Part shown: positions 1-40,060 of the stretch, one piece after another
How the letters are laid out: every line of letters begins with the position of its first letter
How positions within the stretch are numbered: position 1 is the stretch's first letter
Sequence record: NC_048071.1
DNA: 40,060 bases
Source of the DNA: Escherichia phage IMM-002
Strand: one strand, 5' to 3'
The notes under the pieces: model-generated
The model's database searches: none
Told to the model about the DNA's origin: nothing
Seen by the model: only the letters and a program-made list of their open reading frames with translations
Made by a program: the position numbers and the translations under genes

Positions 1-189
1 TCTCACAGTTCAAGAACCTCAAGTCTCCCCATAGGGTCACTCTCAGTCCGACTCAAGGCCCTACCCATAGACCTTCGGTCTAAACCTCAAGTCATTGACC
101 CGAAGTCGCCCCGAAGTCTGGACTGATAGTGCCTATATCTTGTGGTTGGGACGATTGGTCGGGACTATATGTAGTGCCTCTGAGTCTCT
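1..189. repeat. Left direct terminal repeat (DTR), identical to 39872..40060
   Basis: First 189 nt match the last 189 nt of the window base for base (aligned by eye); T7-like genomes carry 160-230 bp DTRs. Confidence 0.9.
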
Positions 190-210
190 ATCTGTATCGA
201 CCTAATGTCA

Positions 211-305
211 ATCACCTACAGTCAACCAGCCTACAGTCTCACTACCTACAGTCATCTACCATCGGTAAAGCCATCACCTACAGCCAATAGACCTACAGTC
301 ACCAG
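211..305. repeat. Array of about 5 short direct repeats (A)CCTACAG(T/C)C next to the left DTR
   Basis: Copies at about 215, 230, 244, 277 and 292; analogous in position to the short repeats flanking the T7 terminal repeat. Confidence 0.6.
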
Positions 306-519
306 ACACTATGTCGACCTTCAGTTTATCAGAGTCCTAAGGTCTTAGACTCATAGGTTATCACATCCGGTCCGTTTAGCAGTCAGAGACCATAGCTGAC
401 TAGGGTTATCGTTGTTGGTGTCTGCCAACCGGACTCTTATTATCCATAGTACAGACTTAAAGTCAATCATCTGTAGTCGTCCTTATATAGTCACTGTACT
501 ACTGTATAAATTACCAGTG

Positions 520-548
520 TTGACAGTGGGTCTAACTTTTGGTTTAAT
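520..548 (+). promoter_or_regulatory. Candidate host sigma70 early promoter (TTGACA-17 nt-TTTAAT)
   Basis: -35 TTGACA 520..525, 17-nt spacer, -10 TTTAAT 543..548; position matches the T7 A1-A3 region. Confidence 0.55.
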
Positions 549-656
549 AGCTTCCGTCAACACGACACGGCAAACACCGGATAGTAGAGACACCGGGTCA
601 CACGGTTAAGTAGACAGCCTGATAAGTCATACGAACAACAGGCAGTGACAAATAGC

Positions 657-686
657 TTGACAAGATGTAGCGACTTAACGTAGTAT
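657..686 (+). promoter_or_regulatory. Candidate host sigma70 early promoter (TTGACA-18 nt-TAGTAT)
   Basis: -35 TTGACA 657..662, -10 TAGTAT 681..686; resembles T7 A2/A3 (TTGACA...TAAGAT). Confidence 0.55.
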
Positions 687-886
687 GCACCACATCGACA
701 CGGCACCAACGGTCGATAAGCAGTACCAGAGGCACCGCCTCGCCGCTCTTTAACAATCTGGATAAACTCTTAATGTGCGCCGATAGTAAGCGATTAACTA
801 CAGGGCCTTGAGTCTACCGCGAGACGGGCTTGACTTGAGCGACTCAGGGTCCTGACTGATAGTCACTAACTTAAAGGATACACATC

Positions 887-1339
887 ATGATTTACACTAA
901 CGAACCAGCCAACGTCTTCTATGTGCTCGTGTCTGCCGCTCGTGCTAACCTGTCTGACACGGTGAACATGGGCCGTCAGTTAGGCCTTAAGGCGCTGCTG
1001 CAAGCCGGACCAGAATACTACGGCGTGCTCGAATGCACCGGGCTTACTGGGTGCTACCGCGAGGAAGGGCAGGAAGTCGCCACTGAAGAGAGGACCTACC
1101 GTGTGCGCTGCGAGTCAAAGGCTCAAGCTATCAACGTTGCACGACTGGCCTGCAATGACTTTGAGCAAGACTGCGTGATGGTCTACAAGTCTCAGACTCA
1201 CACGGCTGGACTGATGTTCTGCAAGGGCTGGGACGGCTACAAGACCACAAGTCTGAACGGGTCATTCCAGCAAGTCGATGAACCAAAGGGCGAATGCTTC
1301 ACGAAAGACGCTGAAGGTCGCTTCTGGGAGGTGGTGTAA
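887..1339 (+). CDS. 0.3: S-adenosylmethionine-degrading enzyme (T3 gp0.3 SAMase-like anti-restriction protein)
   Basis: 150 aa, first gene after the early promoters, AAAGGA RBS; N-terminus MIYTNEPANVFYVLVSA and motifs TGLTGCYRE, VRCESKAQAINVARLACN, VYKSQTHTAGL match my recollection of T3 SAMase; not acidic like T7 Ocr. Confidence 0.65.
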   Translation: MIYTNEPANVFYVLVSAARANLSDTVNMGRQLGLKALLQAGPEYYGVLECTGLTGCYREEGQEVATEERTYRVRCESKAQAINVARLACNDFEQDCVMVYKSQTHTAGLMFCKGWDGYKTTSLNGSFQQVDEPKGECFTKDAEGRFWEVV

Positions 1340-1659
1340 TGATTGCCTATAAAATCTTCCGAATCCGCAAGGATGGAACGCTGGGAGCACTATTCATCAA
1401 TCGTAAGGCGGTCATTGAGGTAGGAGAATGGTACGAGGCAGAGAGCCATCCGACCAAAGGGTTTGCCTATCGTCCGGGCTGGCACTGCACCTTTGAGCAG
1501 AACGCGCCACATCTTAAGCTGGACCTGAAGTCAGGTGAGCGTAGGGCTTGGTTTAAGGTAGAGGTTGAGAACATAACGACCTACGACAGGCCAGAATCTC
1601 AGGGTGGTGCATGGGTATTAGCACAGCGTCTGCGGGTATTAGCACAGGTCTCAGAGTGA
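1339..1659 (+). CDS. Hypothetical early protein, translationally coupled to 0.3 (TAATG overlap)
   Basis: 106-aa ORF, GGAGG RBS 7 nt upstream, no recognised motif. Confidence 0.55.
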   Translation: MIAYKIFRIRKDGTLGALFINRKAVIEVGEWYEAESHPTKGFAYRPGWHCTFEQNAPHLKLDLKSGERRAWFKVEVENITTYDRPESQGGAWVLAQRLRVLAQVSE

Positions 1660-1724
1660 TAAACTACAGGTCATCCACATGGGTGGCCTGACTGATTGTC
1701 ACTTAACCATAAGGAAACAACAAG

Positions 1725-2459
1725 ATGAACGCACACGATAAAGTAATCATGAATAACCTGATGTCTCAGCTTCACGCTATAATCTGTAAGGCCGGTTATA
1801 AGGTGGAGTCGTTGGGGTCGGGCATCGCTGCGCAGGACCGCTGGGGAGCCGTTGAGGTCCTAGCCCGTGAGCATGGCTACAAGCTGTTAGGTCTGGGGCA
1901 CTTCGCCGCTGCCTTTGAGCATGAGGACCTGCCGGGGTATGCCATCAAGGTAGGCTTTAAGAAGGACGACTCAGGCGCTGCGTATGCTGCCTTCTGCCGA
2001 GAGAATGAGGGCATGGCTGGACTACCAGTCATCCATCTGGTCAAGCGCTTCAGCAGGGCTTACATGGTCGCTATGGACAAGTACCGCTCGCTTGAGGACA
2101 TCGGTGGGAACTACTGCCGGGAGGGCAAGACCTACGAGCAGCGAGTCTTAAACGTGTCGTGGCGTGTAGTCAACGCGATAATAGACCAGTGTGAACAGCC
2201 ATCCGAAGCACTGAGCTGGTGGCTTGACCAAGACGCTCGCATAGAGTTTGCACACGTCGAGACTCAGTACATCAAAGACCTTGCGCAGACTGCTAAGAAG
2301 ATTAACAGCTTCTTCTACGGGCTGGCATCGTTCGACACTCATCGCGCTAACGTGATGGTTGACAATAACGGGCGCTTGATAATCACGGACCCGGTGTCTT
2401 GGACTGCAAGCGACCATCAAGATGAGCTGCAAGGCAGGCTGAACGCAATAGCTGAGTGA
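1725..2459 (+). CDS. 0.7: Ser/Thr protein kinase, T7 gp0.7-like, kinase domain only
   Basis: 244 aa; GHFAAAFEHEDLPGYAIKVGFKKDDSGAAYAAFCR and ITDPVS match the T7 gp0.7 kinase core; C-terminal shut-off domain (about 115 aa in T7) absent. Confidence 0.85.
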   Translation: MNAHDKVIMNNLMSQLHAIICKAGYKVESLGSGIAAQDRWGAVEVLAREHGYKLLGLGHFAAAFEHEDLPGYAIKVGFKKDDSGAAYAAFCRENEGMAGLPVIHLVKRFSRAYMVAMDKYRSLEDIGGNYCREGKTYEQRVLNVSWRVVNAIIDQCEQPSEALSWWLDQDARIEFAHVETQYIKDLAQTAKKINSFFYGLASFDTHRANVMVDNNGRLIITDPVSWTASDHQDELQGRLNAIAE

Positions 2460-2525
2460 TAGGCGAGAGACCGCTACATCTAGTGGTCTCAAAGATTATC
2501 TCTCACAACATATAGGCAGGTGTAC

Positions 2526-2720
2526 ATGGGCTGGATACTTCTGGTCATCGGCTACGGGTTAATACTCGCAGTCATCACGAAAGACATCATCAAGGCACGT
2601 AAAGTCTACCGCTTCCAGTATGTGTCTCTGGGTCGCTGGACTGTAAGACAACCAAACGGACGCTTTATGCGTAACCTCGCAAACGTCTGGGACATCGCAA
2701 CCTTAGGGAGCAAACTGTAA
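2526..2720 (+). CDS. Small membrane protein (one N-terminal TM helix), hypothetical
   Basis: ATG 2526 (track ORF opens at GTG 2520); hydrophobic GWILLVIGYGLILAVI then basic tail; TAATG coupling to next gene. Confidence 0.4.
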   Translation: MGWILLVIGYGLILAVITKDIIKARKVYRFQYVSLGRWTVRQPNGRFMRNLANVWDIATLGSKL

Positions 2721-3142
2721 TGTGTAAGACCTGCGCTAAGTGTGGCGAGACCAAGAGTCTTGACCAGTTCGGCAGCAATAAGCGCAACAAGGATGGTCTG
2801 GACTATCGCTGCAAGACTTGCAGAAAGCAGGACGCCCAAGACAGGAGGCAGAAGGCACGAGAGGCCGGGACCTACAAGACGTCAAAGGCTGAAGAGAACC
2901 GAAAGCTGCGCTACGGTCTGGACCTAGAGGAGTACGAGAGCCTCCTACAGCAGCAGGGTGGAGTCTGCGCAATCTGCAAGGGTCAGTGTCCTACCGGGTG
3001 GAGACTGGCGGTGGACCACTCACACGAGACCGGGAAGGTGCGCGGACTGCTCTGCCTACAATGTAATACAGCGCTGGGCCAGTTCAAAGACTCACCGGAA
3101 CTACTGGCAAACGCAATCAAATATCTTCAGGAGAATCAATAA
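2720..3142 (+). CDS. HNH / Endonuclease VII-family nuclease (putative free-standing homing-type endonuclease)
   Basis: 140 aa; N-terminal Cys4 zinc ribbon (CKTCAKCGETK...YRCKTCR) plus GGVCAICKG...LAVDHSHETGKVRGLLCLQCNTALGQF, the Endo VII/HNH signature. Confidence 0.7.
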   Translation: MCKTCAKCGETKSLDQFGSNKRNKDGLDYRCKTCRKQDAQDRRQKAREAGTYKTSKAEENRKLRYGLDLEEYESLLQQQGGVCAICKGQCPTGWRLAVDHSHETGKVRGLLCLQCNTALGQFKDSPELLANAIKYLQENQ

Positions 3143-3393
3143 TGTACACGCACAAGACCTCACGTCACACCGTTCGTCAACAGCAGGAGCGCGACCGGGT
3201 ACTGCAAGCAAGACTCCGGGCCGAGGGCAATAAGGCCGAGCTGATGTGCCTGGCCTACGGTGGACGACCACGCACTGGCGATGGTAAACTTCTGGTCTCA
3301 GGCTGGAGGGCGATAGACCAGCGGTCATACATCAAGCACACGACCAAAGGTGACTTCAGTCATCTCCACGCTAACCCACTGATATGCAAGTAG
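3142..3393 (+). CDS. Hypothetical basic protein, coupled to the HNH gene (TAATG)
   Basis: 83-aa ORF, AGGAG RBS, no recognised domain. Confidence 0.4.
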   Translation: MYTHKTSRHTVRQQQERDRVLQARLRAEGNKAELMCLAYGGRPRTGDGKLLVSGWRAIDQRSYIKHTTKGDFSHLHANPLICK

Positions 3394-3398
3394 TTTGG

Positions 3399-3421
3399 AC
3401 TAAACTATCACTAAAGGACTC
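3399..3421 (+). promoter_or_regulatory. Phage-type promoter variant (TAAACTATCACTAAAGGAC) upstream of the RNAP gene
   Basis: Matches the phage promoter core except A at -2; predicted +1 G at 3416. Confidence 0.5.
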
Positions 3422-3496
3422 AAGGTCGAAAGACTCTAAGTCAGGACTGAAGTGAAAGACTTTAGTGATAAGACAACAGTTATAAGGACTTTAAGT

Positions 3497-6178
3497 ATGA
3501 GCGTCATCTCAATTGACAAGCACGACTTCTCTGATGTGTCGAATGCAATCGAACCATTCAACGTGCTGGCTGACCACTACGGTCAGGACCTAGCAGTAAA
3601 ACAGCTTCAGCTTGAGCATGAGGCGTACACTGAAGGCGAGCGACGTTTCATCAAGAACCTTGAGCGCCAAGCTGAGCGCGGGGAGCTGGCAGACAATCAG
3701 GTCGCCAAGCCACTGATGCAAACTCTGGTCCCGACCATCGCCAAGGCTGTTCGTGAGTGGCACGAAGGCCCGGACGGTAAGTCCTCGACCTCTCGCCCAA
3801 GCGTAGCGTTTACCATGCTGAGCACTGACGAGAAGGCTGTCAAAGACCGCTCTCTGCGAATCTCTGCTGAGTCTGCTGCGGTCATCATACTGAAAGTCAT
3901 CCTCAGCAAGCTGGTCAAGCCTGAGGGAATCCCGATAACGCCGATGGCCTCCGCGATTGGTCGCACACTTGAAGATGAAATCCGCTTCGGTCGCATCCGT
4001 GAGCAGGAGCAGGAGCACTTCAAGAAGACCATAGCTGAGAATCTGAAGAAACGTGCAGGAGCAAGCTACAAGAAAGCCTACATGCAAGCGGTCGAAGCCT
4101 CCATGCTGGAGCAAGGGCAACTGGCTGACGCTTGGGGGACTTGGAGTCCGACCGAGGCGGTACACGTAGGCATCAAGATGCTGGAGCTGGTCATCCAGTC
4201 CTCGCAACTGGTCGAACTGAAGCGCTACGGTGCGGGTAACGCTGCGGCAGACGTCGAGATGGTCCACCTGTCAGACTTCTGGGTCAAGAAGATGTCGCAA
4301 CGTGGCTTCTCACTGGCTGGCATCGCTCCGGTCTACCAACCTTGCGTCGTTCCACCTAAGCCGTGGACCGGGGTCGTGGGTGGTGGGTACTGGGCTAAGG
4401 GCCGAAGACCTCTCCCGCTGATTCGCTTAGGGTCCAAGGCTGCGGTCCAGCGCTACGAAGACGTGTACATGCCTGAAGTCTACGAGGCAGTGAATATCAT
4501 CCAGCAGACACCTTGGAAGGTGAACAAGAAGGTGCTGGACGTGGTGAACATGGTCGAGAAGCTGAACAACACGCCTATCGCTGACATCCCTCAGATGGAA
4601 CCGATGAAGCCTGAGGACTATGCAGGTGAGACCGAGGAAGAACTCAAAGCGTGGAAGAAAGCCGCTGCTGGTATCTATCGACGCGAGAAGGCCCGACAGT
4701 CCCGCCGTTTGTCCCTGAGCTTCATCGTCGGACAGGCGAACAAGTTCTCTCAGTTCAAGGCCATCTGGTTCCCATACAACATGGACTGGCGCGGTCGAGT
4801 CTATGCGGTCCCGATGTTCAACCCTCAGGGTAACGACATGCAGAAGGGCCTGCTGACTCTGGCAGTAGGCAAGCCAATCGGTGCGGACGGCTTCAAGTGG
4901 CTGAAGGTCCACGGTGCAAACTGCGCTGGTGTCGATAAAGTCACCTTCGAGGAGCGCATCAAGTGGGTCGAAGACAACCACGACAACATCCTCGCGGCTG
5001 CTAAGAGTCCGATGGATAGCATTGACTGGTGGGGTCAGTTAGACTCTCCGTTCTGCTTCCTCGCGTTCTGCTTCGAGTATGCTGGAGTCATGCACCACGG
5101 GCTGAGCTACTCCTGCTCACTGCCTATCGCGTTCGATGGGTCCTGCTCTGGGATTCAGCACTTCAGCGCGATGCTTCGTGACCACGTTGGTGGACATGCG
5201 GTCAACCTGACGCCAAGCGGGAAGGTCCAAGACATCTACCGCATTGTGTCAGACCGGGTGGAAGAACAGCTTAAGGAGCTGCTGGTCAACGGAAGTGACA
5301 ACGAGGTGAAGACCTTCGAGGACAAGAAGACAGGCGAGATTACTGAACGTCTGGTCCTTGGAACTCGCGAGCTGGCCCGTCAGTGGCTGACCTACGGGAT
5401 GTCACGCTCGGTCACTAAACGCTCGGTCATGACTCTGGCCTATGGGTCGAAGGAATACGGGTTCGCGGACCAAGTGTTTGAGGACACCGTGATGCCAGCG
5501 ATTGACAGCGGCAAGGGCGCGATGTTCACGGACCCAAGCCAAGCGTCACGCTTCATGGCTAAGATGATTTGGGATGCGGTAAGCGTGACCGTAGTTGCTG
5601 CGGTAGACGCGATGAAGTGGCTGCAAGGCGCTGCTAAACTGCTGGCTGCTGAGGTCAAGGACAAGAAGACAAAAGAGGTCCTTAAGCCTTGCCTCCCGGT
5701 TCACTGGGTAACGCCTGATGGCTTCCCGGTCTGGCAGGAATACCGAAAGAAGGACACCACCCGTCTGAACCTCCTGTTCCTTGGGTCGTTCAACCTGCAA
5801 CCGACAGTCAACAAAGGGTCTAAGAAAGAGCTGGACAAGCACAAGCAGGAGTCTGGTATCAGCCCTAACTTTGTACACTCACAGGACGGCAGTCACCTGA
5901 GGAAGACTGTGGTCCACACCCACCGCAAGTATGGCGTGATGTCCTTCGCAGTGATTCACGATAGCTTCGGGACCATCCCGGCTGACGCTGAGTTCCTGTT
6001 CAAGGGTGTCCGTGAGACGATGGTTGAGACCTACCGCGACAACGATGTGCTGCAAGACTTCTACGAGCAGTTCGCAGACCAGCTTCATGAGAGCCAGCGC
6101 GACAAGTTGCCCGAGCTGCCGAAGCGCGGTAAACTGAACATCGAAGACATTCTGTTATCTGACTTTGCATTCGCCTAA
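3497..6178 (+). CDS. 1: Single-subunit DNA-directed RNA polymerase (T7 gene 1 type)
   Basis: 893 aa from ATG 3497 (AAGGA RBS; track ORF opens at 3452); collinear with T7 RNAP incl. PWTGxxGGGYWA, AIWFPYNMDWRGRVYA, FCFLAFCFEYAGV, SGIQHFSAMLRD, HDSFGT and C-terminal SDFAFA. Confidence 0.97.
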   Translation: MSVISIDKHDFSDVSNAIEPFNVLADHYGQDLAVKQLQLEHEAYTEGERRFIKNLERQAERGELADNQVAKPLMQTLVPTIAKAVREWHEGPDGKSSTSRPSVAFTMLSTDEKAVKDRSLRISAESAAVIILKVILSKLVKPEGIPITPMASAIGRTLEDEIRFGRIREQEQEHFKKTIAENLKKRAGASYKKAYMQAVEASMLEQGQLADAWGTWSPTEAVHVGIKMLELVIQSSQLVELKRYGAGNAAADVEMVHLSDFWVKKMSQRGFSLAGIAPVYQPCVVPPKPWTGVVGGGYWAKGRRPLPLIRLGSKAAVQRYEDVYMPEVYEAVNIIQQTPWKVNKKVLDVVNMVEKLNNTPIADIPQMEPMKPEDYAGETEEELKAWKKAAAGIYRREKARQSRRLSLSFIVGQANKFSQFKAIWFPYNMDWRGRVYAVPMFNPQGNDMQKGLLTLAVGKPIGADGFKWLKVHGANCAGVDKVTFEERIKWVEDNHDNILAAAKSPMDSIDWWGQLDSPFCFLAFCFEYAGVMHHGLSYSCSLPIAFDGSCSGIQHFSAMLRDHVGGHAVNLTPSGKVQDIYRIVSDRVEEQLKELLVNGSDNEVKTFEDKKTGEITERLVLGTRELARQWLTYGMSRSVTKRSVMTLAYGSKEYGFADQVFEDTVMPAIDSGKGAMFTDPSQASRFMAKMIWDAVSVTVVAAVDAMKWLQGAAKLLAAEVKDKKTKEVLKPCLPVHWVTPDGFPVWQEYRKKDTTRLNLLFLGSFNLQPTVNKGSKKELDKHKQESGISPNFVHSQDGSHLRKTVVHTHRKYGVMSFAVIHDSFGTIPADAEFLFKGVRETMVETYRDNDVLQDFYEQFADQLHESQRDKLPELPKRGKLNIEDILLSDFAFA

Positions 6179-6190
6179 GGAGGCATCTAC

Positions 6191-6391
6191 ATGAAATTCG
6201 CACACAAGCAAACTGGCGTTAAAGGCGGTACTCAAATCGTGACCGTGACCGAGCACAATGGCAAAGGTCTGGTGAAGACCACGGTCATCCCAACCGAGAT
6301 GTCAAAGCAGCTTAACGTCCCATTCAAGTGGCTGGTGAAGCTGGTTCAAGAGCGACACGAGTCAGAACTCCGCGAGGTGGTAACGAAATGA
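6191..6391 (+). CDS. Hypothetical protein
   Basis: 66-aa ORF with strong TAAGGAGG RBS directly after RNAP stop. Confidence 0.55.
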   Translation: MKFAHKQTGVKGGTQIVTVTEHNGKGLVKTTVIPTEMSKQLNVPFKWLVKLVQERHESELREVVTK

Positions 6392-6465
6392 CAGACCTTA
6401 AGTGGCTGGCCCTATGGCTGGCCTTCTTAGCAGTGTACATCTTAATCCAACGCAGAAGAGGCTAA
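6388..6465 (+). CDS. 25-codon hydrophobic microprotein (MTDLKWLALWLAFLAVYILIQRRRG)
   Basis: ATGA overlap with upstream stop, GAGGTGG 7 nt upstream, one TM-like helix plus RRR anchor; below ORF-track size cut-off. Confidence 0.35.
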   Translation: MTDLKWLALWLAFLAVYILIQRRRG

Positions 6466-6471
6466 ACACCA

Positions 6472-6929
6472 TGTTCAACCGTAAACTGAAGGCACGTATC
6501 GCAGCACTTGAAGCAACCATACAGCGTCAGGACCACAACCTTGAGCTGGCTAATCGAGAGCAAGCACGGCTGAGGGCCAAACTACAAAAAGCTGAGACCA
6601 AGCGTGAAGTCGAGCCTTTACGTGTGAAGCGCATGGTCGGCCTGAAGTTCAAGGCGCTGTTCAACGGTATCTACCAGCCGACTGAGTTCAAGACCGGGCC
6701 GGGACCATGTGGAAAGACAGTAACGCACTTCACCACGAGCCGAGACGAGCGGACGCTGACCATCCACCAGCACCATACGGACGAGTCCAGCAAGAGCTTT
6801 GAGTATCGGCTGAGCGACATCGACGGTCGCATCCAGTATGACTACGAGCTGGTGCAGGTTTACGGTGAGGAGGCAGAGCGGGAACGTATGGTCCAAGCCC
6901 TCCGCAACAGACCGCGCTTCATAGCCTAA
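6472..6929 (+). CDS. Hypothetical protein with N-terminal coiled-coil
   Basis: ATG 6472 preferred (GTG 6402 in track overlaps the microprotein); KLKARIAALEATIQRQDHNLELANREQARLRAKLQKAE heptad-like region. Confidence 0.5.
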
Positions 6930-6947
6930 ACTATCACTATAGGATTA
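6925..6947 (+). promoter_or_regulatory. Phage RNAP promoter (phi1.1-equivalent)
   Basis: CTAAACTATCACTATAGGATT, +1 about 6942. Confidence 0.8.
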
Positions 6948-6992
6948 GACTCAAGGTCATGACTCAAAGTCGCGGCCTTCATGATTAACCCT
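6946..6992 (+). promoter_or_regulatory. Conserved stem-loop, candidate RNase III processing site (R1.1-equivalent)
   Basis: TAGACTCAAGGTCATGA...TCATGATTAA; lower stem GGUCAUGA/UCAUGAUU with G-U pairs, upper hairpin GAC-UCAAA-GUC. Confidence 0.5.
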
Positions 6993-7035
6993 GTAGCAAA
7001 GCTACTACCTAACTCATCCAATCAGGAGCTACACC

Positions 7036-7215
7036 ATGTATCAGACCATTATCAACTTCGAGCGCATCCGTGAACGTCAGCAGACTGAAGGCTACATTCC
7101 GAAGGGCCGTAAGCTGAACAAGACAAAGCGTGGCGGTGGCGTGAAGGGTGCTTTCCGTAACGCTGAAGGTAAGGACTCTCTGGTCAACCAAGAGAAGTAT
7201 TTCGTAGGAGCGTAA
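7036..7215 (+). CDS. 1.1: gp1.1-like small basic protein
   Basis: 59 aa (below track cut-off), AGGAG RBS; GRKLNKTKRGGG matches T7 gp1.1 KGRKLNKTKRDRSHKR. Confidence 0.6.
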   Translation: MYQTIINFERIRERQQTEGYIPKGRKLNKTKRGGGVKGAFRNAEGKDSLVNQEKYFVGA

Positions 7216-7217
7216 CC

Positions 7218-7466
7218 ATGAGCAGACGTTGGTTATTCGATGCGTCCACGAGCCAGTGGTCCTCGTTAGGCCGGACACACCGCGAGATGGGTGAATCAGG
7301 ACTTGAGGTCCGAATGGATGAGCTGCCTTGCTCCCGGACAACTCTGGTCAGAATCACTGAAGCAGATGGGAAGCCTCTGGTATCCCGCGAGTTTACCGAA
7401 CATGAAATCTTTAGCTGTGAGCAATGGTGCTTGCAGGTGCTGAACGACTATAGGAGCTGGAAATAA
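7218..7466 (+). CDS. 1.2: gp1.2-like protein (T7 gp1.2 inhibits host dGTPase)
   Basis: 82 aa, position between 1.1 and ligase; C-terminal NDYRSWK resembles T7 gp1.2 YDQLKDWK. Confidence 0.55.
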   Translation: MSRRWLFDASTSQWSSLGRTHREMGESGLEVRMDELPCSRTTLVRITEADGKPLVSREFTEHEIFSCEQWCLQVLNDYRSWK

Positions 7467-8551
7467 TGACTACTACACTCAAGACCAACCCGCATCGCGC
7501 TGTAGATTACTCTGAGTCCGGCGTTAAGAAAGCACTGGACGCAGCCGGGTCGCTGGAAGCTGAAGTGAAGTACGACGGTGTGCGTCTCAACATTCCGGTC
7601 CTTCGTGAAGGTGAGACCTACTGGCTGAGCCGTGAGTCGAAACCTCTGCCAGCCTTGGAGTGGATGAACTCTGAGTTAGGCAATGCTTGGACCCAAGCTG
7701 ACTGGCGCTGGTTCCTGCGTCAAGCTGGCTACGAAGGTGTGGGCCTGATGATTGACGGCGAGGTCATGGTCAAAGGTGTGGACTTCAACACATCCTCAGG
7801 CCTCATCAGAACGAAGTGGCTGAAGCCTAACAACGAGGCGTTCGCTGAATGTTATCCGGGCCGTGGCAAGAAGGTCCCGTTCTGGGTCGCCCGGTCCCGA
7901 CTTCAGGTTGTGGTCTACGGTGTCGTCGACATGACGACCATAGCCGACCCGAAAGCAGAAGGTCCTATCCATAGCGTCACCCGCCTGAAGGCCGAAGCTA
8001 TCGTCCCTCTCCTCCAGAAATACTTCCCGGAAATCGACTGGGTTCTGTCTGAGTCACACACGGTCTTTGACCTTGAGTCGCTCAACTCCCTGTACGAAGA
8101 GAAGCGTCTGGAAGGACACGAGGGTCTGGTAATCAAGGACCCGTTGGGTAACTACAAGCGTGGCAAGAAGTCAGGCATGTGGAAGATGAAGCCTGAGGAC
8201 ACCATCGACGGGACTGTATGTGGCCTCGTGTGGGGGACTCAGGGTAAGGCCAACGAAGGCAAGGTCATCGGCTTTGAGGTGCTGCTGGAAGATGGCATGG
8301 TGGTCAACGCCTGTGGTCTGACCGAGGAGCAGAAGGATGAGTTCACCGCCAAGGTTAAAGAGGACACTCTCGCCGCTGTGGGCATATTTGCTCCGTATGG
8401 TATTGGCGGTAACGAACCCTGCTTCGATAACCCATACGAAGGCTGGCAGGTTGAAGTCCTCTTCATGGAGCGCTTCCCGGACGGCTCCCTGCGCCACCCA
8501 AGTTTCAACCAGTGGCGTGGCACGGAAGACAATCCGACCATTAAGAGCTAA
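7466..8551 (+). CDS. 1.3: ATP-dependent DNA ligase
   Basis: 361 aa; adenylation motif EVKYDGVR, YWLSR, MIDGEVMVKGVDFNTSSGLIRTKW, EGHEGLVIKDP, KRGKKSGMWKMKPE, GSLRHPSF collinear with T7 ligase. Confidence 0.96.
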   Translation: MTTTLKTNPHRAVDYSESGVKKALDAAGSLEAEVKYDGVRLNIPVLREGETYWLSRESKPLPALEWMNSELGNAWTQADWRWFLRQAGYEGVGLMIDGEVMVKGVDFNTSSGLIRTKWLKPNNEAFAECYPGRGKKVPFWVARSRLQVVVYGVVDMTTIADPKAEGPIHSVTRLKAEAIVPLLQKYFPEIDWVLSESHTVFDLESLNSLYEEKRLEGHEGLVIKDPLGNYKRGKKSGMWKMKPEDTIDGTVCGLVWGTQGKANEGKVIGFEVLLEDGMVVNACGLTEEQKDEFTAKVKEDTLAAVGIFAPYGIGGNEPCFDNPYEGWQVEVLFMERFPDGSLRHPSFNQWRGTEDNPTIKS

Positions 8552-8562
8552 CTGAACGTCAA

Positions 8563-8597
8563 CCCAGTGGTCTTCGCGGACTGCTGGGTTTCTTTGT
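8563..8597 (+). terminator. Rho-independent terminator, early terminator TE-equivalent
   Basis: GC-rich hairpin CCCAGTGGTC-TTCGCG-GACTGCTGGG followed by TTTCTTTGTG, directly after ligase as in T7. Confidence 0.7.
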
Positions 8598-8618
8598 GTC
8601 TGGACTCCGGGCCGCTGG

Positions 8619-8641
8619 ACTTAACTATCACTGTAGGACCA
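8619..8641 (+). promoter_or_regulatory. Phage RNAP promoter
   Basis: TTAACTATCACTGTAGGACC, +1 about 8636. Confidence 0.75.
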
Positions 8642-8673
8642 CACCAGGTCCAAGACTTTAAGAGGAGAAACCT

Positions 8674-8928
8674 ATGTCTAAGAACTTAATGTTCAACCGT
8701 TTCAGTCAGACCTTCCACCTGTCACACAATCCGTTCGCTTGCATTAAGCGTAACGAGAAGGTGGGCTTCTTCGGGAAGGCCGTTAAGCTGGCACCTACGG
8801 TCTACGCTCTGATTGTTCCGAGCAAAGTAGAAGAGGCTCGCCAGAAGAAAGAGACCAGTGTACCAGTGGTCTACACCAAGTGGCCTCGCGTTCGTCTGGT
8901 GCTGGAGTTCATCAAGGAGGAGCTCTAA
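8674..8928 (+). CDS. Hypothetical protein (gp1.6 position)
   Basis: 84-aa ORF with GAGGAG RBS after promoter; assignment positional only. Confidence 0.5.
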   Translation: MSKNLMFNRFSQTFHLSHNPFACIKRNEKVGFFGKAVKLAPTVYALIVPSKVEEARQKKETSVPVVYTKWPRVRLVLEFIKEEL

Positions 8929-9305
8929 TGGCTCATTATTGTGTGGACTGTCAGAACGACCATACCGAATGCACCTGCCACCTGAAGTATCAGACACCAG
9001 CGCCAAGCTGTTCGCCAACGTACACTGGTGGGTCTGCCGATTACTACCAAGTGCCTATCACCAAGACTACGACTCCCGGTCGACCGGACTACATCGCTGA
9101 ATGCAACGACATTATCGAGGCTCTCGGTATGAACTTTGCAGAAGGCAATGCGTTCAAGGCCATCTGGCGTCGGGCTGCTCAACGGACCTTAGGTCTGCGT
9201 AAGGCTGGTGCTAAGGACGATGGACTGTATGATGCTGAGAAGGTCGAGTTCTTCGGCGCTCGTCTGGTAGCACAAAGCAAGGCGGCAGGTCATGACTCCA
9301 AGTGA
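8928..9305 (+). CDS. DUF3310-type protein (gp1.7 position)
   Basis: 125 aa from ATG 8928 (track ORF opens at 8880); PDYIAECNDIIEALGMNFAEGNAFKAIWRRA...GLYDAEKVEFF fits the DUF3310 pattern as I recall it. Confidence 0.5.
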   Translation: MAHYCVDCQNDHTECTCHLKYQTPAPSCSPTYTGGSADYYQVPITKTTTPGRPDYIAECNDIIEALGMNFAEGNAFKAIWRRAAQRTLGLRKAGAKDDGLYDAEKVEFFGARLVAQSKAAGHDSK

Positions 9306-9383
9306 ATGGTGCGAGATGATGTTTGAGAAGACGGGTAACGTCGACTATCTCGAAATGTATAACCTCTGGAAAGGGAGAGGACT

Positions 9384-9560
9384 ATGACCATCTATAAGGG
9401 CATCTTCGGGTCTCTGTACGCAGTGAACCAACACGGAGTCGTCTGCGTTAAGCCGGACGGTGGCGAGTGGTGCGCATCACATTACAGTGTCGAGGGATTC
9501 CAAGACGCTATTGATAAAGGCTATGTGACGGAGGTGGTCGATGACCAAGGAGTCAACTGA
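9384..9560 (+). CDS. Hypothetical small protein (gp1.8 position)
   Basis: 58-aa ORF, GGGAGAGG RBS, overlaps gene 2 start. Confidence 0.4.
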
Positions 9561-9711
9561 GAAGAAGTATATCGTGGAACTTGAAGGGCGCGTTCAGTCC
9601 TTTGACGTCCCGGTCTACGCTAAGTCTCTGGACGAGGCGACCCTGAAGGCTCAGGAATATGAAGATGCTGGTTTCGTGGTAGGCCGCATCCGACCTGAGC
9701 TGCACGACTAA
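9541..9711 (+). CDS. 2: Gp2-like inhibitor of host RNA polymerase
   Basis: 56 aa (below track cut-off); [32 protein letters not shown] matches T7 Gp2 [33 protein letters not shown]. Confidence 0.75.
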
Positions 9712-9729
9712 ACTATCACTTTAGGAACA
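9707..9729 (+). promoter_or_regulatory. Phage RNAP promoter (phi2.5-equivalent)
   Basis: CTAAACTATCACTTTAGGAAC, +1 about 9724. Confidence 0.75.
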
Positions 9730-9756
9730 CCTTAACTTTAACTAGGAGATTTACCG

Positions 9757-10455
9757 ATGGCTAAAGAGCAACTGAAAACTTTCACCACTCCGGTCGCTGG
9801 TCTGGTCGAGCCGTATAGCTGGCTGAACAAGTCAGACACCAAGTTCAACGAGCGTGGTGAGCACAAAGTCAACCTGACGTTCGACCTGAGCGACCCGAAA
9901 GTTCGCAAGATGATTGACGTCTTGCAGAAGATTCACGACGATGCGTATGCGAAAGCACTCGCAGACCACGAGAAGAACCCCCCTCAGGTTCAGCGTGGCA
10001 AGAAGCCTATCGAACCGCGTGAAGGCGATATGCCGTGGATTGAGAACGGTGATGGTACTGTTACCCTGAAGTTCAAATGCTTTGCGTCTTACTTGAAAGA
10101 CGGCAAGTCCGAGCCTATCGTATTACGGTTCTACGACACCGATGCTAAACTCATCCGTGACGTCCCGAATATTGGCACCGGGTCTAAGCTGAAAGTCAAG
10201 TTCAAAGTCCTGCCGTTCAAGTGGAACGCTGCGACTGGTGCAAGCGTTAAGCTGCAACTCGAATCCGTTCTGCTGGTCGAACTCAAAGAGTGGTCCGGCG
10301 ATGGTACTGGTGGTGATGGTGGCTGGGGTGACGATGAAGACATCGGCTCCGGTGGCTACAAAGCGTCTACTGACGGTGACTTCGGGTCTGATGACTTCGG
10401 TGAAGATGCCGATGGTGGCGATGACTCTGCGTCCGGTGGCGACTACGACTTCTAA
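9757..10455 (+). CDS. 2.5: Single-stranded DNA-binding protein
   Basis: 232 aa; GKKPIEPREGDMPW, NGDGT, KFKCFASY, WNAATGASVKLQLESVLLVEL and acidic C-terminal tail ending DYDF, as in T7 gp2.5. Confidence 0.95.
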   Translation: MAKEQLKTFTTPVAGLVEPYSWLNKSDTKFNERGEHKVNLTFDLSDPKVRKMIDVLQKIHDDAYAKALADHEKNPPQVQRGKKPIEPREGDMPWIENGDGTVTLKFKCFASYLKDGKSEPIVLRFYDTDAKLIRDVPNIGTGSKLKVKFKVLPFKWNAATGASVKLQLESVLLVELKEWSGDGTGGDGGWGDDEDIGSGGYKASTDGDFGSDDFGEDADGGDDSASGGDYDF

Positions 10456-10457
10456 TC

Positions 10458-10910
10458 GTGGCTGCATGGACACCAAAACGGGGGCACTCTGTGGGTGCCT
10501 ACCGCTCTGGACTTGAGGCCAAGAACCAGCAGTGGCTGGAACAGAACGGCGTCAAAGCGGAGTACGAAAGCCATTATATCAACTATGTGATTCCGGCTTC
10601 CGACCACAAGTATACACCAGACTTCATCCTTCCGAATGGCATCATCGTCGAGACCAAAGGTATCTTCGACAGTGAGGACCGCAAGAAGCATATGCTGGTG
10701 CGCGAGCAGCACCCTGAGCTGGACATCCGGTTCGTGTTCTCGTCCTCCCGCTCCAAGCTGTACAAAGGGTCGCCGACCACGTATGGCGCATGGTGCGAAA
10801 AGAACGGCTTTAAGTTTGCCGACAAGTTTATCCCGGTTGAGTGGCTGAAAGAGGCGACTGTACGTCTGCCTTCCGGTATACTCATCCCGAAGAAAGGAGC
10901 TAAGAAATGA
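10458..10910 (+). CDS. 3: Endonuclease I (Holliday-junction resolvase)
   Basis: 150 aa, GTG start; YRSGLE, YTPDFILPNGIIVETKG, DRKKHMLVREQHPELDIRFVFSSSRSKLYKGSPTTYG, KFADK collinear with T7 gp3. Confidence 0.95.
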   Translation: MAAWTPKRGHSVGAYRSGLEAKNQQWLEQNGVKAEYESHYINYVIPASDHKYTPDFILPNGIIVETKGIFDSEDRKKHMLVREQHPELDIRFVFSSSRSKLYKGSPTTYGAWCEKNGFKFADKFIPVEWLKEATVRLPSGILIPKKGAKK

Positions 10911-11356
10911 CTAAGCATTTAACGTGTGTTGATTTACCATTTGGTGCTCAGTACAAATTCCACCCTGACGTCATTGAGGCGCACCCAGGACTGAGCACTG
11001 ACACGTATGAGCGTCGGGATAATCACTCGGTTGTTGTAACGGGTCCATTCAAGGGGAACACTGTACAATGGTACGGACATGAGAAGACTCGCATTGTCGA
11101 AGTTGGAAAACCTCAAGTCCTGCCAGCCTCAAGCGTACCGCCTGTGACAGTGAAACGTGAAGTCCTGACCATCGACAAGATTGGTGTGGGTCAGACGTTC
11201 ATCGTTCACGGTAAGCCTGACGAAGTGTACGTGAAGATTAGCAACTCGCACGTCTTCAACCATAAGCGTCTCCAGATGCACACGACTGTAGCAGAGCGCT
11301 TCCAGTCACACCTGAATCTGGTCGTTGTTGAGCTGGTGGTGTACAATGGCAAGTAA
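10907..11356 (+). CDS. Hypothetical protein inserted between endonuclease I and lysozyme
   Basis: 149-aa ORF, ATGA coupling, AAAGGAG RBS; AT-rich codons at 5' end; no T7 counterpart at this position. Confidence 0.55.
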   Translation: MTKHLTCVDLPFGAQYKFHPDVIEAHPGLSTDTYERRDNHSVVVTGPFKGNTVQWYGHEKTRIVEVGKPQVLPASSVPPVTVKREVLTIDKIGVGQTFIVHGKPDEVYVKISNSHVFNHKRLQMHTTVAERFQSHLNLVVVELVVYNGK

Positions 11357-11804
11357 GGTACAGTTCAAACCACGTACAGTCACTGACGCAATCTTCGTCC
11401 ACTGTAGTGCTACACAACCGTCTCAGGACATCGGGGTAGACACTATCCGCATGTGGCACAAGCAGCAGGGCTGGCTTGACGTAGGCTATCACTTCGTCAT
11501 CAAACGCGATGGCACCGTGGAGTCTGGACGTCCGGTCGATGTCGTAGGGTCACACGTTAAGGATTGGAACTCCCGGTCCGTAGGCGTCTGCCTTGTAGGT
11601 GGAATCGACGCTAAGGGCAAGTTTGAAGCTAACTTCACTCCTGCTCAGATGAGCGCCCTACGCAACAAGCTGGCTGAACTGAAGGTCCTGTACCCTCAGG
11701 CAGACATCAAGGCCCATCACGATGTGGCACCAAAGGCTTGCCCAAGTTTCGACTTGCAGCGCTGGCTGAACACTAACGAAATGGTCACTTCCGACCGAGG
11801 CTAA
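11346..11804 (+). CDS. 3.5: N-acetylmuramoyl-L-alanine amidase (T7 lysozyme type)
   Basis: 152 aa from ATG 11346; VQFKPR, DAIFVHCSAT, WLDVGYHFVIKRDGTVESGR, VGVCLVGGID, KGKFEANFTPAQM, HHDVAPKACPSFDL, VTSDRG nearly identical to T7 gp3.5. Confidence 0.96.
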   Translation: MASKVQFKPRTVTDAIFVHCSATQPSQDIGVDTIRMWHKQQGWLDVGYHFVIKRDGTVESGRPVDVVGSHVKDWNSRSVGVCLVGGIDAKGKFEANFTPAQMSALRNKLAELKVLYPQADIKAHHDVAPKACPSFDLQRWLNTNEMVTSDRG

Positions 11805-11818
11805 CAAGGAGTAATAAC

Positions 11819-12031
11819 ATGATTAAGTTTATCGAATTTCTGGGTCGTCTGGTTGTGCGTGGTTATTCTCGTGCTGCGAGTGTGGAACGAAAAGTCGCAT
11901 CTGCTGCGGCTAAAGGTGCGGAAGCGGCTGCTGCGGAAGCGGATAGTCTGCGCATCAAGTCTCTGGACGCTGGCCTCCGTGCGCGTGGTCTGGACAAGAA
12001 GGCCGAGCAACTGAAAGGCTTCTTCAGCTAA
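11819..12031 (+). CDS. Hypothetical Ala-rich protein
   Basis: 70-aa ORF with AAGGAG RBS. Confidence 0.5.
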   Translation: MIKFIEFLGRLVVRGYSRAASVERKVASAAAKGAEAAAAEADSLRIKSLDAGLRARGLDKKAEQLKGFFS

Positions 12032-12049
12032 ACTATCACCTTAGGGATG
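12027..12049 (+). promoter_or_regulatory. Phage RNAP promoter
   Basis: TAAACTATCACCTTAGGGATG, +1 about 12044. Confidence 0.7.
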
Positions 12050-12096
12050 AGACCATGAGTCTTGTCCCTTTGTTCGCACTATTGATTAAGGAGTGA

Positions 12097-13803
<1,707 letters not shown>

Positions 13804-13854
13804 ATGTCAATGCCCTGAGTGCGACTGGAAGTCACCATATGGAGGACACCATTA

Positions 13855-14019
13855 GTGTTTAAGAAACTTAAAGCCCGATACCACACGTTCATGTACAAGT
13901 GGTGGAACGAGGAGGCCAACTGTCTGTCCCGAATCCTTGGAGACCAGCGGTTTGACTCTAAGGCGTGGAAGCGAGCGAACCAGAAGTTCATGTATCACTT
14001 CCTGCGTATCGACTACTAA
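13855..14019 (+). CDS. Hypothetical small protein (gene 4.x position)
   Basis: GTG 13855 with GGAGGA 9 nt upstream (track ORF opens at GTG 13819); 54 aa. Confidence 0.35.
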   Translation: MFKKLKARYHTFMYKWWNEEANCLSRILGDQRFDSKAWKRANQKFMYHFLRIDY

Positions 14020-14037
14020 GCTATCACTGTAGGATAG
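14015..14037 (+). promoter_or_regulatory. Phage RNAP promoter (phi4.7-equivalent)
   Basis: CTAAGCTATCACTGTAGGATAG, +1 about 14032. Confidence 0.7.
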
Positions 14038-14076
14038 ACTCAAGGTCATTCACTTCGAGTGGCCTTTATGATTAGA
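14035..14076 (+). promoter_or_regulatory. Conserved stem-loop, candidate RNase III site (R4.7-equivalent)
   Basis: TAGACTCAAGGTCAT-TCACTTCGAGTGG-CCTTTATGATTAG; lower stem GGUCAU/AUGAUU, upper stem CACU/AGUG around a UCG loop. Confidence 0.5.
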
Positions 14077-14090
14077 CTATAGGAGACATT

Positions 14091-16262
14091 ATGATTGACT
14101 TGCAGAACATCTGGGGTTCGGACATCGAGACCAACGGTCTTCTTGATGCCGTGTCTCAGTTCCACTGTGGGGTCCTGATTAACGCCGAGTCGAATGAGAC
14201 CCTGAAGTATGGGGTAGCTCCGATGGTAGGTATCGTCGGTGGCTTCAAAGAGTATGTGCAGAAGGTCGAAGAGATTGCAGCCACACCGCATGGGCTTCTG
14301 GTCTTCCACAACGGGATTAACTATGACGTCCCGGCTATTGACATTCTGAAGCGTAAGTATTTCGGTAAACGTTTCAACTTCCCGAAACAGAAGATGATTG
14401 ACACGCTGGTCATGGGCCGACTGATGTACCCGAACATTAAATTCTCGGACATCGGGGCTGTGAAAGCTGGTCGTCTCCCACCTAAGATGATGGGCCGACA
14501 GTCGCTTGAAGCGTGGGGCTATCGTCTCGGTGAGATGAAGGGTGAGTACAAGACCGATTACATTGCCAAGTGCAGGACAGAAGGCATCGAATATAAGGCT
14601 GGCGACGAGTGGCTATTCCCGAGTCAAGAGATGCTGGACTATAACGTCCAAGACGTTGTGGTTACTCTGGCCCTGTTCAAGAAGTTCCTGACCGATAAGT
14701 TCTACTTCGGGACACCTGAAGCTGGACTTGAAGCAGTGTATGCGTTACGTCTGGAACATGACGCTGCGTGGACCTGCGCGAAGATGGAGCGTAACGGCTA
14801 CCCGATGAACTCGGAGATAGTCGAAGGCTTGTATCGCGAGCTGTCTATCAAACGTGCTGAGCTTTTGGATAAGCTGCGGTCGACTTTCGGTAGCTGGTAT
14901 TCACCGAAGGGTGGCAAGGAGTTCTTCAGGCACCCTCGCTCTGGTGTGGACCTGCCGAAGTACCCACGAGTCATCTACCCTAAGGTCGGGTCCATATTCA
15001 AGAAGCCGAAGAACAAAGCACAGCGCTTAGGTCTGGAGCCCTGCGAACGAGACTCCCGCGATACTATGGAGGGCGCACCGTTCACACCGATTAGCTTCGT
15101 TGAGTTTAATCCGGGAAGTGGCGACCACTTGGCTAAGGTTCTTATGGACCGAGGCTGGGAGCCGACTGAGTTCACGGAGACCGGGAAGCCAAAGTGTGAT
15201 GACGAGGTGCTGGAGAACGTACATCTGGCAGACCCTGAGGCTCAGGCTTGCGTAGAGCTGGTCCGTGAGTATCTGGTGGTCCAGAAGCGTATCGGTCAGG
15301 CCGCTGAAGGTAAGAACGCATGGCTTCGACTGGTGGGCCCTGACGGAAGGATGCACGGGTCGATTAACCCTTGTGGTGCTGTAACTGGACGCGCGACTCA
15401 TAGTTCACCGAACATGGCTCAAGTCCCGGCTAACGGTGCTCCTTGGGGTGAAATCTGCCGTAGTGCTTTCGGTGCTCAGTGGAACCAGAATGCTGGTAAG
15501 CCAGACCCTTGGATTCAAGTTGGGGTCGATGCCTCAGGTCTTGAACTCCGCTGTCTGGGGAACCGAGCGTCTCCGTTCGATGGTGGCGAATATGCGAAGA
15601 CCGTGGTCGAAGGTGACATCCACTGGGCCAATGCGGTCAACGCCGGGTTAGCTCCTAACGTACCACGCGATAAGTCCAGCCACGACCACGATGCTTTCCG
15701 TAACAACGCTAAGACGTTCATCTATGCGTTCCTGTATGGTGCAGGGGCCGCGAAGATTGGACTGATTGTGGGCGGTGGTAAGAAGGAAGGCGCGGCCCTG
15801 ATGAAGAAATTCATTGAGGGTACACCAGCTATCAAGGACCTGCGAGAGGCGGTGCAAAACACGCTCATCTCCGAGTCCAAGTGGGTAGACGGTGAGAACA
15901 TCGTGAAGTGGAAACGCCGCTGGCTTAAGGGTCTGGACGGTCGACGCATTCACATACGGTCGCCACACTCAGCACTCAACGCCCTACTTCAGGGTGACGG
16001 TGCGGTGGTCTGTAAGCACTGGATTGTTGAGACCGAGCGTATGCTCGAAGAGGCCGGGTATGTCCACGGATGGGAAGGGGACTTTGCGTACATGGCATGG
16101 GTACACGACGAATTGCAGATTGCGGCTCGGACCGTGGAGATTGCAGAAGATATACGTAGGATTGCTCAACTTGCTATGCGTAAGGTGGGTGAGTTCTATA
16201 ACTTTAAATGCGTCCTTGATACCGAAGGTAAGATTGGACCAACGTGGAAGGAGTGTCACTAG
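14091..16262 (+). CDS. 5: DNA polymerase (family A) with 3'-5' exonuclease domain
   Basis: 723 aa; DIETNGLL, FHNGINYDVPA, EAWGYRLGEMKGEYK, DYNVQDVV, NPCGAVTGRATHSSPN, DASGLELRC, KTFIYAFLYGAG, YMAWVHDELQ collinear with T7 gp5. Confidence 0.97.
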   Translation: MIDLQNIWGSDIETNGLLDAVSQFHCGVLINAESNETLKYGVAPMVGIVGGFKEYVQKVEEIAATPHGLLVFHNGINYDVPAIDILKRKYFGKRFNFPKQKMIDTLVMGRLMYPNIKFSDIGAVKAGRLPPKMMGRQSLEAWGYRLGEMKGEYKTDYIAKCRTEGIEYKAGDEWLFPSQEMLDYNVQDVVVTLALFKKFLTDKFYFGTPEAGLEAVYALRLEHDAAWTCAKMERNGYPMNSEIVEGLYRELSIKRAELLDKLRSTFGSWYSPKGGKEFFRHPRSGVDLPKYPRVIYPKVGSIFKKPKNKAQRLGLEPCERDSRDTMEGAPFTPISFVEFNPGSGDHLAKVLMDRGWEPTEFTETGKPKCDDEVLENVHLADPEAQACVELVREYLVVQKRIGQAAEGKNAWLRLVGPDGRMHGSINPCGAVTGRATHSSPNMAQVPANGAPWGEICRSAFGAQWNQNAGKPDPWIQVGVDASGLELRCLGNRASPFDGGEYAKTVVEGDIHWANAVNAGLAPNVPRDKSSHDHDAFRNNAKTFIYAFLYGAGAAKIGLIVGGGKKEGAALMKKFIEGTPAIKDLREAVQNTLISESKWVDGENIVKWKRRWLKGLDGRRIHIRSPHSALNALLQGDGAVVCKHWIVETERMLEEAGYVHGWEGDFAYMAWVHDELQIAARTVEIAEDIRRIAQLAMRKVGEFYNFKCVLDTEGKIGPTWKECH

Positions 16263-16546
16263 TGGCTATTACTAAACGTATTCGTGTGAGTTTTGACCTT
16301 AAGCTGGTTGTGTGTTCCAAGGGCGAGGAAATCTCCTGCCGCAACTTAGCGAAGCTGTCCAAGATGTTCACTGAGGGTGAGAAGCTGGATGGCATCCAGT
16401 TGGCCCTGATTAAGGAAGCAGCAGAGTCTGGACCGGAAGCAGCCCTTGAGCTGGCCTTTAAGAAGTCCATCAAGGAGTCAGTCGTCGAGGCGTTAGACGA
16501 TGAGCCCTTCACTGCTTCAAACTTCCGCTTCGAGGTTAAACGATGA
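16262..16546 (+). CDS. 5.5: gp5.5-like protein (T7 gp5.5 binds H-NS)
   Basis: GTG 16262 after AAGGAG; N-terminus AITKRIRVSFDL matches T7 gp5.5 MAMTKRFKVSFDV. Confidence 0.65.
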   Translation: MAITKRIRVSFDLKLVVCSKGEEISCRNLAKLSKMFTEGEKLDGIQLALIKEAAESGPEAALELAFKKSIKESVVEALDDEPFTASNFRFEVKR

Positions 16547-16752
16547 GCGAATACCTGCGGGTCCTTGCGGCCCTCAAGTCCTGCCCGAAGACCTTTCAGT
16601 CCAACTATGTGCGCAACAACGCTGCACTAGTGGCTGAGGCTGCGAGTCGTGGACATCTGAGCTGCCTGTCTATGGACGGGCGTAACAACGGTGCGTGGGA
16701 GATTACCGCTGCTGGCACCAAGTTCCTGAACCAACATGGAGGCTGTCTATGA
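16543..16752 (+). CDS. 5.7: gp5.7-like protein
   Basis: 69 aa; LKSCPKTFQSNYVRNNAALVAEAASRGHLSCL and GAWEITAAGTKFL nearly identical to T7 gp5.7. Confidence 0.85.
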   Translation: MSEYLRVLAALKSCPKTFQSNYVRNNAALVAEAASRGHLSCLSMDGRNNGAWEITAAGTKFLNQHGGCL

Positions 16753-17024
16753 GTCAACAACCTTTGGACTTTCTGGGTCAACCTATCGAAGTTGGCGACA
16801 AGTTCGTCTACGCTGAGGCTGGTGGACGTGGCGGCACAATGGCGCTGCACTCAGGTGTCGTTACCCGCATGACTGAGAAGCAGGTGCTGGTGGAGAAGAC
16901 CCGCTGGGGCCAGACTTGGCGTCCGTTCAACTGCATCGTCATTGTCGAGAAGTGTGGACCAGACGAAGAACCTCTTCTGGGTGCAACCTTAGCTATGGCT
17001 AGAGGAGGTCTCCGGGATGAGTGA
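16749..17024 (+). CDS. Hypothetical protein at the gene 5.9 position
   Basis: 91 aa from ATG 16749 (ATGA coupling, GGAGG RBS); not acidic, no similarity to T7 gp5.9 as recalled. Confidence 0.5.
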   Translation: MSQQPLDFLGQPIEVGDKFVYAEAGGRGGTMALHSGVVTRMTEKQVLVEKTRWGQTWRPFNCIVIVEKCGPDEEPLLGATLAMARGGLRDE

Positions 17025-17883
17025 CAAGAAGATTGCTCTGGTGCTGGATGGTGACTTTCTTGTCTTCTCCTCTATGGCTGCGGCTGAAGACGAGACTGAC
17101 TGGGGCGACGACATCTGGACGCTAATCTGCGACCACGAGAAAGCTAAGCGCATCCTGATGAACACTATCAGTGAAATCGTTAAGAAGCGTAAGGCTTGGA
17201 AGGACGCTAAGATTGTGATGTGCTTCACCGATGATGTGAACTGGCGCAAGTCAATCCTGCCGACCTATAAGGCCAACCGTAAGGGTTCCCGTAAGCCTGT
17301 AGGCTACAAGAAGTTTGTGGCTGACATCATGGCGGACCCTCAGTTCAACAGCTTCCTGCGTTCCACGCTGGAGGGTGATGATTGTATGGGTATCATCGGG
17401 ACACGACCTCAGATTGTAGGTTGCGACCATGCGGTGCTGGTGTCCTGCGATAAGGACTTCAAGACCATCCCGAACTGTGAGTTCTACTGGCTGACCACTG
17501 GTGAAATCCTGAGTCACACGACTGCTGAGGCAGACTACTGGCATATGGAGCAGACCATCAAGGGTGACATGACGGATGGCTATGGTGGTATTCCGGGCTA
17601 CGGAGAGGACACGACCCGTGCGTTCCTTGACGAACCGTACTACTTCGTGCAGGAGACCCGCGAGCTGAAGACTGGCAAGAACAAAGGCCAGCTCAAGGTC
17701 GAGTGGAAGAAATACCCTAAGCGTGAAGACCAAACGTTGTGGGACTGCATGGTGACTCTGGCTGCTAAAGCCGGGATGACCGAGGAGGAACTTCTGGTCC
17801 AAGCTCAGGTCGCTCGCATCTGCCGAGCCTCCGACTACGACCCTAAGTCCAAGGAGGTCATCTTGTGGACACCTTACATCTAA
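17017..17883 (+). CDS. 6: 5'-3' exonuclease
   Basis: 288 aa; LVLDGDFLVF, CFTDDVNWRKSILPTYKANRK, KPVGY, CDKDFKTIPNC, TIKGDMTDGYGGIPG, LWDCM...AKAGMTEEE match T7 gp6. Confidence 0.95.
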   Translation: MSDKKIALVLDGDFLVFSSMAAAEDETDWGDDIWTLICDHEKAKRILMNTISEIVKKRKAWKDAKIVMCFTDDVNWRKSILPTYKANRKGSRKPVGYKKFVADIMADPQFNSFLRSTLEGDDCMGIIGTRPQIVGCDHAVLVSCDKDFKTIPNCEFYWLTTGEILSHTTAEADYWHMEQTIKGDMTDGYGGIPGYGEDTTRAFLDEPYYFVQETRELKTGKNKGQLKVEWKKYPKREDQTLWDCMVTLAAKAGMTEEELLVQAQVARICRASDYDPKSKEVILWTPYI

Positions 17884-18006
17884 TCTACTGGGCCGGACTT
17901 CTGGCCCTTTACGCGATGTACGCAATCAGTGGGTCTAACCGACCGAAGCACTGAGTCTAACCGATAGTCATAACCTATCGTTCTACTGGCCATCTATAGG
18001 TGAAAC

Positions 18007-18029
18007 ACTAAACTATCACTATAGGGACT
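18007..18029 (+). promoter_or_regulatory. Phage RNAP promoter (phi6.5-equivalent)
   Basis: CTAAACTATCACTATAGGGAC, +1 about 18024. Confidence 0.85.
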
Positions 18030-18091
18030 TTAGGACCTAAGTTATGACTATAAGATAGACTTAAGTTAATACTTTAAGAGGAGACTTTAAG

Positions 18092-18364
18092 ATGGGCATT
18101 AAGGCCATTGATGATGTTGTTAATCAACTCGTAGAGGAGAGACTTAAGGTCCCTGCATTCTCCGAGTCTGCCGTCCAGTTCCTGCACATCCTGTTCAACG
18201 CGAGCTATGCGTCTAAGCTGGGTGTCATCAACGACCTCAAGGCTGCTGGCCACAGTGAAGGCTATATCGCTGGGTTCATCGGCGGTCTTCAGTATTGTTC
18301 AGACACTCTGGACTCTGCGGTCGCTAAGCGTCAAAGCCTGAAGGACAACATTCAGTTCGACTAA
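18092..18364 (+). CDS. Hypothetical protein (gp6.5 position)
   Basis: 90-aa ORF, AAGAGGAG RBS; positional assignment. Confidence 0.5.
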   Translation: MGIKAIDDVVNQLVEERLKVPAFSESAVQFLHILFNASYASKLGVINDLKAAGHSEGYIAGFIGGLQYCSDTLDSAVAKRQSLKDNIQFD

Positions 18365-18374
18365 AGGAGGGACT

Positions 18375-18596
18375 ATGTGTTTCAGTCCGAAGATTAGCAC
18401 TCCGAAGCCATCCACCGCTGCACCTGAGCCAGCCCCTCTGAGTGAGGAAGTAGCTAGTGTCGACATCGGGGCTGAGGAAGGTGCGGACACCAACGAGACC
18501 AAGGGTATCAAAGACCTGAAAGTCAAGAAGGAGTCAACAGCCACTAAATCGTCCGTGGGTCGCGCTATGCGTAACACTGGCGTCAACATGGGGTAA
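18375..18596 (+). CDS. 6.7: gp6.7-like virion protein
   Basis: 73 aa; N-terminus MCFSPKISTPKP and AAPEPAPLSEEV match T7 gp6.7 MCFSPKIKTPKM...VEPAPLTQEV. Confidence 0.8.
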   Translation: MCFSPKISTPKPSTAAPEPAPLSEEVASVDIGAEEGADTNETKGIKDLKVKKESTATKSSVGRAMRNTGVNMG

Positions 18597-18600
18597 GACT

Positions 18601-19002
18601 ATGCTCCACTACCGAAACTCAAGCGATGGCCGCCGCATGGCTGCTGAACGCCTCTGGGAAGACGGACAGTCTGACTTCGCCTCATTCTCTGAGTTCAAAC
18701 AACATACCTTCCGTATGGCTGATGAGCTTGAGGGTGAGGAGTACACAATCTACGATGACGAGTGTAAGCCTGTGGCCTACCTCTACATGCTGGCGTCATC
18801 GTCTTGGCACCGAAAGACTCCCGGTCTTGACCTTTCCATTCTCGCTATCCGTAGTGACTCGCAGTCCTCCCGCAAGGTTCTTGAGACTGTCAGACACATT
18901 ATTGACGGAGAGTGCAGACGATGGGGTCTGAACTGGTGGTCCCGTGTCAAGCACAATGGGCCAGTAGACATCGTTACAACCAAGGAGATTAACCGTGGGT
19001 AA
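18601..19002 (+). CDS. Hypothetical protein (gp7 position)
   Basis: 133-aa ORF between 6.7 and 7.3; positional assignment only. Confidence 0.45.
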   Translation: MLHYRNSSDGRRMAAERLWEDGQSDFASFSEFKQHTFRMADELEGEEYTIYDDECKPVAYLYMLASSSWHRKTPGLDLSILAIRSDSQSSRKVLETVRHIIDGECRRWGLNWWSRVKHNGPVDIVTTKEINRG

Positions 19003-19249
19003 ATCCATTAGTAAAGCATTCAAGAAGGTAGTGGGCGGTGCGTTGAATACTGTAGGTCTTGGACCTTCTGCTGCTTCAGTTCCTAAGGCTGCTGACCAAC
19101 AGGTAGCCGCTGCTCCGGTCGAAGTACCGAAAGATACTGTGACTGACGTGGAAACCGATGTGACCGCAGAGGGCTCAAAGAAAGGTAAGCGTGTAGGTAA
19201 GCGCAGCCTGAGCGTCTCTCGCACTTCCGGTGGCGGCATCTCAATCTAA
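18995..19249 (+). CDS. 7.3: gp7.3-like virion protein
   Basis: GTG start after AAGGAG; MGKSISKAFKKVVGG... and C-terminal KRSLSVSRTSGGGISI match T7 gp7.3 (KKSLSVARSSGGGINI). Confidence 0.8.
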   Translation: MGKSISKAFKKVVGGALNTVGLGPSAASVPKAADQQVAAAPVEVPKDTVTDVETDVTAEGSKKGKRVGKRSLSVSRTSGGGISI

Positions 19250-19262
19250 GCGGGGGTGATTA

Positions 19263-20831
19263 ATGGCTGAACGTCAAGGCTTCGCTGCTGAAGGAGCCAA
19301 AGCGGTTTATGACCGATTAAAGAACGGTCGCCAGCCGTATGAGACACGAGCTCAGAACTGTGCGGCTGTCACCATCCCGTCCCTGTTCCCGAAAGAGTCC
19401 GACAACTCCTCAACAGAGTACACGACTCCGTGGCAAGCTGTAGGCGCTCGCTGTCTGAATAACCTAGCGGCTAAGCTAATGCTTGCCCTGTTCCCTCAGG
19501 CACCGTGGATGAGACTCACCGTCTCTGAGTATGAGGCCAAAACCTTGAGTCAAGACACTGAGGCTGCTGCCCGTGTTGACGAGGGGCTGGCTATGGTCGA
19601 GCGTGTGCTGATGGCCTATATGGAGACCAATAGTTTCCGTGTGCCACTGTTCGAGGCCCTGAAGCAACTTATCGTCTCAGGTAACTGTCTGCTCTACATC
19701 CCGCCTCCAGAACAGGGTCAGTATAGCCCAATGCGAATGTACCGTCTGGTCTCCTATGTGGTCCAGCGCGATGCGTTCGGTAACGTGCTACAGATTGTCA
19801 CCCTCGACAGGATTGCGTTTAGTGCTCTGCCGGAAGACGTTCAGTCTCAGCTCAACGCTGATGACTATGAGCCGGACACCGAGTTGGACGTCTACACGCA
19901 CATCTACCGGGAAGGCGATGAGTACCTGCGTTATGAGGAAGTGGAAGGCGTAGAGGTTAACGGGACCGATGGTTCCTATCCACTTGATGCCTGCCCGTAC
20001 ATCCCGGTACGCATGGTCAGACTGGATGGTGAAGACTATGGTCGTTCCTACGCTGAAGAGTATCTTGGGGACCTGAACTCTCTGGAGACAATTACCGAGG
20101 CTATCACCAAGATGGCTAAGGTCGCCGCTAAGGTGGTGGGTCTGGTCAATCCGAACGGTATCACCCAGCCTCGTCGCCTGAACAAGGCAGCTACTGGTGA
20201 GTTTGTGGCCGGACGCATTGAGGACATCAACTTCCTGCAATTGACGAAAGGTCAGGACTTTACGATTGCCAAGTCGGTGGCTGACGCTATCGAGCAACGT
20301 TTAGGCTGGGCCTTCCTGCTTAACTCTGCTGTCCAGCGTAATGCTGAGCGAGTGACTGCTGAAGAGATTCGTTATGTTGCTGGTGAGCTTGAGGCGACTC
20401 TAGGCGGTGTGTACTCCGTGCAGTCTCAGGAGATGCAGCTACCTCTGGTCCGTGTGCTACTGAACCAGCTTCAGTCCGCTGGCATGATTCCTGACCTTCC
20501 GAAAGAAGCGGTAGAGCCTACGGTCTCCACTGGTCTGGAAGCTCTGGGTCGTGGTCAGGATTTGGAGAAGCTGACTCAGGCGGTGAACATGATGACTGGA
20601 CTTCAGCCTCTGGCTCAGGACCCGGACATCAACTTGCCGACCCTTAAGCTGCGACTCCTGAACGCTCTGGGTATCGACACCGCTGGTCTGCTCCTGACGC
20701 AAGACGAGAAGCTGAAACGCATGGCTGAGCAGTCGTCTCAACAGGCAGTCGTCCAAGGTGCTGGTGCTGCTGGTGCTAACATGGGTGCTGCGGTCGGTCA
20801 GGGTGCTGGTGAGGACATGGCTCAGGCTTAA
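19263..20831 (+). CDS. 8: Head-to-tail connector (portal) protein
   Basis: 522 aa, size and position of T7 gp8, first gene of the structural block. Confidence 0.9.
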   Translation: MAERQGFAAEGAKAVYDRLKNGRQPYETRAQNCAAVTIPSLFPKESDNSSTEYTTPWQAVGARCLNNLAAKLMLALFPQAPWMRLTVSEYEAKTLSQDTEAAARVDEGLAMVERVLMAYMETNSFRVPLFEALKQLIVSGNCLLYIPPPEQGQYSPMRMYRLVSYVVQRDAFGNVLQIVTLDRIAFSALPEDVQSQLNADDYEPDTELDVYTHIYREGDEYLRYEEVEGVEVNGTDGSYPLDACPYIPVRMVRLDGEDYGRSYAEEYLGDLNSLETITEAITKMAKVAAKVVGLVNPNGITQPRRLNKAATGEFVAGRIEDINFLQLTKGQDFTIAKSVADAIEQRLGWAFLLNSAVQRNAERVTAEEIRYVAGELEATLGGVYSVQSQEMQLPLVRVLLNQLQSAGMIPDLPKEAVEPTVSTGLEALGRGQDLEKLTQAVNMMTGLQPLAQDPDINLPTLKLRLLNALGIDTAGLLLTQDEKLKRMAEQSSQQAVVQGAGAAGANMGAAVGQGAGEDMAQA

Positions 20832-20848
20832 CTATCACTATAGGAACA
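20826..20848 (+). promoter_or_regulatory. Phage RNAP promoter (phi9-equivalent)
   Basis: GCTTAACTATCACTATAGGAAC, +1 about 20843; followed by hairpin AACAGG...CCTGTT. Confidence 0.8.
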
Positions 20849-20900
20849 ACAGGTCAGACTCTTGGCCTGTTACCTATTAACTTTAAGACAGGAGGACTTA

Positions 20901-21776
20901 ATGTCTCAATCAGTTTATGCCGAGTTCGGCGTTAGCCCTAATGCAATCACTGGCTCCGTTGAGGACCTGAACGAACATCAACAGTCTATGCTGGAGAAGG
21001 ACGTAGCTGTCCGTGATGGCGATGATGCTATTACCTTCAAGCAACTGGAAGCCGAGCAGGAAGAGGCGACCGAAGAAGACGAGAACGTCGAAGAGACTGA
21101 AGAGGAAGAAGAGGTTGAAGAAACCGAAGACTCCGAAGGTCAAGACCAAGAGTTCATCGAACTGGGTGACACTCCGAAAGAGCTGACCGAAAGTGTCTCT
21201 GCTCTGGACGAGAACGAAGCTGCATTCGATGACATGGTGTCTGCTGCTGTAGAAGCTGGCAAGGTCACTGCTGATGACATCGCCACTATCAAGGCTGAAT
21301 ACGCTGCGAACGGTGAGCTGTCCGAGGCATCCTACGCTAAGCTGGCTGAAGCTGGCTACACCAAGCGTTTCGTCGATTCGTTCGTCCGTGGTCAGGAAGC
21401 TCTGGCTGAGCAGTATGCTGCTGGTGTGATTCGCTACGCTGGTGGTGCTGAGCAGTTCAACCGCATCCTGTCTCACCTTGAGGCCAACGACAAGTCCACC
21501 AAGGAGGCCCTTGAGTCTGCCATCATCCGTAAGGACTTGGTGACAGCTAAGGCTATCCTGAATCTGGCTGGTCGTAACCTCGGTAAGGCTCGTGGTGTCC
21601 AGCCTCAGCGTACCATCACCACTCAGGGTAAACCAGCGGTCTCTGCACCGAAGGTCGAGACTGAAGGCTTCAGCTCCAAGGCTGATATGGTCAAGGCCAT
21701 GAGTGACCCGCGCTATCTGCGTGACGCTAAGTACACGATGGATGTACGCGCTAAGGTTGCTGCGTCTAGCCTGTAA
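20901..21776 (+). CDS. 9: Capsid assembly (scaffolding) protein
   Basis: 291 aa from ATG 20901 (AGGAGG RBS); acidic, VYAEFGV, AVRDGDDAI, EASYAKLAEAGYTKRFVDSFVRGQEALAEQY, AKAILNLAG, AMSDPRY match T7 gp9. Confidence 0.9.
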   Translation: MSQSVYAEFGVSPNAITGSVEDLNEHQQSMLEKDVAVRDGDDAITFKQLEAEQEEATEEDENVEETEEEEEVEETEDSEGQDQEFIELGDTPKELTESVSALDENEAAFDDMVSAAVEAGKVTADDIATIKAEYAANGELSEASYAKLAEAGYTKRFVDSFVRGQEALAEQYAAGVIRYAGGAEQFNRILSHLEANDKSTKEALESAIIRKDLVTAKAILNLAGRNLGKARGVQPQRTITTQGKPAVSAPKVETEGFSSKADMVKAMSDPRYLRDAKYTMDVRAKVAASSL

Positions 21777-21781
21777 GCTGG

Positions 21782-21804
21782 ACTAAACTATCACTATAGG
21801 GAGA
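21782..21804 (+). promoter_or_regulatory. Phage RNAP promoter (phi10-equivalent), best match to consensus
   Basis: CTAAACTATCACTATAGGGAGA, +1 about 21799. Confidence 0.9.
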
Positions 21805-21907
21805 CCAAGAGTAGAGACTCAAGGTTTCCCTGTAACTTCAGTCCATACGGATTGGGCATAACGAAGTCACTAAACTTTATCTTTCATTCGAATAGGAGAA
21901 TTATCAT

Positions 21908-22957
21908 ATGGCAAACGTACCGGGTCAGAAAATTGGTCAGAACCAAGGTAAAGGCAATACCAATACCGACCAGCTCGCACTGTTCCTGAAGGTCTTCGCT
22001 GGTGAAGTCCTGACCGCTTTCACTCGTCGTTCCGTTACTGCTGACAAGCATATTGTCCGCACCATTCAGAACGGTAAGTCCGCACAGTTCCCGGTCATGG
22101 GTCGCACCTCTGGTGTGTATCTGGCTCCGGGTGAGCGCCTGAGCGATAAGCGCAAGGGCATCAAACACACCGAGAAGGTTATCACCATTGATGGTCTGCT
22201 GACCGCTGACGTGATGATTTTCGACATCGAAGACGCTATGAACCACTATGACGTGGCTGGCGAGTATTCCAACCAGCTCGGTGAAGCTCTGGCCATCGCT
22301 GCTGACGGTGCGGTACTGGCTGAGATGGCGATTCTGTGTAACCTCCCGGCTGCATCGGATGAGAACATCGCTGGTCTGGGCAAAGCGTCCGTACTGGAAG
22401 TTGGCACAAAAGCTGACTTGAACACTCCGGCCAAACTTGGTGAAGCAATCATCGGTCAATTGACCATCGCTCGTGCTCGTCTGACTTCCAACTATGTTCC
22501 CGCTGGCGACCGTTACTTCTACACCACGCCTGACAACTACTCTGCGATTCTGGCTGCTCTGATGCCTAACGCTGCTAACTACGCTGCGCTGATTGACCCT
22601 GAGACTGGCAACATCCGTAACGTAATGGGCTTCGTTGTGGTTGAAGTTCCGCACCTGACTCAGGGTGGCGCTGGTGAGACCCGTGGTGATGACGGTATCT
22701 CCATTGCTTCAGGTCAGAAACACGCATTCCCAGCGACTTCCAGCACTACCGTTAAGGTCGCTCTGGACAACGTTGTGGGCCTGTTCTCTCACCGTTCTGC
22801 TGTGGGTACTGTTAAGCTGCGTGACTTGGCGCTGGAACGTGACCGTGACGTCGATGCTCAGGGCGACCTGATTGTCGGTAAGTACGCGATGGGTCACGGT
22901 GGTCTGCGTCCTGAAGCAGCAGGCGCACTGGTTTTCACAGCGGCGTCAGCGGGTTAA
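21908..22957 (+). CDS. 10A: Major capsid protein (10A)
   Basis: 349 aa; TNQGKG, LALFLKVFAGEVLTAF, GKSAQFPV, HTEKVITIDGLLTADV, EDAMNHYDV, SAILAALMPNAANYAALIDPE, NVMGFVVVEVPHLT, HRSAVGTVKLRDLALER, KYAMGHGGLRPEAAGA nearly identical in pattern to T7 gp10A. Confidence 0.97.
   Translation: MANVPGQKIGQNQGKGNTNTDQLALFLKVFAGEVLTAFTRRSVTADKHIVRTIQNGKSAQFPVMGRTSGVYLAPGERLSDKRKGIKHTEKVITIDGLLTADVMIFDIEDAMNHYDVAGEYSNQLGEALAIAADGAVLAEMAILCNLPAASDENIAGLGKASVLEVGTKADLNTPAKLGEAIIGQLTIARARLTSNYVPAGDRYFYTTPDNYSAILAALMPNAANYAALIDPETGNIRNVMGFVVVEVPHLTQGGAGETRGDDGISIASGQKHAFPATSSTTVKVALDNVVGLFSHRSAVGTVKLRDLALERDRDVDAQGDLIVGKYAMGHGGLRPEAAGALVFTAASAG
22930..22936 (+). other. Candidate -1 programmed ribosomal frameshift heptamer G-GTT-TTC
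   Basis: Heptamer lies in the 10A frame 21 nt before the 10A stop; the -1 frame is open from here to 23220. Confidence 0.5.
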
Positions 22958-23220
22958 CGACCTTTAAGGCCCTCTCTACAGAGGGTCCTTCCTTAGAGAC
23001 TTACAGTTCTACGGTGGGGACCAGCTTGAAGGTTGACTTCCCTGAGCTTTCAGACGTTACCGATTGGTCGCTGCTTGAGGTGACTACGCCTGATGGTGTT
23101 AGTTACTCCCGTAGAACCAACAGTCTCTACTTCAAGGCCACCTCTGGCGTGGAAGGTCTGGTGATTGTTGGGTATGACGGTTCGCCTGTGCGTTCCTTCA
23201 ACGTATCTTTCACAAACTAA
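22936..23220 (+). CDS. 10B: Predicted C-terminal extension of minor capsid protein 10B (reached by -1 frameshift from 10A)
   Basis: -1 frame open for about 95 codons past the slip site and ending just before the terminator; no independent RBS for the 68-aa track ORF 23014..23220. Confidence 0.5.
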   Translation, partial: HSGVSGLTTFKALSTEGPSLETYSSTVGTSLKVDFPELSDVTDWSLLEVTTPDGVSYSRRTNSLYFKATSGVEGLVIVGYDGSPVRSFNVSFTN

Positions 23221-23225
23221 TTGAA

Positions 23226-23265
23226 ACCCCTTGGGTGCCTTCGGGTGCTTGAGGGGTTTTTCGTT
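23226..23265 (+). terminator. Rho-independent terminator (Tphi-equivalent)
   Basis: AACCCCTTGGGTGCCTTCGGGTGCTTGAGGGGTTTTTCG closely resembles T7 Tphi (AACCCCTTGGGGCCTCTAAACGGGTCTTGAGGGGTTTTTTG). Confidence 0.85.
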
Positions 23266-23278
23266 AAGAGGAGGACTC

Positions 23279-23845
23279 ATGGCAGTCTATATCCCACTAA
23301 ATACTAACGACGACTTAGACGCTATAAATGACATGCTGGCGGCTATCGGTGAACCTGCGGTCCTTCAACTGGACGAAGGGAACGCTGACGTCTCAAACGC
23401 AATGCGCATTCTACAGAGAGTCAACCGTCAGGTACAAGCTAAGGGCTGGAACTTTAACATCAACGAGGCTGCGGTCTTGACTCCAGACATATCTGACAAC
23501 CAGATTCGCTGGCTACCGTCCTACCTTCGGGTAATGACTACCGGAGCCACCAGCTATTACAGTAACATGGGTGGTTACGTTTATGACCTAAGCACTCAGT
23601 CAACAACCTTCACAGCTGCAATCACAGTCGAGCTGGTAGAGCTGAAACCCTATGGTGAGATGCCTGTTGTCTTCCGGGACTATATCGTGACCAAGGCAAG
23701 CCGAGAGTTCAACGCTAAGTTCTTCGGTAGCCCTGAGGCTGAGATGTATCTCCGTGAGCAGGAAGCAGAGCTGTATCAGCAGGTGATGGAATACGAGATG
23801 GACACTGGTCGCTACAACATGATGTCTTCCATCGGTCGAGACTAA
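23279..23845 (+). CDS. 11: Tail tubular protein A
   Basis: 188 aa from ATG 23279 (GAGGAGG RBS; track ORF opens upstream inside the terminator); ILASIGEP-like AIGEPAV, RGWNFNI, GGYVYD, YIVTKASREFNAKFFGSPE, EYEMD match T7 gp11. Confidence 0.9.
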   Translation: MAVYIPLNTNDDLDAINDMLAAIGEPAVLQLDEGNADVSNAMRILQRVNRQVQAKGWNFNINEAAVLTPDISDNQIRWLPSYLRVMTTGATSYYSNMGGYVYDLSTQSTTFTAAITVELVELKPYGEMPVVFRDYIVTKASREFNAKFFGSPEAEMYLREQEAELYQQVMEYEMDTGRYNMMSSIGRD

Positions 23846-23858
23846 TAGAGGAGGTGCT

Positions 23859-26213
23859 ATGCCACTTATTACGCAATCAATAAAGAACCTTAAGGGTGGC
23901 ATTAGCCAACAGCCTGACATCCTGCGGTTCTCTGACCAAGGTGAGGAGCAGGTCAACTGCTGGTCATCCGAGAGTGATGGCCTACAGAAGCGACCTCCGA
24001 CCGTCTGGAAGAAGAGACTCCAGATTGACGTAGGGTCAGCCCCTAAGTTCCACCTGATTAACCGAGACGAAGTGGAGCAATACTACATCGTCTTCAATGG
24101 GTCGAACATTCAGGTCGTGGACCTTGAGGGGAACCCCTATGCTGTCTCCGGTGATATGGGCTACGTGCAGACCAGCAACCCAAGGGATGACATCCGGGTT
24201 ATCACGGTAGCAGACTATACGTTCATCGTTAACCGCAAGATGGTCGTTCGGGCAGGGACCGATAAGTCTCATCCGGGCTACAACACGAAGAACCGGGCGC
24301 TGATTAACCTGCGTGGTGGTCAGTATGGTCGAACACTGAAGGTAGGAATCAACGGTGGAGTCAAGGTGGAGCACAAGCTGCCGAATGGAGCTAACGCCGA
24401 GGAGGACCCTCCTAAGGTCGACGCACAGGCCATTGGTGCGGCCCTGAGGGACTTACTGGTAGCGGCTTACCCGAACTATACGTTAGCCCTTGGGTCCGGC
24501 TACCTGACTATTACAGCACCTGTTGGGACGGAAATCACCTCAGTCGAGACCGAGGATGGATACGCTAACCAGCTCATCAACCCGGTGCTGGATACAGTCC
24601 AGACAGTTTCTAAGCTGCCTCTGGCTGCACCTAACGGCTACATCATCAAGATTCAGGGAGAGACCAACAGTAGCGCCGATGAGTATTTCGTGGTGTATGA
24701 CTCCAACACAAAGACGTGGAAGGAGACGGTAGAGCCGGGGACCGTGATTGGATTTGACAATCAGTCCATGCCACACGCTCTGGTCCGTCAGGCCGATGGG
24801 TCATTTGACTTCAAGGAGATGGAGTGGTCAGGACGTGGGGCTGGCAACGATGACACCAACCCGATGCCGAGCTTTGTTGACTCAACCATCAACGACGTGT
24901 TCTTCTACCGAAACCGTCTGGGATTCCTGTCTGGTGAGAACGTCATCATGTCCCGCTCTGCCGGATACTTTGCGTTCTTCCCTAAGTCGGTGGCGACCCT
25001 CAGTGATGATGACCCGATTGACGTGGCTGTGAGTCACCCTAGAATCTCCATCCTGAAGTATGCTGTGCCGTTCAGCGAGCAGTTGCTACTGTGGTCCGAC
25101 GAGGTGCAGTTCGTGATGACCAGCTCTGGAGTCCTGACCGCTAAGTCCATCCAGCTTGACGTTGGCTCTGAGTTCGCTCTGGGGGATAACGCTCGACCAT
25201 TCGCTGTGGGACGCTCAGTCTTCTTCTCAGCACCGCGCGGGTCGTTCACCAGCATTAATCGTTACTTTGCGGTGGCTGACGTCACTGACGTGAAGGATGC
25301 TGACGACACCACTGGTCATGTATTGTCCTACATCCCTAACGGAGTGTTTGACATTCAGGGGACCGGGACGGAGAACTTCATAGTAGTGAATACCTCTGGT
25401 GCCTACAACCGGATGTACATCTACAAGTTCCTGTTCAGGGATGGAGTACAGCTTCAGGCTTCATGGTCTCACTGGGAGTTTGAGCCTAACGAGCGAGTAT
25501 TGGCGTCCGCTGCTATCGGGTCAACCGTCTACATCGTTAAGCAACACTCTCAAGGTGTGGACATTGAGCACCTGAAGTTCATCAAGGAGGCCACGGACTT
25601 CAGAACCGAGCCGTATCGACTCCACGTCGATTCTAAGGCTACCATGCAGATTCCTACGGACAGCTATAACCCTGAGACGTTCGTCACTCTGGTGAACATT
25701 GGGAACGCCTACGGTGGCAATGCTCCACCACGGGGTAACTACTTCCTGATTGATTCTCAGGGTGCCTATACGTCTCTTGGTCTTCTGGACGGTCAGACTC
25801 TGGTCAACCTGAAAGGGGATTGGTCAGGACGTGAGGTATTCATTGGCCGCTCCTATAACATGCGCTACAGGTTCTCTCGCTTCTTGATTAAGAAAGAGGA
25901 CGACTCTGGGGTGCAGACTGAGGACACCGGGCGTCTACAGCTTCGTCGAGCTTGGGTGAACTATCAGGACACTGGCGCTCTGCGACTGACGGTCTCCAAC
26001 GGTCAGCGTGAGTTCGTCAACATCCTGAACGGGTACACCTTGGGTCAGCAGACTTTAGGCACCAGCAACATCGGTGACGGTCAGTTCCGCTTCGCAATGA
26101 ACGGTAACGCGATGACCACAAGTCTTGTCCTTGAGTCCGACTATCCGACCCCAGTGTCCATCGTGGGGTGCGGCTGGGAGGCTTCATACGCTAAGAAAGC
26201 GCAACGAGTCTAA
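23859..26213 (+). CDS. 12: Tail tubular protein B
   Basis: 784 aa, size and position of T7 gp12 (794 aa). Confidence 0.9.
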   Translation: MPLITQSIKNLKGGISQQPDILRFSDQGEEQVNCWSSESDGLQKRPPTVWKKRLQIDVGSAPKFHLINRDEVEQYYIVFNGSNIQVVDLEGNPYAVSGDMGYVQTSNPRDDIRVITVADYTFIVNRKMVVRAGTDKSHPGYNTKNRALINLRGGQYGRTLKVGINGGVKVEHKLPNGANAEEDPPKVDAQAIGAALRDLLVAAYPNYTLALGSGYLTITAPVGTEITSVETEDGYANQLINPVLDTVQTVSKLPLAAPNGYIIKIQGETNSSADEYFVVYDSNTKTWKETVEPGTVIGFDNQSMPHALVRQADGSFDFKEMEWSGRGAGNDDTNPMPSFVDSTINDVFFYRNRLGFLSGENVIMSRSAGYFAFFPKSVATLSDDDPIDVAVSHPRISILKYAVPFSEQLLLWSDEVQFVMTSSGVLTAKSIQLDVGSEFALGDNARPFAVGRSVFFSAPRGSFTSINRYFAVADVTDVKDADDTTGHVLSYIPNGVFDIQGTGTENFIVVNTSGAYNRMYIYKFLFRDGVQLQASWSHWEFEPNERVLASAAIGSTVYIVKQHSQGVDIEHLKFIKEATDFRTEPYRLHVDSKATMQIPTDSYNPETFVTLVNIGNAYGGNAPPRGNYFLIDSQGAYTSLGLLDGQTLVNLKGDWSGREVFIGRSYNMRYRFSRFLIKKEDDSGVQTEDTGRLQLRRAWVNYQDTGALRLTVSNGQREFVNILNGYTLGQQTLGTSNIGDGQFRFAMNGNAMTTSLVLESDYPTPVSIVGCGWEASYAKKAQRV

Positions 26214-26237
26214 CTTATTGATTGGCCTATAGATTCA

Positions 26238-26260
26238 CCTTAACTATCACTATAGGGACT
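26238..26260 (+). promoter_or_regulatory. Phage RNAP promoter (phi13-equivalent)
   Basis: CCTTAACTATCACTATAGGGAC, +1 about 26255; leader shares TACTTTAAGAGGAGACTTTA with the 18007 promoter leader. Confidence 0.85.
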
Positions 26261-26299
26261 ATAGGCCCTTTAAGTTATAATACTTTAAGAGGAGACTTT

Positions 26300-26770
26300 A
26301 TGTATATTCGTAAAGCTACGGAATCAGATGTCCACTACTTTCTCTGGCATCTTTCAGCAGATGATGTTAATGAATGCAAAGCAAACTACGGGTCAACCGT
26401 AGGTCTCTCTGAAAGACTGCTTAAGCATTTATCTCCGTCATCTGTGGTTTTAACGAACGGTGTAGGCGAAGTGTTTGCCTATGGCGGGAACCAAGGGGAC
26501 AACGTATGGTTCTTGACTTCAGGTCAGGTCTACAAGCTGAGACCTAAAGAGAAGAGAGAGTTCATAAAGCGTATCTCTGAGTACAGGGACTTAATGTTAG
26601 ACCAATACGGGACCATCTGGAACTACGTGTGGTCAGGCAATAAGTCTCACATTAAATTCTTGAAGTTGCTGGGCGCTAAGTTTCACCCTGAGGTGACTAT
26701 CAGTCCGGTAACTGGTGAGCGTTTTCAACTATTCACAATCTCTAAGGAGGACGTATGTGCGAACCCGTGA
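26300..26770 (+). CDS. Internal virion protein at gene 13 position
   Basis: 156 aa from ATG 26300 (AGAGGAG RBS; track ORF opens at 26222 through the promoter); lower GC than neighbours; positional assignment. Confidence 0.5.
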   Translation: MYIRKATESDVHYFLWHLSADDVNECKANYGSTVGLSERLLKHLSPSSVVLTNGVGEVFAYGGNQGDNVWFLTSGQVYKLRPKEKREFIKRISEYRDLMLDQYGTIWNYVWSGNKSHIKFLKLLGAKFHPEVTISPVTGERFQLFTISKEDVCANP

Positions 26771-27342
26771 GCATTGGTATGGGCATCATGGCAGTAGCCG
26801 GGGCCGCTATGTCCGCTTCGAGTCAGGCGAAAGCTGAGGGTGCCGCCATTGACGCTCAGAACCGACAGGCTCAGGAGATGATTAAGCAGATGAACTACTC
26901 TGATGTCAACCTGAAGATGCAGGAGCGAGACCTCAAGGAACAACAGGTCGCTGAGCTAACCGAGACGACTCTGAACGGTATCCGTAATCAGGGTATGGTA
27001 CGAGCTGCTGTAGCTGAGTCTGGACTTGAAGGCAACTCCATGGACCGCATTGAGCGGGACGTAGAGGGGCAGACAGTCAAAGAGCGTGCAGGTATCACCG
27101 AGAGCTATGGCCGTGACTATGCGGCTATCTTCGGGAACCGTATTTCCAACATTGAGAATACCAAGTCCGCTATCAAAGGTCAGGGTAAGATTCTCAAGAC
27201 CAGCCCACTGGCTCATGCGCTTAATGTGGCGAACGCCGGGATGCAAGGGTACGCAATGGGTAACTCAATCGCTGGTGCCTCTCCGTCTCAGGGCGCAGCC
27301 CCAATTAGTGCTGCTAAAGGCACACCTACAGGTCATAGCTAA
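26755..27342 (+). CDS. 14: Internal virion protein A
   Basis: 195 aa; ESGLEGNSMDRIER and YGRDYAAIFG align with T7 gp14 (ESMLEGSSMDRIKR, YRRDYQAIFA). Confidence 0.85.
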   Translation: MCEPVSIGMGIMAVAGAAMSASSQAKAEGAAIDAQNRQAQEMIKQMNYSDVNLKMQERDLKEQQVAELTETTLNGIRNQGMVRAAVAESGLEGNSMDRIERDVEGQTVKERAGITESYGRDYAAIFGNRISNIENTKSAIKGQGKILKTSPLAHALNVANAGMQGYAMGNSIAGASPSQGAAPISAAKGTPTGHS

Positions 27343-27353
27343 CAGGAGGACCA

Positions 27354-29636
27354 ATGGCTAGTAATATCGAATCAGCATTAGCTAACCGGACTATGGGCCG
27401 TGGTCGCGCTCCGGGTAAAGCTATCAGTCTGGACTATCAGGCTGCAAACGTACAGGGGCAGACCGGGGACTCTGGTCTTGCCAAGGCGCTCACGGACTTC
27501 GTGTCCACTGGCGCTGGCGTCTACAAGCAGTTTCAGGAGAAGGCCAAGAGTCTCGGAGACGAAAGGTCCAACGAGATTATTCGTAAGCTGACTCCTCAGC
27601 AGAGACGTGACGCCATCCATAATGGGACACTCCTGTATCAGGACGACCCGTATGCGATGGAGGCTCTGAGAGTCAAGACTGGTCGCAACGCTGCCTATGC
27701 GGTAGACGATGAGATTAACGTCAAGATTCAGAACGGTGAGTTTCGCACTCGTCAGGACATGGAGGAGTACCGCCACCAGCGACTGCAAGATGCCGCTAAG
27801 TCTTATGCGGAAGAGGCTGGGATTAACCCGGCAGATGAACACTTCCAGCGTGGATTTAACGCAGACATCACCGACCGTAACGTAGCCATCTACGGGTCGT
27901 TCAATAAGTATTTCTCTAAGCAGTCCGAGAATACCGCTATGCTGAACACCCGTGTCGAGCTGAACTCGTTCCTGAATGACGGGGACCTGATGCGGTCGCC
28001 CGAGGCTGGCAAGTCGTTCATGGCTTACATGCGTGATGGCCTGACCACTGCTGCCATCCCGTCTGACCAAAGGGCGACTGAAGTCATCACCCAGACGGTA
28101 CGTGACGCAATCCAGAAGTCCGGTGGCTCCAACTTCCTACAGCAGGTACGAAACGAACGCATCACGCTTAACGGTGTGGACGCGACAGTCGAGGAGATTG
28201 TTGGACCTGAGGTATTCAATGCTGCAATGATTGAGGCCCAAGGCACCGAGTACAAGCTGGTAGCCAAGTATCAGGAAGACTTGTCGCTTGGCGTTCAGTC
28301 TGCGATGCTTCAGGATGACCCGACCATCGGTCTGGCTCAAATCCAGAAACTCAAGGCTCAGAACAACCAGCTTCAGCCGGGTGAGGAGATGACGCCCCAA
28401 CGTCAGATGCTTATCAACGCCGAGGCCAGCCTCTTAGAGTCCGTGAAGCGTAAGTCTGCTGAACAGGCGAAGGAGAACACTAAGCTCATCCAGACGCAGA
28501 ACAAGCAACTGGTCATTGACCAAGTGTACCAGCGTCGACTGAATGGCGACAACGTGTCCACCAACTATGAGGACCTCCCGGTCTCTGAGGCTACTGGTGA
28601 GTTCAAGCGTTCGGACATGAACAACTACGCTATGGGTAAACTCCAGCAAATCGACCAGATGGACATCCCGCAAGCTGCGAAGGATGCTCAGAAGGTGGCG
28701 CTGCTGCGAGCTGACACCAATAACGGTCCGTTCCGTAACGCCTTCCAGACGCTGACTCAAGATGCTGCTGGTGAGTGGCAAGCTGCCGTCATCCGTGGTC
28801 AGTATGACCCAGACAAGATGCAGCGCTTCGAGTCTCTGCGTAAGGTCTATACTCAGGACCCTTCCAGCTTCGCGGCTCTCTACCCTGACCAAGCCTCTCT
28901 GTTCACTACTTTCGAGCAGATGGACAAGATGGGTCTGGACCCTCAGACGATGATTGACGCTGACAAACAGGCTGCAAGCCAGTCCCGTGAGATGCGCATT
29001 GAGTCTGACAAGGCGTGGCAAGAGCTGAAGAACGACTCGAAGAACAAGGACCTCTCGCGGCTCCCGACGAGTCTGGACGCAAGTGCTCGTAAGGTCTGGG
29101 ACTCATGGTATTACCGTACAGGTAACGCTGATGCGGCGACCCAGAACACCCAGAAGTGGCTGAACGAGAACACCGTGACTTTCAGTGACGAAGGTCAGGA
29201 CGGTAAGTCCATCGGCATGGTGTCCAAACATCAACTTATGGTAGGGGATAACCCTGAGTCATGGCAGGTGGGTCGAGACATTATCGACACCGCTCGTCAA
29301 CAGCTCATCAAGACTAACCCTTGGGTCGTGAACTCTCAGCTCTCCGTAGTTGAGCAGAACGGCTCGGTCTTCCTTCAGGACGCTACCGGGACTATTCGTA
29401 TTCGATACGATAAAGAGCTGGTAGGCAAACTGTACCGTGAACAGCAGAAGCAAGCCGAGGATAAAGCCTACGCTGAGGCCGAACGTAAAGCCAACACCCG
29501 CGCTCGCATTGTCGAGACTAAAGCGGCTGGCGATAAGCGTCGTAACGAGCGTGAAGCTAATATCCAGAAACGGGGCGGTATGTACAAAGACGTATCGCTG
29601 GAGGGTATCGCAAACACCTTAATCGGTAAGGAGTAA
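27354..29636 (+). CDS. 15: Internal virion protein B (core protein)
   Basis: 760 aa; DERSNEIIRKLTPQQRRDAIHNGTLLYQDDPYAMEALRVKTGRNAAY almost identical to the T7 gp15 N-terminal region. Confidence 0.95.
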   Translation: MASNIESALANRTMGRGRAPGKAISLDYQAANVQGQTGDSGLAKALTDFVSTGAGVYKQFQEKAKSLGDERSNEIIRKLTPQQRRDAIHNGTLLYQDDPYAMEALRVKTGRNAAYAVDDEINVKIQNGEFRTRQDMEEYRHQRLQDAAKSYAEEAGINPADEHFQRGFNADITDRNVAIYGSFNKYFSKQSENTAMLNTRVELNSFLNDGDLMRSPEAGKSFMAYMRDGLTTAAIPSDQRATEVITQTVRDAIQKSGGSNFLQQVRNERITLNGVDATVEEIVGPEVFNAAMIEAQGTEYKLVAKYQEDLSLGVQSAMLQDDPTIGLAQIQKLKAQNNQLQPGEEMTPQRQMLINAEASLLESVKRKSAEQAKENTKLIQTQNKQLVIDQVYQRRLNGDNVSTNYEDLPVSEATGEFKRSDMNNYAMGKLQQIDQMDIPQAAKDAQKVALLRADTNNGPFRNAFQTLTQDAAGEWQAAVIRGQYDPDKMQRFESLRKVYTQDPSSFAALYPDQASLFTTFEQMDKMGLDPQTMIDADKQAASQSREMRIESDKAWQELKNDSKNKDLSRLPTSLDASARKVWDSWYYRTGNADAATQNTQKWLNENTVTFSDEGQDGKSIGMVSKHQLMVGDNPESWQVGRDIIDTARQQLIKTNPWVVNSQLSVVEQNGSVFLQDATGTIRIRYDKELVGKLYREQQKQAEDKAYAEAERKANTRARIVETKAAGDKRRNEREANIQKRGGMYKDVSLEGIANTLIGKE

Positions 29637-29641
29637 TAACA

Positions 29642-32600
29642 ATGGCGACTCGTGGTATTCGCAACAATAACATCGGGAACATTCGTGTTTCCAAAGACCA
29701 GTGGGAAGGAGCTACAGGAGACGATGGGTCTTTCGTAACGTTCGACACTCCTGACTCTGGTGTCCGTGCTCTGGCGAAGAACCTGATGTCCTACGGTCGC
29801 CAAGGTTATGACTCAATCGAGAAGATTATCACTCGTTGGGCACCTCCTAGTGAGAACGACACCCAGTCCTACATTCAGTCCGTGGCTTCGGCTACGGGCA
29901 TCCCGGCTACTCAAAGTCTCGACCTGACGGACCCGGACGTCCTCGCCTCTCTGTCTGAGGCTATCGGCTACCATGAGACTGGCTCCCGCTACGATAAGTC
30001 TGTCTACCAGACTGGCGTGGGCCGTGCTCTTGGGAACGGTATTACCCCAAAGTCTCCACCAGTAAGCGCTAACGTCTTCGACGCTCTCACGGAGGGCTTG
30101 AAGGCGAAACCTAAAGTCGCTCTGGGAGAGAACCTTCCGGGCGTTACTGGTCTGAACATCGAAGGTCAAGAACCTGAGGCTCCCAATGAGTCTTTCGGAG
30201 AGATGTTCTATAAGTCAACTGGCGAGACGCTGGACCAACGGGCTGACCGCTCTACGTGGTTCGGCTTCGGTGGAGCTGCTGAGGCTGAAGTGAATAACTC
30301 TATGGTCGGCGTGGCTATCCGCGCTGGTCAGACCGAGGACTCACTGGATGTCATTGGCGACGTATTCAACCCGACCCGCTGGAACAACCACAAGTGGTCC
30401 CGCGAGGAGTTAGACCAGATTCGTAACGCTGGGGTCCTGCCTCAGTATTACGGAGTCATCACTGGTGGTTCACCTCAGAACCTGACCGAGCTGATTAACT
30501 TGGCGCTGGAGAACCAGAAGTTAGACGCTGAGAAGGCTAAGGCCGGGACTGGCGCTCAACTGGCGGCTGGTGTGATTGGTGCTGGTGTGGACCCTCTGAC
30601 CTACGTTCCTATCGCTGGACAGGTAGGCAAGGGCGGTAAGCTCATCAACAAGATGTTCACCGTGGCTGCTCAGTCTGGTGCGCTTGCTGGGGCCTCCGAG
30701 CTGGCTCGTACTTCCGTTGCTGGTGGCGATGCTCATGTGGCTGAGGCTATTATGGGCGGTGCTCTCTTCGGTGGCGGGATGACTGCTATCGGGGACGCTA
30801 TCGGCAAGGCCCTCGGTAAGTCGACCAATGAGTTCGCTGGTCCAGCTACCCGTCTGGAGGCCCGTGAGACTGCCCGTAACGTCGATGGTCAGGACCTGTC
30901 CCGTCTGCCAATCCGCGAAGGGGAGGAGACCTTCAGTCACCAAGGCGTTAAGTTCGCTGACGTGCCGAATGAGCCGGGAAGTGTTCGACTGGAAGACGGT
31001 TCAATCCTGATTGGTGAGAATCCTCTGAACCCTAAGACACGTCAAGTCTTCGACGAGGTGATTGAGCCTGAACGTGCGGCTGCTGGTGTCAACCTTGGTG
31101 GTCTCACCGAGATTGGCCTGAAGCTCCTGAGGTCTGAGAACCCTGAGATTCGCGGACTTGCCGCTGACTTGGTGCGCTCACCTACAGGTATGCAGTCAGG
31201 TGCGAGCGGTAAGATTGGTACTACAGCGTCAGACGTATTCGAGAGACTTCGTGCAGTGGACCATCGGTTCTACAACGACATCGACGATGCGGTGACTCAG
31301 GCCCTGAAGGACCCGTACTTCCAGACCAACTTTAACCGTGACACTGGCGCATTCCGTCAGGACATCTACCAGCGTGTAGCTCTGGCGATTGAAGATGGAA
31401 GTGGAAACCTGAAGGCTGAGCTGACTCCGGGTGAACTTAAGGTCTATGGCCTGCTGAAGAACCAGTTCGACGCTAAGCGTGAGATGATGGAGAACCCGGC
31501 GATGTTCGGTCGAGTGGACGCTCAGTCTATCTTCCCCGGTAGCCGCTTCAAGGGTACTTACGTGCCTCACGTCTACAGCAACCAGATGAAGCAACTGTTC
31601 ATCAACGAGCTGGGAAGCCCTGAGGCTCTACAGGAGGCCATCAAGAAGTCGTGGCTCACGAGCTATGCTTCCAGACCTGAGGTCAAGGCTCGCGTCGATG
31701 AGGCCCTGCTGGAGGCTAACCCGAACCTGAAGCCTGAGGAACTTGCGGCTGCGGTCGATAAGTATGCCAACGACAAGGCTTACGGTATCTCTCACACCGA
31801 CCTGTTTGAACGCTCGTCTGTCATGGAGGAGAACATCAACGGTCTGGTGGGTCTGGAGAACAACAACTTCCTTGAGGCCCGTAACCTGTTCGATAGCGAT
31901 ATGTCTATCATCCTGCCTAATGGTCAGCCGTTCAACGTGAACAGCCTCCGTGAGTGGGACATGGACAAGATTGTCCCGGCGTACAACCGTCGAGTCAATG
32001 GCGATATTGCTATAATGGCTGGGACCGGGAAGACCACTAAGGAGATGAAGGACACTGTAGAGACCATGATGAACCGTGCTGGCGATGACGGTAAGCTGAA
32101 AGGCGAAGTGGCGACTCTGCGTGATACCCTGAAGATTCTGACTGGTCGTGCTCGACGCGATGGTGCTGACGATGCGGCTTTCTCTACCGTGATGCGGACC
32201 ATGACAGACCTGTCCTTCTTCGCCAAGAATGCCTACATGGGCGTACAGAACTTGACGGAGATTGGCGGGATGCTGGCCCGTGGTAACGTCCGTGCGATGC
32301 TGCATGGTATTCCGATGTTCCGTGACCTCGCCTTCAGAAACAAGAAGATGGGAGCCTCGGAGATTAAGGACCTGCACAACGTGGTCTTCGGTAAGGAGCT
32401 TGACGACTCAATCCGCCCGTCCAAACAGGATGTCATCGACCGTCTGCGAGCGTACAGTGACCTGAGTAAACCTGTAGCTACTGCTTTAGGTTCTGCCAAG
32501 TATTACACTGGTGAACTTGCGGTCCGCTCTCCGTTTACGAAAGTCCTGAACGGGACGACGAACTACCTGTTAGACGCCGGACGTCAAGGCTTCTTGTCTG

Positions 32601-33532
32601 ACATCGTGGAACATAGTCTGACTGGCAGTAAGCGTAAGTTCGATGACCGTTGGTTGAAGACTGCTGGTATCTCCGCTGACCAGTGGAAGGGCATTAAGTC
32701 CCTCATCCGTGAGTCGGTGACTCGTGGTCCAGACGGGAAGTACACCATCAAGGACAAGAAGGCGTTCAGTCAGGACCCAAGGGCTATGGACCTCTGGCGT
32801 ATGGGTGACACCATCGCTGATGAGACCCTGCTTCGTCCGCACAAGCTGAGCAACATGGACGCCAAGGCTTATGGTCCGCTGGCGAAGACTGTCTTGCAGT
32901 TTAAGAACTTCGTCATCAAGTCCATCAACGGTCGAACCATGCGTACCTTCTACAACGCCACCAAGAACAACCGAGCTATGGATGCTGCACTATCAACGGT
33001 TATGTCTATGGGTCTGGCTGGGATGTACTACATGGCTCAGGCGCACATCAAGGCTTACGCTATGCAGGACGGTCGTGACCGTGAGTACCTGAAGCAAGCC
33101 TTGAACCCGACGATGATTGGTTATGCTGCTCTATCCCGTAGCTCCCACTTGGGTGGACCTCTTGGGGTCGCCAACATTCTGGGTGGTATCGCTGGGTATG
33201 AGGACACTAAGTTACTCCGCTCGTCTATCCTTCCGCGCTCACCTACCGAGAAGCCTGAACGTGCCATTACCTATGGTGCTGCGAAGAGTGACCCGGTGAT
33301 GAATGTGGTCGGCAACTTCCTTGAGCAGGTCCCGGCTTTCGGTTATGCTGCTAACGTTGGCGCTTCGGCTTACAACTTGGCTGGCTACCTGAAGTCCGAC
33401 ACCCGTGTGAACGAACGAGACTACATGACCGGGATGTATAACACCTTCCGTGAGCTGGTCCCGAACGACCCTATCACCCAGAAGCTGCTGTTAGGCACCT
33501 TTGAGGAGCAAGGTATTCACATCAAGAACTAA
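29642..33532 (+). CDS. 16: Internal virion protein C/D-like (ejectosome core), with non-T7 N-terminal domain
   Basis: 1296 aa; from about residue 200 collinear with T7 gp16 (TWFGF..AAEAE, TRWN, GAGVDPL, RLEARETARN, RSPTGMQSGASGK, MENPAMFG, KGTYVPHVY, SRPEVKARVDE, DKAYGISH, NFLEARNLFDSD, YNRRVNGDIAIMAG, LRPHK, NNRAMDAALS); first about 130 aa unrelated to the T7 SLT domain. Confidence 0.93.
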   Translation: MATRGIRNNNIGNIRVSKDQWEGATGDDGSFVTFDTPDSGVRALAKNLMSYGRQGYDSIEKIITRWAPPSENDTQSYIQSVASATGIPATQSLDLTDPDVLASLSEAIGYHETGSRYDKSVYQTGVGRALGNGITPKSPPVSANVFDALTEGLKAKPKVALGENLPGVTGLNIEGQEPEAPNESFGEMFYKSTGETLDQRADRSTWFGFGGAAEAEVNNSMVGVAIRAGQTEDSLDVIGDVFNPTRWNNHKWSREELDQIRNAGVLPQYYGVITGGSPQNLTELINLALENQKLDAEKAKAGTGAQLAAGVIGAGVDPLTYVPIAGQVGKGGKLINKMFTVAAQSGALAGASELARTSVAGGDAHVAEAIMGGALFGGGMTAIGDAIGKALGKSTNEFAGPATRLEARETARNVDGQDLSRLPIREGEETFSHQGVKFADVPNEPGSVRLEDGSILIGENPLNPKTRQVFDEVIEPERAAAGVNLGGLTEIGLKLLRSENPEIRGLAADLVRSPTGMQSGASGKIGTTASDVFERLRAVDHRFYNDIDDAVTQALKDPYFQTNFNRDTGAFRQDIYQRVALAIEDGSGNLKAELTPGELKVYGLLKNQFDAKREMMENPAMFGRVDAQSIFPGSRFKGTYVPHVYSNQMKQLFINELGSPEALQEAIKKSWLTSYASRPEVKARVDEALLEANPNLKPEELAAAVDKYANDKAYGISHTDLFERSSVMEENINGLVGLENNNFLEARNLFDSDMSIILPNGQPFNVNSLREWDMDKIVPAYNRRVNGDIAIMAGTGKTTKEMKDTVETMMNRAGDDGKLKGEVATLRDTLKILTGRARRDGADDAAFSTVMRTMTDLSFFAKNAYMGVQNLTEIGGMLARGNVRAMLHGIPMFRDLAFRNKKMGASEIKDLHNVVFGKELDDSIRPSKQDVIDRLRAYSDLSKPVATALGSAKYYTGELAVRSPFTKVLNGTTNYLLDAGRQGFLSDIVEHSLTGSKRKFDDRWLKTAGISADQWKGIKSLIRESVTRGPDGKYTIKDKKAFSQDPRAMDLWRMGDTIADETLLRPHKLSNMDAKAYGPLAKTVLQFKNFVIKSINGRTMRTFYNATKNNRAMDAALSTVMSMGLAGMYYMAQAHIKAYAMQDGRDREYLKQALNPTMIGYAALSRSSHLGGPLGVANILGGIAGYEDTKLLRSSILPRSPTEKPERAITYGAAKSDPVMNVVGNFLEQVPAFGYAANVGASAYNLAGYLKSDTRVNERDYMTGMYNTFRELVPNDPITQKLLLGTFEEQGIHIKN

Positions 33533-33550
33533 ACTATCACTATAGGAACG
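33528..33550 (+). promoter_or_regulatory. Phage RNAP promoter (phi17-equivalent)
   Basis: AACTAAACTATCACTATAGGAACG, +1 about 33545; followed by GGAG-gcttcggt-CTCC hairpin. Confidence 0.85.
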
Positions 33551-33591
33551 GAGGCTTCGGTCTCCACCTATTTTGAATAACAGGAGGTATA

Positions 33592-36390
33592 ATGGCTAAA
33601 ACAACTATCACTCAGTTCCCTGCTGGTCAATCGCAGTATCGAATTGAGTTCGACTATCTGGCTCGACCTTTCGTCGTCGTAACGTTGGTGAACTCCGCCG
33701 ACCAGACGCAGAACAGGGTGCTGAGGGCTGGAGCTGACTATAGGTTCCTGAACCCCACCTTAATCGAGGTTATGATTCCACAGACAGGTTTCGATACCTT
33801 GCAAATTCACCGTCAGACGGACACCGAGCTGATTGTTGGTTTCAGGGACGGCTCAGTTCTTACAGCTAAGGACTTGACAAATGCAGAGCTTCAGGCCATT
33901 CACATCTCGGAAGAGGGTAGGGACCAGACTGTAGACTTAGCGAAGGAATACGCTGACGCTGCCGCCAAAGCGCGAAACGATGCCGAAGACGCCCGTGATA
34001 GCATCGAGCAGGTCATGAAGTCTGGACTGTACGGATACACTCTGGTTGAGGACTTCCAAAAAGGTGCCACATTGTCTCACCCGGCTGAGGCACTTCGCTG
34101 GACACTGCCTGATGGGACGGGAGAATACTACCGCTGGGACGGTGTGTTTCCAAAGGTGGTTCCAGCAGGGTCAACGCCCACATCAGCTGGAGGGGTCGGA
34201 GTTGGTGCTTGGGTATCTATTGGTGACGCATCTCTTCGAGGAAACCTAGCTAACCCAGCCTACGGTGACGGCCTTGTTGCTTCGCAGCTTCCTAACTCCC
34301 CGGTGGCTAGAACAGTCCATGATAAAATGCTAGAAGCTGTGAGCATTGCGGACTATATGGTTGGCGGTGATGTGGCTGGTGCGATAATTGGTGCCCTGTC
34401 CTCCACTGCTGGTCGGGTTAGTGTTCCTGCCGGGAATCACATAGCCACACCTTCCGCAGCGCAAGTGGCTGGCGTACTCTCTGCCCTAAGTAGGCTGAAC
34501 ATTAACGGGTCCTTAACGATTCGTCTCCCTAAGGGAAGGGTTAATCTATCCTCTCCGGTATTGGTGGAGCTGGACGGAGGGAATAACCTAAGCATTGAAG
34601 GACAGCCTAACGTCCCAGTAACCATTACAGGACAAGCGTCTGTCTCTGGGTCTGCTGGAAACTACCAAGTAACCCTTAACGTGTCCTCGACAGCCGGGGT
34701 CTCTGTGGGTGACTTCCTGCATACCAACCAAGCTACAGGCACAGGAGCATGCGACCTTCATCGCGGTGTTTGGGAGATTACCGCTGTTGGGGCAGGGTCT
34801 CTGACTGTCAGGAATACGTGCCAGCTCTCATCCTTCCCGGCTAACACCATAACCTCCAGCTCTAGCCGAGTGCTGACCTCAGTGCTCATGTTTGACCGCT
34901 GCGATGGGTTCATAGTGCCGTCCTCTGAAGTTGGTAACATGAGTAACTTTGTTATCGCAGGTAACTCAGACTCATACTGGAGGGCCTCGGCTGTGGGGAC
35001 TACCGAGCTGGGGACTCATGGTCTGGCTGTAGGCTCAAACACTGTAGCCGTGAACGGTAAGTCAGATAACGTTAACCCTCAAGGTAAGACGGGCGGTAGC
35101 GTGACTTTCGGTCAATACATGGGCGTCTCCGGGTTTGACCAGCAGGGCATTGTTACCGAGCTTGGTGGTAGCTTCTGGGGCGACTTTACTTGCTGCTGTA
35201 ACAACAAGAGACGCGGGTTCTACTCGTCAACTGCATCTGGCATTCGTGCTAAGCAGATTACGGCCAATGGTAACTATCTTGATGGGGTTATTGCGGATAT
35301 TGGCGGAGACATCTACTCGAGCTCTTCTAGCTGCGCCGCAGGTAACGGGTCCTCAGGCATAAGCGCTGCCCATAACGGTTCTGTGATATGGGACGCAGGC
35401 AAGGCCAGCTACAATAAGCTGAATGGTGCCAATGGGGTGGCGGGGGGCTTCCTACAGATGACTGGCTCAACGATGCAGGGTAACTTGGCCACTGGCGCTA
35501 ACCTAGCCTATGGTGCCATCCTCTACTGCGACAACTCCCAGATATCTTTAAACGGAACCTATGGCATTAACTGTCAGCTGGGCTCGGTTGTTCGTGGTCC
35601 TAACTGCACGTATATAGGGAATAACAACCAAGGCATTAGAGGCTCTTACAATGCGACCGTAACCTTTACAGGCTCTACATTCTCTGGTAACTCTGGCGGG
35701 GACTTCCTCTTTACCGCTATGTCTCTTGGCATCTTCGGGAACACTAATTACGGTGGGGATATTGTTGCCACGGACATTAAGTTAGTGAACCAGTCAACTG
35801 GCAAAGGTGTCCGTCTTACTGGGACCTCTGGTGGGGATAACATTGTTATGTCCTATGATGTCACGGGTAATGGGTCCTTTGTCGAGGGTTATAACTTCAG
35901 GTCTGGTGACGTTGGTATCTACCCATCGGATGATGCGGTTCGCAATATTGGACGACCAGCAAACAGGTTTAACATCGGCTTCTTTGCGGGAGGAACACAG
36001 TCTACGTCAGACGCTAGGCTTAAGGACCCTATCAGGGACTTTTCTGAGGCAGAACTCAAGGCGGCTGTCGCCTGTAGTAAATCCTTAGGATTCTGGACTT
36101 GGCTGGACGACGACAGCAAGCGCCTTCATGCAGGGACTACTGTTCAAAGAGTTCTAGAAATCCTAGAGGATAACGGGCTGGATTGGCGTGAGTATGGGTT
36201 CATCGGGTTTGACTCGTGGGAAGATGAGTATAAACCTGTCGTTGCGGAGATTGATGGTATGGAATACGAGACTGGCGAGGTTGTCAAGGTGGTTGAGGCA
36301 GGGTCACTGTGGCAGCTGCGTGACCAAGAGTTTGACAGATTCCTAATCCGTGGACTCTCCGCCCGACTCTCGGCTATCGAGAAGGACTGA
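33592..36390 (+). CDS. 17: Tail fibre / tailspike: T7 gp17-like N-terminal adaptor, Gly/Asn/Ser-rich beta-helix-like central domain, C-terminal intramolecular chaperone (peptidase S74-type) domain
   Basis: 932 aa; N-terminal about 150 aa resemble T7 gp17 ([33 protein letters not shown]); C-terminal [14 protein letters not shown]... fits the SDxRxK autoproteolytic chaperone motif of endosialidase-type fibres; codon usage distinct from rest of genome. Confidence 0.9.
36007..36387 (+). other. Predicted intramolecular chaperone / autoproteolysis domain within the tail fibre (cleavage expected at Ser806)
   Basis: SDARLKDPI motif beginning at codon 806 of the fibre ORF. Confidence 0.6.
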
Positions 36391-36444
36391 CCAGTCGCTT
36401 AACAACTTTGGGTCAAGGACGGCCCGTTTAACAATGGAGGTAGT

Positions 36445-36639
36445 ATGATTGAGTTCGACTTCAAGAATGAGGTCCTCAAAGCCTCGCCTATCGTCGGGAC
36501 CGCTGCGGCTGATGGTGCCAGTCGGTTCTTCTTTGGGTTAACGCTCAACGAATGGTTCTACGTCGCTGCTATCGCGTACACCGTGGTGCAGATTGGCGTC
36601 CTAATTTACAAGACGATTAAGAGCGGAGGTAAGACATGA
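36445..36639 (+). CDS. 17.5: Class II holin
   Basis: 64 aa; KASPIVGTAAADGASRFFFGLTLNEWFYVAAIAYTVVQIG nearly identical to T7 gp17.5. Confidence 0.9.
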   Translation: MIEFDFKNEVLKASPIVGTAAADGASRFFFGLTLNEWFYVAAIAYTVVQIGVLIYKTIKSGGKT

Positions 36640-36899
36640 CGCAGATGGACTTAGAGAAGTTCCTGTTAATGCTGGACACTGAACGTGCTCGACTCATGCT
36701 GCAAGACCTGCGGGATGACTCTAAGCGCTCGCCCCAGCTTTACAACGCCATCGAGAAGCTGTTGGCCCGTCACAACTTTGTGTTGAGCAAGGTGTCGGTG
36801 GACGAGAAGCAGTTGGCTGACATGGAGGCTCTGAACAGAGAGTACGACAAGGTGCTATCAGCTGCCGAAGATAATGACACCGGGTATGGTGTCCAATAA
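36636..36899 (+). CDS. 18: Terminase small subunit
   Basis: 87 aa; FLLMLDTERARLMLQDL, RSPQLYNAIEKLLARHNF match T7 gp18. Confidence 0.9.
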   Translation: MTQMDLEKFLLMLDTERARLMLQDLRDDSKRSPQLYNAIEKLLARHNFVLSKVSVDEKQLADMEALNREYDKVLSAAEDNDTGYGVQ

Positions 36900-36902
36900 G
36901 TG

Positions 36903-36950
36903 TTAGACTCAAGGTCATCTACTACATATAGTGGGTGGCCTTTATGATTA
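36903..36950 (+). promoter_or_regulatory. Conserved stem-loop, candidate RNase III site (R18.5-equivalent)
   Basis: TAGACTCAAGGTCAT-CTACTACATATAGTGGGTGG-CCTTTATGATTAA; same flanking boxes as 6946 and 14035. Confidence 0.5.
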
Positions 36951-37001
36951 ACACTATGCGAGATGCGCTCTCGTGAAATCTGAGAAACAAGGAGGGCAAC
37001 T

Positions 37002-37451
37002 ATGCTCAAACTTTTACGACAGGCCGTCCCTTGGCTGGTGGCAGGACTCCTGTTCTGTTCTGGCTACTGGGTGGCAGACAATAAGTGGGAGGCGAAGGTA
37101 AACAATGAGTACATCACGAAACTTGAAGCAACTGAGCAGTCGAGGCGTTCAGTGCAGTCCGAAGTCAACAAAGTCTCAGCCGAGTGGCAGGACAAGATGT
37201 CCGAGCTGGAAGGCTCTACTGATAGGGTTATTGCTGACCTTAACCGCGATAACAAGCGGCTGCGCGTCAAAGTCAACACCACAGGTATCACCGAGTCAGA
37301 TTACAGTCGATGCTTCCCTGATGGTCGAGTCGAACTACACCCAGAGACTTCTAAAAGTCTTATCCGAATAACGCAGGAAGCAGACCTTAAGGAGAAAGCC
37401 CTTCAGGATACCATACGTAAGCTTCAGCAAGAGAAGGAGGCGAAACCTTGA
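37002..37451 (+). CDS. 18.5: Rz-like i-spanin
   Basis: 149 aa; N-terminal TM ([13 protein letters not shown]), [27 protein letters not shown] and QDTIRKLQ match T7 gp18.5. Confidence 0.9.
37105..37371 (+). CDS. 18.7: Rz1-like o-spanin lipoprotein, embedded in +1 frame within 18.5
   Basis: 88 aa; lipobox-like AITSGC, Pro-rich; aligns with T7 gp18.7 (ISGCAS...VDSSLMVEPN). Confidence 0.85.
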   Translation: MSTSRNLKQLSSRGVQCSPKSTKSQPSGRTRCPSWKALLIGLLLTLTAITSGCASKSTPQVSPSQITVDASLMVESNYTQRLLKVLSE

Positions 37452-39211
37452 GTCAAGACTTAGCGGCGCGTCAGGCGCTTATGACTGCCCGTATGAAGGC
37501 AGACTTCGTGTTCTTCCTGTTCGTCCTGTGGAAAGCTCTGTCCCTACCGGTCCCGACTCGCTGTCAGATTGACATGGCGAAGAAACTATCGGCTGGGGAC
37601 AATAGGCGCTTCATCCTACAGGCGTTCCGTGGTATCGGGAAGTCCTTCATTACGTGTGCCTTCGTGGTCTGGAAGCTATGGAATAACCCGGACTTGAAGT
37701 TCATGATTGTGTCGGCCTCAAAGGAACGAGCCGATGCGAACTCCATCTTCATCAAGCGTATCATTGACCTGATGCCTCAGCTCCAAGAGTTGAAGCCTAA
37801 GCAGGGGCAGCGAGACGCAGTAATCAGCTTCGACGTAGGGCCTGCCAAGCCTGACCACTCACCTTCGGTTAAGTCCGTTGGTATCACTGGTCAGTTAACT
37901 GGTAGCCGTGCGGACATCCTGATTGCCGATGACGTAGAGGTCCCCGGTAACTCAGCGACTCAAGCTGCAAGGGACCGACTGTCTGAGCTGGTGAAAGAGT
38001 TCGACGCAATCCTGAAGCCGGGTGGTACGGTTATCTATCTGGGTACTCCTCAGACCGAGATGACCCTGTATCGTCAGCTTGAGGGTCGTGGTTACTCGAC
38101 TACCATCTGGCCAGCTCGTTACCCGCGTGATGAGAAGGACTGGAAGTCTTACGGCGACCGTCTGGCTCCGATGCTTCAGGCTGAGCTTGAGTCCGACCCT
38201 GAGGGCTACTACTGGCTCCCAACGGATGAGGTCCGCTTCGACGATGAGGACTTGAAGGAACGTGAGCTGTCCTATGGCAAGGCTGGCTTCGCTCTCCAAT
38301 TCATGCTCAACCCGAACCTTGGCGATGCCGAGAAGTACCCGCTGAAGCTGCGTGACCTTATCGTAGCGGACTTGGACCCTGAGTCTAGCCCTATGGTCTA
38401 CCAGTGGCTCCCGAACCTCCAGAACAAGCGTGATGACGTTCCTAACGTGGGACTCATGGGTGACACCTACCACACGTATCAGACTGTAGGTTCTGCTTTC
38501 AGTTCGTACACCCAGAAGATTCTGGTCATTGACCCTAGTGGTCGTGGTAAGGATGAGACGGGTTATGCGGTCCTGTATCAGCTCAACGGCTACATCTTCG
38601 TGATGGAAGCTGGTGGTATGCGCGGTGGCTATGAGGACTCAACGCTGGAGGCTCTGGCGAAGATTGGTCGCAAGTGGAAGGTGAACGAGTACGTCATTGA
38701 GGGTAACTTCGGTGATGGTATGTACCTCGAACTCTTCAAGCCTGTAGCGGCCCGTATTCACCCGGCAGCAGTGACTGAGGTCAAGAGCAAGGGTCAGAAG
38801 GAACTCCGCATCTGCGACGTTCTGGAGCCTATCATGGGGTCTCACCGACTCATCGTGAACTCCTCGACCATTGTGTCTGACTACCAGACTGCTGCTGACA
38901 AGGATGGAGTCCGTAACCCTATCTACTCTCTGTTCTACCAGATGACCCGTATCAGCCGTGAACGTGGAGCCTTGGCACACGATGACCGACTGGATGCTCT
39001 GGCTATCGGTGTACAGTTCTTCGTAGAGTCTATGGCTAAGGATGCCGTGAAGGGCCAGCGTGAAGTTACCGAGGAGTGGCTGGAGGAACAGATGGAAGAC
39101 CCGAAGAAGGGCTTTAAGTCCATCGAGACGGACTACTGGGCCAATGGGGTCCGGGTACAGTTCAATACAGATGATGACTTGGGCTTAGGGTCATACGTTC
39201 AGTTCCACTGA
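37448..39211 (+). CDS. 19: Terminase large subunit
   Basis: 587 aa with TTG start overlapping the 18.5 stop (N-terminus aligns residue-for-residue with T7 gp19); [134 protein letters not shown]. Confidence 0.96.
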
Positions 39212-39305
39212 CCTAATGAATAACTATGGGTGAATACTGCATGAATAAGCGGTTAGTAACCCATAGTTACTAGTGGTCTAACTCTATGATTCTAAAGGCT
39301 TTTGG

Positions 39306-39328
39306 ACTTAACTATCACTATAGGGAAG
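39306..39328 (+). promoter_or_regulatory. Phage RNAP promoter (phiOR-equivalent)
   Basis: GGACTTAACTATCACTATAGGGAAG, +1 about 39323. Confidence 0.8.
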
Positions 39329-39504
39329 ACCCCCGGTTACTTATAGTAAAGACTCAATGAATAAGCATATGCACACTTTATGCAAGACCTTAGGAGGCAG
39401 ACTCCTGAGTTCTTACCTAAGGTTCGCACCGATAGAGGAGGGTGATAATAATCATAATCCCTCCATAACTTAAAGTAGACCATCGCTGACAGGAGGTATG
39501 TAGC

Positions 39505-39663
39505 ATGGGTAAGACCAAAGCTGTTCTCAAAGCTCTGGCGACCAATAGAGCTACGTACAGGTTTCTTGCTGCTGTTCTACTTGCTGCTGGCGTTACTGCT
39601 GGAAGTCAGTGGGTCGGGTGGGTCGAGACTCTCGTATGTACTCTGGTGTCTGAGTGTCATTAA
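39505..39663 (+). CDS. 19.5: gp19.5-like small protein
   Basis: 52 aa (below track cut-off), AGGAGG RBS 8 nt upstream; ...RATYRFLAAVLLAAG... resembles T7 gp19.5 (HRVTYRFLVVLCAALG). Confidence 0.6.
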   Translation: MGKTKAVLKALATNRATYRFLAAVLLAAGVTAGSQWVGWVETLVCTLVSECH

Positions 39664-39693
39664 CGCCATAATGGTAACAATCAACGAAAGCAA

Positions 39694-39820
39694 GACCTAA
39701 GGTCAGTTCATAGCTGACGCTACTCTACTGACCTTAGCTACTGAAGTCAAGACCTACAGTCAACACTATAGAAGCTATGGTCTCTCAGGGTCGTTAGGAC
39801 CTACGGTCTGACCTACGGAT
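39694..39820. repeat. Related short repeats GACCTA(A/C)(A/G)GTC next to the right DTR
   Basis: gacctaaggtcag, tgaccttagcta, gacctacagtcaac, gacctacggtctgacctacgg. Confidence 0.55.
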
Positions 39821-39871
39821 GGGCCTCCTTAAGAGGGACGATGAGTTTTGGACCAAAAGTTCGAGAGTCCA

Positions 39872-40060
39872 TCTCACAGTTCAAGAACCTCAAGTCTCCC
39901 CATAGGGTCACTCTCAGTCCGACTCAAGGCCCTACCCATAGACCTTCGGTCTAAACCTCAAGTCATTGACCCGAAGTCGCCCCGAAGTCTGGACTGATAG
40001 TGCCTATATCTTGTGGTTGGGACGATTGGTCGGGACTATATGTAGTGCCTCTGAGTCTCT
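39872..40060. repeat. Right direct terminal repeat (DTR)
   Basis: Identical to 1..189; window ends inside or at the end of the repeat. Confidence 0.9.

What the first reader, a model, noticed from the sequence alone, without database searches (positions are those of the whole stretch)
6946..6992. Family of conserved stem-loops (TAGACTCAAGGTCAT...CCTT-ATGATTA) at three sites
Near-identical box pairs flank a variable hairpin at 6946, 14035 and 36903. Weaker relatives (GACTCAAGGT) follow the promoters at 3419 and 21811. Each can fold into a lower stem GGUCAU/AUGAUU with G-U pairs, a 3' bulge and an upper hairpin. Their positions correspond to T7 RNase III sites R1.1, R4.7 and R18.5, so they are probably mRNA processing signals.
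Basis: partly seen in the sequence, partly recalled or inferred. Interest (0 to 1): 0.4.

Follow-up and report, generated by a model that had tools for sequence, protein, structure and literature searches.

The report
T7-type RNase III mRNA processing hairpins
The three conserved stem-loops are this T7-like phage's copies of the classic T7 RNase III mRNA-cutting signals, so the finding is real but ordinary; a more unusual thing turned up nearby, because their 5' box matches a short DNA palindrome (GAC-N5-GTC) that occurs about 90 times across the genome.

Summary
TAGACTCAAGGTCAT…GGCCTT(C/T)ATGATTA occurs exactly three times (6946-6987, 14035-14074, 36904-50), against zero expected.

The window is a complete Kayfunavirus-like (K1F/EcoDS1/Pisces group) T7-type phage genome. 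The boxes are nearly identical to T7 RNase III sites R0.5 and R1.1. The three sites lie at positions syntenic with T7:
- gp1.05 | gp1.1
- upstream of the gene 5 DNA polymerase
- gp18 | gp18.5

The supported structure has three parts: a lower stem from the variable flanks, an internal loop ACUC / (U/C)AUGA, and an upper stem AAGGUCAU…GGCCUU. Across 125 distinct sites from T7-like phages it is 95% paired, and 17 of 18 pairs show compensatory changes. The GGUCAU/AUGAUU pairing shows no covariation and costs about 10-16 kcal/mol.

The two "weaker relatives" (3417, 21811) are different elements. Three diverged true members were missed (1648-1711, 2448-2511, 782-875).

Verdict: new members of a textbook kind, low interest.

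In passing, GAC-N5-GTC occurs 90 times (65 in genes against 17±3.4 under synonymous shuffling). It is lineage-specific and conserved at orthologous positions, and its function is unknown. GAC-N3-GTC is absent.

The parts
6934..7000 (+). R1.1-type RNase III processing hairpin (conserved core 6946-6987). Lower stem AGGAUUAG/UUAACCCU, internal loop ACUC/CAUGA, upper stem AAGGUCAUGACUC…GUCGCGGCCUU. Predicted cut between 6982 and 6983.
   Evidence: 64 bits; -21.5 kcal/mol. Lies between gp1.05 (PF25755) and gp1.1 (PF08200). Cut position by analogy to T7 …UAU|GA.
14023..14087 (+). RNase III processing hairpin upstream of gene 5, the positional analogue of T7 R4.7 (core 14035-14074). Its upper stem AAGGUCAUUC/GAGUGGCCUU is identical to that of T7 R1.1. 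Predicted cut between 14069 and 14070.
   Evidence: (62.5 bits). The downstream ORF is a family A DNA polymerase.
36892..36963 (+). R18.5-type RNase III processing hairpin (core 36904-36950). It has a 14-bp upper stem and an 8-bp lower stem AGUGUUAG/UUAACACU. Predicted cut between 36945 and 36946.
   Evidence: -26 kcal/mol, z -4.9; 68 bits. Lies between gp18 (PF11123) and the Rz-like gp18.5 (PF03245).
1648..1711 (+). It resembles T7 R1. It lies between a 106-aa early ORF and the gp0.7 kinase gene. Predicted cut between 1693 and 1694.
   Evidence: 46 bits, E 9e-11, all 18 model pairs standard. Orthologues found in Pisces, K1F and EcoDS1.
2448..2511 (+). Second diverged member, downstream of the kinase gene (GAGUGAUAG GCGA GAGACCGCUAC…UAGUGGUCUC AAAGA UUAUCUCU).
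   Evidence: 26.8 bits, E 5e-5. Orthologue in Pisces at L003:2567-2630.
782..875 (+). Weak, branched-apex candidate upstream of the first gene (SAM lyase, gene 0.3 position). It is the positional analogue of T7 R0.3.
   Evidence: 16.8 bits, E 0.05. Fold -30.5 kcal/mol, z -4.1. The downstream ORF matches PF23780.
6928..6944 (+). Phage RNA polymerase promoter (AAACTATCACTATAGGA, +1 at G6942). It abuts the R1.1-type hairpin, like T7 phi1.1A and R1.1.
   Evidence: 12 promoter matches against 0.07 expected.
14018..14034 (+). Promoter-like sequence (AAGCTATCACTGTAGGA, 2 mismatches) abutting the gene 5 hairpin.
1725..2459 (+). Homologue of T7 gp0.7 protein kinase. In T7 this kinase phosphorylates and stimulates host RNase III.
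   Evidence: 32% identity, E 2e-36 to T7 gp0.7 residues 27-218. Function as described in PMC4858673.
21799..21830 (+). NOT a family member. This is the 5'-terminal leader hairpin of the phi10 (capsid) transcript, GGGAGACC…GGUUUCCC. The GACUCAAGG at 21816 sits in its apex.
   Evidence: z -3.9; T7 phi10 and phi3.8 leaders GGGAGACCACA(A/G)CGGUUUCCC. Not detected by the model.
3404..3470 (+). NOT a canonical member. This is the promoter plus GACTCAAGGTC upstream of gene 1. A 10-11 bp stem AUCACUAAAG(G)/CUUUAGUGAU encloses small hairpins. That stem is not conserved in EcoDS1 or K1F.
   Evidence: z -1.9.
12043..12069 (+). R3.8-type leader hairpin after the gene 4 promoter, followed by UUUGUUCGCA as at T7 R3.8. 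It belongs to a different class of T7 RNase cleavage site.
   Evidence: -15.8 kcal/mol, z -3.8.

Best explanation
The three elements are host-RNase-III processing signals of the T7 R1.1 class, carried in the polycistronic + strand mRNAs of a Kayfunavirus-like T7-type phage.

Each transcript folds into an irregular hairpin with three parts:
- an ~8-bp lower stem made from the variable flanks;
- an asymmetric internal loop, 5' ACUC / 3' (U/C)AUGA;
- a 10-14 bp upper stem whose base is the invariant AAGGUC/GGCCUU.

By analogy with T7, the RNase III dimer binds the two coaxial helices. Because the target lies in the internal loop, it cuts only one strand, on the 3' side (…CCUU(U/C)AU|GAUUA).

The upstream mRNA therefore ends in the intact hairpin, which protects it from 3' exonucleases. 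The downstream cistron (gene 1.1, gene 5, gene 18.5) gets a new 5'-monophosphate end 21-56 nt before its start codon.

Shown here: sequence homology to mapped T7 sites, the structure, its covariation, and synteny. Inferred: the cleavage itself and its exact position.
For: - The pattern is exact at 3 sites against 0 expected.
- The boxes match T7 R0.5 (TAGACTCAAGGTC…GGCCTTTATGATTA) and R1.1. Seven T7 sites place the recorded cut at the same motif position.
- The canonical fold is the minimum-free-energy structure at all three sites, -21 to -26 kcal/mol.
- Covariation in 9 paralogous sites: 93% paired, 10 of 18 pairs with double changes.
- Covariation in 125 distinct sites from T7-like contigs: 95% paired, 17 of 18 pairs with double changes, 0 of 500 shuffles as good, and slid controls 32-47% paired.
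- The model also recovers T7 R6.5 (44.8 bits) and, weakly, R1 (14.7 bits, E 0.62), neither of which was used to build it.
- The flanking genes are syntenic with T7.
- The 81-nt site region is 95-99% identical in 200 of 222 related phage records, while the genomes are about 83-94% identical.
- A gp0.7 kinase homologue is present.
- Literature: T7 mRNAs are cut by RNase III at specific sites; R1.1 is cut at a single bond; internal loops restrict cleavage to one strand and leave protective 3' hairpins (PMC4858673; PMC1540722; PMC6938266).
Against: - No cleavage data exist for this phage or, as far as I found, for any Kayfunavirus.
- The T7 cut coordinates come from my memory of Dunn & Studier 1983. 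The T7 records available here do not annotate them.
- Rfam has no such family, so there is no curated model to test against.
- Shuffle z-scores for the two shorter hairpins are modest, -1.6 and -2.1.
- RNase III is dispensable for T7 growth (PMC4858673, PMC6938266), so the benefit of the sites is quantitative.
Confidence: 0.86

Rival explanations
1. Same function, but with the first reader's fold: GGUCAU pairs with AUGAUU as a lower stem, GCCUU(U/C) forms a 3' bulge, and a small hairpin sits on top.
For: The six pairs can form in most sites: 85% in the 9-site set, with one apparent compensatory change in T7 R18.5.
Against: In 125 distinct sites the pairing is 84.5% paired, which equals the shuffle mean (324 of 500 shuffles as good). 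When column 24 changes, its partner does not compensate, whereas the canonical partner does. Enforcing this pairing gives -10 to -12 kcal/mol, against -21 to -26 for the canonical fold. According to my recollection of Chelladurai et al. 1991, which I did not read here, mutations against a related 'dsRNA mimicry' pairing left R1.1 cleavage intact.
Confidence: 0.03
2. The hairpins are transcription terminators or attenuators for host or phage RNA polymerase.
For: They are stable intergenic hairpins on the transcribed strand.
Against: No U-run follows any of them (…AUGAUUAACCCUGUAGC, …AUGAUUAGACUAUAGG, …AUGAUUAACACUAUGCG). None is among the terminator-like hits, whereas the TE-like terminator at 8561-8590 is found. 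Essential downstream genes (DNA polymerase, terminase) must be read through.
Confidence: 0.03
3. The hairpins act without cleavage, as mRNA-stabilising structures or as an operator for a phage or host RNA-binding protein other than RNase III.
For: The strict conservation of the single-stranded loop bases ACUC and UAUGA (139-148 of 150 sites) exceeds what RNase III is known to need. The function of that conservation is not settled.
Against: The homologous T7 sites are experimentally cleaved by RNase III (PMC4858673, PMC6938266). No candidate binding protein emerged.
Confidence: 0.06
4. The conserved 5' box is primarily a DNA-level element. It would be one copy of the genome-wide GAC-N5-GTC motif, or, at 6946, part of a replication origin like the T7 primary origin in the phi1.1A/B region (the T7 origin location is from my own recollection). 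The RNA hairpin would then be secondary.
For: GACTCAAGGTC fits GAC-N5-GTC, which is 4-fold enriched and conserved in this lineage. Site 6946 carries two tandem copies.
Against: The same RNA boxes and structure are conserved in T7-, T3- and K11-type phages, which lack the GAC-N5-GTC enrichment. In those phages the G of GAC is not conserved. Covariation demonstrates selection on RNA pairing. A dual role cannot be excluded.
Confidence: 0.05

Closest known systems
Bacteriophage T7 RNase III sites R0.5 and R1.1 (also R0.3, R1.3, R4.7, R18.5)
   Same: Near-identical boxes: T7 R0.5 is TAGACTCAAGGTC…GGCCTTTATGATTA, and the R1.1 upper stem is identical to that of the 14035 site. Both have the same two-helix plus 4/5-nt internal-loop architecture, the same intercistronic positions (after gene 1 / before 1.1, before gene 5, between 18 and 18.5), and a phage promoter immediately upstream, as at T7 phi1.1A/R1.1.
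   Different: The apical hairpins and lower stems differ in sequence, though they covary. This phage has no gene 4.7, so its 'R4.7' sits directly before gene 5. No canonical sites were found at the R1.3 or R13 positions. Cleavage is untested here.
T7 R1 (upstream of gene 1)
   Same: The diverged early-region members at 1648-1711 and 782-875 share its variant boxes ACAGGUCAUC…GGGUGGCCUGA.
   Different: In this phage they lie before the kinase gene and before gene 0.3, not before gene 1. The element upstream of gene 1 (3404-3470) has a different structure.
T7 phi10 / phi3.8 (R3.8) 5' leader hairpins GGGAGACC…GGUUUCCC
   Same: The 21799-21830 element has the same terminal helix, starting at +1 of the capsid-gene promoter. 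The 12043-12069 element is followed by the same UUUGUUCGCA as T7 R3.8.
   Different: The 21811 hairpin has an enlarged apex that happens to contain GACUCAAGG. It lacks the 3' box and the internal loop of the R1.1 class.

Membership tests
T7 R1.1-class RNase III processing signal | Irregular hairpin: two helices of about 8-10+ bp separated by an asymmetric internal loop that contains the scissile bond. | tested here: met
   It is the minimum-free-energy and centroid structure at all three sites, and the same architecture as the aligned T7 sites.
T7 R1.1-class RNase III processing signal | Conserved sequence boxes ACUCAAGGUC … GGCCUU(U/C)AUGAUU shared with the mapped T7 sites. | tested here: met
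   The 14035 upper stem is identical to that of T7 R1.1.
T7 R1.1-class RNase III processing signal | The helices are maintained by compensatory substitutions among paralogous and orthologous sites. | tested here: met
   95% paired, 17 of 18 pairs with double changes, 0 of 500 shuffles as good, in 125 distinct sites. In 9 sites, 93% paired.
T7 R1.1-class RNase III processing signal | Intercistronic position on the transcribed strand, syntenic with the T7 sites. | tested here: met
   gp1.05|gp1.1, upstream of DNA polymerase, gp18|gp18.5. All genes are on the + strand.
T7 R1.1-class RNase III processing signal | [quoted passage not shown] | not testable with these tools
   Predicted at 6982|6983, 14069|14070 and 36945|36946 by alignment to T7. 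The T7 cut coordinates are recalled from Dunn & Studier 1983.
T7 R1.1-class RNase III processing signal | No inhibitory (antideterminant) base pairs in the proximal and distal boxes. | tested here: inconclusive
   Satisfied by identity to R1.1 for 14035. The other two sites share the first 8 upper-stem pairs, but the distal part differs. I did not have the antideterminant table (PMC1540722 was read only in part).
Intrinsic (Rho-independent) terminator | A G+C-rich hairpin followed immediately by a U-run. | tested here: not met
   No terminator-like hit at any site, and no T-run in the sequence.
Any curated Rfam family | Score at or above a family's gathering threshold. | tested here: not met
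   0 matches in the whole window. These T7 processing signals match no family in Rfam 15.
R1.1-class membership of the 'weaker relatives' at 3417 and 21811 | A 3' box, the internal loop and two-helix geometry in addition to the 5' box. | tested here: not met
   Neither is reported by the model at E<=10 with filters off. 21811 folds as the GGGAGACC/GGUUUCCC leader hairpin. The long stem at 3417 is not conserved in EcoDS1 or K1F.

The most novel reading that the evidence does not exclude
The 5' box GACTCAAGGTC is one instance of an apparently undescribed, lineage-specific, genome-wide DNA motif, the interrupted palindrome GAC-N5-GTC (preferably GACY…RGTC).

The evidence:
- The window holds 90 copies against 23 expected.
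- Within genes there are 65 against 17.0±3.4 after shuffling synonymous codons (z = 14).
- The six specified bases are 91-92% conserved against EcoDS1 and K1F, while the flanks are 78% conserved and control patterns show no such excess.
- The two half-sites vary independently.
- Copies occur in all reading frames and in both orientations.

Together these point to recognition of double-stranded DNA by a dimeric protein or enzyme, of phage or host origin, that is still unknown. The RNase III boxes and the terminal-region repeats (ACCTACAGTC) would then be copies of it, or would double as such sites.
Probability: 0.45. Interest if true: 0.6.

Novelty: new member of a known kind. Interest (0 to 1): 0.2.

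Why it matters
For the finding itself there are three practical gains.
- It gives a correct annotation of six mRNA processing signals, with predicted cut sites. No public record listed in the similarity search for the 6946 region annotates one there; some instead carry spurious 'hypothetical protein' ORFs over it.
- It provides a covariance model and alignment for a class that Rfam lacks.
- It corrects the secondary-structure model.

Nothing about the mechanism is new. T7 RNase III sites have been textbook material since the 1970s and 1980s.

The incidental GAC-N5-GTC signature would matter more if it holds. It would indicate an unknown sequence-specific DNA transaction (binding, modification, priming or packaging) shared by a large and therapeutically used phage genus. 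It would also constrain genome recoding and engineering of K1F-type phages.

Tried and rejected
- **Rfam scan of the whole window:** no family matched.
- **Public annotations of RNase III sites:** none found in the T7 (NC_001604, V01146), EcoDS1, Pisces or K1F records, nor in the 60 listed records that hold the 6946 region.
- **Genome papers:** the K1F and phiYeO3-12 genome papers and Panayotatos & Truong 1985 are not held in the library.
tested and rejected.
- **Terminator reading:** rejected.
- **3417 and 21811 as family members:** rejected.

For the GACTCAAGGT / GAC-N5-GTC enrichment I tested and rejected several trivial causes:
- dinucleotide composition;
- Markov order 1-5 word composition: 3.7-11 expected against 33 observed;
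- codon usage and protein sequence, by codon-order and synonymous shuffles;
- an RNA mini-hairpin: the half-sites do not covary, and there is no orientation bias relative to transcription.

Other dead ends on the motif:
- Literature searches for GACNNNNNGTC, EclHKI and CCTAAAG found nothing relevant.
- A Pfam scan of ten small ORFs found no methyltransferase or obvious DNA-binding candidate. It found only an Endonuclease VII/HNH domain in ORF 2720-3142, for which Pisces annotates no equivalent ORF at that position, so it cannot explain a lineage-wide motif.
- One script call failed without output. It was replaced by analytic expectations.

Full report
**What is in the sequence**

The pattern TAGACTCAAGGTCAT–N(8-38)–GGCCTTNATGATTA occurs exactly three times, all on the + strand: 6946-6987, 14035-14074 and 36904-36950. 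None of 100 shuffles produced a match.

The 10-mer GACTCAAGGT also follows the promoters at 3417 and 21816.

**What the window is**

The window is a complete T7-type phage genome of 40,060 bp with 189-bp direct terminal repeats. All long ORFs are on the + strand. It has 12 phage-polymerase promoters of the type AAACTATCACTATAGGA.

Its closest relatives are Kayfunavirus phages: Escherichia phage Pisces at about 94%, and GW1, K1F and EcoDS1 at about 83-89%.

**Homology to T7 RNase III sites**

I read the T7 genome (L001) at the RNase III cleavage coordinates I recall from Dunn & Studier 1983: 890, 1468, 3138, 5887, 6448, 11203, 13892, 18563, 27281 and 36856. Seven of the ten fall at the same position of the same motif, …CCUU(U/C)AU|GA.
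- T7 R0.5 reads TAGACTCAAGGTCGCTCCTAGCGAGTGGCCTTTAT|GATTATCAC.
- T7 R1.1 reads AACTCAAGGTCATTCGCAAGAGTGGCCTTTAT|GATTGACC.

The window's boxes are the same elements. The 14035 site has an upper stem identical to that of R1.1 (AAGGUCAUUC/GAGUGGCCUU) and differs from it only in the loop and the lower stem.

The names R3.8, R4.7, R6.5 and R13, and the role of E. coli RNase III in cutting T7 polycistronic mRNAs, are confirmed by PMC6938266 and PMC4858673. The exact coordinates rest on my memory, because the T7 records available here do not list them.

**Structure**

The minimum-free-energy fold of each site has three parts:
- a lower stem made from the variable flanks, for example AGUGUUAG/UUAACACU at 36903;
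- an asymmetric internal loop, ACUC on the 5' side and (U/C)AUGA on the 3' side;
- an upper stem whose base is AAGGUC/GGCCUU and which continues into the variable apex.

The energies are -21.5, -21.3 and -26.1 kcal/mol.

Enforcing it gives only -12.1, -10.0 and -10.1 kcal/mol.

**Covariation**

On an alignment of the three window sites and six T7 sites, the canonical structure is 93% paired, and 10 of 18 pairs change on both sides.

I built a covariance model from that alignment. I then scanned IMG/VR viral contigs with an exact pattern for the boxes.

The model found 153 sites in those loci plus Pisces, K1F, EcoDS1 and the window. In the 125 distinct sequences:
- the canonical structure is 95% paired;
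- 17 of 18 pairs have compensatory changes;
- no shuffle reaches it (0 of 500);
- slid controls are only 32-47% paired.

That is exactly the shuffle mean (324 of 500 shuffles are as good), and it shows no compensation.

**Census in the window**

- 1648-1711: 46 bits, E 9e-11.
- 2448-2511: 26.8 bits, E 5e-5.
- 782-875: 16.8 bits, E 0.05, with a branched apex.

All three lie in intergenic gaps of the early region. The first two have variant boxes (ACUA CAGG…CCUG ACUGA) that resemble T7 R1. Orthologues are found in Pisces, K1F and EcoDS1.

Neither 3417 nor 21811 is reported by the model.
- The 21811 element is the 5'-terminal hairpin of the capsid-gene transcript, GGGAGACC…GGUUUCCC. It is homologous to the T7 phi10 and phi3.8 leader hairpins, and its apex happens to contain GACUCAAGG.
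- The 3417 element can form a 10-11 bp stem (AUCACUAAAG/CUUUAGUGAU), but EcoDS1 and K1F lack that stem.
- An R3.8-like hairpin followed by UUUGUUCGCA lies at 12043-12075.
- A long hairpin at 17955-18062 encloses a promoter, as T7 R6.5 does.

**Context**

The genes flanking the three strong sites match T7 synteny:
- 6946 lies between a gp1.05-family ORF and gp1.1.
- 14035 lies directly upstream of the family A DNA polymerase (gene 5).
- 36903 lies between gp18 and the Rz-like gp18.5.

Phage promoters abut the first two sites, the same arrangement as T7 phi1.1A and R1.1.

By alignment to T7, the predicted cuts are 6982|6983, 14069|14070 and 36945|36946. These would leave 46-53 nt hairpin-ended tails on the upstream mRNAs and 21-56 nt leaders on the downstream ones.

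A homologue of the T7 gp0.7 kinase is encoded at 1725-2459. In T7 that kinase stimulates RNase III (PMC4858673).

**Mechanism**

The mechanism is inferred from T7. RNase III binds the two coaxial helices. The internal loop restricts cleavage to one phosphodiester on the 3' side. The hairpin then stays on the upstream product as a barrier to 3' exonucleases (PMC1540722). R1.1 is cut once, giving 47-nt and 13-nt products (PMC4858673).

**Rivals**

- Terminators are excluded. No U-run follows the hairpins and no terminator-like hit falls on them, while the early terminator at 8561-8590 is detected.
- A cleavage-independent role, or a role involving another protein, cannot be excluded. It is not needed to explain the data.
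- A DNA-level role for the 5' box is discussed below.

**Novelty**

The site region is 95-99% identical in 200 of 222 related phage records. None of the 60 listed records annotates an RNase III site there, and Rfam has no family for it. The sites are unannotated new members of a very well known kind, and interest is low.

**Noticed in passing: a genome-wide GAC-N5-GTC motif**

GACTCAAGGT with up to one mismatch has 33 matches on both strands against 3.9 expected. It is the most over-represented 10-mer neighbourhood in the genome.

The underlying signal is an interrupted palindrome.
- GAC-N5-GTC occurs 90 times against 23 expected.
- GAC-N3-GTC never occurs, also against 23 expected.
- GTC-N2-GAC is 2.6-fold enriched.

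Within genes the signal survives a null that keeps protein sequence and codon usage:
- GAC-N5-GTC: 65 copies against 17.0±3.4 (z = 14).
- GAC-N3-GTC: 0 against 20.2±3.6.
- Among 59 Asp-x-Val tripeptides, the codon pair GAC…GTC is never used.

The enrichment is lineage-specific:
- Loci with the Kayfunavirus promoter: 3.8-fold.
- T7-type loci: 1.2-fold.
- K11-type loci: 1.7-fold.

The N3 avoidance is shared with T7-type and T3-type phages but not with the K11-type group, which I take from memory to be Klebsiella phages. That pattern looks like restriction-site avoidance.

Sites are retained at orthologous positions in EcoDS1 and K1F 70% of the time, against about 44% for control patterns. At 66 sites outside the RNA elements, the six specified bases are 91-92% conserved, against 78% for the flanks. 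Controls show no such footprint.

Three further properties argue for recognition of double-stranded DNA by something dimeric, rather than for an RNA hairpin:
- The half-sites vary independently (GACT/GACC).
- Sites occur in all three frames and in intergenic DNA.
- There is no orientation bias.

The terminal regions carry related repeats (ACCTACAGTC), reminiscent of the short-repeat arrays next to the T7 terminal repeat as I recall them.

I found no literature on this motif and no candidate protein. Whether the RNase III 5' boxes double as such sites is open. In T7-type phages the same RNA boxes exist without the genome-wide motif, so the RNA function does not depend on it.

Noticed in passing
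whole window (90 sites, e.g. 69, 840, 853, 3416, 6947, 6960, 8068, 12956, 14036, 18140, 30927, 36905, 38374): The interrupted palindrome GAC-N5-GTC (preferably GACY…RGTC) occurs 90 times against 23 expected. In genes there are 65 copies against 17.0±3.4 under synonymous shuffling (z = 14). It is specific to Kayfunavirus-type genomes (3.8-fold, against 1.2-fold in T7-type). The six specified bases are 91-92% conserved against 78% for the flanks. The half-sites vary independently, and sites occur in all frames. Function unknown, and no literature found..
   Followed up: partly
whole window: GAC-N3-GTC (the Tth111I-type site) is completely absent: 0 against 23 expected, and 0 against 20.2±3.6 in genes. 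The codon pair GAC-x-GTC is never used in 59 Asp-x-Val tripeptides. T7-type and T3-type phages also avoid it, but K11-type loci do not (0.69 of expectation), which suggests host-linked restriction avoidance..
   Followed up: partly
window 1-860 and 39690-40060: The window has 189-bp exact direct terminal repeats (1-189 = 39872-40060). These are flanked by arrays of short repeats such as (C/G)ACCTACAGTC, resembling (from memory) the short-repeat arrays next to the T7 terminal repeat. They overlap the GAC-N5-GTC / GACCTNNAGTC motif: 11 GAC-N5-GTC sites fall in the first 860 bp..
   Followed up: partly
window 2720-3142 (+): A 140-aa early ORF carries a Recombination endonuclease VII (HNH-type) domain (PF02945, E 1.7e-25). 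Pisces annotates different, shorter ORFs at that place, so this is probably a mobile homing-endonuclease insertion..
   Followed up: no
window 17955-18062 (+): A long imperfect hairpin (-32.8 kcal/mol, z -4.4) has arms that enclose the promoter at 18010-18026. T7 R6.5 has the same geometry, with the site split by phi6.5. It would form only in read-through transcripts and is a possible further RNase III target..
   Followed up: partly
window 12043-12075 (+): A leader hairpin GGGAUGAGAC…GUCUUGUCCC follows the gene 4 promoter and is followed by UUUGUUCGCA. The same downstream sequence occurs at T7 R3.8 (…GGUUUCCCUUU|GUUCGCA). It is probably the R3.8 counterpart..
   Followed up: partly
window 19533-19549 and 37436-37452: The 17-nt identical string AAACCTTGAGTCAAGAC occurs inside gene 8 and at the gene 18.5/19 junction. 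At the junction its TTG is the start codon listed for the 587-aa terminase ORF (37448). About 0.05 such pairs are expected by chance..
   Followed up: no
window 36904-36932 (+): A weak sigma-70-like match (TAGACT-17-TATAGT, 9 of 12) overlaps the R18.5-type hairpin. The T7 record annotates a minor E. coli promoter 'E' at the equivalent place (36836). The match is no better than chance: 16 found against 10.9 expected in the region..
   Followed up: no
public records matching window 6925-7005: Several GenBank records place spurious 'hypothetical protein' or 'microtubule-binding protein' CDS over this non-coding promoter and hairpin region. None of the 60 listed records annotates an RNase III site there..
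   Followed up: no

What the first reader, a model, noticed from the sequence alone, without database searches (positions are those of the whole stretch)
8928..9305. DUF3310-like protein at the gene 1.7 position, shorter than T7 nucleotide kinase
T7 gp1.7 is a 196-aa nucleotide kinase. The protein here is 125 aa with a Cys/His-rich N-terminus and a motif I associate with DUF3310. Its function may differ from the T7 enzyme.
Basis: partly seen in the sequence, partly recalled or inferred. Interest (0 to 1): 0.3.

Follow-up and report, generated by a model that had tools for sequence, protein, structure and literature searches.

The report
Divergent gene 1.7 nucleotide-kinase-like protein
This small T7-like phage gene sits where T7 has its nucleotide kinase gene 1.7, keeps the short zinc-knuckle start of its relatives' version, but carries a very divergent, uncatalogued cousin of the usual DUF3310 domain; it is interesting as gene-cassette swapping but not a new kind of system.

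Summary
The ORF is real: 8928..9305 (+), 125 aa, strong Shine-Dalgarno site, start overlapping the stop of a gp1.6 homolog. A gp1.8 homolog and the gp2 RNA polymerase inhibitor follow, so it sits at the gene 1.7 position.

There is no Pfam DUF3310 (PF11753) hit at E<=10, and none in 150 diverse relatives. T7 gp1.7 and the nearest canonical version (Citrobacter phage SH4 gp14, 106 aa) hit PF11753 at about 1e-23.

Residues 31-121 belong to a large family with no Pfam model: 1610 clusters at 90% identity, 1083 at 50%.

This domain replaces DUF3310 inside the same gene. The first 20 codons are 90% identical in DNA to SH4, then similarity stops until gene 2. Of 116 family members, 76 share N-terminal modules with DUF3310-type gp1.7 proteins.

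Remote homology is supported but not proven:
- Profile-profile alignment gives probability 45-54% and P about 1e-4; 0 of 300 shuffles reach it.
- Ten conserved residues coincide.
- Foldseek's nearest non-family neighbours are DUF3310/SaV-like proteins.
- The reciprocal fold search failed.

Most likely function is a gp1.7-type dNMP kinase. This is inferred and untested. The short length is normal for this phage group.

The parts
8561..8590 (+). Terminator-like hairpin after the DNA ligase gene, in the position of T7's early terminator TE
   Evidence: 13-bp stem followed by a T-rich tail. T7 has TE directly after ligase. The positional analogy is inferred.
8624..8640 (+). Phage-RNA-polymerase promoter-like site that would drive genes 1.6, 1.7, 1.8 and 2
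   Evidence: ACTATCACTGTAGGACC is one of 10 matches to ACTATCACTTTAGGAAC. All 10 are on the + strand; 0.06 are expected by chance. Promoter function is inferred.
8674..8928 (+). gp1.6 homolog (84 aa); its stop overlaps the start of the target
   Evidence: BLASTP to T7 gp1.6 gives 40% identity, E 8e-12. phrog_1777 E 1e-29.
8928..9305 (+). Target ORF: the gene 1.7 equivalent, 125 aa
   Evidence: A homolog at 96% identity is annotated as a hypothetical protein in Cronobacter phage GW1.
8928..8987 (+). N-terminal module, aa 1-20: HY-C-x2-C-x6-C-x-C knuckle (probable zinc site), shared with canonical DUF3310-type gp1.7 of Kayfunavirus
   Evidence: 20 of 22 residues are identical to SH4 gp14. DNA is 90% identical to SH4 up to base 8987. 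The motif is found in 21/116 alt-family and 11/122 DUF3310-family N-termini. pLDDT is about 63. Zinc binding is inferred.
8988..9017 (+). Linker, aa 21-30, variable and predicted to be disordered
   Evidence: pLDDT is below 50 at aa 26-28 and 31-33. Length and sequence vary among homologs.
9018..9290 (+). Conserved C-terminal domain, aa 31-121: divergent DUF3310-like fold (beta-hairpin plus three helices) with no Pfam model
   Evidence: Matches the C-terminal part of phrog_35442 at E 8e-59. Invariant residues: Y39 Y40 E58 I63 A78 W80 R81 K92 Y101 D102 K105. AF2 pLDDT is above 90 over most of aa 41-120, dipping to about 82 in the 89-99 loop. hhalign to a broad DUF3310 profile gives probability 45-54%.
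8988..9558 (+). Mosaic block with no DNA similarity to the otherwise 90-93% identical phage SH4: the swapped domain plus two small ORFs
   Evidence: blastn similarity spans 8429-8987 at 90%, is absent from 8988 to 9558, and resumes at 9559-9800 at 93%. Only 1 of 141 related phage records covers at least 80% of region 8600-9760.
9292..9387 (+). gp1.8 homolog (31 aa); its start overlaps the last codons of the target
   Evidence: BLASTP to T7 gp1.8 gives 52% identity, E 1e-10. phrog_1312 E 5e-13.
9384..9560 (+). 58-aa ORF of unknown function; absent from phages GW1 and SH4
   Evidence: phrog_15259 E 3e-15. DNA similarity to GW1 stops at 9387 and resumes at 9559.
9541..9711 (+). gp2 host RNA polymerase inhibitor
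   Evidence: PF16857 E 1.2e-20.

Best explanation
The ORF is this phage's gene 1.7. It lies in the DNA-metabolism gene block, behind a phage-promoter-like site, and has two modules. The first is a 20-residue four-cysteine knuckle that relatives also carry. The second is a roughly 90-residue domain (beta-hairpin plus three helices) that is a very divergent relative of DUF3310, the conserved domain of the T7 gp1.7 nucleotide kinase. By recombination at conserved flanks, this divergent domain has taken the place of the canonical DUF3310 domain in the same gene. Because it keeps the same conserved polar residues, I infer that it does the same job: binding dTMP/dGMP-type nucleotides and phosphorylating them to the diphosphates, which feeds phage DNA synthesis. 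Shown here: gene position, modular replacement, family size and conservation, and statistically supported remote similarity to DUF3310. Inferred: true homology, kinase activity, zinc binding.
For: Synteny: gp1.6 homolog upstream, gp1.8 and gp2 downstream. A phage-promoter-like site lies at 8624.

Domain replacement within one gene:
- aa 1-22 are 91% identical to SH4 gp14, whose remainder is a PF11753 domain.
- DNA identity to SH4 is 90% up to base 8987, absent from 8988 to 9558, and 93% from 9559.
- 76 of 116 family members have N-terminal extensions that match those of DUF3310-type gp1.7 proteins at E<=1e-3, with up to 96% identity.
- T7 gp1.7 aa 16-35 and 42-110 align to the N-terminus of an alt-domain protein, Klebsiella phage P560 'nucleotide kinase', but the C-terminal domains do not align.
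- No canonical DUF3310 occurs elsewhere in the window. A broad DUF3310 HMM ranks the target first among 665 six-frame pieces.

Remote homology:
- hhalign against a broad DUF3310 profile gives probability 45-54% and P 1.2-2.2e-4 over 70 columns.
- 0 of 300 column shuffles reach the score, and the reversed profile scores 10.7 against 26.3.
- The alt-family HMM hits two diverse DUF3310 proteins at E 3.5e-4 and 1.1e-3 in a set of six.
- Conserved residues are identical in register: Y40/Y36, E58/E43, I63/I48, G73/G63, N74/N64, K77/K67, R81/R71, D102/D84, K105/K87, F108/F90.
- The AF2 models of both domains show the same three-helix order.
- In the Foldseek search of BFVD, ranks 1-18 are family members. 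Ranks 19-50 include at least 10 'SaV-like', 'DUF3310' or 'nucleotide kinase' proteins.

Genomic context points to nucleotide metabolism for both domain types:
- Alt domain: next to thyX and ribonucleotide reductase, next to a 5'-nucleotidase, and just after the DNA polymerase in N4-like phages.
- Canonical DUF3310: next to thyX, thymidylate synthase, MazG plus RNR, SSB, or DNA polymerase.

Literature:
- A Pakpunavirus paper whose annotation methods include HHpred calls the C-terminal domain of the gene beside thyX/RNR 'DUF3310' and proposes a nucleotide kinase (PMC12846349).
- DUF3310 has been implicated in gp1.7 kinase activity (PMC10700055).
Against: - There is no PF11753 hit at any threshold for the protein or for 150 relatives. 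The protein shares no PHROG with T7 gp1.7 or SH4 gp14, and no NCBIfam model matches.
- The hhalign probability is only 45-54%, and it was 0.2-0.5% with shallow profiles. Two genuine DUF3310 subfamilies score 97.9%.
- The reciprocal Foldseek search from the SH4 gp14 model did not return the alt family in its top 50. That model is only pLDDT 69.
- Kinase activity has been measured only for T7 gp1.7. I could not read the primary papers, so I cannot cite which residues or region carry the activity.
- There is no Walker-type motif. This is also true of gp1.7 (own knowledge).
Confidence: 0.55

Rival explanations
1. The C-terminal domain is an unrelated or functionally different module that displaced the kinase domain. 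Examples would be a host-takeover or toxic early protein, or an anti-defence factor. In that case the phage has no gp1.7-type kinase at all.
For: There are no Pfam, PHROG or NCBIfam links to DUF3310. The profile-profile probability is modest. The reciprocal fold search was negative. Gene 1.7 is dispensable in T7 (own knowledge). DUF3310 proteins such as SaV and mycobacteriophage gp54 are toxic when expressed, so the family's cellular role is not settled (PMC8306868; PMC10700055).
Against: Ten conserved residues coincide in register with DUF3310. The hhalign score exceeds all 300 shuffles. The same N-terminal modules occur with both domains. The alt domain sits next to thyX, RNR, a 5'-nucleotidase and DNA polymerase, as DUF3310 does.
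Confidence: 0.25
2. The two alternative C-terminal domains are maintained because bacterial abortive-infection sensors recognise gp1.7-type proteins. On this view the divergent domain is an immune-escape form of the same enzyme, and the shuffled N-terminal modules belong to the same arms race.
For: T7 gp1.7 is reported as a likely activator of the EfAvs5 defence protein, from co-expression toxicity, filament formation and NADase assays (PMC11897194). Mutations in the DUF3310 gene sav make lactococcal phages insensitive to AbiV (bioRxiv 10.1101/2024.05.05.592566; PMC8306868). The locus is a mosaic hot spot: only 1 of 141 related records covers at least 80% of the region. Both domain types combine with the same pool of N-terminal modules. 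Both occur in phages of the same host genera.
Against: Nothing here tests recognition by any defence system. Mosaicism of early and middle genes is common in T7-like phages without invoking immunity. This reading is compatible with the main explanation rather than exclusive of it.
Confidence: 0.15
3. The ORF is a truncated or decaying remnant of a T7-length gene 1.7.
For: It has 125 aa against 196 in T7 and no full-length alignment.
Against: The domain is almost invariant across hundreds of phages. The start has a strong ribosome-binding site and is translationally coupled. Short forms of 94-127 aa are common in both families. Canonical gp1.7 in the same genus is 104-109 aa.
Confidence: 0.02

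Closest known systems
Bacteriophage T7 gp1.7 nucleotide kinase (196 aa; C-terminal Pfam PF11753 DUF3310)
   Same: Same gene position, between 1.6 and 1.8/2. Same overall plan of Cys-rich N-terminal part followed by a C-terminal three-helix domain. Conserved residues of the C-terminal domain coincide. Other members of the window's family carry T7-like N-terminal regions.
   Different: No detectable pairwise similarity (BLASTP E 0.99). T7 has about 110 extra N-terminal residues. T7's C-terminal domain hits PF11753 at 4.5e-23, while the window's protein does not hit it at all. The window's domain has an 11-residue hairpin insertion, lacks a 5-residue segment, and has a longer loop between helices 2 and 3. 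Kinase activity is known only for T7.
Citrobacter phage SH4 gp14 / SH5 'nucleotide kinase' (Kayfunavirus, 106 aa)
   Same: Same genus-level backbone, with flanks 90-93% identical in DNA. Same first 20-22 residues, MAHYCVDCQNDHTECTC. Same small size. Same C-terminal HDS[EK] tail.
   Different: SH4 has a canonical PF11753 domain (E 4.8e-22). The window has the divergent domain plus two extra small downstream ORFs in the swapped block.
Same-family proteins annotated '3'-phosphatase, 5'-polynucleotide kinase', 'nucleotide kinase' or 'hypothetical' (Pakpunavirus orf_114 / PaAdele_135; N4 gp41-like proteins of Schitoviridae; Klebsiella phage P560; Cronobacter phage GW1)
   Same: True family members: 38-96% identity over aa 30-120, Foldseek E 1e-7 to 1e-13, and the same invariant residues.
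   Different: They carry different or no N-terminal extensions. The polynucleotide kinase/phosphatase name has no support: the 316-aa Pakpunavirus protein has no Pfam or NCBIfam hit. The link to N4 gp41 rests on a GenBank note and was not tested here.
SaV of lactococcal phages (DUF3310; determinant of sensitivity to the AbiV abortive-infection system)
   Same: A small early phage protein with the DUF3310 fold. 'SaV-like' proteins are among the nearest non-family Foldseek neighbours.
   Different: Only fold-level resemblance (E 0.02-0.1). Different phage group and host. SaV's biochemical activity is unknown; it is toxic on expression (PMC8306868).

Membership tests
Pfam PF11753 (DUF3310 / SaV-like) | Match to the PF11753 HMM at or above the gathering score (24 bits) | tested here: not met
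   No PF11753 hit at E<=10 for the whole protein or for aa 30-125. 0 of 150 diverse relatives hit it at E<=1. None of the 120 closest clusters has a precomputed Pfam domain. Positive controls: T7 gp1.7 scores 81.5 bits and SH4 gp14 78.2 bits.
Pfam PF11753 (DUF3310 / SaV-like) | Profile-profile similarity to DUF3310 (superfamily-level relationship) | tested here: inconclusive
   hhalign gives probability 45% (P 2.2e-4) and 54% (P 1.2e-4, 70 columns) against a broad DUF3310 profile. 0 of 300 column shuffles reach the score and the reversed profile scores 10.7. With shallow profiles the probability was only 0.2-0.5%. Control between two DUF3310 subfamilies: 97.9%.
Pfam PF11753 (DUF3310 / SaV-like) | Conserved motif residues: [HY]-Y near the start, an acidic residue before helix 1, G-N-x-x-K-x-x-x-R in helix 2, D-x-x-K in helix 3 | tested here: met
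   Identical pairs in the hhalign register: Y40/Y36, E58/E43, G73/G63, N74/N64, K77/K67, R81/R71, D102/D84, K105/K87. All are invariant or nearly invariant in both alignments. The DUF3310 side is defined from T7-like sequences and a few diverse ones, not from the Pfam seed.
Pfam PF11753 (DUF3310 / SaV-like) | Same fold as predicted DUF3310 structures | tested here: inconclusive
   Forward Foldseek: after 18 family members, at least 10 of ranks 19-50 are named SaV-like, DUF3310 or nucleotide kinase (E 0.018-0.11, TM 0.37-0.45 normalised to the 125-aa query). Helix order is the same in both AF2 models. The reciprocal search from SH4 gp14 (pLDDT 69) did not return the alt family. No solved structure exists for either.
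T7 gene 1.7 (positional ortholog / nucleotide kinase) | Location between genes 1.6 and 1.8/2 in the class II region | tested here: met
   gp1.6 homolog E 8e-12, gp1.8 homolog E 1e-10, gp2 PF16857 E 1e-20. T7 map.
T7 gene 1.7 (positional ortholog / nucleotide kinase) | Alignable sequence over the length of gp1.7 | tested here: not met
   BLASTP best E 0.99 over 12 residues. Only the modular architecture is shared.
T7 gene 1.7 (positional ortholog / nucleotide kinase) | Phosphorylation of dTMP and dGMP to the diphosphates | not testable with these tools
   This needs a biochemical assay. The activity is cited for T7 gp1.7 in PMC11897194 and PMC12846349.
3'-phosphatase / 5'-polynucleotide kinase (T4 Pnk type), the name many family members carry | P-loop (Walker A) kinase domain and HAD-type phosphatase domain | tested here: not met
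   Direct reading of the 125-aa sequence finds no GK[ST] or Walker A motif. There are no Pfam or NCBIfam kinase or HAD hits for the window protein or for the 316-aa Pakpunavirus member that bears this name.

The most novel reading that the evidence does not exclude
The gene 1.7 locus of T7-like phages (and the equivalent locus of N4-like phages) may be a combinatorial cassette system. Two deeply diverged versions of one catalytic domain are shuffled with a shared pool of small Cys-rich or SH3-like N-terminal modules. The driver would be bacterial sensors (Avs5, AbiV-type) that detect gp1.7/SaV proteins. The window's domain would then be an immune-escape isoform of the dNMP kinase, and the family would deserve its own Pfam entry in a clan with DUF3310.
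Probability: 0.2. Interest if true: 0.6.

Novelty: new variant of a known kind. Interest (0 to 1): 0.33.

Why it matters
- Annotation gap. A domain family with more than 1000 representatives at 50% identity has no Pfam or NCBIfam model. It is found in 469 sequenced phage genomes, against 1386 for the T7-type DUF3310 domain. It is annotated inconsistently as hypothetical protein, nucleotide kinase, 3'-phosphatase/5'-polynucleotide kinase, and even RNA polymerase inhibitor. Tying it to DUF3310/gp1.7 gives a testable function and would correct those labels.
- Help with an unmapped active site. gp1.7 is an unusual kinase with no recognisable nucleotide-binding motif. The ten residues conserved between two such distant versions of the domain are a short list of candidate catalytic or ligand-binding positions.
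- Link to phage defence. gp1.7 and SaV have both been linked to abortive-infection defences. The naturally occurring domain swap offers matched pairs of phages (window versus SH4-like) for testing what those sensors recognise.

Tried and rejected
Searches that found no link to DUF3310:
- Direct Pfam, NCBIfam and PHROG scans gave no link.
- BLASTP to T7 gp1.7 gave nothing.
- The PDB sequence search gave only chance hits for the window protein and none for T7 gp1.7.

Profile comparisons that were too shallow:
- hhalign with T7-like-only profiles was uninformative, probability 0.2-0.5%.
- HMM-versus-sequence searches between the two T7-like sets were also uninformative (E 0.3-3).
- The search for related loci with the DUF3310 alignment returned only close T7-like relatives (at least 57% identity). 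It did not add diversity.

Fold searches:
- The reciprocal Foldseek search from the SH4 gp14 model did not recover the alt family.
- The afdb50 fold library was unavailable.

Literature:
- The primary gp1.7 biochemistry papers (Tran et al. 2008, 2010, 2012, 2014) are not held. Statements about them rest on secondary citations or my own knowledge.

Ideas rejected:
- The alternative GTG start at 8880 (141 aa). Homologs start at MAHYC, and the ATG has the ribosome-binding site.
- Pseudogene or truncation.
- T4-type polynucleotide kinase.
- Foreign base composition of the swapped block. GC is 0.52-0.54, like the flanks.

Full report
**The observation**

The window is a T7-like phage genome, about 90% identical in this region to Kayfunavirus-type phages such as Escherichia phage Ro103C3lw, Pisces and Cronobacter phage GW1.

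An ORF runs from 8928 to 9305 on the + strand (125 aa). Its ATG lies 5 nt after AAGGAGGAG and overlaps the stop codon of the upstream ORF. Proteins 94-98% identical begin at the same methionine.

The N-terminus MAHYCVDCQNDHTECTCH carries four cysteines and three histidines.

The neighbours fix the position:
- DNA ligase lies at 7466..8551, followed by a terminator-like hairpin at 8561-8590.
- A phage-promoter-like site lies at 8624. It is one of ten ACTATCACTnTAGG sites, all on the + strand, against 0.06 expected by chance.
- A gp1.6 homolog follows (E 8e-12), then the target.
- A gp1.8 homolog overlaps the end of the target (E 1e-10).
- A 58-aa ORF, gp2 (PF16857), and then large ORFs for SSB and endonuclease I (identified by T7 gene order) complete the block.

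T7 gp1.7 is 196 aa.

**Is it DUF3310?**

By the family's own test, it is not:
- PF11753 does not match the protein or its C-terminal part even at E<=10.
- T7 gp1.7 and the nearest canonical relative, Citrobacter phage SH4 gp14 (106 aa), match at 4.5e-23 and 4.8e-22.
- None of 150 diverse relatives matches PF11753 at E<=1.
- All 120 closest relatives of SH4 gp14 carry PF11753. None of the 120 closest relatives of the window protein carries any Pfam domain.
- The two groups share no PHROG.
- BLASTP to T7 gp1.7 finds nothing (E 0.99).

**What the domain is**

Residues 31-121 form a very conserved domain:
- The family has 1610 clusters at 90% identity and 1083 representatives at 50%.
- It occurs in 469 of 50,697 phage records, against 1386 for the T7-type DUF3310 domain.
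- Invariant residues are Y39 Y40 E58 I63 A78 W80 R81 K92 Y101 D102 K105.
- It occurs alone (94-102 aa) or at the C-terminus of longer proteins. Those proteins are variously annotated as hypothetical, 'nucleotide kinase' or '3'-phosphatase, 5'-polynucleotide kinase'.
- The polynucleotide kinase name has no support. The 316-aa Pakpunavirus protein that bears it has no Pfam or NCBIfam hit, and there is no P-loop.

AlphaFold2 predicts a beta-hairpin (41-44, 55-58) and three helices (59-66, 70-88, 100-123). pLDDT is above 90 over most of the domain, dipping to about 82 in the 89-99 loop. The N-terminal 36 residues are poorly defined.

**The key finding: a domain swap inside one gene**

SH4 gp14 begins MAHYCVDCQNDHTECTCYLK, which matches the window protein at 20 of 22 residues. 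It then continues with a canonical DUF3310 domain and ends HDSE, where the window protein ends HDSK.

At the DNA level the window is 90% identical to SH4 from 8429 to 8987, which is codon 20 of the target. It shows no similarity from 8988 to 9558, and is 93% identical again from 9559.

The pattern is general:
- 76 of 116 proteins of the window's family have N-terminal extensions that match those of DUF3310-type gp1.7 proteins (E<=1e-3, up to 96% identity).
- Five shared module types were counted in both families by motif search: the HY-CxxC-x6-CxC knuckle, a C-x2-C...DDRYPHTC type, a CRSxLSFGxCDCG type, the T7-like middle region C-x4-C-x4-CxxC, and an SH3/KOW-like type.
- T7 gp1.7 residues 16-35 and 42-110 align with the N-terminus of an alt-domain protein from Klebsiella phage P560. 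The C-terminal domains do not align.
- No protein examined has both domains.
- The window has no canonical DUF3310 elsewhere.

The two C-terminal domains therefore behave as alternative fillings of the same slot.

**Are the two domains homologous?**

Shallow profiles gave nothing. I then widened the DUF3310 profile. I added six distant members (crAss-like, N4-like, phiKMV-like, LUZ100, Streptococcus and Enterococcus phages) and 120 crAss-type relatives.

Sequence evidence with the wider profile:
- hhalign rose to probability 45% (P 2.2e-4). With SH4 as master it reached 54% (P 1.2e-4) over 70 columns spanning the whole domain.
- No column shuffle out of 300 reached the real score (mean 11.0, sd 2.2, maximum 21.4, against 26.3). 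The reversed profile scored 10.7.
- The alt-family HMM hits the crAss-like and LUZ100 DUF3310 proteins at E 3.5e-4 and 1.1e-3 in a set of six.
- A broad DUF3310 HMM ranks the target ORF first among 665 six-frame pieces of the window.
- In the hhalign register, ten conserved residues are identical between the families: Y40/Y36, E58/E43, I63/I48, G73/G63, N74/N64, K77/K67, R81/R71, D102/D84, K105/K87, F108/F90.

Structural evidence:
- After 18 family members, the Foldseek list is populated by 'SaV-like', 'DUF3310' and 'nucleotide kinase' proteins (E 0.018-0.11).
- The SH4 gp14 model has the same three-helix order.

Evidence against:
- The reciprocal Foldseek search, from a mediocre model (pLDDT 69), did not return the alt family.
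- Two genuine DUF3310 subfamilies score 97.9%, so this domain lies far outside the normal range of the family.
- No solved structure is related to either domain.

One independent line comes from the literature. A Pakpunavirus paper describes the C-terminal domain of PaAdele_135, which lies two genes before thyX, as DUF3310; its annotation methods include HHpred against Pfam (PMC12846349). By gene context this corresponds to the alt-domain protein I examined. That correspondence is my inference.

I conclude that the domain is probably (about 0.75) a remote homolog of DUF3310, but it is not a member of PF11753.

**Function**

T7 gp1.7 phosphorylates dTMP and dGMP (cited in PMC11897194, and PMC12846349), and DUF3310 has been implicated in that activity (PMC10700055). 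I could not read the primary papers.

Arguments for the same role here:
- The slot is the same and the N-terminal modules are the same.
- The conserved polar residues coincide.
- The genomic company is the same. The alt domain lies next to thyX and ribonucleotide reductase, next to a 5'-nucleotidase, and just after the DNA polymerase in N4-like phages.
- Canonical DUF3310 lies next to thyX, thymidylate synthase, MazG plus RNR, SSB or DNA polymerase.

The best explanation is therefore a gp1.7-type dNMP kinase that feeds phage DNA synthesis, with confidence about 0.55. The activity is inferred, not shown.

The short length is not a sign of a different function. Canonical versions in this phage group are 104-109 aa.

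**Rivals**

1. The domain does something else, for example host takeover or toxicity as reported for SaV and mycobacteriophage DUF3310 proteins. Confidence 0.25.
2. The swap reflects escape from defence sensors. T7 gp1.7 is reported as a likely activator of EfAvs5, and sav mutations abolish AbiV sensitivity. This is compatible with the main reading, and nothing here tests it. Confidence 0.15.
3. A decaying remnant of a longer gene. The conservation data reject this.

**Novelty and score**

The gene itself is already in databases as a hypothetical protein (96% identical in Cronobacter phage GW1). The kind, a gp1.7/DUF3310 protein, is known.

What is less appreciated is that a large family without any Pfam model is a deeply divergent alternative to DUF3310, and that it swaps with DUF3310 inside one gene across T7-like phages. 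DUF3310 and the alt domain also both occur just downstream of the DNA polymerase in N4-like phages. I rate this a new variant of a known kind, with interest about 0.33.

Noticed in passing
window 6930, 8624, 9712, 12032, 18012, 20831, 21787, 26243, 33533, 39311 (all + strand): Ten sites match ACTATCACT[A/T/G]TAGG. All are on the + strand, against 0.06 expected by chance. They look like this phage's own RNA-polymerase promoters. The site at 9712 also matches a 25-nt stretch upstream of the gp1.6-like gene (gp13) in phage SH4.
   Followed up: partly
window 9384-9560: A 58-aa ORF (phrog_15259, unknown function) between the gp1.8 homolog and gp2. It is absent from the otherwise collinear phages GW1 and SH4, so it is a second small mosaic unit in the same hot spot.
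   Followed up: partly
L004:1817-2767 (Pseudomonas phage vB_PaeM_C2-10_Ab1 orf_114) and many N4-like/Pakpunavirus records: The widespread annotation '3'-phosphatase, 5'-polynucleotide kinase' for proteins carrying this domain has no support from Pfam or NCBIfam (0 hits). It looks like a propagated mislabel. The first ~225 residues of the 316-aa protein remain unassigned.
   Followed up: partly
P0019 (Shigella phage SFP20) and Escherichia phage Ro103C3lw region matching window 8663-9755: There are annotation slips in public records. A 125-aa member of this family is named 'host RNA polymerase inhibitor'. A small ORF in the equivalent region of Ro103C3lw and EcpYZU01 is named 'PTS sucrose transporter subunit IIABC'.
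   Followed up: no
L087 (Pseudoalteromonas phage pYD6-A) versus L085 and L092 (Alcaligenes and E. coli N4-like phages): Within Schitoviridae (N4-like phages), the small gene shortly after the DNA polymerase carries a canonical DUF3310 domain in one phage and the divergent domain in others. The second group is noted in GenBank as similar to N4 gp41. This suggests the same two-way alternation as at T7 gene 1.7.
   Followed up: partly
L085:1100-1560 (Alcaligenes phage vB_Af_QDWS595): The divergent-domain ORF found by tblastn lies in an unannotated gap between gp32 and gp31 of the record, so it is a missed gene call.
   Followed up: no
window 8561-8590: A 13-bp-stem hairpin with a T-rich tail lies directly after the ligase gene, in the position of T7's early terminator TE.
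   Followed up: no

What the first reader, a model, noticed from the sequence alone, without database searches (positions are those of the whole stretch)
10907..11356. Extra gene inserted between endonuclease I and lysozyme
T7 places gene 3.5 directly after gene 3. Here a 149-aa ORF with a good RBS is coupled to both neighbours (ATGA overlap upstream, 11-nt overlap downstream). Its 5' end uses AT-rich codons (TTA, GTT, CCA, TTT) unlike the flanking genes, suggesting acquisition. Function unknown.
Basis: seen in the sequence. Interest (0 to 1): 0.45.

Follow-up and report, generated by a model that had tools for sequence, protein, structure and literature searches.

The report
Kayfunavirus gp3.2 with swappable N-terminal module
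The "extra" gene between the endonuclease and the lysozyme is the standard, still uncharacterised gp3.2 of K1F-like phages; only its front half is an exchangeable module, here in an unusually divergent version, fused to a near-invariant back half.

Summary
There is a 149-codon ORF at 10907-11356 with an AAAGGAG ribosome-binding site. It shares an ATGA overlap with gene 3 and an 11-nt overlap with gene 3.5, and its 5' end is AT-rich.

The reading "acquired extra gene" is only partly right. The window is a complete Kayfunavirus genome. The ORF is the genus-wide gp3.2 (PHROG 16385/15211, function unknown). It occurs in 219 of 225 phage records that carry this region, always between endonuclease I and the amidase. 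T7 and T3 lack it.

The protein has three parts:
- N-terminal module (aa 1-67): predicted SH3-like barrel, GC3 0.46. It is one of at least five unrelated interchangeable cassettes, and about 120 phages have none.
- Tether (aa 68-83): Pro-rich, KPQVLPASSVPPVTVK, with dN about 0.
- C-terminal barrel (aa 84-149): basic, SH3-like, dN about 0, with the invariant motif SNSHxFN...QMHTT...RF.

Identity to close relatives collapses exactly across 10907-11100, so the cassette, not the gene, was exchanged by recombination.

No homolog with a known function exists by sequence or by fold. I infer a class II accessory binding protein: a constant core that recognises a conserved partner, plus a variable host-tuning module. 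That function is untested. Interest is moderate.

The parts
10893..10899 (+). Shine-Dalgarno site AAAGGAG for gp3.2, inside the last codons of gene 3
   Evidence: Read directly. The same AAAGGAG is present upstream of the ATG in all 16 loci displayed.
10907..11356 (+). gp3.2 coding sequence (149 aa plus TAA stop), 16.8 kDa, pI 9.0
   Evidence: ORF. PHROG 16385 (E 3.7e-50) and PHROG 15211 (E 1.6e-41), both of unknown function. tblastn finds 218 phage records. Purifying selection.
10907..10910 (+). ATGA overlap: start of gp3.2 and stop of gene 3 (endonuclease I)
   Evidence: The same overlap was checked in all 26 loci and no exception was flagged.
10907..11107 (+). N-terminal variable module, type A (aa 1-67): predicted SH3-like beta-barrel and exchangeable cassette
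11108..11155 (+). Conserved Pro-rich tether KPQVLPASSVPPVTVK (aa 68-83); right-hand recombination junction of the cassette
   Evidence: The peptide is nearly identical behind module types A-D. dN is 0 or near 0 (0-0.03) with dS 0.08-0.66, so the constraint acts on the peptide. Identity to relatives recovers to 87-97% from about 11107.
11156..11353 (+). Constant C-terminal domain (aa 84-149): basic SH3-like barrel with invariant motifs SNSHxFN (aa 112-118, nt 11240-11260), QMH-T (aa 123-127) and RF (aa 131-132)
11335..11356 (+). Gene 3.5 initiation region embedded in the last codons of gp3.2: GGTGGTG SD-like site, ATG at 11346, 11-nt overlap
   Evidence: The SH4 table in PMC4925675 lists GCTGGTGGTgtacaATG as the gene 3.5 RBS. 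The last 10 residues of gp3.2 are modelled at low confidence, so their conservation may partly reflect this overlap (inference).
10458..10910 (+). Gene 3, endonuclease I (upstream neighbour, translationally coupled)
   Evidence: Pfam PF05367 at E 1.3e-80, covering residues 1-149.
11346..11804 (+). Gene 3.5, amidase/lysozyme (downstream neighbour, translationally coupled)
   Evidence: Pfam PF01510 at E 5.6e-16.
9708..9725 (+). Phage-RNAP promoter copy (CTAAACTATCACTTTAGG) upstream of gene 2.5. It is the nearest upstream promoter, so it probably drives genes 2.5, 3, 3.2, 3.5 and the small ORF 11819-12031.
   Evidence: Member of a 13-copy repeat family. The next copy is at 12028-12045, before gene 4, and none lies inside gp3.2.

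Best explanation
The ORF is the Kayfunavirus gene 3.2.

Shown:
- It is a real, expressed-looking middle (class II) gene. It lies downstream of the phage promoter before gene 2.5 and is translationally coupled to endonuclease I upstream and to the amidase/lysozyme downstream.
- Its product has three parts. The first is a variable N-terminal domain (aa 1-67). The second is a strongly conserved Pro-rich tether (aa 68-83). The third is a near-invariant basic C-terminal domain (aa 84-149) that alone makes up the whole protein in about half of the genus.
- The N-terminal domain is a cassette. At least five mutually unrelated types, tandem combinations of them, and an empty state all occupy the same slot. 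The slot is bounded by the 3' end of gene 3 on the left and by the tether on the right.
- In this phage the cassette is a highly divergent type-A allele.

Predicted: both domains fold as small SH3-like beta-barrels.

Inferred (not shown):
- The constant barrel is the functional core. It binds a conserved ligand through its invariant polar/aromatic patch (Y-x-K-x-SNSH-x-FN...QMHTT...RF). The ligand would be nucleic acid or a conserved protein of the replication/transcription/lysis machinery.
- The N-terminal barrel is an accessory binding module. It adds or tunes a host-specific interaction such as an adaptor, a decoy or a counter-defence role.
- The cassette is shuffled between co-infecting phages by homologous recombination in the conserved flanks.
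For: Identity and position:
- PHROG matches.
- 218-219 phage records, nearly all Kayfunavirus by name or taxonomy, carry the gene under 'hypothetical protein' between endonuclease and amidase.
- Distant homologs from metagenomes keep the same position.
- An exhaustive HMMER search of 1.84 billion representatives finds only 14 clusters, all carrying the C-domain.

Modularity:
- N-module types A to D and tandem forms.
- Type E and the short form.
- Profile-profile comparison shows no relation among the modules.
- Census: A 24, B 56, C 10, D 2, E 4 records, the remainder short form.

Recombination:
- Identity to Pisces, 03_vB_Eclo_IJM and EV136_1 is 97-100% up to about 10890. It collapses across 10907-11095 and recovers at 11107.
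- Against Pisces, dS is 0.07 in gene 3 and 0.15 in gene 3.5, but 0.67 in the gp3.2 C-domain.
- dS of the N-module and C-domain disagree within one pair: 0.036 against 0.41.
- P0005 has a C-domain 100% identical to the window's but an N-module only 37% identical.

Selection:
- C-domain and tether have dN about 0 with substantial dS.
- The N-module has omega about 0.25.

Charge: the C-domain has pI 9.2 and type-A modules have a median pI of 4.9.

Transcription context: promoter copies lie at 9708 and 12028 only.
Against: - No experimental or homology-based evidence bears on function. Pfam, NCBIfam, PADLOC and PDB sequence searches are all empty.
- BFVD neighbours are all uncharacterised.
- The folds are predictions. 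In the full-length run the C-domain had pLDDT below 50.
- The N-module shows moderate purifying selection, not clear positive selection. Faster evolution could therefore be relaxed constraint rather than an arms race.
- Module type associates only loosely with host genus.
- The low GC3 of the modules could reflect weaker codon selection or selection for an unstructured 5' mRNA, not a foreign origin.
Confidence: 0.6

Rival explanations
1. One reading: the whole gene is a recently acquired foreign insert (a moron) between gene 3 and gene 3.5 of an otherwise T7-like backbone.
For: T7 and T3 have no gene at this position. The 5' third has low GC and GC3. No homolog exists outside a narrow group of phages.
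Against: The C-terminal 70 aa and the position are conserved in 219 of 225 related phage records and in distant uncultured relatives. The 3' 250 nt have backbone-like GC3 of 0.65. Only the cassette at 10907-11100 shows breakpoints. The gene contains no promoter, terminator or mobility gene.
Confidence: 0.07
2. Nucleic-acid-binding replication/recombination accessory factor. The basic C-terminal SH3-like barrel would bind DNA or RNA, as Sso7d, KOW or KIN17-type barrels do. It would modulate the neighbouring DNA-metabolism functions (SSB, endonuclease I, primase-helicase). The N-modules would be dispensable decorations.
Against: Net charge is only about +2 to +4. No known DNA-binding motif or family match was found. 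T7 and T3 carry out the same DNA metabolism without this gene. The fold matches are weak.
Confidence: 0.2
3. Counter-defence or host-takeover protein. The constant domain would inhibit or sequester a conserved host factor or immune signal. The variable N-modules would be alternative inhibitors of strain-specific defence proteins, which would explain the polymorphism.
Against: No sequence relation to any defence-related family was found in PADLOC, although PADLOC holds defence systems, not anti-defence proteins. N-module omega is about 0.25, not above 1. The commonest state is no module at all. The Tad2 match is far below significance.
Confidence: 0.15
4. Lysis-associated partner of the amidase: an SH3b-like peptidoglycan-binding or RNAP/lysozyme-modulating protein made in fixed ratio with gp3.5.
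Against: The sequence shows no obvious signal peptide or membrane segment (read by eye only, GRAVY -0.27; no predictor was run). There is no Pfam SH3_3, SH3_5 or SH3b match. In some Salmonella phages gp3.2 is followed by other genes, not by the amidase (rows H293-H297). In L027 another gene intervenes. T7 lysozyme needs no such partner.
Confidence: 0.05
5. Spurious ORF or annotation artefact: not a protein-coding gene.
For: Some records leave it unannotated (YZ1). The K1F reference copy is frameshifted near its 3' end.
Against: dN/dS is 0.06-0.22 with dS up to 1.4. dN is about 0 in the C-domain and tether. The RBS and both overlaps are conserved. AlphaFold2 models are confident. There is no Rfam or tRNA signal.
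Confidence: 0.01

Closest known systems
Kayfunavirus gp3.2 (EcoDS1 and Dev2 'gp3.2'; CR44b/CR8 '3.01'; K1F 'unknown' AAZ72978; PHROG 16385 long form and PHROG 15211 short form)
   Same: Same gene: same position between gene 3 and gene 3.5, same overlaps, and a tether and C-domain 80-100% identical.
   Different: The window's N-terminal 67 aa are a divergent type-A allele. They are at most 42% identical to any cultured phage and at most 48% to any metagenomic protein except P0001. Its closest genomic relatives here (Pisces, Dev2, SH4) carry the short form without any module.
FeoA and the C-terminal SH3-like domain of DtxR/IdeR/MntR metalloregulators
Domain-level mosaicism of phage proteins (Smug et al. 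2023, PMC10684548), and constant-plus-variable two-domain phage proteins such as AcrIIA1 (recalled from memory)
   Same: A constant domain is fused to interchangeable, unrelated domains, with recombination breakpoints at domain boundaries.
   Different: This case involves a roughly 70-aa cassette in a class II accessory gene of a T7-like lytic phage. It does not involve receptor-binding proteins, endolysins or regulators, and no function is known for any part. I saw only the abstract of that paper in a search listing and did not check whether this family is in its data.
T7/T3 gene 3 - gene 3.5 junction
   Same: The gene order 2.5 - 3 - (3.2) - 3.5 - 4 is the same, and 3.5 is translationally coupled to the gene before it.
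   Different: In T7 and T3 the amidase gene directly abuts or overlaps gene 3. In Kayfunavirus gp3.2 is intercalated and carries the 3.5 initiation region in its own last codons.

Membership tests
Kayfunavirus gp3.2 (PHROG 16385 / 15211) | Significant match to the family profiles | tested here: met
   phrog_16385 at E 3.7e-50 (aa 61-149) and phrog_15211 at E 1.6e-41 (aa 80-149).
Kayfunavirus gp3.2 (PHROG 16385 / 15211) | Located between endonuclease I (gene 3) and the amidase (gene 3.5), overlapping both | tested here: met
   The arrangement is the same in L001-L004, K1F and ten further records. No exception was flagged in the 26 loci.
Kayfunavirus gp3.2 (PHROG 16385 / 15211) | C-terminal motif Y-x-K-I-SNSHxFN...QMH-T...RF...L | tested here: met
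   Window residues Y108, S112-N118, Q123-T127, R131 and F132. The corresponding columns are invariant in alignments A3 and A4, which include the most distant homologs.
SH3-like beta-barrel fold (FeoA/DtxR-C, KOW, Tudor type) | Five- to six-stranded small barrel that superposes on solved members | tested here: inconclusive
FeoA (PF04023) / iron-dependent repressor C-terminal domain | Sequence membership in the Pfam family and an iron-transport or regulation context | tested here: not met
   No Pfam hit at E up to 1. The neighbours are phage DNA-metabolism genes.
SH3b peptidoglycan-binding domains of endolysins | Match to SH3_3, SH3_5 or SH3b profiles, and fusion to or export with a lytic enzyme | tested here: not met
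   No Pfam match. The protein is separate from the amidase and has no evident export signal. The export signal was judged from the sequence by eye only.
Known anti-phage defence proteins (PADLOC-DB) | Profile match | tested here: not met
   0 families at E up to 5 for five representatives. Anti-defence libraries such as dbAPIS or AntiDefenseFinder were not available, so membership in those was not tested.
Mobile insert / homing-endonuclease-associated moron | Own promoter or terminator, mobility enzyme, or sporadic distribution | tested here: not met
   No phage or sigma-70 promoter and no terminator inside or at the borders. No nuclease domain. The gene is present in 219 of 225 records.

The most novel reading that the evidence does not exclude
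gp3.2 would be a polymorphic effector scaffold of T7-like phages. A constant SH3-like anchor domain would dock onto a conserved phage or host machine. A recombination-exchangeable slot in front of it (empty, single or tandem) would hold small unrelated barrels. Each barrel would neutralise or recruit a different strain-specific host factor, such as a defence protein. That would make this a cassette-based counter-defence locus inside the class II gene block.
Probability: 0.2. Interest if true: 0.65.

Novelty: new member of a known kind. Interest (0 to 1): 0.35.

Why it matters
Kayfunaviruses such as K1F, LM33_P1 and CLB_P1 are used and engineered as therapeutic phages, yet gp3.2 is annotated only as hypothetical.

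This analysis shows three things:
- The gene is close to a core gene of the genus, present in 219 of 225 related records.
- Its core domain is under extreme purifying selection.
- Its N-terminal slot is a discrete recombination cassette.

That gives a concrete and cheap experimental handle: delete or swap 200 bp and look for host-specific fitness effects. It also marks a safe or unsafe site for engineering.

For the scan, the lesson is that "extra relative to T7" here means genus-specific, not recently acquired.

Tried and rejected
- **Sequence family searches.** Pfam, NCBIfam and PADLOC gave no match, and PHROGs gave only the two families of unknown function. This covered the window protein, all other module types and the distant homologs.
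- **PDB sequence searches.** A single-sequence search and a profile search found nothing.
- **Exhaustive HMMER profile search.** Against 1.84 billion representatives it found only 14 clusters, all the same gene. Module A does not occur in any other protein context at E up to 0.001.
- **N-module as a diverged duplicate of the C-domain.** By eye, DL-VG-YKF / YEKRE-HSVIV / W-GH / VVEV resembles DKIGVGQTFIV / YVKISNSHVFN / QMHTT / VVEL. hhalign gives probability 0.5%, and every module-to-module comparison is below 10%. This idea is not supported.
- **Nucleotide-level explanations for C-domain conservation.** I looked for an embedded promoter, terminator or RNA. No phage promoter copy, no sigma-70 excess, no terminator, no Rfam family and no tRNA were found. 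dS is substantial. These are rejected, except for the last roughly 8 codons, which carry the gene 3.5 initiation region.
- **Positive selection on the N-module.** Omega is mostly 0.04-0.5. Two values above 1 occur only at dS about 0.02, which is noise. Not demonstrated.
- **Gene 3 dN/dS.** My first ungapped extraction was misaligned for about half of the loci (dN about 2). I used only the loci that aligned.
- **Literature.** Searches for gp3.2, K1F, Kayfunavirus and hyper-variability hotspots gave only a genome table that lists the gene without a function.

Full report
**1. The observation**

The window is a complete 40,060-bp phage genome, IMG/VR UViG_2974592685, with 189-bp direct terminal repeats.
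- The ORF at 10907-11356 (+) encodes 149 aa.
- AAAGGAG lies at 10893-10899, 7 nt before the ATG.
- The ATG overlaps the TGA of the upstream gene (ATGA). That gene is endonuclease I (Pfam PF05367, E 1.3e-80).
- The downstream amidase/lysozyme (PF01510, E 5.6e-16) starts at 11346, 11 nt before the TAA of the ORF.

- The first 60 nt have GC 0.38, the 2nd percentile of the genome.
- The first 67 codons have GC3 0.46, against 0.65 in the rest of the gene and 0.61-0.68 in genes 2.5, 3, 3.5 and 4.
- That GC3 is the 2.4th percentile of 1813 in-frame 67-codon windows.

T7 and T3 do have gene 3.5 directly after gene 3. The description is therefore accurate.

**2. It is a real gene and a known one**

tblastn finds the protein in 218 phage records. 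These are overwhelmingly Kayfunavirus, from Escherichia, Salmonella, Enterobacter, Citrobacter, Shigella, Klebsiella and Cronobacter hosts.
- The C-terminal 72 aa alone hit 219 records.
- 225 records share the gene 3-3.2-3.5 stretch at the DNA level.
- The gene is called gp3.2 in EcoDS1 and Dev2, 3.01 in CR44b and CR8, and 'unknown' in K1F.
- It corresponds to PHROG 16385 (long form) and PHROG 15211 (short form), both of unknown function.
- In every locus inspected it sits between endonuclease I and the amidase with the same overlaps.

The family is narrow.
- An exhaustive HMMER profile search of 1.84 billion representative proteins found only 14 clusters.
- The most distant members (P0124, P0126, P0128, P0129; 36-65% identity in the C-domain) come from uncultured T7-like phages. 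They are again encoded right after Phage_endo_I and before Amidase_2.

The substitution pattern shows a protein under selection.
- For the last 66 codons, dN/dS is 0.06-0.22 at dS 0.1-1.4 against 25 loci.
- Among type-A relatives, dN is essentially 0 at dS up to 0.45.
- No Rfam family, tRNA, phage promoter, sigma-70 excess or terminator lies in the gene.
- Phage promoter copies (CTAAACTATCAC-T-TAGG) lie at 9708, before gene 2.5, and at 12028, before gene 4. The gene is therefore part of the class II 2.5-3-3.2-3.5 transcription unit (inference from position).

**3. Anatomy: a constant core and a cassette**

Aligning homologs shows three parts.

(i) The C-terminal domain (aa 84-149) is nearly invariant.
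- Across all homologs, including the distant ones, these positions never change: G, F, Y108, S112-N113-S114-H115, F117-N118, Q123-M124-H125, T127, R131-F132 and L136.
- About 120 of the 219 phages have a 74-76-aa short form that is just this domain. They include the window's closest relatives in this region (Pisces, Dev2, SH4, GW1).

(ii) The tether is KPQVLPASSVPPVTVK (aa 68-83).
- It is conserved as a peptide behind every module of types A-D.
- Its codons vary synonymously (GCC/GCT, TCA/TCG, CCG/CCT/CCA and others).
- dN is 0 at dS 0.08-0.66 in nearly all pairs, and 0.03 in the pairs that involve L045.

(iii) The N-terminal module (aa 1-67) is variable.
- At least five mutually unrelated types occupy this slot. 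Type A is the window's type. Type B is the K1F, EcoDS1 and JSS1 type. The others are C, D and E.
- Tandem combinations B+A, C+A and D+A exist, at 221-227 aa.
- hhalign finds no relation among the modules or to the C-domain; all probabilities are below 10%.
- In cultured phages the counts are A 24, B 56, C 10, D 2 and E 4.
- None of the modules was found anywhere other than this slot in the phage collection. Module A is also absent from any other protein in the exhaustive search.

**4. The cassette, not the gene, was exchanged**

Against Pisces, 03_vB_Eclo_IJM and EV136_1, nucleotide identity follows one pattern.
- It is 97-100% through gene 3, up to about 10890.
- It collapses to background or gap across 10907-11095.
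- It returns to 87-97% at 11107, the first codon of the tether.

Histories inside the gene are discordant.
- The window's C-domain is 100% identical to that of P0005, whose N-module is only 37% identical.
- L006 and L040 have dS 0.036 in the N-module but 0.41 in the C-domain.
- Against Pisces, gene 3 (dS 0.07) and gene 3.5 (dS 0.15) are close, but the gp3.2 C-domain is not (dS 0.67).

The modules evolve faster than the core.
- Mean pairwise identity is 52% (type A) and 69% (type B), against 89-94% for the attached C-domains.
- They are still under purifying selection, with omega about 0.25.
- AlphaFold2 models the type-A module confidently from a 33-sequence alignment.
- The window's allele is an outlier. 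It is at most 42% identical to any cultured phage and at most 48% to any metagenomic protein apart from P0001, which is 98% identical over the full length.

Low GC3 (0.43-0.57) is a property of all module types, against 0.60-0.70 for the tether plus C-domain in the same genes. It does not mark a foreign origin of the gene. Whether it reflects a distinct history, weaker codon selection or selection for an open 5' mRNA cannot be decided here.

**5. Fold**

- Full-length AlphaFold2 gave pLDDT 80-92 for residues 1-70 and below 50 for the rest.
- I re-predicted the C-domain with an alignment that includes the distant homologs. That run gave mean pLDDT 80 and pTM 0.67, with six strands and a short helix.
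- Foreign BFVD neighbours are uncharacterised phage proteins, mostly 55-125 aa.
- The C-domain is basic (pI 9.2; the short form is 9.7). Type-A modules are acidic (median pI 4.9; this one is 6.5).
- The last roughly 8 codons (ELVVYNGK) also encode the gene 3.5 SD-like site and its ATG. They are modelled with low confidence, so their conservation may be partly due to the overlap (inference).

**6. What it most likely does**

Nothing in Pfam, NCBIfam, PADLOC, PDB or the literature I could search assigns a function.

From the anatomy I commit to this reading.
- The constant barrel is the functional unit. It suffices in half the genus and has dN about 0.
- It binds a partner that is conserved across enterobacterial hosts or is phage-encoded.
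- Binding goes through the invariant polar/aromatic patch.
- The N-terminal barrel is an accessory binding module that is traded among phages and tunes the protein to particular hosts.

Within that frame, my rough probabilities are:

| Reading | Probability |
|---|---|
| Nucleic-acid-binding DNA-metabolism accessory factor | about 0.2 |
| Counter-defence or host-takeover effector scaffold | about 0.15-0.2 |
| Lysis or amidase partner | about 0.05 |
| Unspecified protein-protein adaptor | the remainder |

The architectural and evolutionary statements are shown. The fold is predicted. Binding and function are inferred.

**7. Novelty and verdict**

The gene is a new, strongly divergent allele of a known but uncharacterised family, so I class it as a new member of a known kind. 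I did not find the cassette organisation described in the searchable literature. It is the most interesting by-product, but it concerns the family, not this window specifically.

The gene as a whole is genus-conserved and was not recently acquired. Interest is moderate (0.35).

Noticed in passing
window 1-189 and 39872-40060: Perfect 189-bp direct terminal repeats. The window is a complete T7-like linear genome (IMG/VR UViG_2974592685_000001).
   Followed up: partly
window 3390-39324 (13 copies; e.g. 6916-6943, 9698-9725, 12018-12045, 17998-18025, 21773-21800): A family of 13 phage-RNAP promoter-like repeats with core CTAAACTATCACTATAGG. Two adjacent copies lie at 17998 and 18027.
   Followed up: partly
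L033 (K1F, DQ111067) 1246-1716: The K1F reference copy of gp3.2 (module B) departs from the family after ...QMHTT and ends in unrelated residues. This is probably a frameshift or sequencing error in the 2005 record.
   Followed up: partly
L032 (Escherichia phage YZ1, MG845865) 1490-1710: The short-form gp3.2 is present in the DNA but not annotated. In that record the amidase is labelled 'RNA polymerase inhibitor'.
   Followed up: partly
L027-L029 (Logan contigs) 4456-4812: A distant uncultured T7-like phage has an additional 118-aa ORF of unknown function between its gp3.2 homolog and the amidase. Salmonella phages of the PRF-SP/STP-SP group also have other hypothetical genes, not the amidase, after gp3.2. 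The gene 3-3.5 interval looks like an insertion hotspot.
   Followed up: no
L004 (03_vB_Eclo_IJM, OP272492) and related IJM records: The amidase and ssDNA-binding genes are split into fragments in the annotation (for example a 53-codon gene 3.5). This suggests indel sequencing errors in these records.
   Followed up: no
phage collection records MT350292 (Enterococcus phage EFA-1), OR786095 (Staphylococcus phage MBBL139), PV615262 (Acinetobacter phage vB_Aba_01KA): These records match the window's Kayfunavirus gp3.2 and flanking genes but are named after hosts outside Enterobacterales. They are likely mislabelled or contaminated. vB_EholP_HHH is filed under Teseptimavirus although it carries this Kayfunavirus-type region.
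   Followed up: no
window 11819-12031: The small ORF after the amidase (70 aa, the gp3.7-like 'hypothetical protein' of relatives) has the second-lowest GC3 of the genome's genes (0.49).
   Followed up: no
window 11101-11119 vs 7-25 / 39878-39896: A 19-nt stretch at the cassette/tether junction (AGTTGGAAAACCTCAAGTC) is 84% identical to a sequence in the terminal repeat (AGTTCAAGAACCTCAAGTC). This is probably chance.
   Followed up: no
L002 (EV136_1, MZ223858) 2648-2726: That record labels a 'tRNA' misc_feature between gene 3.7 and gene 4. ARAGORN finds no tRNA anywhere in the window, and the homologous window region holds the phage promoter at 12028.
   Followed up: partly

What the first reader, a model, noticed from the sequence alone, without database searches (positions are those of the whole stretch)
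21782..21804. Distinct promoter specificity: 12 promoters with core TAAACTATCACTATAGGGAGA
The promoters share the T7-like -7 to +6 region but carry A-C-T-A at -12 to -9 where T7 has C-G-A-C and T3 has A-C-C-C. In the RNAP, the region aligning to the T7 specificity loop reads PTVNKGSKKELDKHKQ versus T7 PTINTNKDSEIDAHKQ, so the residue aligned to T7 N748 is changed. The polymerase and promoter pair probably has its own specificity.
Basis: partly seen in the sequence, partly recalled or inferred. Interest (0 to 1): 0.4.

Follow-up and report, generated by a model that had tools for sequence, protein, structure and literature searches.

The report
K1F-type phage promoters and polymerase
The window is a complete T7-like phage genome of the K1F group (genus Kayfunavirus), and its 12 repeated promoters and matching RNA polymerase are the K1F promoter/polymerase pair, which is already described and already used as an orthogonal expression tool.

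Summary
The repeats are real. Twelve sites, all on the + strand, match AACTATCACTATAGG within 2 mismatches, where chance gives about 0.75. They lie where T7 has its promoters. Positions -12 to -9 read ACTA, against CGAC in T7 and ACCC in T3.

The true consensus is CTWAACTATCACTATAGG.

PTVNKGSKKELDKHKQ aligns to T7 residues 759-774. T7 N748 lies upstream of that stretch and is conserved here as N. The base-contact residue that changes is R756 to N, together with Q754S, I761V and M750L.

The specificity is not new. The RNAP is 94% identical to phage K1F gp1, and K1F carries the same promoter core at syntenic sites. The specificity loop is identical in four deposited phages. About 220 phage records share this RNAP C-terminus at 90% identity or more.

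Published work covers the pair. T7 RNAP with 754S/756N/761V recognises -12..-8 ACTAT (Temme 2012; Zhu 2025). Native K1F RNAP with PK1F (cctaaactatcactatagg) is an established orthogonal system. The same consensus was published for another Kayfunavirus in 2026.

Verdict: a distinct specificity is supported, but it is already known. Interest is low.

The parts
3399..3421 (+). Phage promoter (-17..+6, +1 at 3416), ACTAAACTATCACTAAAGGACTC, 81 nt upstream of the RNAP start codon
   Evidence: One mismatch to the core (-2 A). Conserved 75-81 nt upstream of gene 1 in all 7 K1F-group genomes examined.
3497..6178 (+). Gene 1: single-subunit T7-family RNA polymerase, 893 aa
   Evidence: Pfam RNA_pol at 8e-106 and RPOL_N. 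94% identical to K1F gp1. 64% identical to T7 and T3 RNAP. Full-length match to the T7 RNAP structures 1ARO/1CEZ.
3758..3811 (+). Segment WHEGPDGKSSTSRPSVAF. It aligns to the T7 N-terminal AT-rich recognition loop region (T7 88-103), carries a 2-residue insertion and has lost most basic residues
   Evidence: Its role in reading -17..-13 is inferred, not tested.
5741..5848 (+). Specificity loop region YRKKDTTRLNLLFLGSFNLQPTVNKGSKKELDKHKQ (T7 739-774). Contact positions: R756 (T7 R746), N758 (T7 N748), N766 (T7 R756), Q768 (T7 Q758)
   Evidence: The loop is identical in Pisces, phi1_146013, EcL30g and BHUENT8.
6925..6947 (+). Phage promoter, +1 at 6942, CCTAAACTATCACTATAGGATTA, ahead of the gene 1.2/1.3 (ligase) block
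   Evidence: Exact core. The TAA stop of the upstream ORF sits at -15..-13.
8619..8641 (+). Phage promoter, +1 at 8636, ACTTAACTATCACTGTAGGACCA (gene 1.6 block)
   Evidence: One mismatch.
9707..9729 (+). Phage promoter, +1 at 9724, ACTAAACTATCACTTTAGGAACA, before gene 2.5 (ssDNA-binding protein)
   Evidence: Syntenic with T7 phi2.5.
12027..12049 (+). Phage promoter, +1 at 12044, GCTAAACTATCACCTTAGGGATG, before gene 4 (primase/helicase)
   Evidence: Two mismatches. The same variant occurs in K1F at 10883.
14015..14037 (+). Phage promoter, +1 at 14032, ACTAAGCTATCACTGTAGGATAG, before gene 5 (DNA polymerase)
   Evidence: Two mismatches. This is the only site with G at -12.
18007..18029 (+). Phage promoter, +1 at 18024, ACTAAACTATCACTATAGGGACT, before gene 6.5
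   Evidence: Exact core. Syntenic with T7 phi6.5.
20826..20848 (+). Phage promoter, +1 at 20843, GCTTAACTATCACTATAGGAACA, before gene 9 (scaffold)
   Evidence: Exact core. The gene 8 stop codon sits at -14..-12. Syntenic with T7 phi9.
21782..21804 (+). Phage promoter, +1 at 21799, ACTAAACTATCACTATAGGGAGA, before gene 10 (major capsid). This is the site the finding points to
Evidence: The transcript begins with a 5' stem-loop. Syntenic with T7 phi10.
23223..23262 (+). Tphi-like terminator after gene 10: AAACCCCUUGGGUGCCUUCGGGUGCUUGAGGGGUUUUU
   Evidence: -26.3 kcal/mol, z -3.55. Same position as T7 Tphi and as the terminator annotated in Pisces.
26238..26260 (+). Phage promoter, +1 at 26255, CCTTAACTATCACTATAGGGACT, before gene 13
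   Evidence: Exact core. Syntenic with T7 phi13.
33528..33550 (+). Phage promoter, +1 at 33545, ACTAAACTATCACTATAGGAACG, before gene 17 (tail spike)
   Evidence: Exact core. The gene 16 stop codon sits at -15..-13. Syntenic with T7 phi17.
39306..39328 (+). Phage promoter, +1 at 39323, ACTTAACTATCACTATAGGGAAG, near the right end (phiOR position)
   Evidence: Exact core. Syntenic with T7 phiOR.

Best explanation
The window is a complete Kayfunavirus (K1F-group, T7-like) phage genome.

Its gene 1 encodes a single-subunit RNA polymerase. That enzyme transcribes the middle and late genes from 12 same-strand promoters with consensus (a/c)CT(A/T)AACTATCACTATAGG(a/g)a, and transcription starts at the first G of GG.

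Recognition works as in T7. The -8 to +2 part (TCACTATAGG) is shared with T7, together with the conserved contact residues R746 and Q758. The specificity hairpin reads -12 to -9 in the major groove.

The switch from T7's CGAC to ACTA goes with R756N, accompanied by Q754S, I761V and M750L. It does not involve any change at N748.

The promoters with an exact core are those of the late genes (6.5, 9, 10, 13, 17, right end) plus one early-middle promoter. The promoters of the DNA-metabolism genes carry 1-2 mismatches at -12 and -4 to -2. This parallels the strong class III and weaker class II promoters of T7.

Shown here: the motif, its positions, the synteny, the loop residues and the identity with K1F. 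Shown in the literature for K1F: retargeting and orthogonality. Inferred: that this particular enzyme fires from these 12 sites, and the atomic contacts.
For: - 12 sites against 0.75 expected by chance, all on the + strand. Invariant -16C/-15T lie outside the search pattern.
- The sites sit in front of genes 1, 1.2, 1.6, 2.5, 4, 5, 6.5, 9, 10, 13, 17 and at the right end, 33-182 nt before Shine-Dalgarno-led ORFs. Seven of these (2.5, 6.5, 9, 10, 13, 17 and the right end) sit at the positions of T7's annotated promoters of the same names, and a Tphi-like terminator follows gene 10.
- The RNAP is in Pfam RNA_pol/RPOL_N. It is 94% identical to K1F gp1. K1F carries the same core at syntenic sites.
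- T7-numbered alignment: R746, N748, S754, N756, Q758, V761.
- Zhu 2025 Table 2: T7 RNAP with 632S/754S/756N/761V has the cognate promoter -12..-8 ACTAT. Their coupling analysis links 756 to -10/-9, 748 to -11/-10, 758 to -8 and 746 to -7.
- Temme 2012: T7(K1F) was active on its promoter and orthogonal to the T7, T3 and N4 variants.
- Native K1F RNAP was used with PK1F gacatggctcaagcctaaactatcactatagg.
- The consensus CTWAACTATCACTATAGG was published for Kayfunavirus phage Sparklingdew.
- Six other K1F-group genomes show the same consensus, with 11-13 sites each.
Against: - There is no transcription data for this genome. Start sites and relative strengths are inferred from homology.
- Zhu 2025 describes the loop-graft set as only modestly orthogonal, with an orthogonality score of 8 and appreciable non-cognate activity. 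Discrimination against T7 RNAP may therefore be incomplete, at least in the chimeric context.
- N748 is retained although -11 and -10 differ from T7, so the contact scheme at these two bases is not explained by simple residue substitution.
- The published chimera lacks M750L and keeps T7's -17..-13 and N-terminal domain. It therefore does not test the native upstream element.
Confidence: 0.93

Rival explanations
1. One reading: the specificity change comes from a substitution at the residue aligned to T7 N748, located in the PTVNKGSKKELDKHKQ stretch.
For: The quoted stretch is present and differs from T7's PTINTNKDSEIDAHKQ at 8 of 16 positions. N748 is a true determinant in the T7/T3 pair, where T3 has D.
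Against: In the alignment numbered on T7, position 748 is N in the window and in K1F. The quoted stretch is T7 759-774. The published K1F graft covers only Q744-I761 and changes 754, 756 and 761, yet it retargets T7 RNAP to ACTAT.
Confidence: 0.02
2. A new specificity private to this phage: the window's loop variants relative to K1F (M750L and T-to-S at the hairpin tip) give it a promoter preference different from K1F's.
For: Two loop residues differ from K1F. Position 750 can matter: M750R rescued activity of a split K1F-loop fragment (PMC4299498).
Against: The promoter consensus is identical in genomes with L750/S (window, Pisces, phi1_146013, EcL30g, BHUENT8) and in those with M750/T or M (K1F, EPr2). 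The exact loop occurs in four deposited phages. The C-terminal 193 aa are 100% identical to phi1_146013.
Confidence: 0.03
3. The repeats are not promoters but another dispersed signal, such as RNA-processing sites, replication or packaging elements, or a mobile short repeat.
For: There is no direct transcript evidence here. Six of the 12 sites overlap the stop codon of the upstream ORF.
Against: They contain the universal T7-group core TCACTATAGG. All lie on the coding strand, just upstream of gene blocks. Seven sit at the positions of T7's annotated promoters of the same names. The identical sequence drives expression with K1F RNAP in vivo.
Confidence: 0.01

Closest known systems
Phage K1F (Kayfunavirus K1F, NC_007456) gene 1 RNAP and K1F promoters. 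Used as the native K1F RNAP/PK1F expression system and as the T7(K1F) loop-graft polymerase.
   Same: - The RNAP is 94% identical to K1F gp1 over all 893 aa.
- The contact residues are the same: R/N/N/Q at T7 746/748/756/758, with S754 and V761.
- The promoter core AACTATCACTATAGG is the same, with invariant C-16/T-15.
- Gene order, the promoter positions found in both genomes and the promoter upstream of gene 1 are the same.
   Different: - M750L and T-to-S at the hairpin tip. Both variants also occur in Pisces, phi1_146013, EcL30g and BHUENT8.
- The window has a promoter before gene 5 (14032) with no K1F counterpart found at up to 4 mismatches.
- The gene 1 promoter has A at -2.
- The tail spike is a different protein: beta-helix plus Peptidase_S74 here, against the K1F endosialidase.
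Escherichia phage Pisces (MK903277), the nearest deposited genome
   Same: 98.4% identity over the RNAP region. Identical specificity loop and 12 promoter sites. 93.7-95% identity over 81-89% of the genome.
   Different: About 11-19% of the query did not align in each half of the genome. The Pisces record annotates no phage promoters.
T7 RNAP / T7 promoter TAATACGACTCACTATAGGGAGA
   Same: - Same enzyme family and fold.
- Same -8..+2 sequence, with R746, N748 and Q758 retained.
- Same promoter layout for genes 2.5, 6.5, 9, 10, 13, 17 and the right end, and the same Tphi terminator position.
   Different: - 64% identity.
- R756N, Q754S, I761V and M750L.
- Promoter -12..-9 is ACTA, not CGAC. Promoter -17..-14 is aCTa, not TAAT.
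- The N-terminal loop is remodelled.
- T7 has no phage promoter before gene 1.
T3 RNAP / T3 promoter AATTAACCCTCACTAAAGGGAGA
   Same: -12 A and -11 C are shared. Same enzyme family.
   Different: T3 has D748 and R756, where the window has N748 and N756. -10/-9 are CC in T3 and TA here.

Membership tests
T7-family single-subunit RNA polymerase | RNA_pol (PF00940) catalytic domain plus the RPOL_N N-terminal domain, with full-length similarity to T7 RNAP | tested here: met
   354.9 and 54.6 bits, both above the cut-offs; 1ARO/1CEZ, residues 1-893 against 1-883
K1F-type (Kayfunavirus) RNAP/promoter specificity | RNAP closely related to K1F gp1 | tested here: met
   94% identity with no gaps. A clear gap separates the 90%-or-more clade (about 217 records) from the T7/T3/K11-like enzymes at 60-80%.
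K1F-type (Kayfunavirus) RNAP/promoter specificity | Specificity-loop residues N748, S754, N756, Q758, V761 (T7 numbering), the set that defines the T7(K1F) graft | tested here: met
   Zhu 2025 Table 2
K1F-type (Kayfunavirus) RNAP/promoter specificity | Promoter -12..-8 = ACTAT within the consensus CTWAACTATCACTATAGG | tested here: met
   11 of 12 sites read ACTAT and one reads GCTAT. 7 of 12 match the 18-mer exactly. The same consensus is published, and PK1F has the same sequence.
K1F-type (Kayfunavirus) RNAP/promoter specificity | Promoters at the same genomic positions as in K1F | tested here: met
   Ten of the 12 sites have a K1F counterpart in front of the same gene.
K1F-type (Kayfunavirus) RNAP/promoter specificity | The cognate enzyme transcribes from these promoters and discriminates against T7/T3 promoters | not testable with these tools
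   Shown for K1F or K1F-loop enzymes in the literature, not for this genome.
T7 promoter specificity | R756 with -12..-9 CGAC; T7-consensus promoters in the genome | tested here: not met
   N at 756. No site within 3 mismatches of the T7 consensus.
T3 promoter specificity | D748 with -12..-9 ACCC; T3-consensus promoters in the genome | tested here: not met
   N at 748. No site within 3 mismatches of the T3 consensus.

The most novel reading that the evidence does not exclude
Native K1F-group polymerases may use a bipartite specificity. Besides the hairpin reading -12..-9, an upstream element with invariant C-16/T-15 may be read by a remodelled N-terminal loop (GPDGKSSTSRPSV). That loop is 2 residues longer than T7's and largely non-basic, and T7 has A/A at -16/-15. 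The published loop grafts kept T7's N-terminal domain and T7's -17..-13, so they never tested this.

Separately, a phage promoter 75-81 nt upstream of gene 1 is conserved in all 7 K1F-group genomes examined and absent from the T7 and T3 annotations. It would give the polymerase positive feedback on its own gene.
Probability: 0.3. Interest if true: 0.3.

Novelty: already known. Interest (0 to 1): 0.08.

Why it matters
It matters little as a discovery. The K1F promoter/polymerase pair has been in the literature since the K1F genome was sequenced. It was used to build orthogonal T7 variants in 2012, it is a named cluster in a 2025 covariation network, and it is a working expression and mutagenesis tool.

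The useful outcome is a correction. The base-contact residue that changes is R756N, not N748. The promoter also differs from T7 at -17 to -14, not only at -12 to -9.

Two points are of modest practical interest. The native upstream element (C-16/T-15) and the remodelled N-terminal loop are untested candidates for making K1F-type pairs more orthogonal than the loop grafts. The gene 1 promoter suggests an autoregulatory wiring that T7 lacks.

Tried and rejected
- I searched the window for T7- and T3-consensus promoters at up to 3 mismatches and found none.
- I tried to read the K1F genome paper (Scholl and Merril 2005) by DOI and by a guessed PMC id. It is not held, so K1F was compared directly from its GenBank record instead.
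- The Temme 2012 supplements are not held. The substitution list and cognate promoter were taken from Zhu 2025 Table 2 instead.
- I tested whether the window's loop variants (L750, S at the tip) go with any promoter change across 7 genomes. They do not.
- An Rfam scan of the whole window found nothing at gathering score.
- I folded the RNA downstream of the gene 6.5 promoter to explain the degenerate second promoter-like copy. There is no significant structure (z -0.06).
- I considered the 4-mismatch promoter-like sequence in the terminal repeat as a phiOL analogue. I rejected it as a promoter because -11 to -5 are not conserved.
- I did not run structure prediction or large protein searches, because direct comparison with K1F and T7 settled the question.

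Full report
**Observation**

Window 21782-21804 reads ACTAAACTATCACTATAGGGAGA. Aligned to the 23-bp T7 promoter, this is -17 to +6, with +1 at 21799.

- The 15-mer AACTATCACTATAGG (-13..+2) has 12 copies within 2 mismatches. All are on the + strand and 7 are exact. Dinucleotide-preserving shuffles give a mean of 0.75 and a maximum of 4.
- C at -16 and T at -15 were not part of the search pattern, yet both are invariant in 12 of 12 sites. The count of 12 is therefore right and far beyond chance.
- The stated core is over-specified. GGGAGA at +1..+6 occurs only at the gene 10 promoter. The consensus is (a/c)CT(A/T)AACTATCACTATAGG(a/g)a.

**What the window is**

- The window is a complete linear genome with 189-bp direct terminal repeats at 1-189 and 39872-40060.
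- It belongs to the K1F group, genus Kayfunavirus.
- The nearest record is Escherichia phage Pisces. Identity is 98.4% over the RNAP region and 93.7-95% over 81-89% of each half of the genome.
- Gene order follows T7.

**Promoter positions**

Start sites lie at 3416, 6942, 8636, 9724, 12044, 14032, 18024, 20843, 21799, 26255, 33545 and 39323.

- Each is 33-182 nt upstream of an ORF led by a Shine-Dalgarno sequence. In order these are gene 1, the 1.2/ligase block, 1.6, 2.5, 4, 5, 6.5, 9, 10, 13, 17 and the right end.
- T7's own annotated promoters phi2.5, phi6.5, phi9, phi10, phi13, phi17 and phiOR occupy the same relative places. T7's Tphi follows gene 10, as does a Tphi-like hairpin here at 23223-23262 (-26.3 kcal/mol, z -3.55).
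- Exact cores belong to the six late promoters plus the one at 6942. The promoters of the replication genes carry 1-2 mismatches at -12 and -4 to -2. This mirrors the class III and class II distinction of T7 (the class assignment is established knowledge of T7; the pattern here is).

**The polymerase**

- ORF 3497-6178 encodes an 893-aa protein with Pfam RNA_pol and RPOL_N domains.
- It matches the T7 RNAP structures along its full length.
- It is 64% identical to T7 and T3 RNAP and 94% identical, without gaps, to K1F gp1.

I aligned the window, K1F, T7 and T3 enzymes and numbered the alignment on T7:

| T7 position | T7 | T3 | K1F | Window |
|---|---|---|---|---|
| 746 | R | R | R | R |
| 748 | N | D | N | N |
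| 750 | M | I | M | L |
| 754 | Q | Q | S | S |
| 756 | R | R | N | N |
| 758 | Q | Q | Q | Q |
| 761 | I | I | V | V |

- The T7 residues recovered at 746, 748, 756 and 758 are the four base-contact residues named for the T7-promoter complex in PMC11880802. The numbering is therefore sound.
It lies downstream of N748 and does not contain it.
- N748 is conserved. The statement that it is changed is wrong.

**How the specificity is most likely set**

- Zhu et al. 2025 derived couplings 746 to -7, 748 to -11/-10, 756 to -10/-9, and 757 and 758 to -8.
- The window keeps R746 with C-7 and Q758 with T-8, as T7 does. It changes 756 (R to N) along with -10 and -9 (AC to TA).
- -11 changes (G to C) without any change at 748.
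- Table 2 of the same paper lists the Temme et al. K1F graft as T7 RNAP 632S/754S/756N/761V with cognate promoter ACTAT at -12..-8. Those are exactly the residues and bases found here.
- Temme et al. 2012 swapped Q744-I761 and -12..-7. They found 17-fold induction for T7(K1F) and orthogonality to the T7, T3 and N4 variants. Zhu et al. rate that set as only modestly orthogonal.
- Native K1F RNAP with its promoter is used as an orthogonal expression and mutagenesis system alongside MmP1 and VP4 (PMC12218169). The PK1F part listed there, gacatggctcaagcctaaactatcactatagg, contains the 18-mer found in the window's exact-core promoters.
- The atomic contacts of N756 and N748 with the new bases are inference.

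**How common it is**

- K1F itself has the same core at 11 sites within 2 mismatches, at syntenic positions.
- Six K1F-group genomes (K1F, Pisces, phi1_146013, EPr2, EcL30g, BHUENT8) have 11-13 sites each with the same consensus.
- Over 83 sites in 7 genomes (45 distinct sequences), -16C, -15T, -13A, -11C and -9 to -5 are invariant.
- The window's 33-residue loop is identical in four of these genomes. K1F and EPr2 differ at position 750 and at the hairpin tip, with no change in promoter consensus.
- A tblastn search with the C-terminal 193 aa finds 18 records at 99% identity or more and about 217 at 90% or more. Very few fall between 80 and 90%, and the T7/T3/K11-like enzymes follow at 60-80%.
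- A 2026 description of Kayfunavirus phage Sparklingdew reports the consensus CTWAACTATCACTATAGG as its promoters (PMC13298934).

**Comparison with T7 and T3**

- T7's 17 annotated promoters read TAATA at -17..-13 and CGAC at -12..-9.
- T3 promoters read ACCC at -12..-9.
- The K1F-type promoter also differs from T7 at -17 to -14, with C/T at -16/-15 where T7 has A/A.
- The N-terminal segment aligned to T7's AT-rich recognition loop is remodelled: WHEGPDGKSSTSRPSVAF against WFEEVKAKRGKRPTAF.
- No T7- or T3-consensus promoter exists in the window.

**Verdict**

- The repeats are real phage promoters.
- The polymerase/promoter pair does have a specificity distinct from T7 and T3.
The change is R756N with Q754S, I761V and M750L, not N748.
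- The pair is the well-known K1F/Kayfunavirus specificity, so the finding is already known.
- What remains untested, as far as I could find, is whether the invariant -16/-15 bases and the remodelled N-terminal loop add to specificity in the native enzyme, and what the conserved phage promoter in front of gene 1 does.

Noticed in passing
window 3399-3421 (+1 at 3416), upstream of gene 1 at 3497: A phage-type promoter sits 81 nt upstream of the RNAP gene itself. One is present 75-81 nt upstream of gene 1 in all 7 K1F-group genomes examined. The T7 and T3 records annotate only a host (E. coli C) promoter there. This implies positive autoregulation of the polymerase gene. The 5' UTR folds into a long hairpin (z -2.1).
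   Followed up: partly
window 3758-3811 and promoter positions -17..-13: C-16 and T-15 are invariant in 45 of 45 distinct K1F-group promoter sequences, where T7 has A/A. The N-terminal loop aligned to T7's AT-rich recognition loop has a 2-residue insertion and few basic residues. This may be a second specificity element, and the published loop grafts do not test it.
   Followed up: partly
window 1-189 and 39872-40060: Perfect 189-bp direct terminal repeats, so the window is a complete linear phage genome. The repeat contains a weak promoter-like sequence (CCTCAAGTCTCCCCATAGGG, 4 mismatches to the core) that is also conserved in K1F's terminal repeat.
   Followed up: partly
window 18036-18058 (+1-equivalent at 18053): A degenerate second copy of the promoter motif (CCTAAGTTATGACTATAAGATAG, 4 mismatches, A at +1) lies 29 nt downstream of the gene 6.5 promoter. 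It is conserved in K1F at 17223. The region has no significant RNA structure (z -0.06).
   Followed up: partly
window promoters at 6942, 9724, 12044, 14032, 20843, 33545: In 6 of 12 promoters the TAA within CTAAAC/CTTAAC (-15..-13 or -14..-12) is the stop codon of the upstream ORF. These include gene 8 and gene 16, so the promoter and the gene end overlap.
   Followed up: yes
window 23223-23262: A Tphi-like terminator hairpin (AACCCCUUGGG...CUUGAGGGGUUUUU) follows gene 10 and closely resembles T7 Tphi in sequence. The gene 10 transcript starts with a 5' stem-loop, GGGAGACC...GGUUUCCC, at 21799-21830.
   Followed up: partly
window 33592-36390: The tail spike (932 aa) combines a T7 tail-fibre N-terminal domain, Tail_spike_N, a weak beta-helix match and a C-terminal Peptidase_S74 chaperone domain. 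It is the part of the genome least similar to Pisces and K1F and probably sets the host range.
   Followed up: partly
database hits (OR786095.1, PQ520054.1): Records named 'Staphylococcus phage MBBL139' and 'Enterococcus phage IME_EF3' are about 92% identical to this enterobacterial Kayfunavirus RNAP region. They are probably mislabelled or contaminated deposits.
   Followed up: no
window 887-1339: The first early gene encodes an S-adenosylmethionine lyase (T3-type anti-restriction) rather than the Ocr-like protein annotated in K1F and T7.
   Followed up: partly

What the first reader, a model, noticed from the sequence alone, without database searches (positions are those of the whole stretch)
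22930..23220. Probable -1 programmed frameshift producing a long 10B capsid extension
The heptamer G-GTT-TTC sits in the 10A frame near the end of the major capsid gene, and the -1 frame stays open for about 95 codons to 23220, just before the Tphi-like terminator. T7 makes a minor capsid protein 10B this way; as I recall the T7 slip site has the same heptamer. The extension here is longer than in T7 (about 53 aa) and could be a surface decoration domain.
Basis: partly seen in the sequence, partly recalled or inferred. Interest (0 to 1): 0.45.

Follow-up and report, generated by a model that had tools for sequence, protein, structure and literature searches.

The report
Frameshifted capsid protein with Ig-like tail
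This T7-like phage almost certainly makes a second, longer version of its main capsid protein when ribosomes slip back one base near the end of the gene, which adds a small antibody-like domain to the outside of the head; the mechanism is well known and a few related phage records already annotate it.

Summary
G-GTT-TTC lies at 22930-22936 in the frame of capsid gene 10A (21908-22957, 349 aa), on the same Val-Phe codons as the T7 slip site. The -1 frame is open from 22915 to a TAA at 23218-23220, just before a strong Tphi-like terminator. Slippage would give 10B = join(21908..22936,22936..23220), 437 aa and 46.1 kDa.

In 56 of 56 related IMG/VR loci an in-frame NGTTTTC is followed by a -1 frame open to the end of a conserved domain, although the linkers differ. 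GTT-TTC never varies in 51 distinct sequences. No start codon or Shine-Dalgarno site is conserved. The only GTG would cut off a predicted beta-strand.

The extension is a disordered linker of about 20 aa followed by a 74-aa Ig-like beta-sandwich. It has no Pfam match, belongs to PHROG 7473, and is unrelated in sequence to the T3 Big_2 tail and the T7/K1F tails.

This is a new member of a known kind. GenBank records for Citrobacter phage CR8 and Escherichia phage Peacock already annotate this domain as a frameshifted 10B, while most other records examined call a separate small ORF.

Two side findings: a hairpin conserved 20-30 nt downstream of the slip site, and cassette-like swapping of 10B tails.

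The parts
21908..22957 (+). Gene 10A, the major capsid protein (349 aa, 36.6 kDa), read in the 0 frame
   Evidence: ORF list. Pfam Gp10A-like PF21703, E = 1.2e-105. Shine-Dalgarno AGGAG, -7.3 kcal/mol.
22930..22936 (+). Slippery heptamer G-GTT-TTC (Val342-Phe343), the proposed site of the -1 slip
   Evidence: Sequence. Same heptamer at the homologous codons of T7. NGTTTTC is in frame in 56 of 56 related loci: 53 G, 2 C, 1 A. GTT-TTC is invariant in 51 distinct sequences while the third position of all 15 preceding codons varies.
22915..23220 (+). Open -1 frame: 101 sense codons plus TAA, closed upstream by TGA at 22912-22914. 10B = join(21908..22936,22936..23220), 437 aa, 46.1 kDa
   Evidence: Translation.
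22936..22995 (+). Linker of 10B (extension residues 1-20, HSGVSGLTTFKALSTEGPSL). Its first 7 codons overlap the 10A tail
   Evidence: AlphaFold2 pLDDT below 50. Length and sequence vary between clades but no stop ever appears. No ATG, GTG or TTG inside it.
22996..23217 (+). Ig-like beta-sandwich domain (extension residues 21-94, seven strands)
   Evidence: AlphaFold2 pLDDT about 88-90. Foldseek best PDB match is the lambda gpV C-terminal Ig-like domain 2L04, E = 8e-4; the N4 capsid decoration protein 9E99 also matches. PHROG 7473, E = 5e-37. Variable sites by codon position 11/4/30, which indicates purifying selection.
22966..22990 (+). RNA hairpin AAGGCCCUCU-CUAC-AGAGGG(U)CCUU inside the linker coding region, 29 nt 3' of the heptamer and 8 nt 3' of the 10A stop; role unknown
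   Evidence: -13.6 kcal/mol, z = -3.0. A hairpin sits at a similar position in all three main clades. In the KP32-like clade it is 18 bp, 98.7% paired, with 2 pairs showing compensatory changes.
23223..23262 (+). Tphi-like transcription terminator directly after the 10B stop. It contains CCCC at 23227-23230
   Evidence: Fold of -25.2 kcal/mol, z = -5.35. Terminator scan. Identical to the K1F terminator. In T7 a CCCC in Tphi contributes to frameshifting (PMC5009743).
21782..21804 (+). Phage-polymerase promoter of the phi10 type upstream of gene 10 (ACTAAACTATCACTATAGGGAGA)
   Evidence: Read directly from the sequence and compared from memory with the T7 consensus ..CACTATAGGGAGA. Not tested further.

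Best explanation
Proposed mechanism. Gene 10 is decoded in two ways. Most ribosomes read the 0 frame to TAA at 22955-22957 and make 10A (349 aa). A minority slip one base backwards on G-GUU-UUC: the A-site tRNA-Phe re-pairs from UUC to UUU, and the P-site tRNA-Val re-pairs poorly. These ribosomes continue in the -1 frame to TAA at 23218-23220 and make 10B (437 aa). 10B is the whole HK97-fold capsid protein up to Phe343, then a flexible linker of about 20 aa, then a 74-aa Ig-like beta-sandwich. 10B co-assembles with 10A, so a fraction of capsid subunits display the Ig-like domain on the outside of the head, probably as a weak adhesin or decoration.

Shown here: the slip site, the open frame, their conservation, the lack of an initiation signal, and the predicted fold.

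Inferred: that slippage actually occurs, how efficient it is, that the domain faces outward (by analogy with T7, where the 10B C-terminus is the display site), and any binding function.
For: - The heptamer is the same as the experimentally established T7 site and sits on the homologous codons.
- An in-frame NGTTTTC followed by a -1 frame open to the end of the domain is present in 56 of 56 IMG/VR relatives. They span four lineages whose linkers run 24-39 codons from the slip site to the first conserved residue and whose 0-frame stops lie at different distances.
- GTT-TTC never varies in 51 distinct sequences, although Val is four-fold degenerate and GTT is only 11 of 28 Val codons in this gene. 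The third position of all 15 preceding codons does vary.
- The -1 ORF has no ATG. GTG 23014 has a background-level Shine-Dalgarno score (-2.9 kcal/mol) and TTG 23026 a weak one (-5.6), against -7.3 to -12.6 for the neighbouring structural genes. Candidate starts sit at different places in different lineages. In KP32 isolate 194 and in EcpYZU01 (locus L013, assignment inferred) the only candidate lies after the invariant G-x-S-x-K residues.
- Predicted strand 1 (residues 21-26) and the tblastn and PHROG conservation extend upstream of the GTG.
- The domain is under purifying selection: variable sites 11/4/30 by codon position.
- In the same genus, a GFP fusion to the K1F frameshifted g10b gives viable fluorescent phage (PMC6277420). 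Mass spectrometry proved -1 slippage at TTTTCA in Kvp1 (PMC2579914).
- Ig-like tails added to phage structural proteins by frameshifting are a recognised pattern, T3 10B included (PMC5009743).
Against: - There is no protein-level evidence for this phage or for the SH4-like clade. The SH4 virion proteomics listed only annotated ORFs, and 10B was not among the annotated ORFs.
- The CR8 note 'matches in mass spectrometry' could rest on peptides shared with 10A.
- No relative was found with the domain fused in frame to the capsid gene, which would have been independent proof.
- Third-position bias in the linker is weak (2/1/6 in the SH4-like clade, 9/6/9 in the KP32-like clade).
- No stimulatory structure sits at the canonical 5-9 nt spacing.
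- TTG 23026 has a weak Shine-Dalgarno-like GGUGGGG upstream.
Confidence: 0.85

Rival explanations
1. The downstream ORF is a separate small gene (68 aa from GTG 23014, or 64 aa from TTG 23026). It would be translated by its own initiation and act as a free capsid-associated or decoration protein, which is how most GenBank records examined annotate it.
For: Gene callers and many records call a stand-alone 'hypothetical' or 'minor capsid' ORF of 54-87 aa. TTG 23026 has a weak Shine-Dalgarno-like sequence, -5.6 kcal/mol. Some lineages have an in-frame ATG in the linker.
Against: - The start position differs in every lineage. The ATGs that exist have weak or no Shine-Dalgarno sequence (+1.2 to -4.2 kcal/mol). 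In some genomes the only start lies inside the conserved domain.
- GTG 23014 would remove predicted strand 1, and TTG 23026 would remove the invariant G28 and S30.
- This reading does not explain why the -1 frame is open back to the slip site in 56 of 56 loci, or why GTT-TTC is invariant.
Confidence: 0.08
2. The longer protein is made by transcriptional slippage: the phage RNA polymerase adds or omits a base at the T run, rather than the ribosome slipping.
For: The outcome, a fused 10B, would be the same, and the conservation of the T-rich site fits either process.
Against: From my own knowledge, not tested here: the run is only four T, whereas known productive transcriptional slippage needs about 7 or more identical bases. 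In T7 the same site was assigned to ribosomal frameshifting (review PMC5009743).
Confidence: 0.03
3. The extension is a decaying remnant that is not expressed at a useful level, and the open frame is a historical accident.
For: One relative (L014, IMGVR_UViG_2974604219) has lost the 3' half of the domain together with the terminator, so the domain is dispensable at least there. From my own knowledge, T7 10B is non-essential.
Against: Domain substitutions are concentrated at third codon positions (11/4/30 and 18/13/35). The protein is conserved in 453 phage records across at least four genera. The AlphaFold2 model is confident.
Confidence: 0.03

Closest known systems
T7 gene 10 programmed -1 frameshift (10A/10B)
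   Same: Homologous capsid gene. Identical heptamer G-GUU-UUC on the homologous Val-Phe codons. The -1 ORF ends just before Tphi, and the terminator carries CCCC.
   Different: The T7 tail is 56 codons after the slip, has no Pfam match and, according to the review, is not Ig-like. The tail here is 94 codons and ends in a folded Ig-like domain. The slip site is about 290 nt from the terminator here, against about 200 nt in T7.
T3 / phiYeO3-12 10B (an Ig-like Big_2 tail added by -1 frameshift)
   Same: An Ig-like domain is appended to a T7-group major capsid protein by -1 frameshifting (PMC5009743; T3 record).
   Different: The T3 tail is Pfam Big_2 (E = 4.5e-10) and shows no sequence or profile similarity to this one. 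T3 has no GGTTTTC, and slippage there is reported at lysyl codons (PMC2579914).
Citrobacter phage CR8 10B and Escherichia phage Peacock minor capsid protein (GenBank annotations)
   Same: The extension domain is homologous (the CR8-type tail is 46% identical in the alignment; the Peacock tail is 95.7% identical) and follows the same heptamer. Both are annotated as joined -1 frameshift CDS.
   Different: They are different phages. CR8 belongs to another genus (Caroctavirus) and has a shorter linker. The supporting evidence appears only in record notes, not in the published genome announcements.
K1F g10b (type species of the same genus, Kayfunavirus)
   Same: Same slip site. The flanks are nearly identical up to the heptamer and again from the last codon and terminator onward. 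A frameshift product carrying a GFP fusion is tolerated by the phage.
   Different: The K1F tail is a 48-aa T7-type sequence with no Ig-like domain.
Ig-like C-terminal domains of other phage structural proteins (lambda gpV C-terminal domain, N4 capsid decoration protein)
   Same: Same fold class and a similar size, on the surface of virion proteins.
   Different: Only structural similarity (TM about 0.55, 16-20% identity). Those domains are encoded in frame or as separate proteins.

Membership tests
T7-type gene 10 -1 programmed frameshift (10A/10B) | Host gene is a T7-group major capsid protein | tested here: met
   Pfam Gp10A-like, E = 1.2e-105. The C-terminus aligns with T7 10A.
T7-type gene 10 -1 programmed frameshift (10A/10B) | Slippery heptamer G-GUU-UUC, phased in the 0 frame, a few codons before the 10A stop | tested here: met
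   22930-22936, phased on Val342-Phe343, 18 nt before the stop codon.
T7-type gene 10 -1 programmed frameshift (10A/10B) | -1 frame open from the slip site to a stop upstream of Tphi, and conserved in relatives | tested here: met
   Open from 22915 to 23217. Open in 56 of 56 related loci.
T7-type gene 10 -1 programmed frameshift (10A/10B) | Distal 3' stimulator that involves CCCC in the transcription terminator | tested here: inconclusive
   CCCC is present at 23227-23230 in the terminator stem. The T7 requirement is taken from PMC5009743.
T7-type gene 10 -1 programmed frameshift (10A/10B) | A longer capsid species carrying the junction peptide is present in virions | not testable with these tools
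   Requires mass spectrometry or SDS-PAGE. The published SH4 proteomics listed only annotated ORFs.
Ig-like domains appended to phage structural proteins by frameshifting | The extension adopts an Ig-like beta-sandwich fold | tested here: met
   AlphaFold2 seven-strand sandwich, pLDDT about 88. Foldseek matches the lambda gpV Ig-like domain, filamin repeats and Ig domains.
Ig-like domains appended to phage structural proteins by frameshifting | The sequence belongs to one of the recognised phage Ig families (Big_2, I-set, FN3) | tested here: not met
   No Pfam hit at E <= 0.1. Only distant profile matches to He_PIG, Big_2 and BACON repeat proteins.
T3-type 10B (Big_2 tail) | The tail is homologous to the T3 Big_2 domain and the slip occurs at lysyl codons | tested here: not met
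   No BLASTP hit; hhalign probability 0.3%. T3 lacks GGTTTTC.
PHROG 7473 (unknown function) | Significant match to the family profile | tested here: met
   E = 5e-37, covering profile positions 2-82 of 82 and extension residues 15-94.

The most novel reading that the evidence does not exclude
The conserved hairpin inside the linker coding region lies 19-30 nt 3' of the slip site. It is kept by compensatory changes even though these change the linker amino acids. It could be a previously undescribed cis-element that sets the 10A:10B ratio, for example as a distal frameshift modulator, a processing site, or a 3' mRNA-stabilising site just after the 10A stop. The non-Pfam Ig-like tail could be a swappable adhesin module that tunes where Kayfunavirus, Przondovirus and related phages stick. 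In that case the region between the slip site and Tphi would be a plug-in display cassette used in nature.
Probability: 0.3. Interest if true: 0.5.

Novelty: new member of a known kind. Interest (0 to 1): 0.27.

Why it matters
The practical value is mainly in annotation. The same Ig-like tail is present in 453 records of the phage collection. These include many Klebsiella, Escherichia, Salmonella and Enterobacter phages of the kind considered for therapy. Most of the records examined call it a free 'hypothetical' or 'minor capsid' ORF, so the true 46-kDa capsid species and its surface domain are missing from proteome searches and structural models.

Biologically, a fraction of capsid subunits would carry a displayed Ig-like domain. 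Such a domain could affect adhesion to host surfaces or mucus, immunogenicity and pharmacokinetics. It also marks a natural site that tolerates display of foreign domains.

The mechanism itself adds nothing new to what is known from T7 and T3.

Tried and rejected
- In-frame fusion search. I looked for relatives in which the domain is fused in frame to the capsid gene. There were none: all close homologues in the 5.8-billion and 1.84-billion protein sets are short called ORFs of 49-87 aa, and the long hits are generic Ig-repeat proteins.
- Pfam, PDB sequence and Rfam searches of the extension and region found nothing significant.
- The domain shows no homology to the T3 Big_2 tail.
- The codon-position test on the linker alone was weak (2/1/6 and 9/6/9), so I did not rely on it.
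- Literature. No paper held in the library reports 10B protein evidence for the SH4-like, KP32-like or CR8-like tails. The CR8 and Peacock genome announcements do not mention the frameshift. The original T7 papers by Condron et al. are not held.
- A second slip site at the stop codon (G-GGT-TAA) was considered and rejected, because it is not conserved in the other clades.
- The hairpin as a classical stimulator was rejected because its spacing is 19-30 nt rather than 5-9 nt.
- The Enterobacter IJM phage records were excluded because their capsid genes are fragmented, probably by assembly errors.
- L018 and L019 were chance matches to a short motif.

Full report
**What is in the sequence**

The window is a complete T7-group phage genome of about 40 kb (IMG/VR UViG 2974592685). 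By DNA similarity it belongs to Kayfunavirus. The closest whole genome is Escherichia phage Pisces (93.7% identity over 89% of the first 25 kb). The closest matches to the capsid region are Enterobacter, Citrobacter SH4 and Cronobacter Dev2 phages.

Capsid gene 10A is 21908-22957 (349 aa; Pfam Gp10A-like, E = 1.2e-105). Its last codons read CTG GTT TTC ACA GCG GCG TCA GCG GGT TAA. GGTTTTC at 22930-22936 is therefore phased G-GTT-TTC on Val342-Phe343.

The -1 frame carries a TGA at 22912-22914. It is then open from 22915 to TAA at 23218-23220. A slip on the heptamer gives join(21908..22936,22936..23220). That is 437 aa and 46.1 kDa, against 36.6 kDa for 10A.

Three bases after the 10B stop begins a 17-bp G+C-rich stem followed by a U run (23223-23262; -25.2 kcal/mol, z = -5.35).

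**Is it more than chance?**

The heptamer alone is not: there are 3 copies on both strands and 4.1 are expected. Its position and conservation are what count.

- T7 has the same heptamer on the homologous Val-Phe codons. That site is the established T7 shift site (review PMC5009743).
- I collected 57 related loci from IMG/VR with the extension as query. In all 56 with a recognisable capsid C-terminus, an in-frame NGTTTTC (53 G, 2 C, 1 A) is followed by a -1 frame that stays open to the end of a conserved domain.
- This holds across four lineages: SH4-like, CR8-like, KP32-like (Przondovirus) and PP81 (Pektosvirus). From the slip site to the first conserved residue they have 27, 24-26, 27 and 39 codons. 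Their 10A stops lie 12, 18 or 21 nt after the heptamer.
- In 51 distinct sequences, the third position of all 15 preceding codons varies. All six bases of GTT-TTC are invariant, although GTT is only 11 of 28 Val codons in this gene. This is selection on the nucleotide sequence, as expected for a slip site.

**Fused product or separate gene?**

Most of the GenBank records examined annotate a separate 64-87-aa ORF. The evidence goes against that reading.

- The -1 ORF of the window has no ATG.
- GTG 23014 has a background-level anti-Shine-Dalgarno pairing energy (-2.9 kcal/mol). TTG 23026 has -5.6. The neighbouring structural genes have -7.3 to -12.6.
- Across lineages the candidate starts sit at different positions. 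The ATGs that exist pair weakly or not at all with the anti-Shine-Dalgarno sequence (+1.2 to -4.2). In KP32 isolate 194 and in EcpYZU01 (locus L013, assignment inferred) the only candidate lies downstream of the invariant G-x-S-x-K residues.
- Conservation in tblastn and in PHROG 7473 reaches upstream of the GTG.
- The first predicted beta-strand (extension residues 21-26) is also upstream of the GTG.

The domain is clearly expressed, because its substitutions concentrate at third codon positions (11/4/30 in the SH4-like clade, 18/13/35 in the KP32-like clade).

The linker alone gives only a weak codon-position signal (2/1/6 and 9/6/9), as expected for a poorly constrained tether. I found no relative with an in-frame capsid-domain fusion, which would have been independent proof.

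**What the tail is**

AlphaFold2, run on a 17-sequence alignment, gives a disordered stretch over residues 1-20. Residues 21-94 form a confident seven-strand beta-sandwich (pLDDT about 88-90).

- The best PDB match is the C-terminal Ig-like domain of the lambda tail tube protein (2L04, E = 8e-4, TM 0.55). The list also contains filamin repeats, dystroglycan Ig-like domains and the N4 capsid decoration protein.
- In BFVD the only close match is the PP81 'minor capsid protein'.
- There is no Pfam match.
- A profile search of 1.84 billion proteins finds close relatives only as short ORFs. More distantly it finds He_PIG, Big_2 and BACON repeat proteins.
- The tail is unrelated in sequence to the T3 10B tail, which is Big_2. 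It is also unrelated to the T7 and K1F tails, which have no Pfam match.

**How it most likely works**

Shown here: the site, the frame, the conservation, the absence of an initiation signal, and the predicted fold.

Inferred: a minority of ribosomes slip -1 on G-GUU-UUC. The variants C-GUU-UUC and A-GUU-UUC in relatives suggest that the A-site Phe re-pairing from UUC to UUU is the core event. These ribosomes produce 10B, which co-assembles with 10A and exposes the Ig-like domain on a flexible tether on the capsid surface.

Outward exposure is argued from T7, where the 10B C-terminus is the display position (my own knowledge). It also fits the viable K1F g10b::gfp phage (PMC6277420). The efficiency is unknown.

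**Comparison with what is known**

The mechanism is that of T7 10A/10B. The idea of an Ig-like tail added by frameshifting is known from T3 and many other phages (PMC5009743).

The same domain is already annotated as a -1 frameshift 10B in two records. The Escherichia phage Peacock record gives it as a joined CDS. Pisces cites CR8 in a note. Neither the CR8 nor the Peacock genome announcement discusses it.

The virion proteomics of the nearly identical SH4 listed only annotated ORFs, and 10B was not among them.

This is therefore a new member of a known kind. Its main value is in correcting a widespread annotation error: 453 phage records carry the domain.

**Noticed on the way**

- Hairpin. 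A hairpin lies inside the linker coding region of the window (22966-22990; -13.6 kcal/mol, z = -3.0). Hairpins of different sequence occupy a similar position, 19-30 nt after the heptamer, in the SH4-like, KP32-like and CR8-like clades. In 30 distinct KP32-like sequences an 18-bp helix is 98.7% paired, against 35-52% for slid controls. Two of its pairs show compensatory A-U/G-C and C-G/U-A exchanges in 10 and 8 sequences. These exchanges also change the linker amino acids. The spacing is too long and too variable for a classical stimulator, and the role is unexplained.
- Cassette swap. The window and K1F are nearly identical up to the heptamer and again from the last codon through the terminator. 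In between they carry unrelated tails of 282 and 144 nt. The closest whole-genome relative, Pisces, has the CR8-type variant of the domain. The segment between the slip site and Tphi therefore behaves as an exchangeable cassette.
- Natural truncation. One relative (L014) has the 3' half of the domain and the terminator replaced by unrelated sequence. The domain can evidently be lost.

**Verdict**

My confidence that a frameshifted 437-aa 10B is made is about 0.85. The kind is known and interest is low to moderate.

Noticed in passing
window 22966-22990; also L022 and the KP32-like loci, columns 27-69 of alignment A2: An RNA hairpin lies inside the 10B linker coding region, 19-30 nt 3' of the slip site. 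It is present with different sequences in the SH4-like, KP32-like and CR8-like clades. In the KP32-like clade it is 18 bp, 98.7% paired, and two pairs show compensatory changes that also alter the linker amino acids. Its function is unknown, and it is too far from the slip site for a classical frameshift stimulator.
   Followed up: partly
window 22937-23217 compared with K1F L083:1666-1809: The window and K1F (same genus) are nearly identical up to the slip heptamer and again from the last codon, stop and terminator. In between they carry unrelated 10B tails (a 94-aa Ig-like tail and a 48-aa T7-type tail). The closest whole genome, Pisces, has yet another variant (CR8-type). The region between the slip site and Tphi looks like an exchangeable cassette.
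   Followed up: partly
L014 / L035 (IMGVR_UViG_2974604219_000001), from about locus position 2160: In this relative the 3' half of the Ig-like domain and the Tphi terminator are replaced by about 115 nt of unrelated AT-rich sequence. This is a natural truncation, which suggests the domain is dispensable.
   Followed up: partly
window 23227-23230: CCCC lies in the 5' arm of the Tphi-like terminator, about 290 nt 3' of the slip site. In T7 a CCCC in the terminator is reported to contribute to gene 10 frameshifting (PMC5009743). No pairing partner was identified here.
   Followed up: no
window 21782-21804: A T7-type late promoter of the phi10 type (ACTAAACTATCACTATAGGGAGA) lies between the scaffold gene and gene 10.
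   Followed up: no
L085, L086 (Enterobacter phages 03 and 04_vB_Eclo_IJM): The capsid genes in these GenBank records are split into several short CDS, probably through indel errors in the assemblies. They are among the best DNA hits to the window but are unreliable for frame analysis.
   Followed up: no
window 22937-22957 and homologous positions in all loci: The 10A C-terminal tail after the slip site is short and variable (TAASAG, SPAAP, SQPQQP, TAA, KAASA and others). The position of the 0-frame stop moves by 12-21 nt between lineages while the overlapping -1 frame stays open.
   Followed up: partly

What the first reader, a model, noticed from the sequence alone, without database searches (positions are those of the whole stretch)
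26300..26770. Gene 13 slot occupied by an AT-rich, possibly exchanged gene
The 156-aa ORF after the phi13-type promoter has visibly lower GC and different codon choice than the flanking gp12 and gp14 genes, and I cannot align it to T7 gp13 from memory. It could be a replaced internal virion or assembly factor.
Basis: seen in the sequence. Interest (0 to 1): 0.3.

Follow-up and report, generated by a model that had tools for sequence, protein, structure and literature searches.

The report
Ordinary gp13 gene with swapped segment
The AT-rich gene after the phi13 promoter is a normal T7-type gene 13 (a GNAT-fold virion assembly factor). It is AT-rich in every related phage examined, and here more so because a 346-base stretch inside it was swapped in from a lower-GC relative, which is routine phage mosaicism.

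Summary
ORF 26300-26770 (156 aa) follows a phage promoter and RBS. At 45.0% GC against 53.2% for the genome (z = -3.0), it is the most AT-rich gene in the window, and its synonymous codon choice is AT-shifted (z = -4.8).

The idea of a replaced, non-gp13 gene is refuted. It matches Pfam Phage_T7_Gp13 (E = 1e-41) and PHROG 308 (2e-45). It is 54% identical to T7 gp13 and 96% identical to gp13 of many Kayfunavirus (K1F-like) phages, and it sits between gp12 and gp14.

Two things explain the composition:
- **Family trait.** Gene 13 has lower GC than its surroundings in all 12 genomes compared, the window included, and in 28 of 28 further Kayfunavirus loci (mean -5.8 points).
- **Allelic mosaic.** Positions 26320-26665 carry the allele of ~50-51% GC relatives (ST31 type, 96-98% identity). 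The flanks match the 53% GC phage Pisces. Inside the segment 115 of 116 informative sites side with ST31; outside, 763 of 884 side with Pisces (p = 1e-82).

So an exchange did happen, but it was orthologous and intragenic. The predicted structure (pLDDT 94.5) has a GNAT fold, which the literature already links to gp13. Interest is low.

The parts
23859..26213 (+). Gene 12 (tail tubular protein B / nozzle), upstream neighbour
   Evidence: Pfam PF25675 Phage_nozzle, 1090 bits. GC is 54.0%.
26224..26267 (+). Stem-loop (GGCCTATAG ... CTATAGGCC) enclosing the phi13 promoter. It corresponds in position to the R13 RNase III site annotated over the phi13 promoter in T7M.
   Evidence: RNA fold of 26214-26300 gives -20.3 kcal/mol, z = -2.4 against shuffles. 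The T7M record annotates RNase III site R13 overlapping promoter phi13. RNase III cleavage here is inferred, not tested.
26239..26258 (+). phi13-type phage RNA polymerase promoter (CTTAACTATCACTATAGGGA)
   Evidence: One of 6 matches to the core against 0.14 expected. An invariant block is shared with the five other promoter copies. The position corresponds to the annotated T7 and T7M phi13 promoters.
26287..26295 (+). Ribosome-binding site AAGAGGAGA of gene 13
   Evidence: Read from the sequence, 4 nt upstream of the ATG at 26300.
26300..26770 (+). Gene 13: a 156-aa gp13 orthologue ('internal virion protein A' / probable assembly factor) with a GNAT-like fold
   Evidence: Pfam PF11090 E = 1e-41. 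PHROG 308 E = 2e-45. 54% identity to T7 gp13. 96% identity to the gp13 cluster P0001 of 617 members. AlphaFold2 pLDDT 94.5. 221 PDB matches at E <= 0.001; the 50 best listed are all acetyltransferases.
26320..26665 (+). Intragenic mosaic segment (codons 8-122 of gene 13) carrying the ST31/K1F-type allele, 44.3% GC
   Evidence: Identity to Pisces drops from 91-98% to about 60% in this segment and returns to 100% at 26666-26759. Identity to ST31 rises from 63-84% to 96.5%. 115 of 116 informative sites side with ST31 inside the segment, and 763 of 884 side with Pisces outside it; Fisher p = 1.4e-82. 97 phage records match the segment at 95-99% identity, against 1 and 0 records for the two flanks.
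26743..26751 (+). Ribosome-binding site TAAGGAGGA of gene 14, inside the 3' end of gene 13
   Evidence: Read from the sequence. Genes 13 and 14 overlap by 16 nt (26755-26770).
26755..27342 (+). Gene 14 (internal core protein B), downstream neighbour
   Evidence: Pfam PF24072 T7_gp14 E = 1.3e-45. PHROG 805 E = 1.3e-62. GC is 54.4%.

Best explanation
The ORF is the genuine gene 13 of a Kayfunavirus (a K1F-like T7 relative). It is transcribed from the phi13 promoter and translationally coupled to gene 14.

Its product is a small GNAT-fold protein. By homology with T7 gp13 it acts in virion morphogenesis and is needed for infectious particles. It may be a pseudo-enzyme or a non-canonical acyltransferase, because the canonical acetyl-CoA motif A is absent.

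Its AT-richness has two additive causes:
1. Gene 13 orthologues are AT-shifted relative to their own genomes throughout the T7 group, in both amino-acid composition and synonymous codon choice.
2. In this genome, codons 8-122 were replaced by homologous recombination with the allele that circulates in ~50-51% GC Kayfunaviruses. That allele has not adjusted to the 53% GC backbone.

Shown here: homology, synteny, composition statistics, mosaic breakpoints and predicted fold. Inferred: the function, the direction of transfer and the reason for the family-wide AT shift.
For: Homology and synteny:
- Family matches. Gene order gp12-phi13-gp13-gp14-gp15-gp16 is the same as in T7, T7M and Pisces.

Family-wide AT shift:
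- Gene 13 GC is below local GC in all 12 genomes compared, the window and 11 relatives (differences -1.3 to -8.2 points).
- The same holds in 28 of 28 further Kayfunavirus loci (mean -5.8 points).
- Codon choice is AT-shifted in Pisces (z = -3.6), T3-type (z = -2.5), ST31 (z = -2.0) and T7 (z = -1.0).

Decomposition in the window:
- The amino-acid effect is -0.031 and the codon effect is -0.060. The same allele in ST31's own background has a codon effect of only -0.026.

Mosaic:
- (p = 1.4e-82; breakpoints at 26314-26320 and 26665-26671).
- The segment is 97-98% identical to Enterobacter phages of 51% GC, whose flanks are only 53-83% identical to the window.
- Of the 12 differences from ST31 inside the segment, 8 are at third codon positions, which indicates recent shared ancestry.

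Fold and function:
- pLDDT is 94.5 with GNAT topology. Foldseek gives probability 1.00 to SpeG, RimI, Naa10 and others.
- Literature: gp13 is necessary for infection and its location is undetermined (PMC8811829; PMC2696425). A GNAT link to T7 gp13 is already made in PMC6775973. The gp13 homologue is not named among the detected virion proteins in the passages of the phiPsa17 proteome paper that were read (PMC4517105).
Against: - The direction of transfer is not proven. Pisces and L030 carry a third allele (about 70% identity), so Pisces may also be recombinant. Other 53% GC relatives (L025, SH4-type) carry an allele 83-84% identical to the segment.
- The cause of the family-wide AT shift is not established.
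- No sequence-level GNAT match was found, and motif A is absent, so enzymatic activity is doubtful.
- No experiment on this protein exists; its function is transferred from T7.
Confidence: 0.9

Rival explanations
1. Non-orthologous replacement: the gene 13 slot was taken over by an unrelated, AT-rich gene (a different internal virion or assembly protein) acquired from outside the T7 group.
For: It is the lowest-GC gene in the window with a codon-choice anomaly. The N-terminal 46 residues do not align with T7 gp13 in BLAST.
Against: Pfam Phage_T7_Gp13 matches at E = 1e-41 and PHROG 308 covers the full length. T3-type, Dickeya, Klebsiella and Yersinia phage gp13 align over the full length at 40-46% identity, including the N-terminus. 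Thirteen columns are invariant across 33 gp13 sequences. All 104 database homologues but one carry PF11090; the exception (P0104) is a gp14 that matches only through the 16-nt gene 13/14 overlap.
Confidence: 0.01
2. No exchange in the window lineage. The window keeps the ancestral gene 13 allele, only Pisces and L030 replaced theirs, and the low GC is purely the intrinsic family trait.
For: Gene 13 is AT-shifted everywhere. Deficits of -7.4 to -7.8 points occur in other loci (L036, L025, L019). Pisces-type allele B is also found in the Ro45lw lineage, so Pisces could be the recombinant.
Against: The window's segment is 96-98% identical to phages whose flanks are only 53-84% identical to the window. 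Whichever lineage was the recipient, the segment has therefore crossed between sub-lineages. The sharp breakpoints lie inside the gene. The window's 3' end (26666-26770) is Pisces-type and differs from ST31-type, so the window's gene is itself a chimera. No database cluster is more than 96% identical over the full length.
Confidence: 0.07
3. The AT-rich, nucleotide-conserved segment is maintained by a constraint other than the protein, such as an embedded RNA element, an internal promoter or an overlapping gene.
For: The segment is more conserved than its flanks among allele carriers: median identity 95.4% against about 92%, and minimum 90.7% against 67-79%. Its codon choice is unusual.
Against: There is no Rfam match at E <= 1. 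Consensus promoter and terminator signals do not exceed shuffled controls. No long alternative-frame ORF lies inside the gene on either strand. Differences between alleles are concentrated at third codon positions. Other alleles diverge to 60-70% nucleotide identity while keeping the protein family.
Confidence: 0.02

Closest known systems
Bacteriophage T7 gp13 (UniProt P03723; Pfam PF11090 Phage_T7_Gp13 / DUF2833; PHROG 308 'internal virion protein')
   Same: The window protein matches the family above the curated threshold. The gene sits between gp12 and gp14 behind a phi13 promoter, as in T7. It is 54% identical to T7 gp13 over the C-terminal two thirds, and shares the invariant residues D22, E25, G62, G63, W70, F71, N108, N114, H117, G125, A126 and F145.
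   Different: It is 18 residues longer than T7 gp13. T7 lacks the segment around residues 36-46 (a short extra helix) and has a shorter C-terminal loop. The N-terminal third is closer to T3-type and Kayfunavirus gp13 than to T7.
gp13 of Kayfunavirus phages (ST31, PE3-1, K1F-type, Enterobacter phage vB_EholP_HHH)
   Same: Protein identity is 96%. Nucleotide identity over 26320-26665 is 96-98%.
   Different: The last 34 codons and the flanking genes of the window are of the Pisces type, so the window's gene is a chimera of two circulating alleles.
GNAT (Gcn5-related N-acetyltransferase) superfamily, e.g. SpeG, RimI (5ISV/2CNM), Naa10
   Same: The predicted topology is the same, beta1-alpha1-alpha2-beta2-4-alpha3-beta5-alpha4-beta6-7. 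Foldseek gives probability 1.00 and TM-score about 0.6. There is a motif-B-like N-x-x-H-x-x-F-L-x-x-x-G-A at residues 114-126, and hhalign aligns residues 103-126, which contain it, with RimI 97-120.
   Different: No Pfam GNAT family matches at E <= 1. The beta4-alpha3 connection (GQVYKLRPKEK) lacks the Q/R-x-x-G-x-G/A pyrophosphate-binding motif. No activity is known.
Mosaic allele exchange by homologous recombination among T7-group phages
   Same: There is a short, sharply bounded tract of a different orthologous allele, with discordant similarity to two parental types. This is the pattern generally described for mosaic T7-like genomes (own knowledge).
   Different: Nothing unusual. The tract is small (346 bp) and lies wholly within one gene.

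Membership tests
T7 gp13 family (Pfam PF11090 / PHROG 308) | Sequence match above the curated family threshold | tested here: met
   PF11090 scores 141.6 bits against a cut-off of 25, E = 1e-41. PHROG 308 gives E = 2e-45 over residues 1-149.
T7 gp13 family (Pfam PF11090 / PHROG 308) | Position between tail gene 12 and core gene 14, behind a phi13 promoter | tested here: met
   gp12 (PF25675) lies upstream and gp14 (PF24072) downstream. The promoter is at 26239-26258. The order is the same in the T7, T7M and Pisces annotations.
T7 gp13 family (Pfam PF11090 / PHROG 308) | Small protein (about 136-172 aa) sharing the family's invariant residues | tested here: met
   The protein is 156 aa. Thirteen columns are invariant and 27 nearly invariant across 33 gp13 sequences from 8 or more genera, and the window protein has all 13 invariant residues.
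T7 gp13 family (Pfam PF11090 / PHROG 308) | Required for infectious particles / morphogenesis | not testable with these tools
   Only literature statements for T7 are available. An amber or deletion mutant is needed.
GNAT acetyltransferase superfamily | GNAT fold (mixed beta-sheet with beta4/beta5 splay, alpha3 and alpha4) | tested here: met
   The AlphaFold2 model has pLDDT 94.5 and pTM 0.85. There are 221 PDB matches at E <= 0.001. The 50 best listed are all acetyltransferases, with TM-scores mostly 0.53-0.67. This rests on a predicted, not solved, structure.
GNAT acetyltransferase superfamily | Sequence-level match to a GNAT family profile | tested here: not met
   None of the 33 gp13 sequences matches any Pfam acetyltransferase family at E <= 1. 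A gp13 profile finds no PDB chain at E <= 1.
GNAT acetyltransferase superfamily | Motif A, Q/R-x-x-G-x-G/A, at the start of alpha3 (binds the acetyl-CoA pyrophosphate) | tested here: not met
   Residues 75-85 between beta4 and alpha3 read GQVYKLRPKEK; the family consensus is TSxxVxxLxxxxKREF. No such motif is present. This is by inspection of sequence on the predicted secondary structure.
GNAT acetyltransferase superfamily | Motif B in beta5-alpha4 | tested here: inconclusive
   hhalign aligns gp13 residues 103-126 with RimI 97-120 in the expected register (N114 with RimI N107). Support is weak: E = 0.036, probability 1.4%. The RimI sequence was verified as PDB 5ISV.
GNAT acetyltransferase superfamily | Acyl-CoA binding and transferase activity | not testable with these tools
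   Needs biochemistry.
Non-orthologous gene replacement in a conserved slot | The occupant of the slot is unrelated to the usual occupant | tested here: not met
   The occupant is a clear gp13 homologue.
Allelic mosaic (homologous recombination tract) | A bounded tract whose nearest relatives differ from those of both flanks | tested here: met
   Inside the tract 115 of 116 informative sites side with ST31; outside it 763 of 884 side with Pisces; p = 1.4e-82. The pattern is replicated with L013-L024, L036 and L037.

The most novel reading that the evidence does not exclude
Gene 13 may be under an unrecognised, group-wide pressure. It is AT-shifted in amino-acid and synonymous composition in all 40 loci examined. 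One 44% GC allele is nearly fixed at nucleotide level across otherwise diverged Kayfunavirus backbones.

This allele could be spreading by gene conversion linked to the homing endonucleases that repeatedly insert at the gene 13/14 junction. The GNAT-fold protein might also be an active, non-canonical acyltransferase that modifies a virion component such as gp6.7.
Probability: 0.12. Interest if true: 0.45.

Novelty: already known. Interest (0 to 1): 0.1.

Why it matters
It matters little beyond correct annotation. The gene should be labelled gp13 (a GNAT-fold virion assembly protein, PF11090), not a novel replacement.

The case shows that a strong local GC and codon anomaly in a phage gene can come from a family-wide compositional trait plus an orthologous allele swap, without any foreign gene.

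Two minor open points remain. It is unknown why gene 13 is AT-shifted across the whole T7 group. It is also unknown whether the GNAT fold of gp13 retains any enzymatic activity.

Tried and rejected
- **ORF start.** The ORF listing reported the ORF as 26222-26770 (182 aa, TTG start). I rejected this because the extension runs through the promoter, and the ATG at 26300 has a strong RBS.
- **Frame error.** My first family scans used 26301 as the start and failed on frame. I repeated them with 26300.
- **RNA element.** I looked for an RNA family in 26000-27000 and found none at E <= 1.
- **Host-type signals.** I looked for sigma-70 promoters and intrinsic terminators; they were no more frequent than in shuffled sequence.
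- **Solved structure.** I looked for a solved structure of a gp13 relative by sequence profile and found none.
- **Sequence-level GNAT membership.** There were no Pfam hits, and only a weak hhalign match to RimI.
- **Homing-endonuclease co-conversion.** I considered this as the cause of the swapped segment. The endonuclease genes sit at the gene 13/14 junction in some relatives. However, the window's tract ends about 90 nt before that junction and the junction itself is Pisces-type. The link is therefore unsupported for this genome.
- **Extra conservation of the segment.** I considered whether the segment is conserved beyond recent ancestry among allele carriers. The excess is only modest, 95.4% against about 92% median identity.

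Full report
**What the window is.** The 40,060-bp window is a complete T7-like phage genome of the genus Kayfunavirus (K1F-like). It is identical to IMG/VR contig IMGVR_UViG_2974592685_000001. Its closest GenBank relative over 15000-39000 is Escherichia phage Pisces (94% identity over 86% of the query), followed by Enterobacter phages at about 90% and by Citrobacter and Cronobacter phages at about 87%. All genes lie on the + strand in T7 order.

- An ORF runs from the ATG at 26300 to the stop at 26768-26770 (156 aa). It is preceded by the RBS AAGAGGAGA (26287-26295) and by a phage promoter.
- The promoter core TCACTATAGGGA at 26247-26258 is one of six in the window, against 0.14 expected by chance. 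The six copies share an invariant CT-AACTATCACTATAGG-A block. They lie at the positions of T7 phi6.5, phi9, phi10, phi13, phi17 and phiOR.
- The promoter lies inside a stem-loop at 26224-26267 (-20.3 kcal/mol, z = -2.4). This corresponds in position to the RNase III site R13 that overlaps phi13 in the annotated T7M record.
- Gene 13 has 45.0% GC against 53.2% for the window, the lowest of all plausible genes. Against all 471-nt windows z = -3.0. The only other places as AT-rich are the non-coding genome ends, and the deepest trough of the genome (41.8%) is at 26197-26667.
- Codon choice is also unusual. With genome-wide codon usage, the protein's amino-acid sequence predicts 51.1% GC, the third lowest of 44 genes. 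The observed value is 45.1%, a codon-choice shift of -6.0 points (z = -4.8). Only the tail spike gene exceeds this, at z = -5.4.

**It is gp13.**
- The protein matches Pfam PF11090 (Phage_T7_Gp13) at 141.6 bits against a cut-off of 25 (E = 1e-41), and PHROG 308 ('internal virion protein') over its full length (E = 2e-45).
- The neighbours are gp12 (Phage_nozzle) and gp14 (T7_gp14).
- tblastn finds the protein in 1277 phage records, all at the gene 13 position where annotated. Identity is 93-96% in Kayfunaviruses, 62-65% for other Kayfunavirus alleles, and 40-46% over the full length in T3-type, Dickeya, Klebsiella, Yersinia and Erwinia phages. It is 54% over residues 47-149 in T7, and 27-33% in Pseudomonas, Vibrio and cyanophage relatives.
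- Direct BLASTP against T7 gp13 gives 54% identity, E = 1e-35.
- In a 33-sequence alignment T7 lacks a short segment around residues 36-46.
- All 104 homologues from the large protein database but one carry PF11090 and no other domain; the exception is a gp14 that matches only through the gene 13/14 overlap. The top cluster (96% identity) has 617 member sequences.
- The hypothesis of a non-homologous replacement is therefore refuted.

**Why it is AT-rich, part 1: a family trait.**
- In all 12 genomes compared (the window plus Pisces, T7, T7M, Ro45lw, Ninurta, KpV289, Pf1 ERZ, CHRF_10023.2, JSF31, ST31 and fPS16), gene 13 has lower GC than its surrounding region, by 1.3 to 8.2 points.
- In 28 further Kayfunavirus loci the difference is negative in all 28, with a mean of -5.8 points and a range of -2.6 to -7.8.
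- The shift has two components. One is amino-acid composition: this protein is poor in Ala (3.8% against 9.1%) and rich in Ser, Tyr, His, Leu, Phe and Lys. The other is synonymous choice, which recurs in other genomes: z = -3.6 in Pisces, -2.5 in T3-type, -2.0 in ST31 and -1.0 in T7.
- I do not know the cause. Low expression with relaxed codon selection, or frequent exchange among phages of different GC, are untested possibilities.

**Why it is AT-rich, part 2: a mosaic tract.**
- Against Pisces, identity is 91-98% through the end of gene 12 and the promoter. It collapses to about 60% from 26320 to 26665 and is 100% again at 26666-26759.
- Against ST31 (49.8% GC) the pattern is the reverse: 63-84% in the flanks and 96.5% in the tract.
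- Over 24000-29000, at sites where Pisces and ST31 differ, the window sides with ST31 at 115 of 116 sites inside 26320-26665. It sides with Pisces at 763 of 884 sites outside (Fisher p = 1.4e-82). The breakpoints lie at 26314-26320 and 26665-26671.
- The same pattern holds against a dozen other ~50-51.5% GC Kayfunaviruses: tract 91-98% identical, flanks 53-89%.
- In GenBank, 97 records match the tract at 95-99% identity. Only 1 and 0 records reach that level for equal-sized flanks.
- Of the 12 differences from ST31 in the tract, 8 are at third codon positions, as expected for recently shared ancestry.
- The protein shows the chimera too. Residues 1-122 follow the ST31-type cluster, and the C-terminal 'FHPEVTISPVTG...' follows the Pisces type.
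- The tract is 44.3% GC. In its native ~50% GC background its codon-choice offset is only -2.6 points, against -6.4 here. With a Pisces-type allele, gene 13 would be about 48.5% GC (z about -1.7). The swap therefore accounts for roughly 3.5 of the 8.2 points.
- The direction of transfer is inferred, not proven. Pisces and L030 carry a different allele that also occurs in Ro45lw. Other 53% GC relatives (L025, SH4-type) carry an allele 83-84% identical to the tract. More than one swap has therefore occurred in this clade.

**What the protein is likely to do.**
- AlphaFold2 with the 33-sequence alignment gives a confident model (pLDDT 94.5, pTM 0.85). Its order of elements is beta1-alpha1-alpha2-(alpha)-beta2-beta3-beta4-alpha3-beta5-alpha4-beta6-beta7.
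- Foldseek against the PDB returns 221 matches at E <= 0.001. The 50 best listed are all acetyltransferases (SpeG, PA4866, RimI, Naa10, PA4794, AAC(6')-Ib), with probability 1.00 and TM-score about 0.6.
- At sequence level there is no GNAT Pfam match for any of the 33 family members and no solved relative.
- The beta4-alpha3 connection (GQVYKLRPKEK) lacks the Q/R-x-x-G-x-G/A acetyl-CoA motif.
- A motif-B-like stretch containing N114, H117, G125 and A126 is invariant. It aligns weakly, in the expected register, with RimI 97-120.
- The link between T7 gp13 and a GNAT domain is already in the literature, together with its suggested role in morphogenesis (PMC6775973).
- Reviews state that gp13 is necessary for infection and that its location in the particle is undetermined (PMC8811829; PMC2696425).
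- In the passages of the phiPsa17 virion proteome paper that I read, the gp13 homologue is not named among the detected proteins, although gp6.7, gp7.3, gp8 to gp12 and gp14 to gp17 homologues are (PMC4517105).
- From my own knowledge of the T7 literature (Kemp, Garcia and Molineux 2005, not held in the library), gp13 is required for gp6.7 to be incorporated into virions.
- My best reading is that this is a GNAT-fold morphogenetic factor acting during assembly, most likely as a binding or scaffold-like pseudo-enzyme and less likely as a non-canonical acyltransferase. This is inference.

**Verdict.** The composition anomaly is real and statistically strong, but its explanation is ordinary. The gene is a bona fide, widely known gp13 orthologue. 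Its AT-richness is shared by orthologues across the group and is amplified here by a short orthologous recombination tract typical of mosaic T7-like genomes. Nothing in the locus is new in kind.

Noticed in passing
window 2720-3142 (+); L004 10446-10856; L037 4436-4846; L029 about 4253-4519: An endonuclease VII/HNH-type homing endonuclease gene sits between genes 13 and 14 in Ro45lw and Enterobacter phage vB_VIPECLMC06, with a remnant in L029. These copies are only about 38% identical to each other. The window has no such insert at the 13/14 junction but carries a paralogue (42% identity) in its early region at 2720-3142. The 13/14 junction looks like a recurrent landing site for these elements.
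   Followed up: partly
window 22850-23200: A second mosaic tract lies at the end of the capsid gene region, covering the 10B frameshift extension and terminator area. Identity to Pisces falls to 59-81%, while identity to CHRF_10023.2 and Ro45lw is 90-96%, the reverse of the surrounding pattern.
   Followed up: no
window 24200-24900 (inside gene 12): Identity to Pisces drops to 71-85% in the middle of gene 12, and a run of 9 informative sites at 24413-24452 sides with ST31. This may be another small recombination tract or a variable region of the nozzle protein.
   Followed up: no
window 33592-36390 (gene 17, tail spike) and 3497-6178 (RNA polymerase): The tail spike gene has the strongest AT shift in codon choice in the genome (z = -5.4), consistent with a horizontally exchanged receptor-binding module. 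The RNA polymerase gene is GC-shifted (z = +4.5).
   Followed up: no
L010 (ST31, NC_047829) 10001-10489; L007 (Pf1 ERZ-2017) 10001-10435: The public annotations start gp13 late (ST31 at 10172, Pf1 at 10142). The full-length ORF that aligns with other gp13 proteins starts at 10001 in both loci. These are probable start-codon misannotations.
   Followed up: partly
L009 (Vibrio phage JSF31) 9346-9978: This Vibrio T7-like phage has an extra 210-aa ORF between gp12 and gp13, annotated as 'proton/sodium-glutamate symport protein'. This shows that the gene 12/13 junction can accept insertions in other lineages.
   Followed up: no
window 205-348: A 47-aa ORF in the AT-rich left end (46% GC) is probably not a gene. 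The left end (67-437) and right end (39003-39308) are the only other places as AT-rich as gene 13.
   Followed up: no
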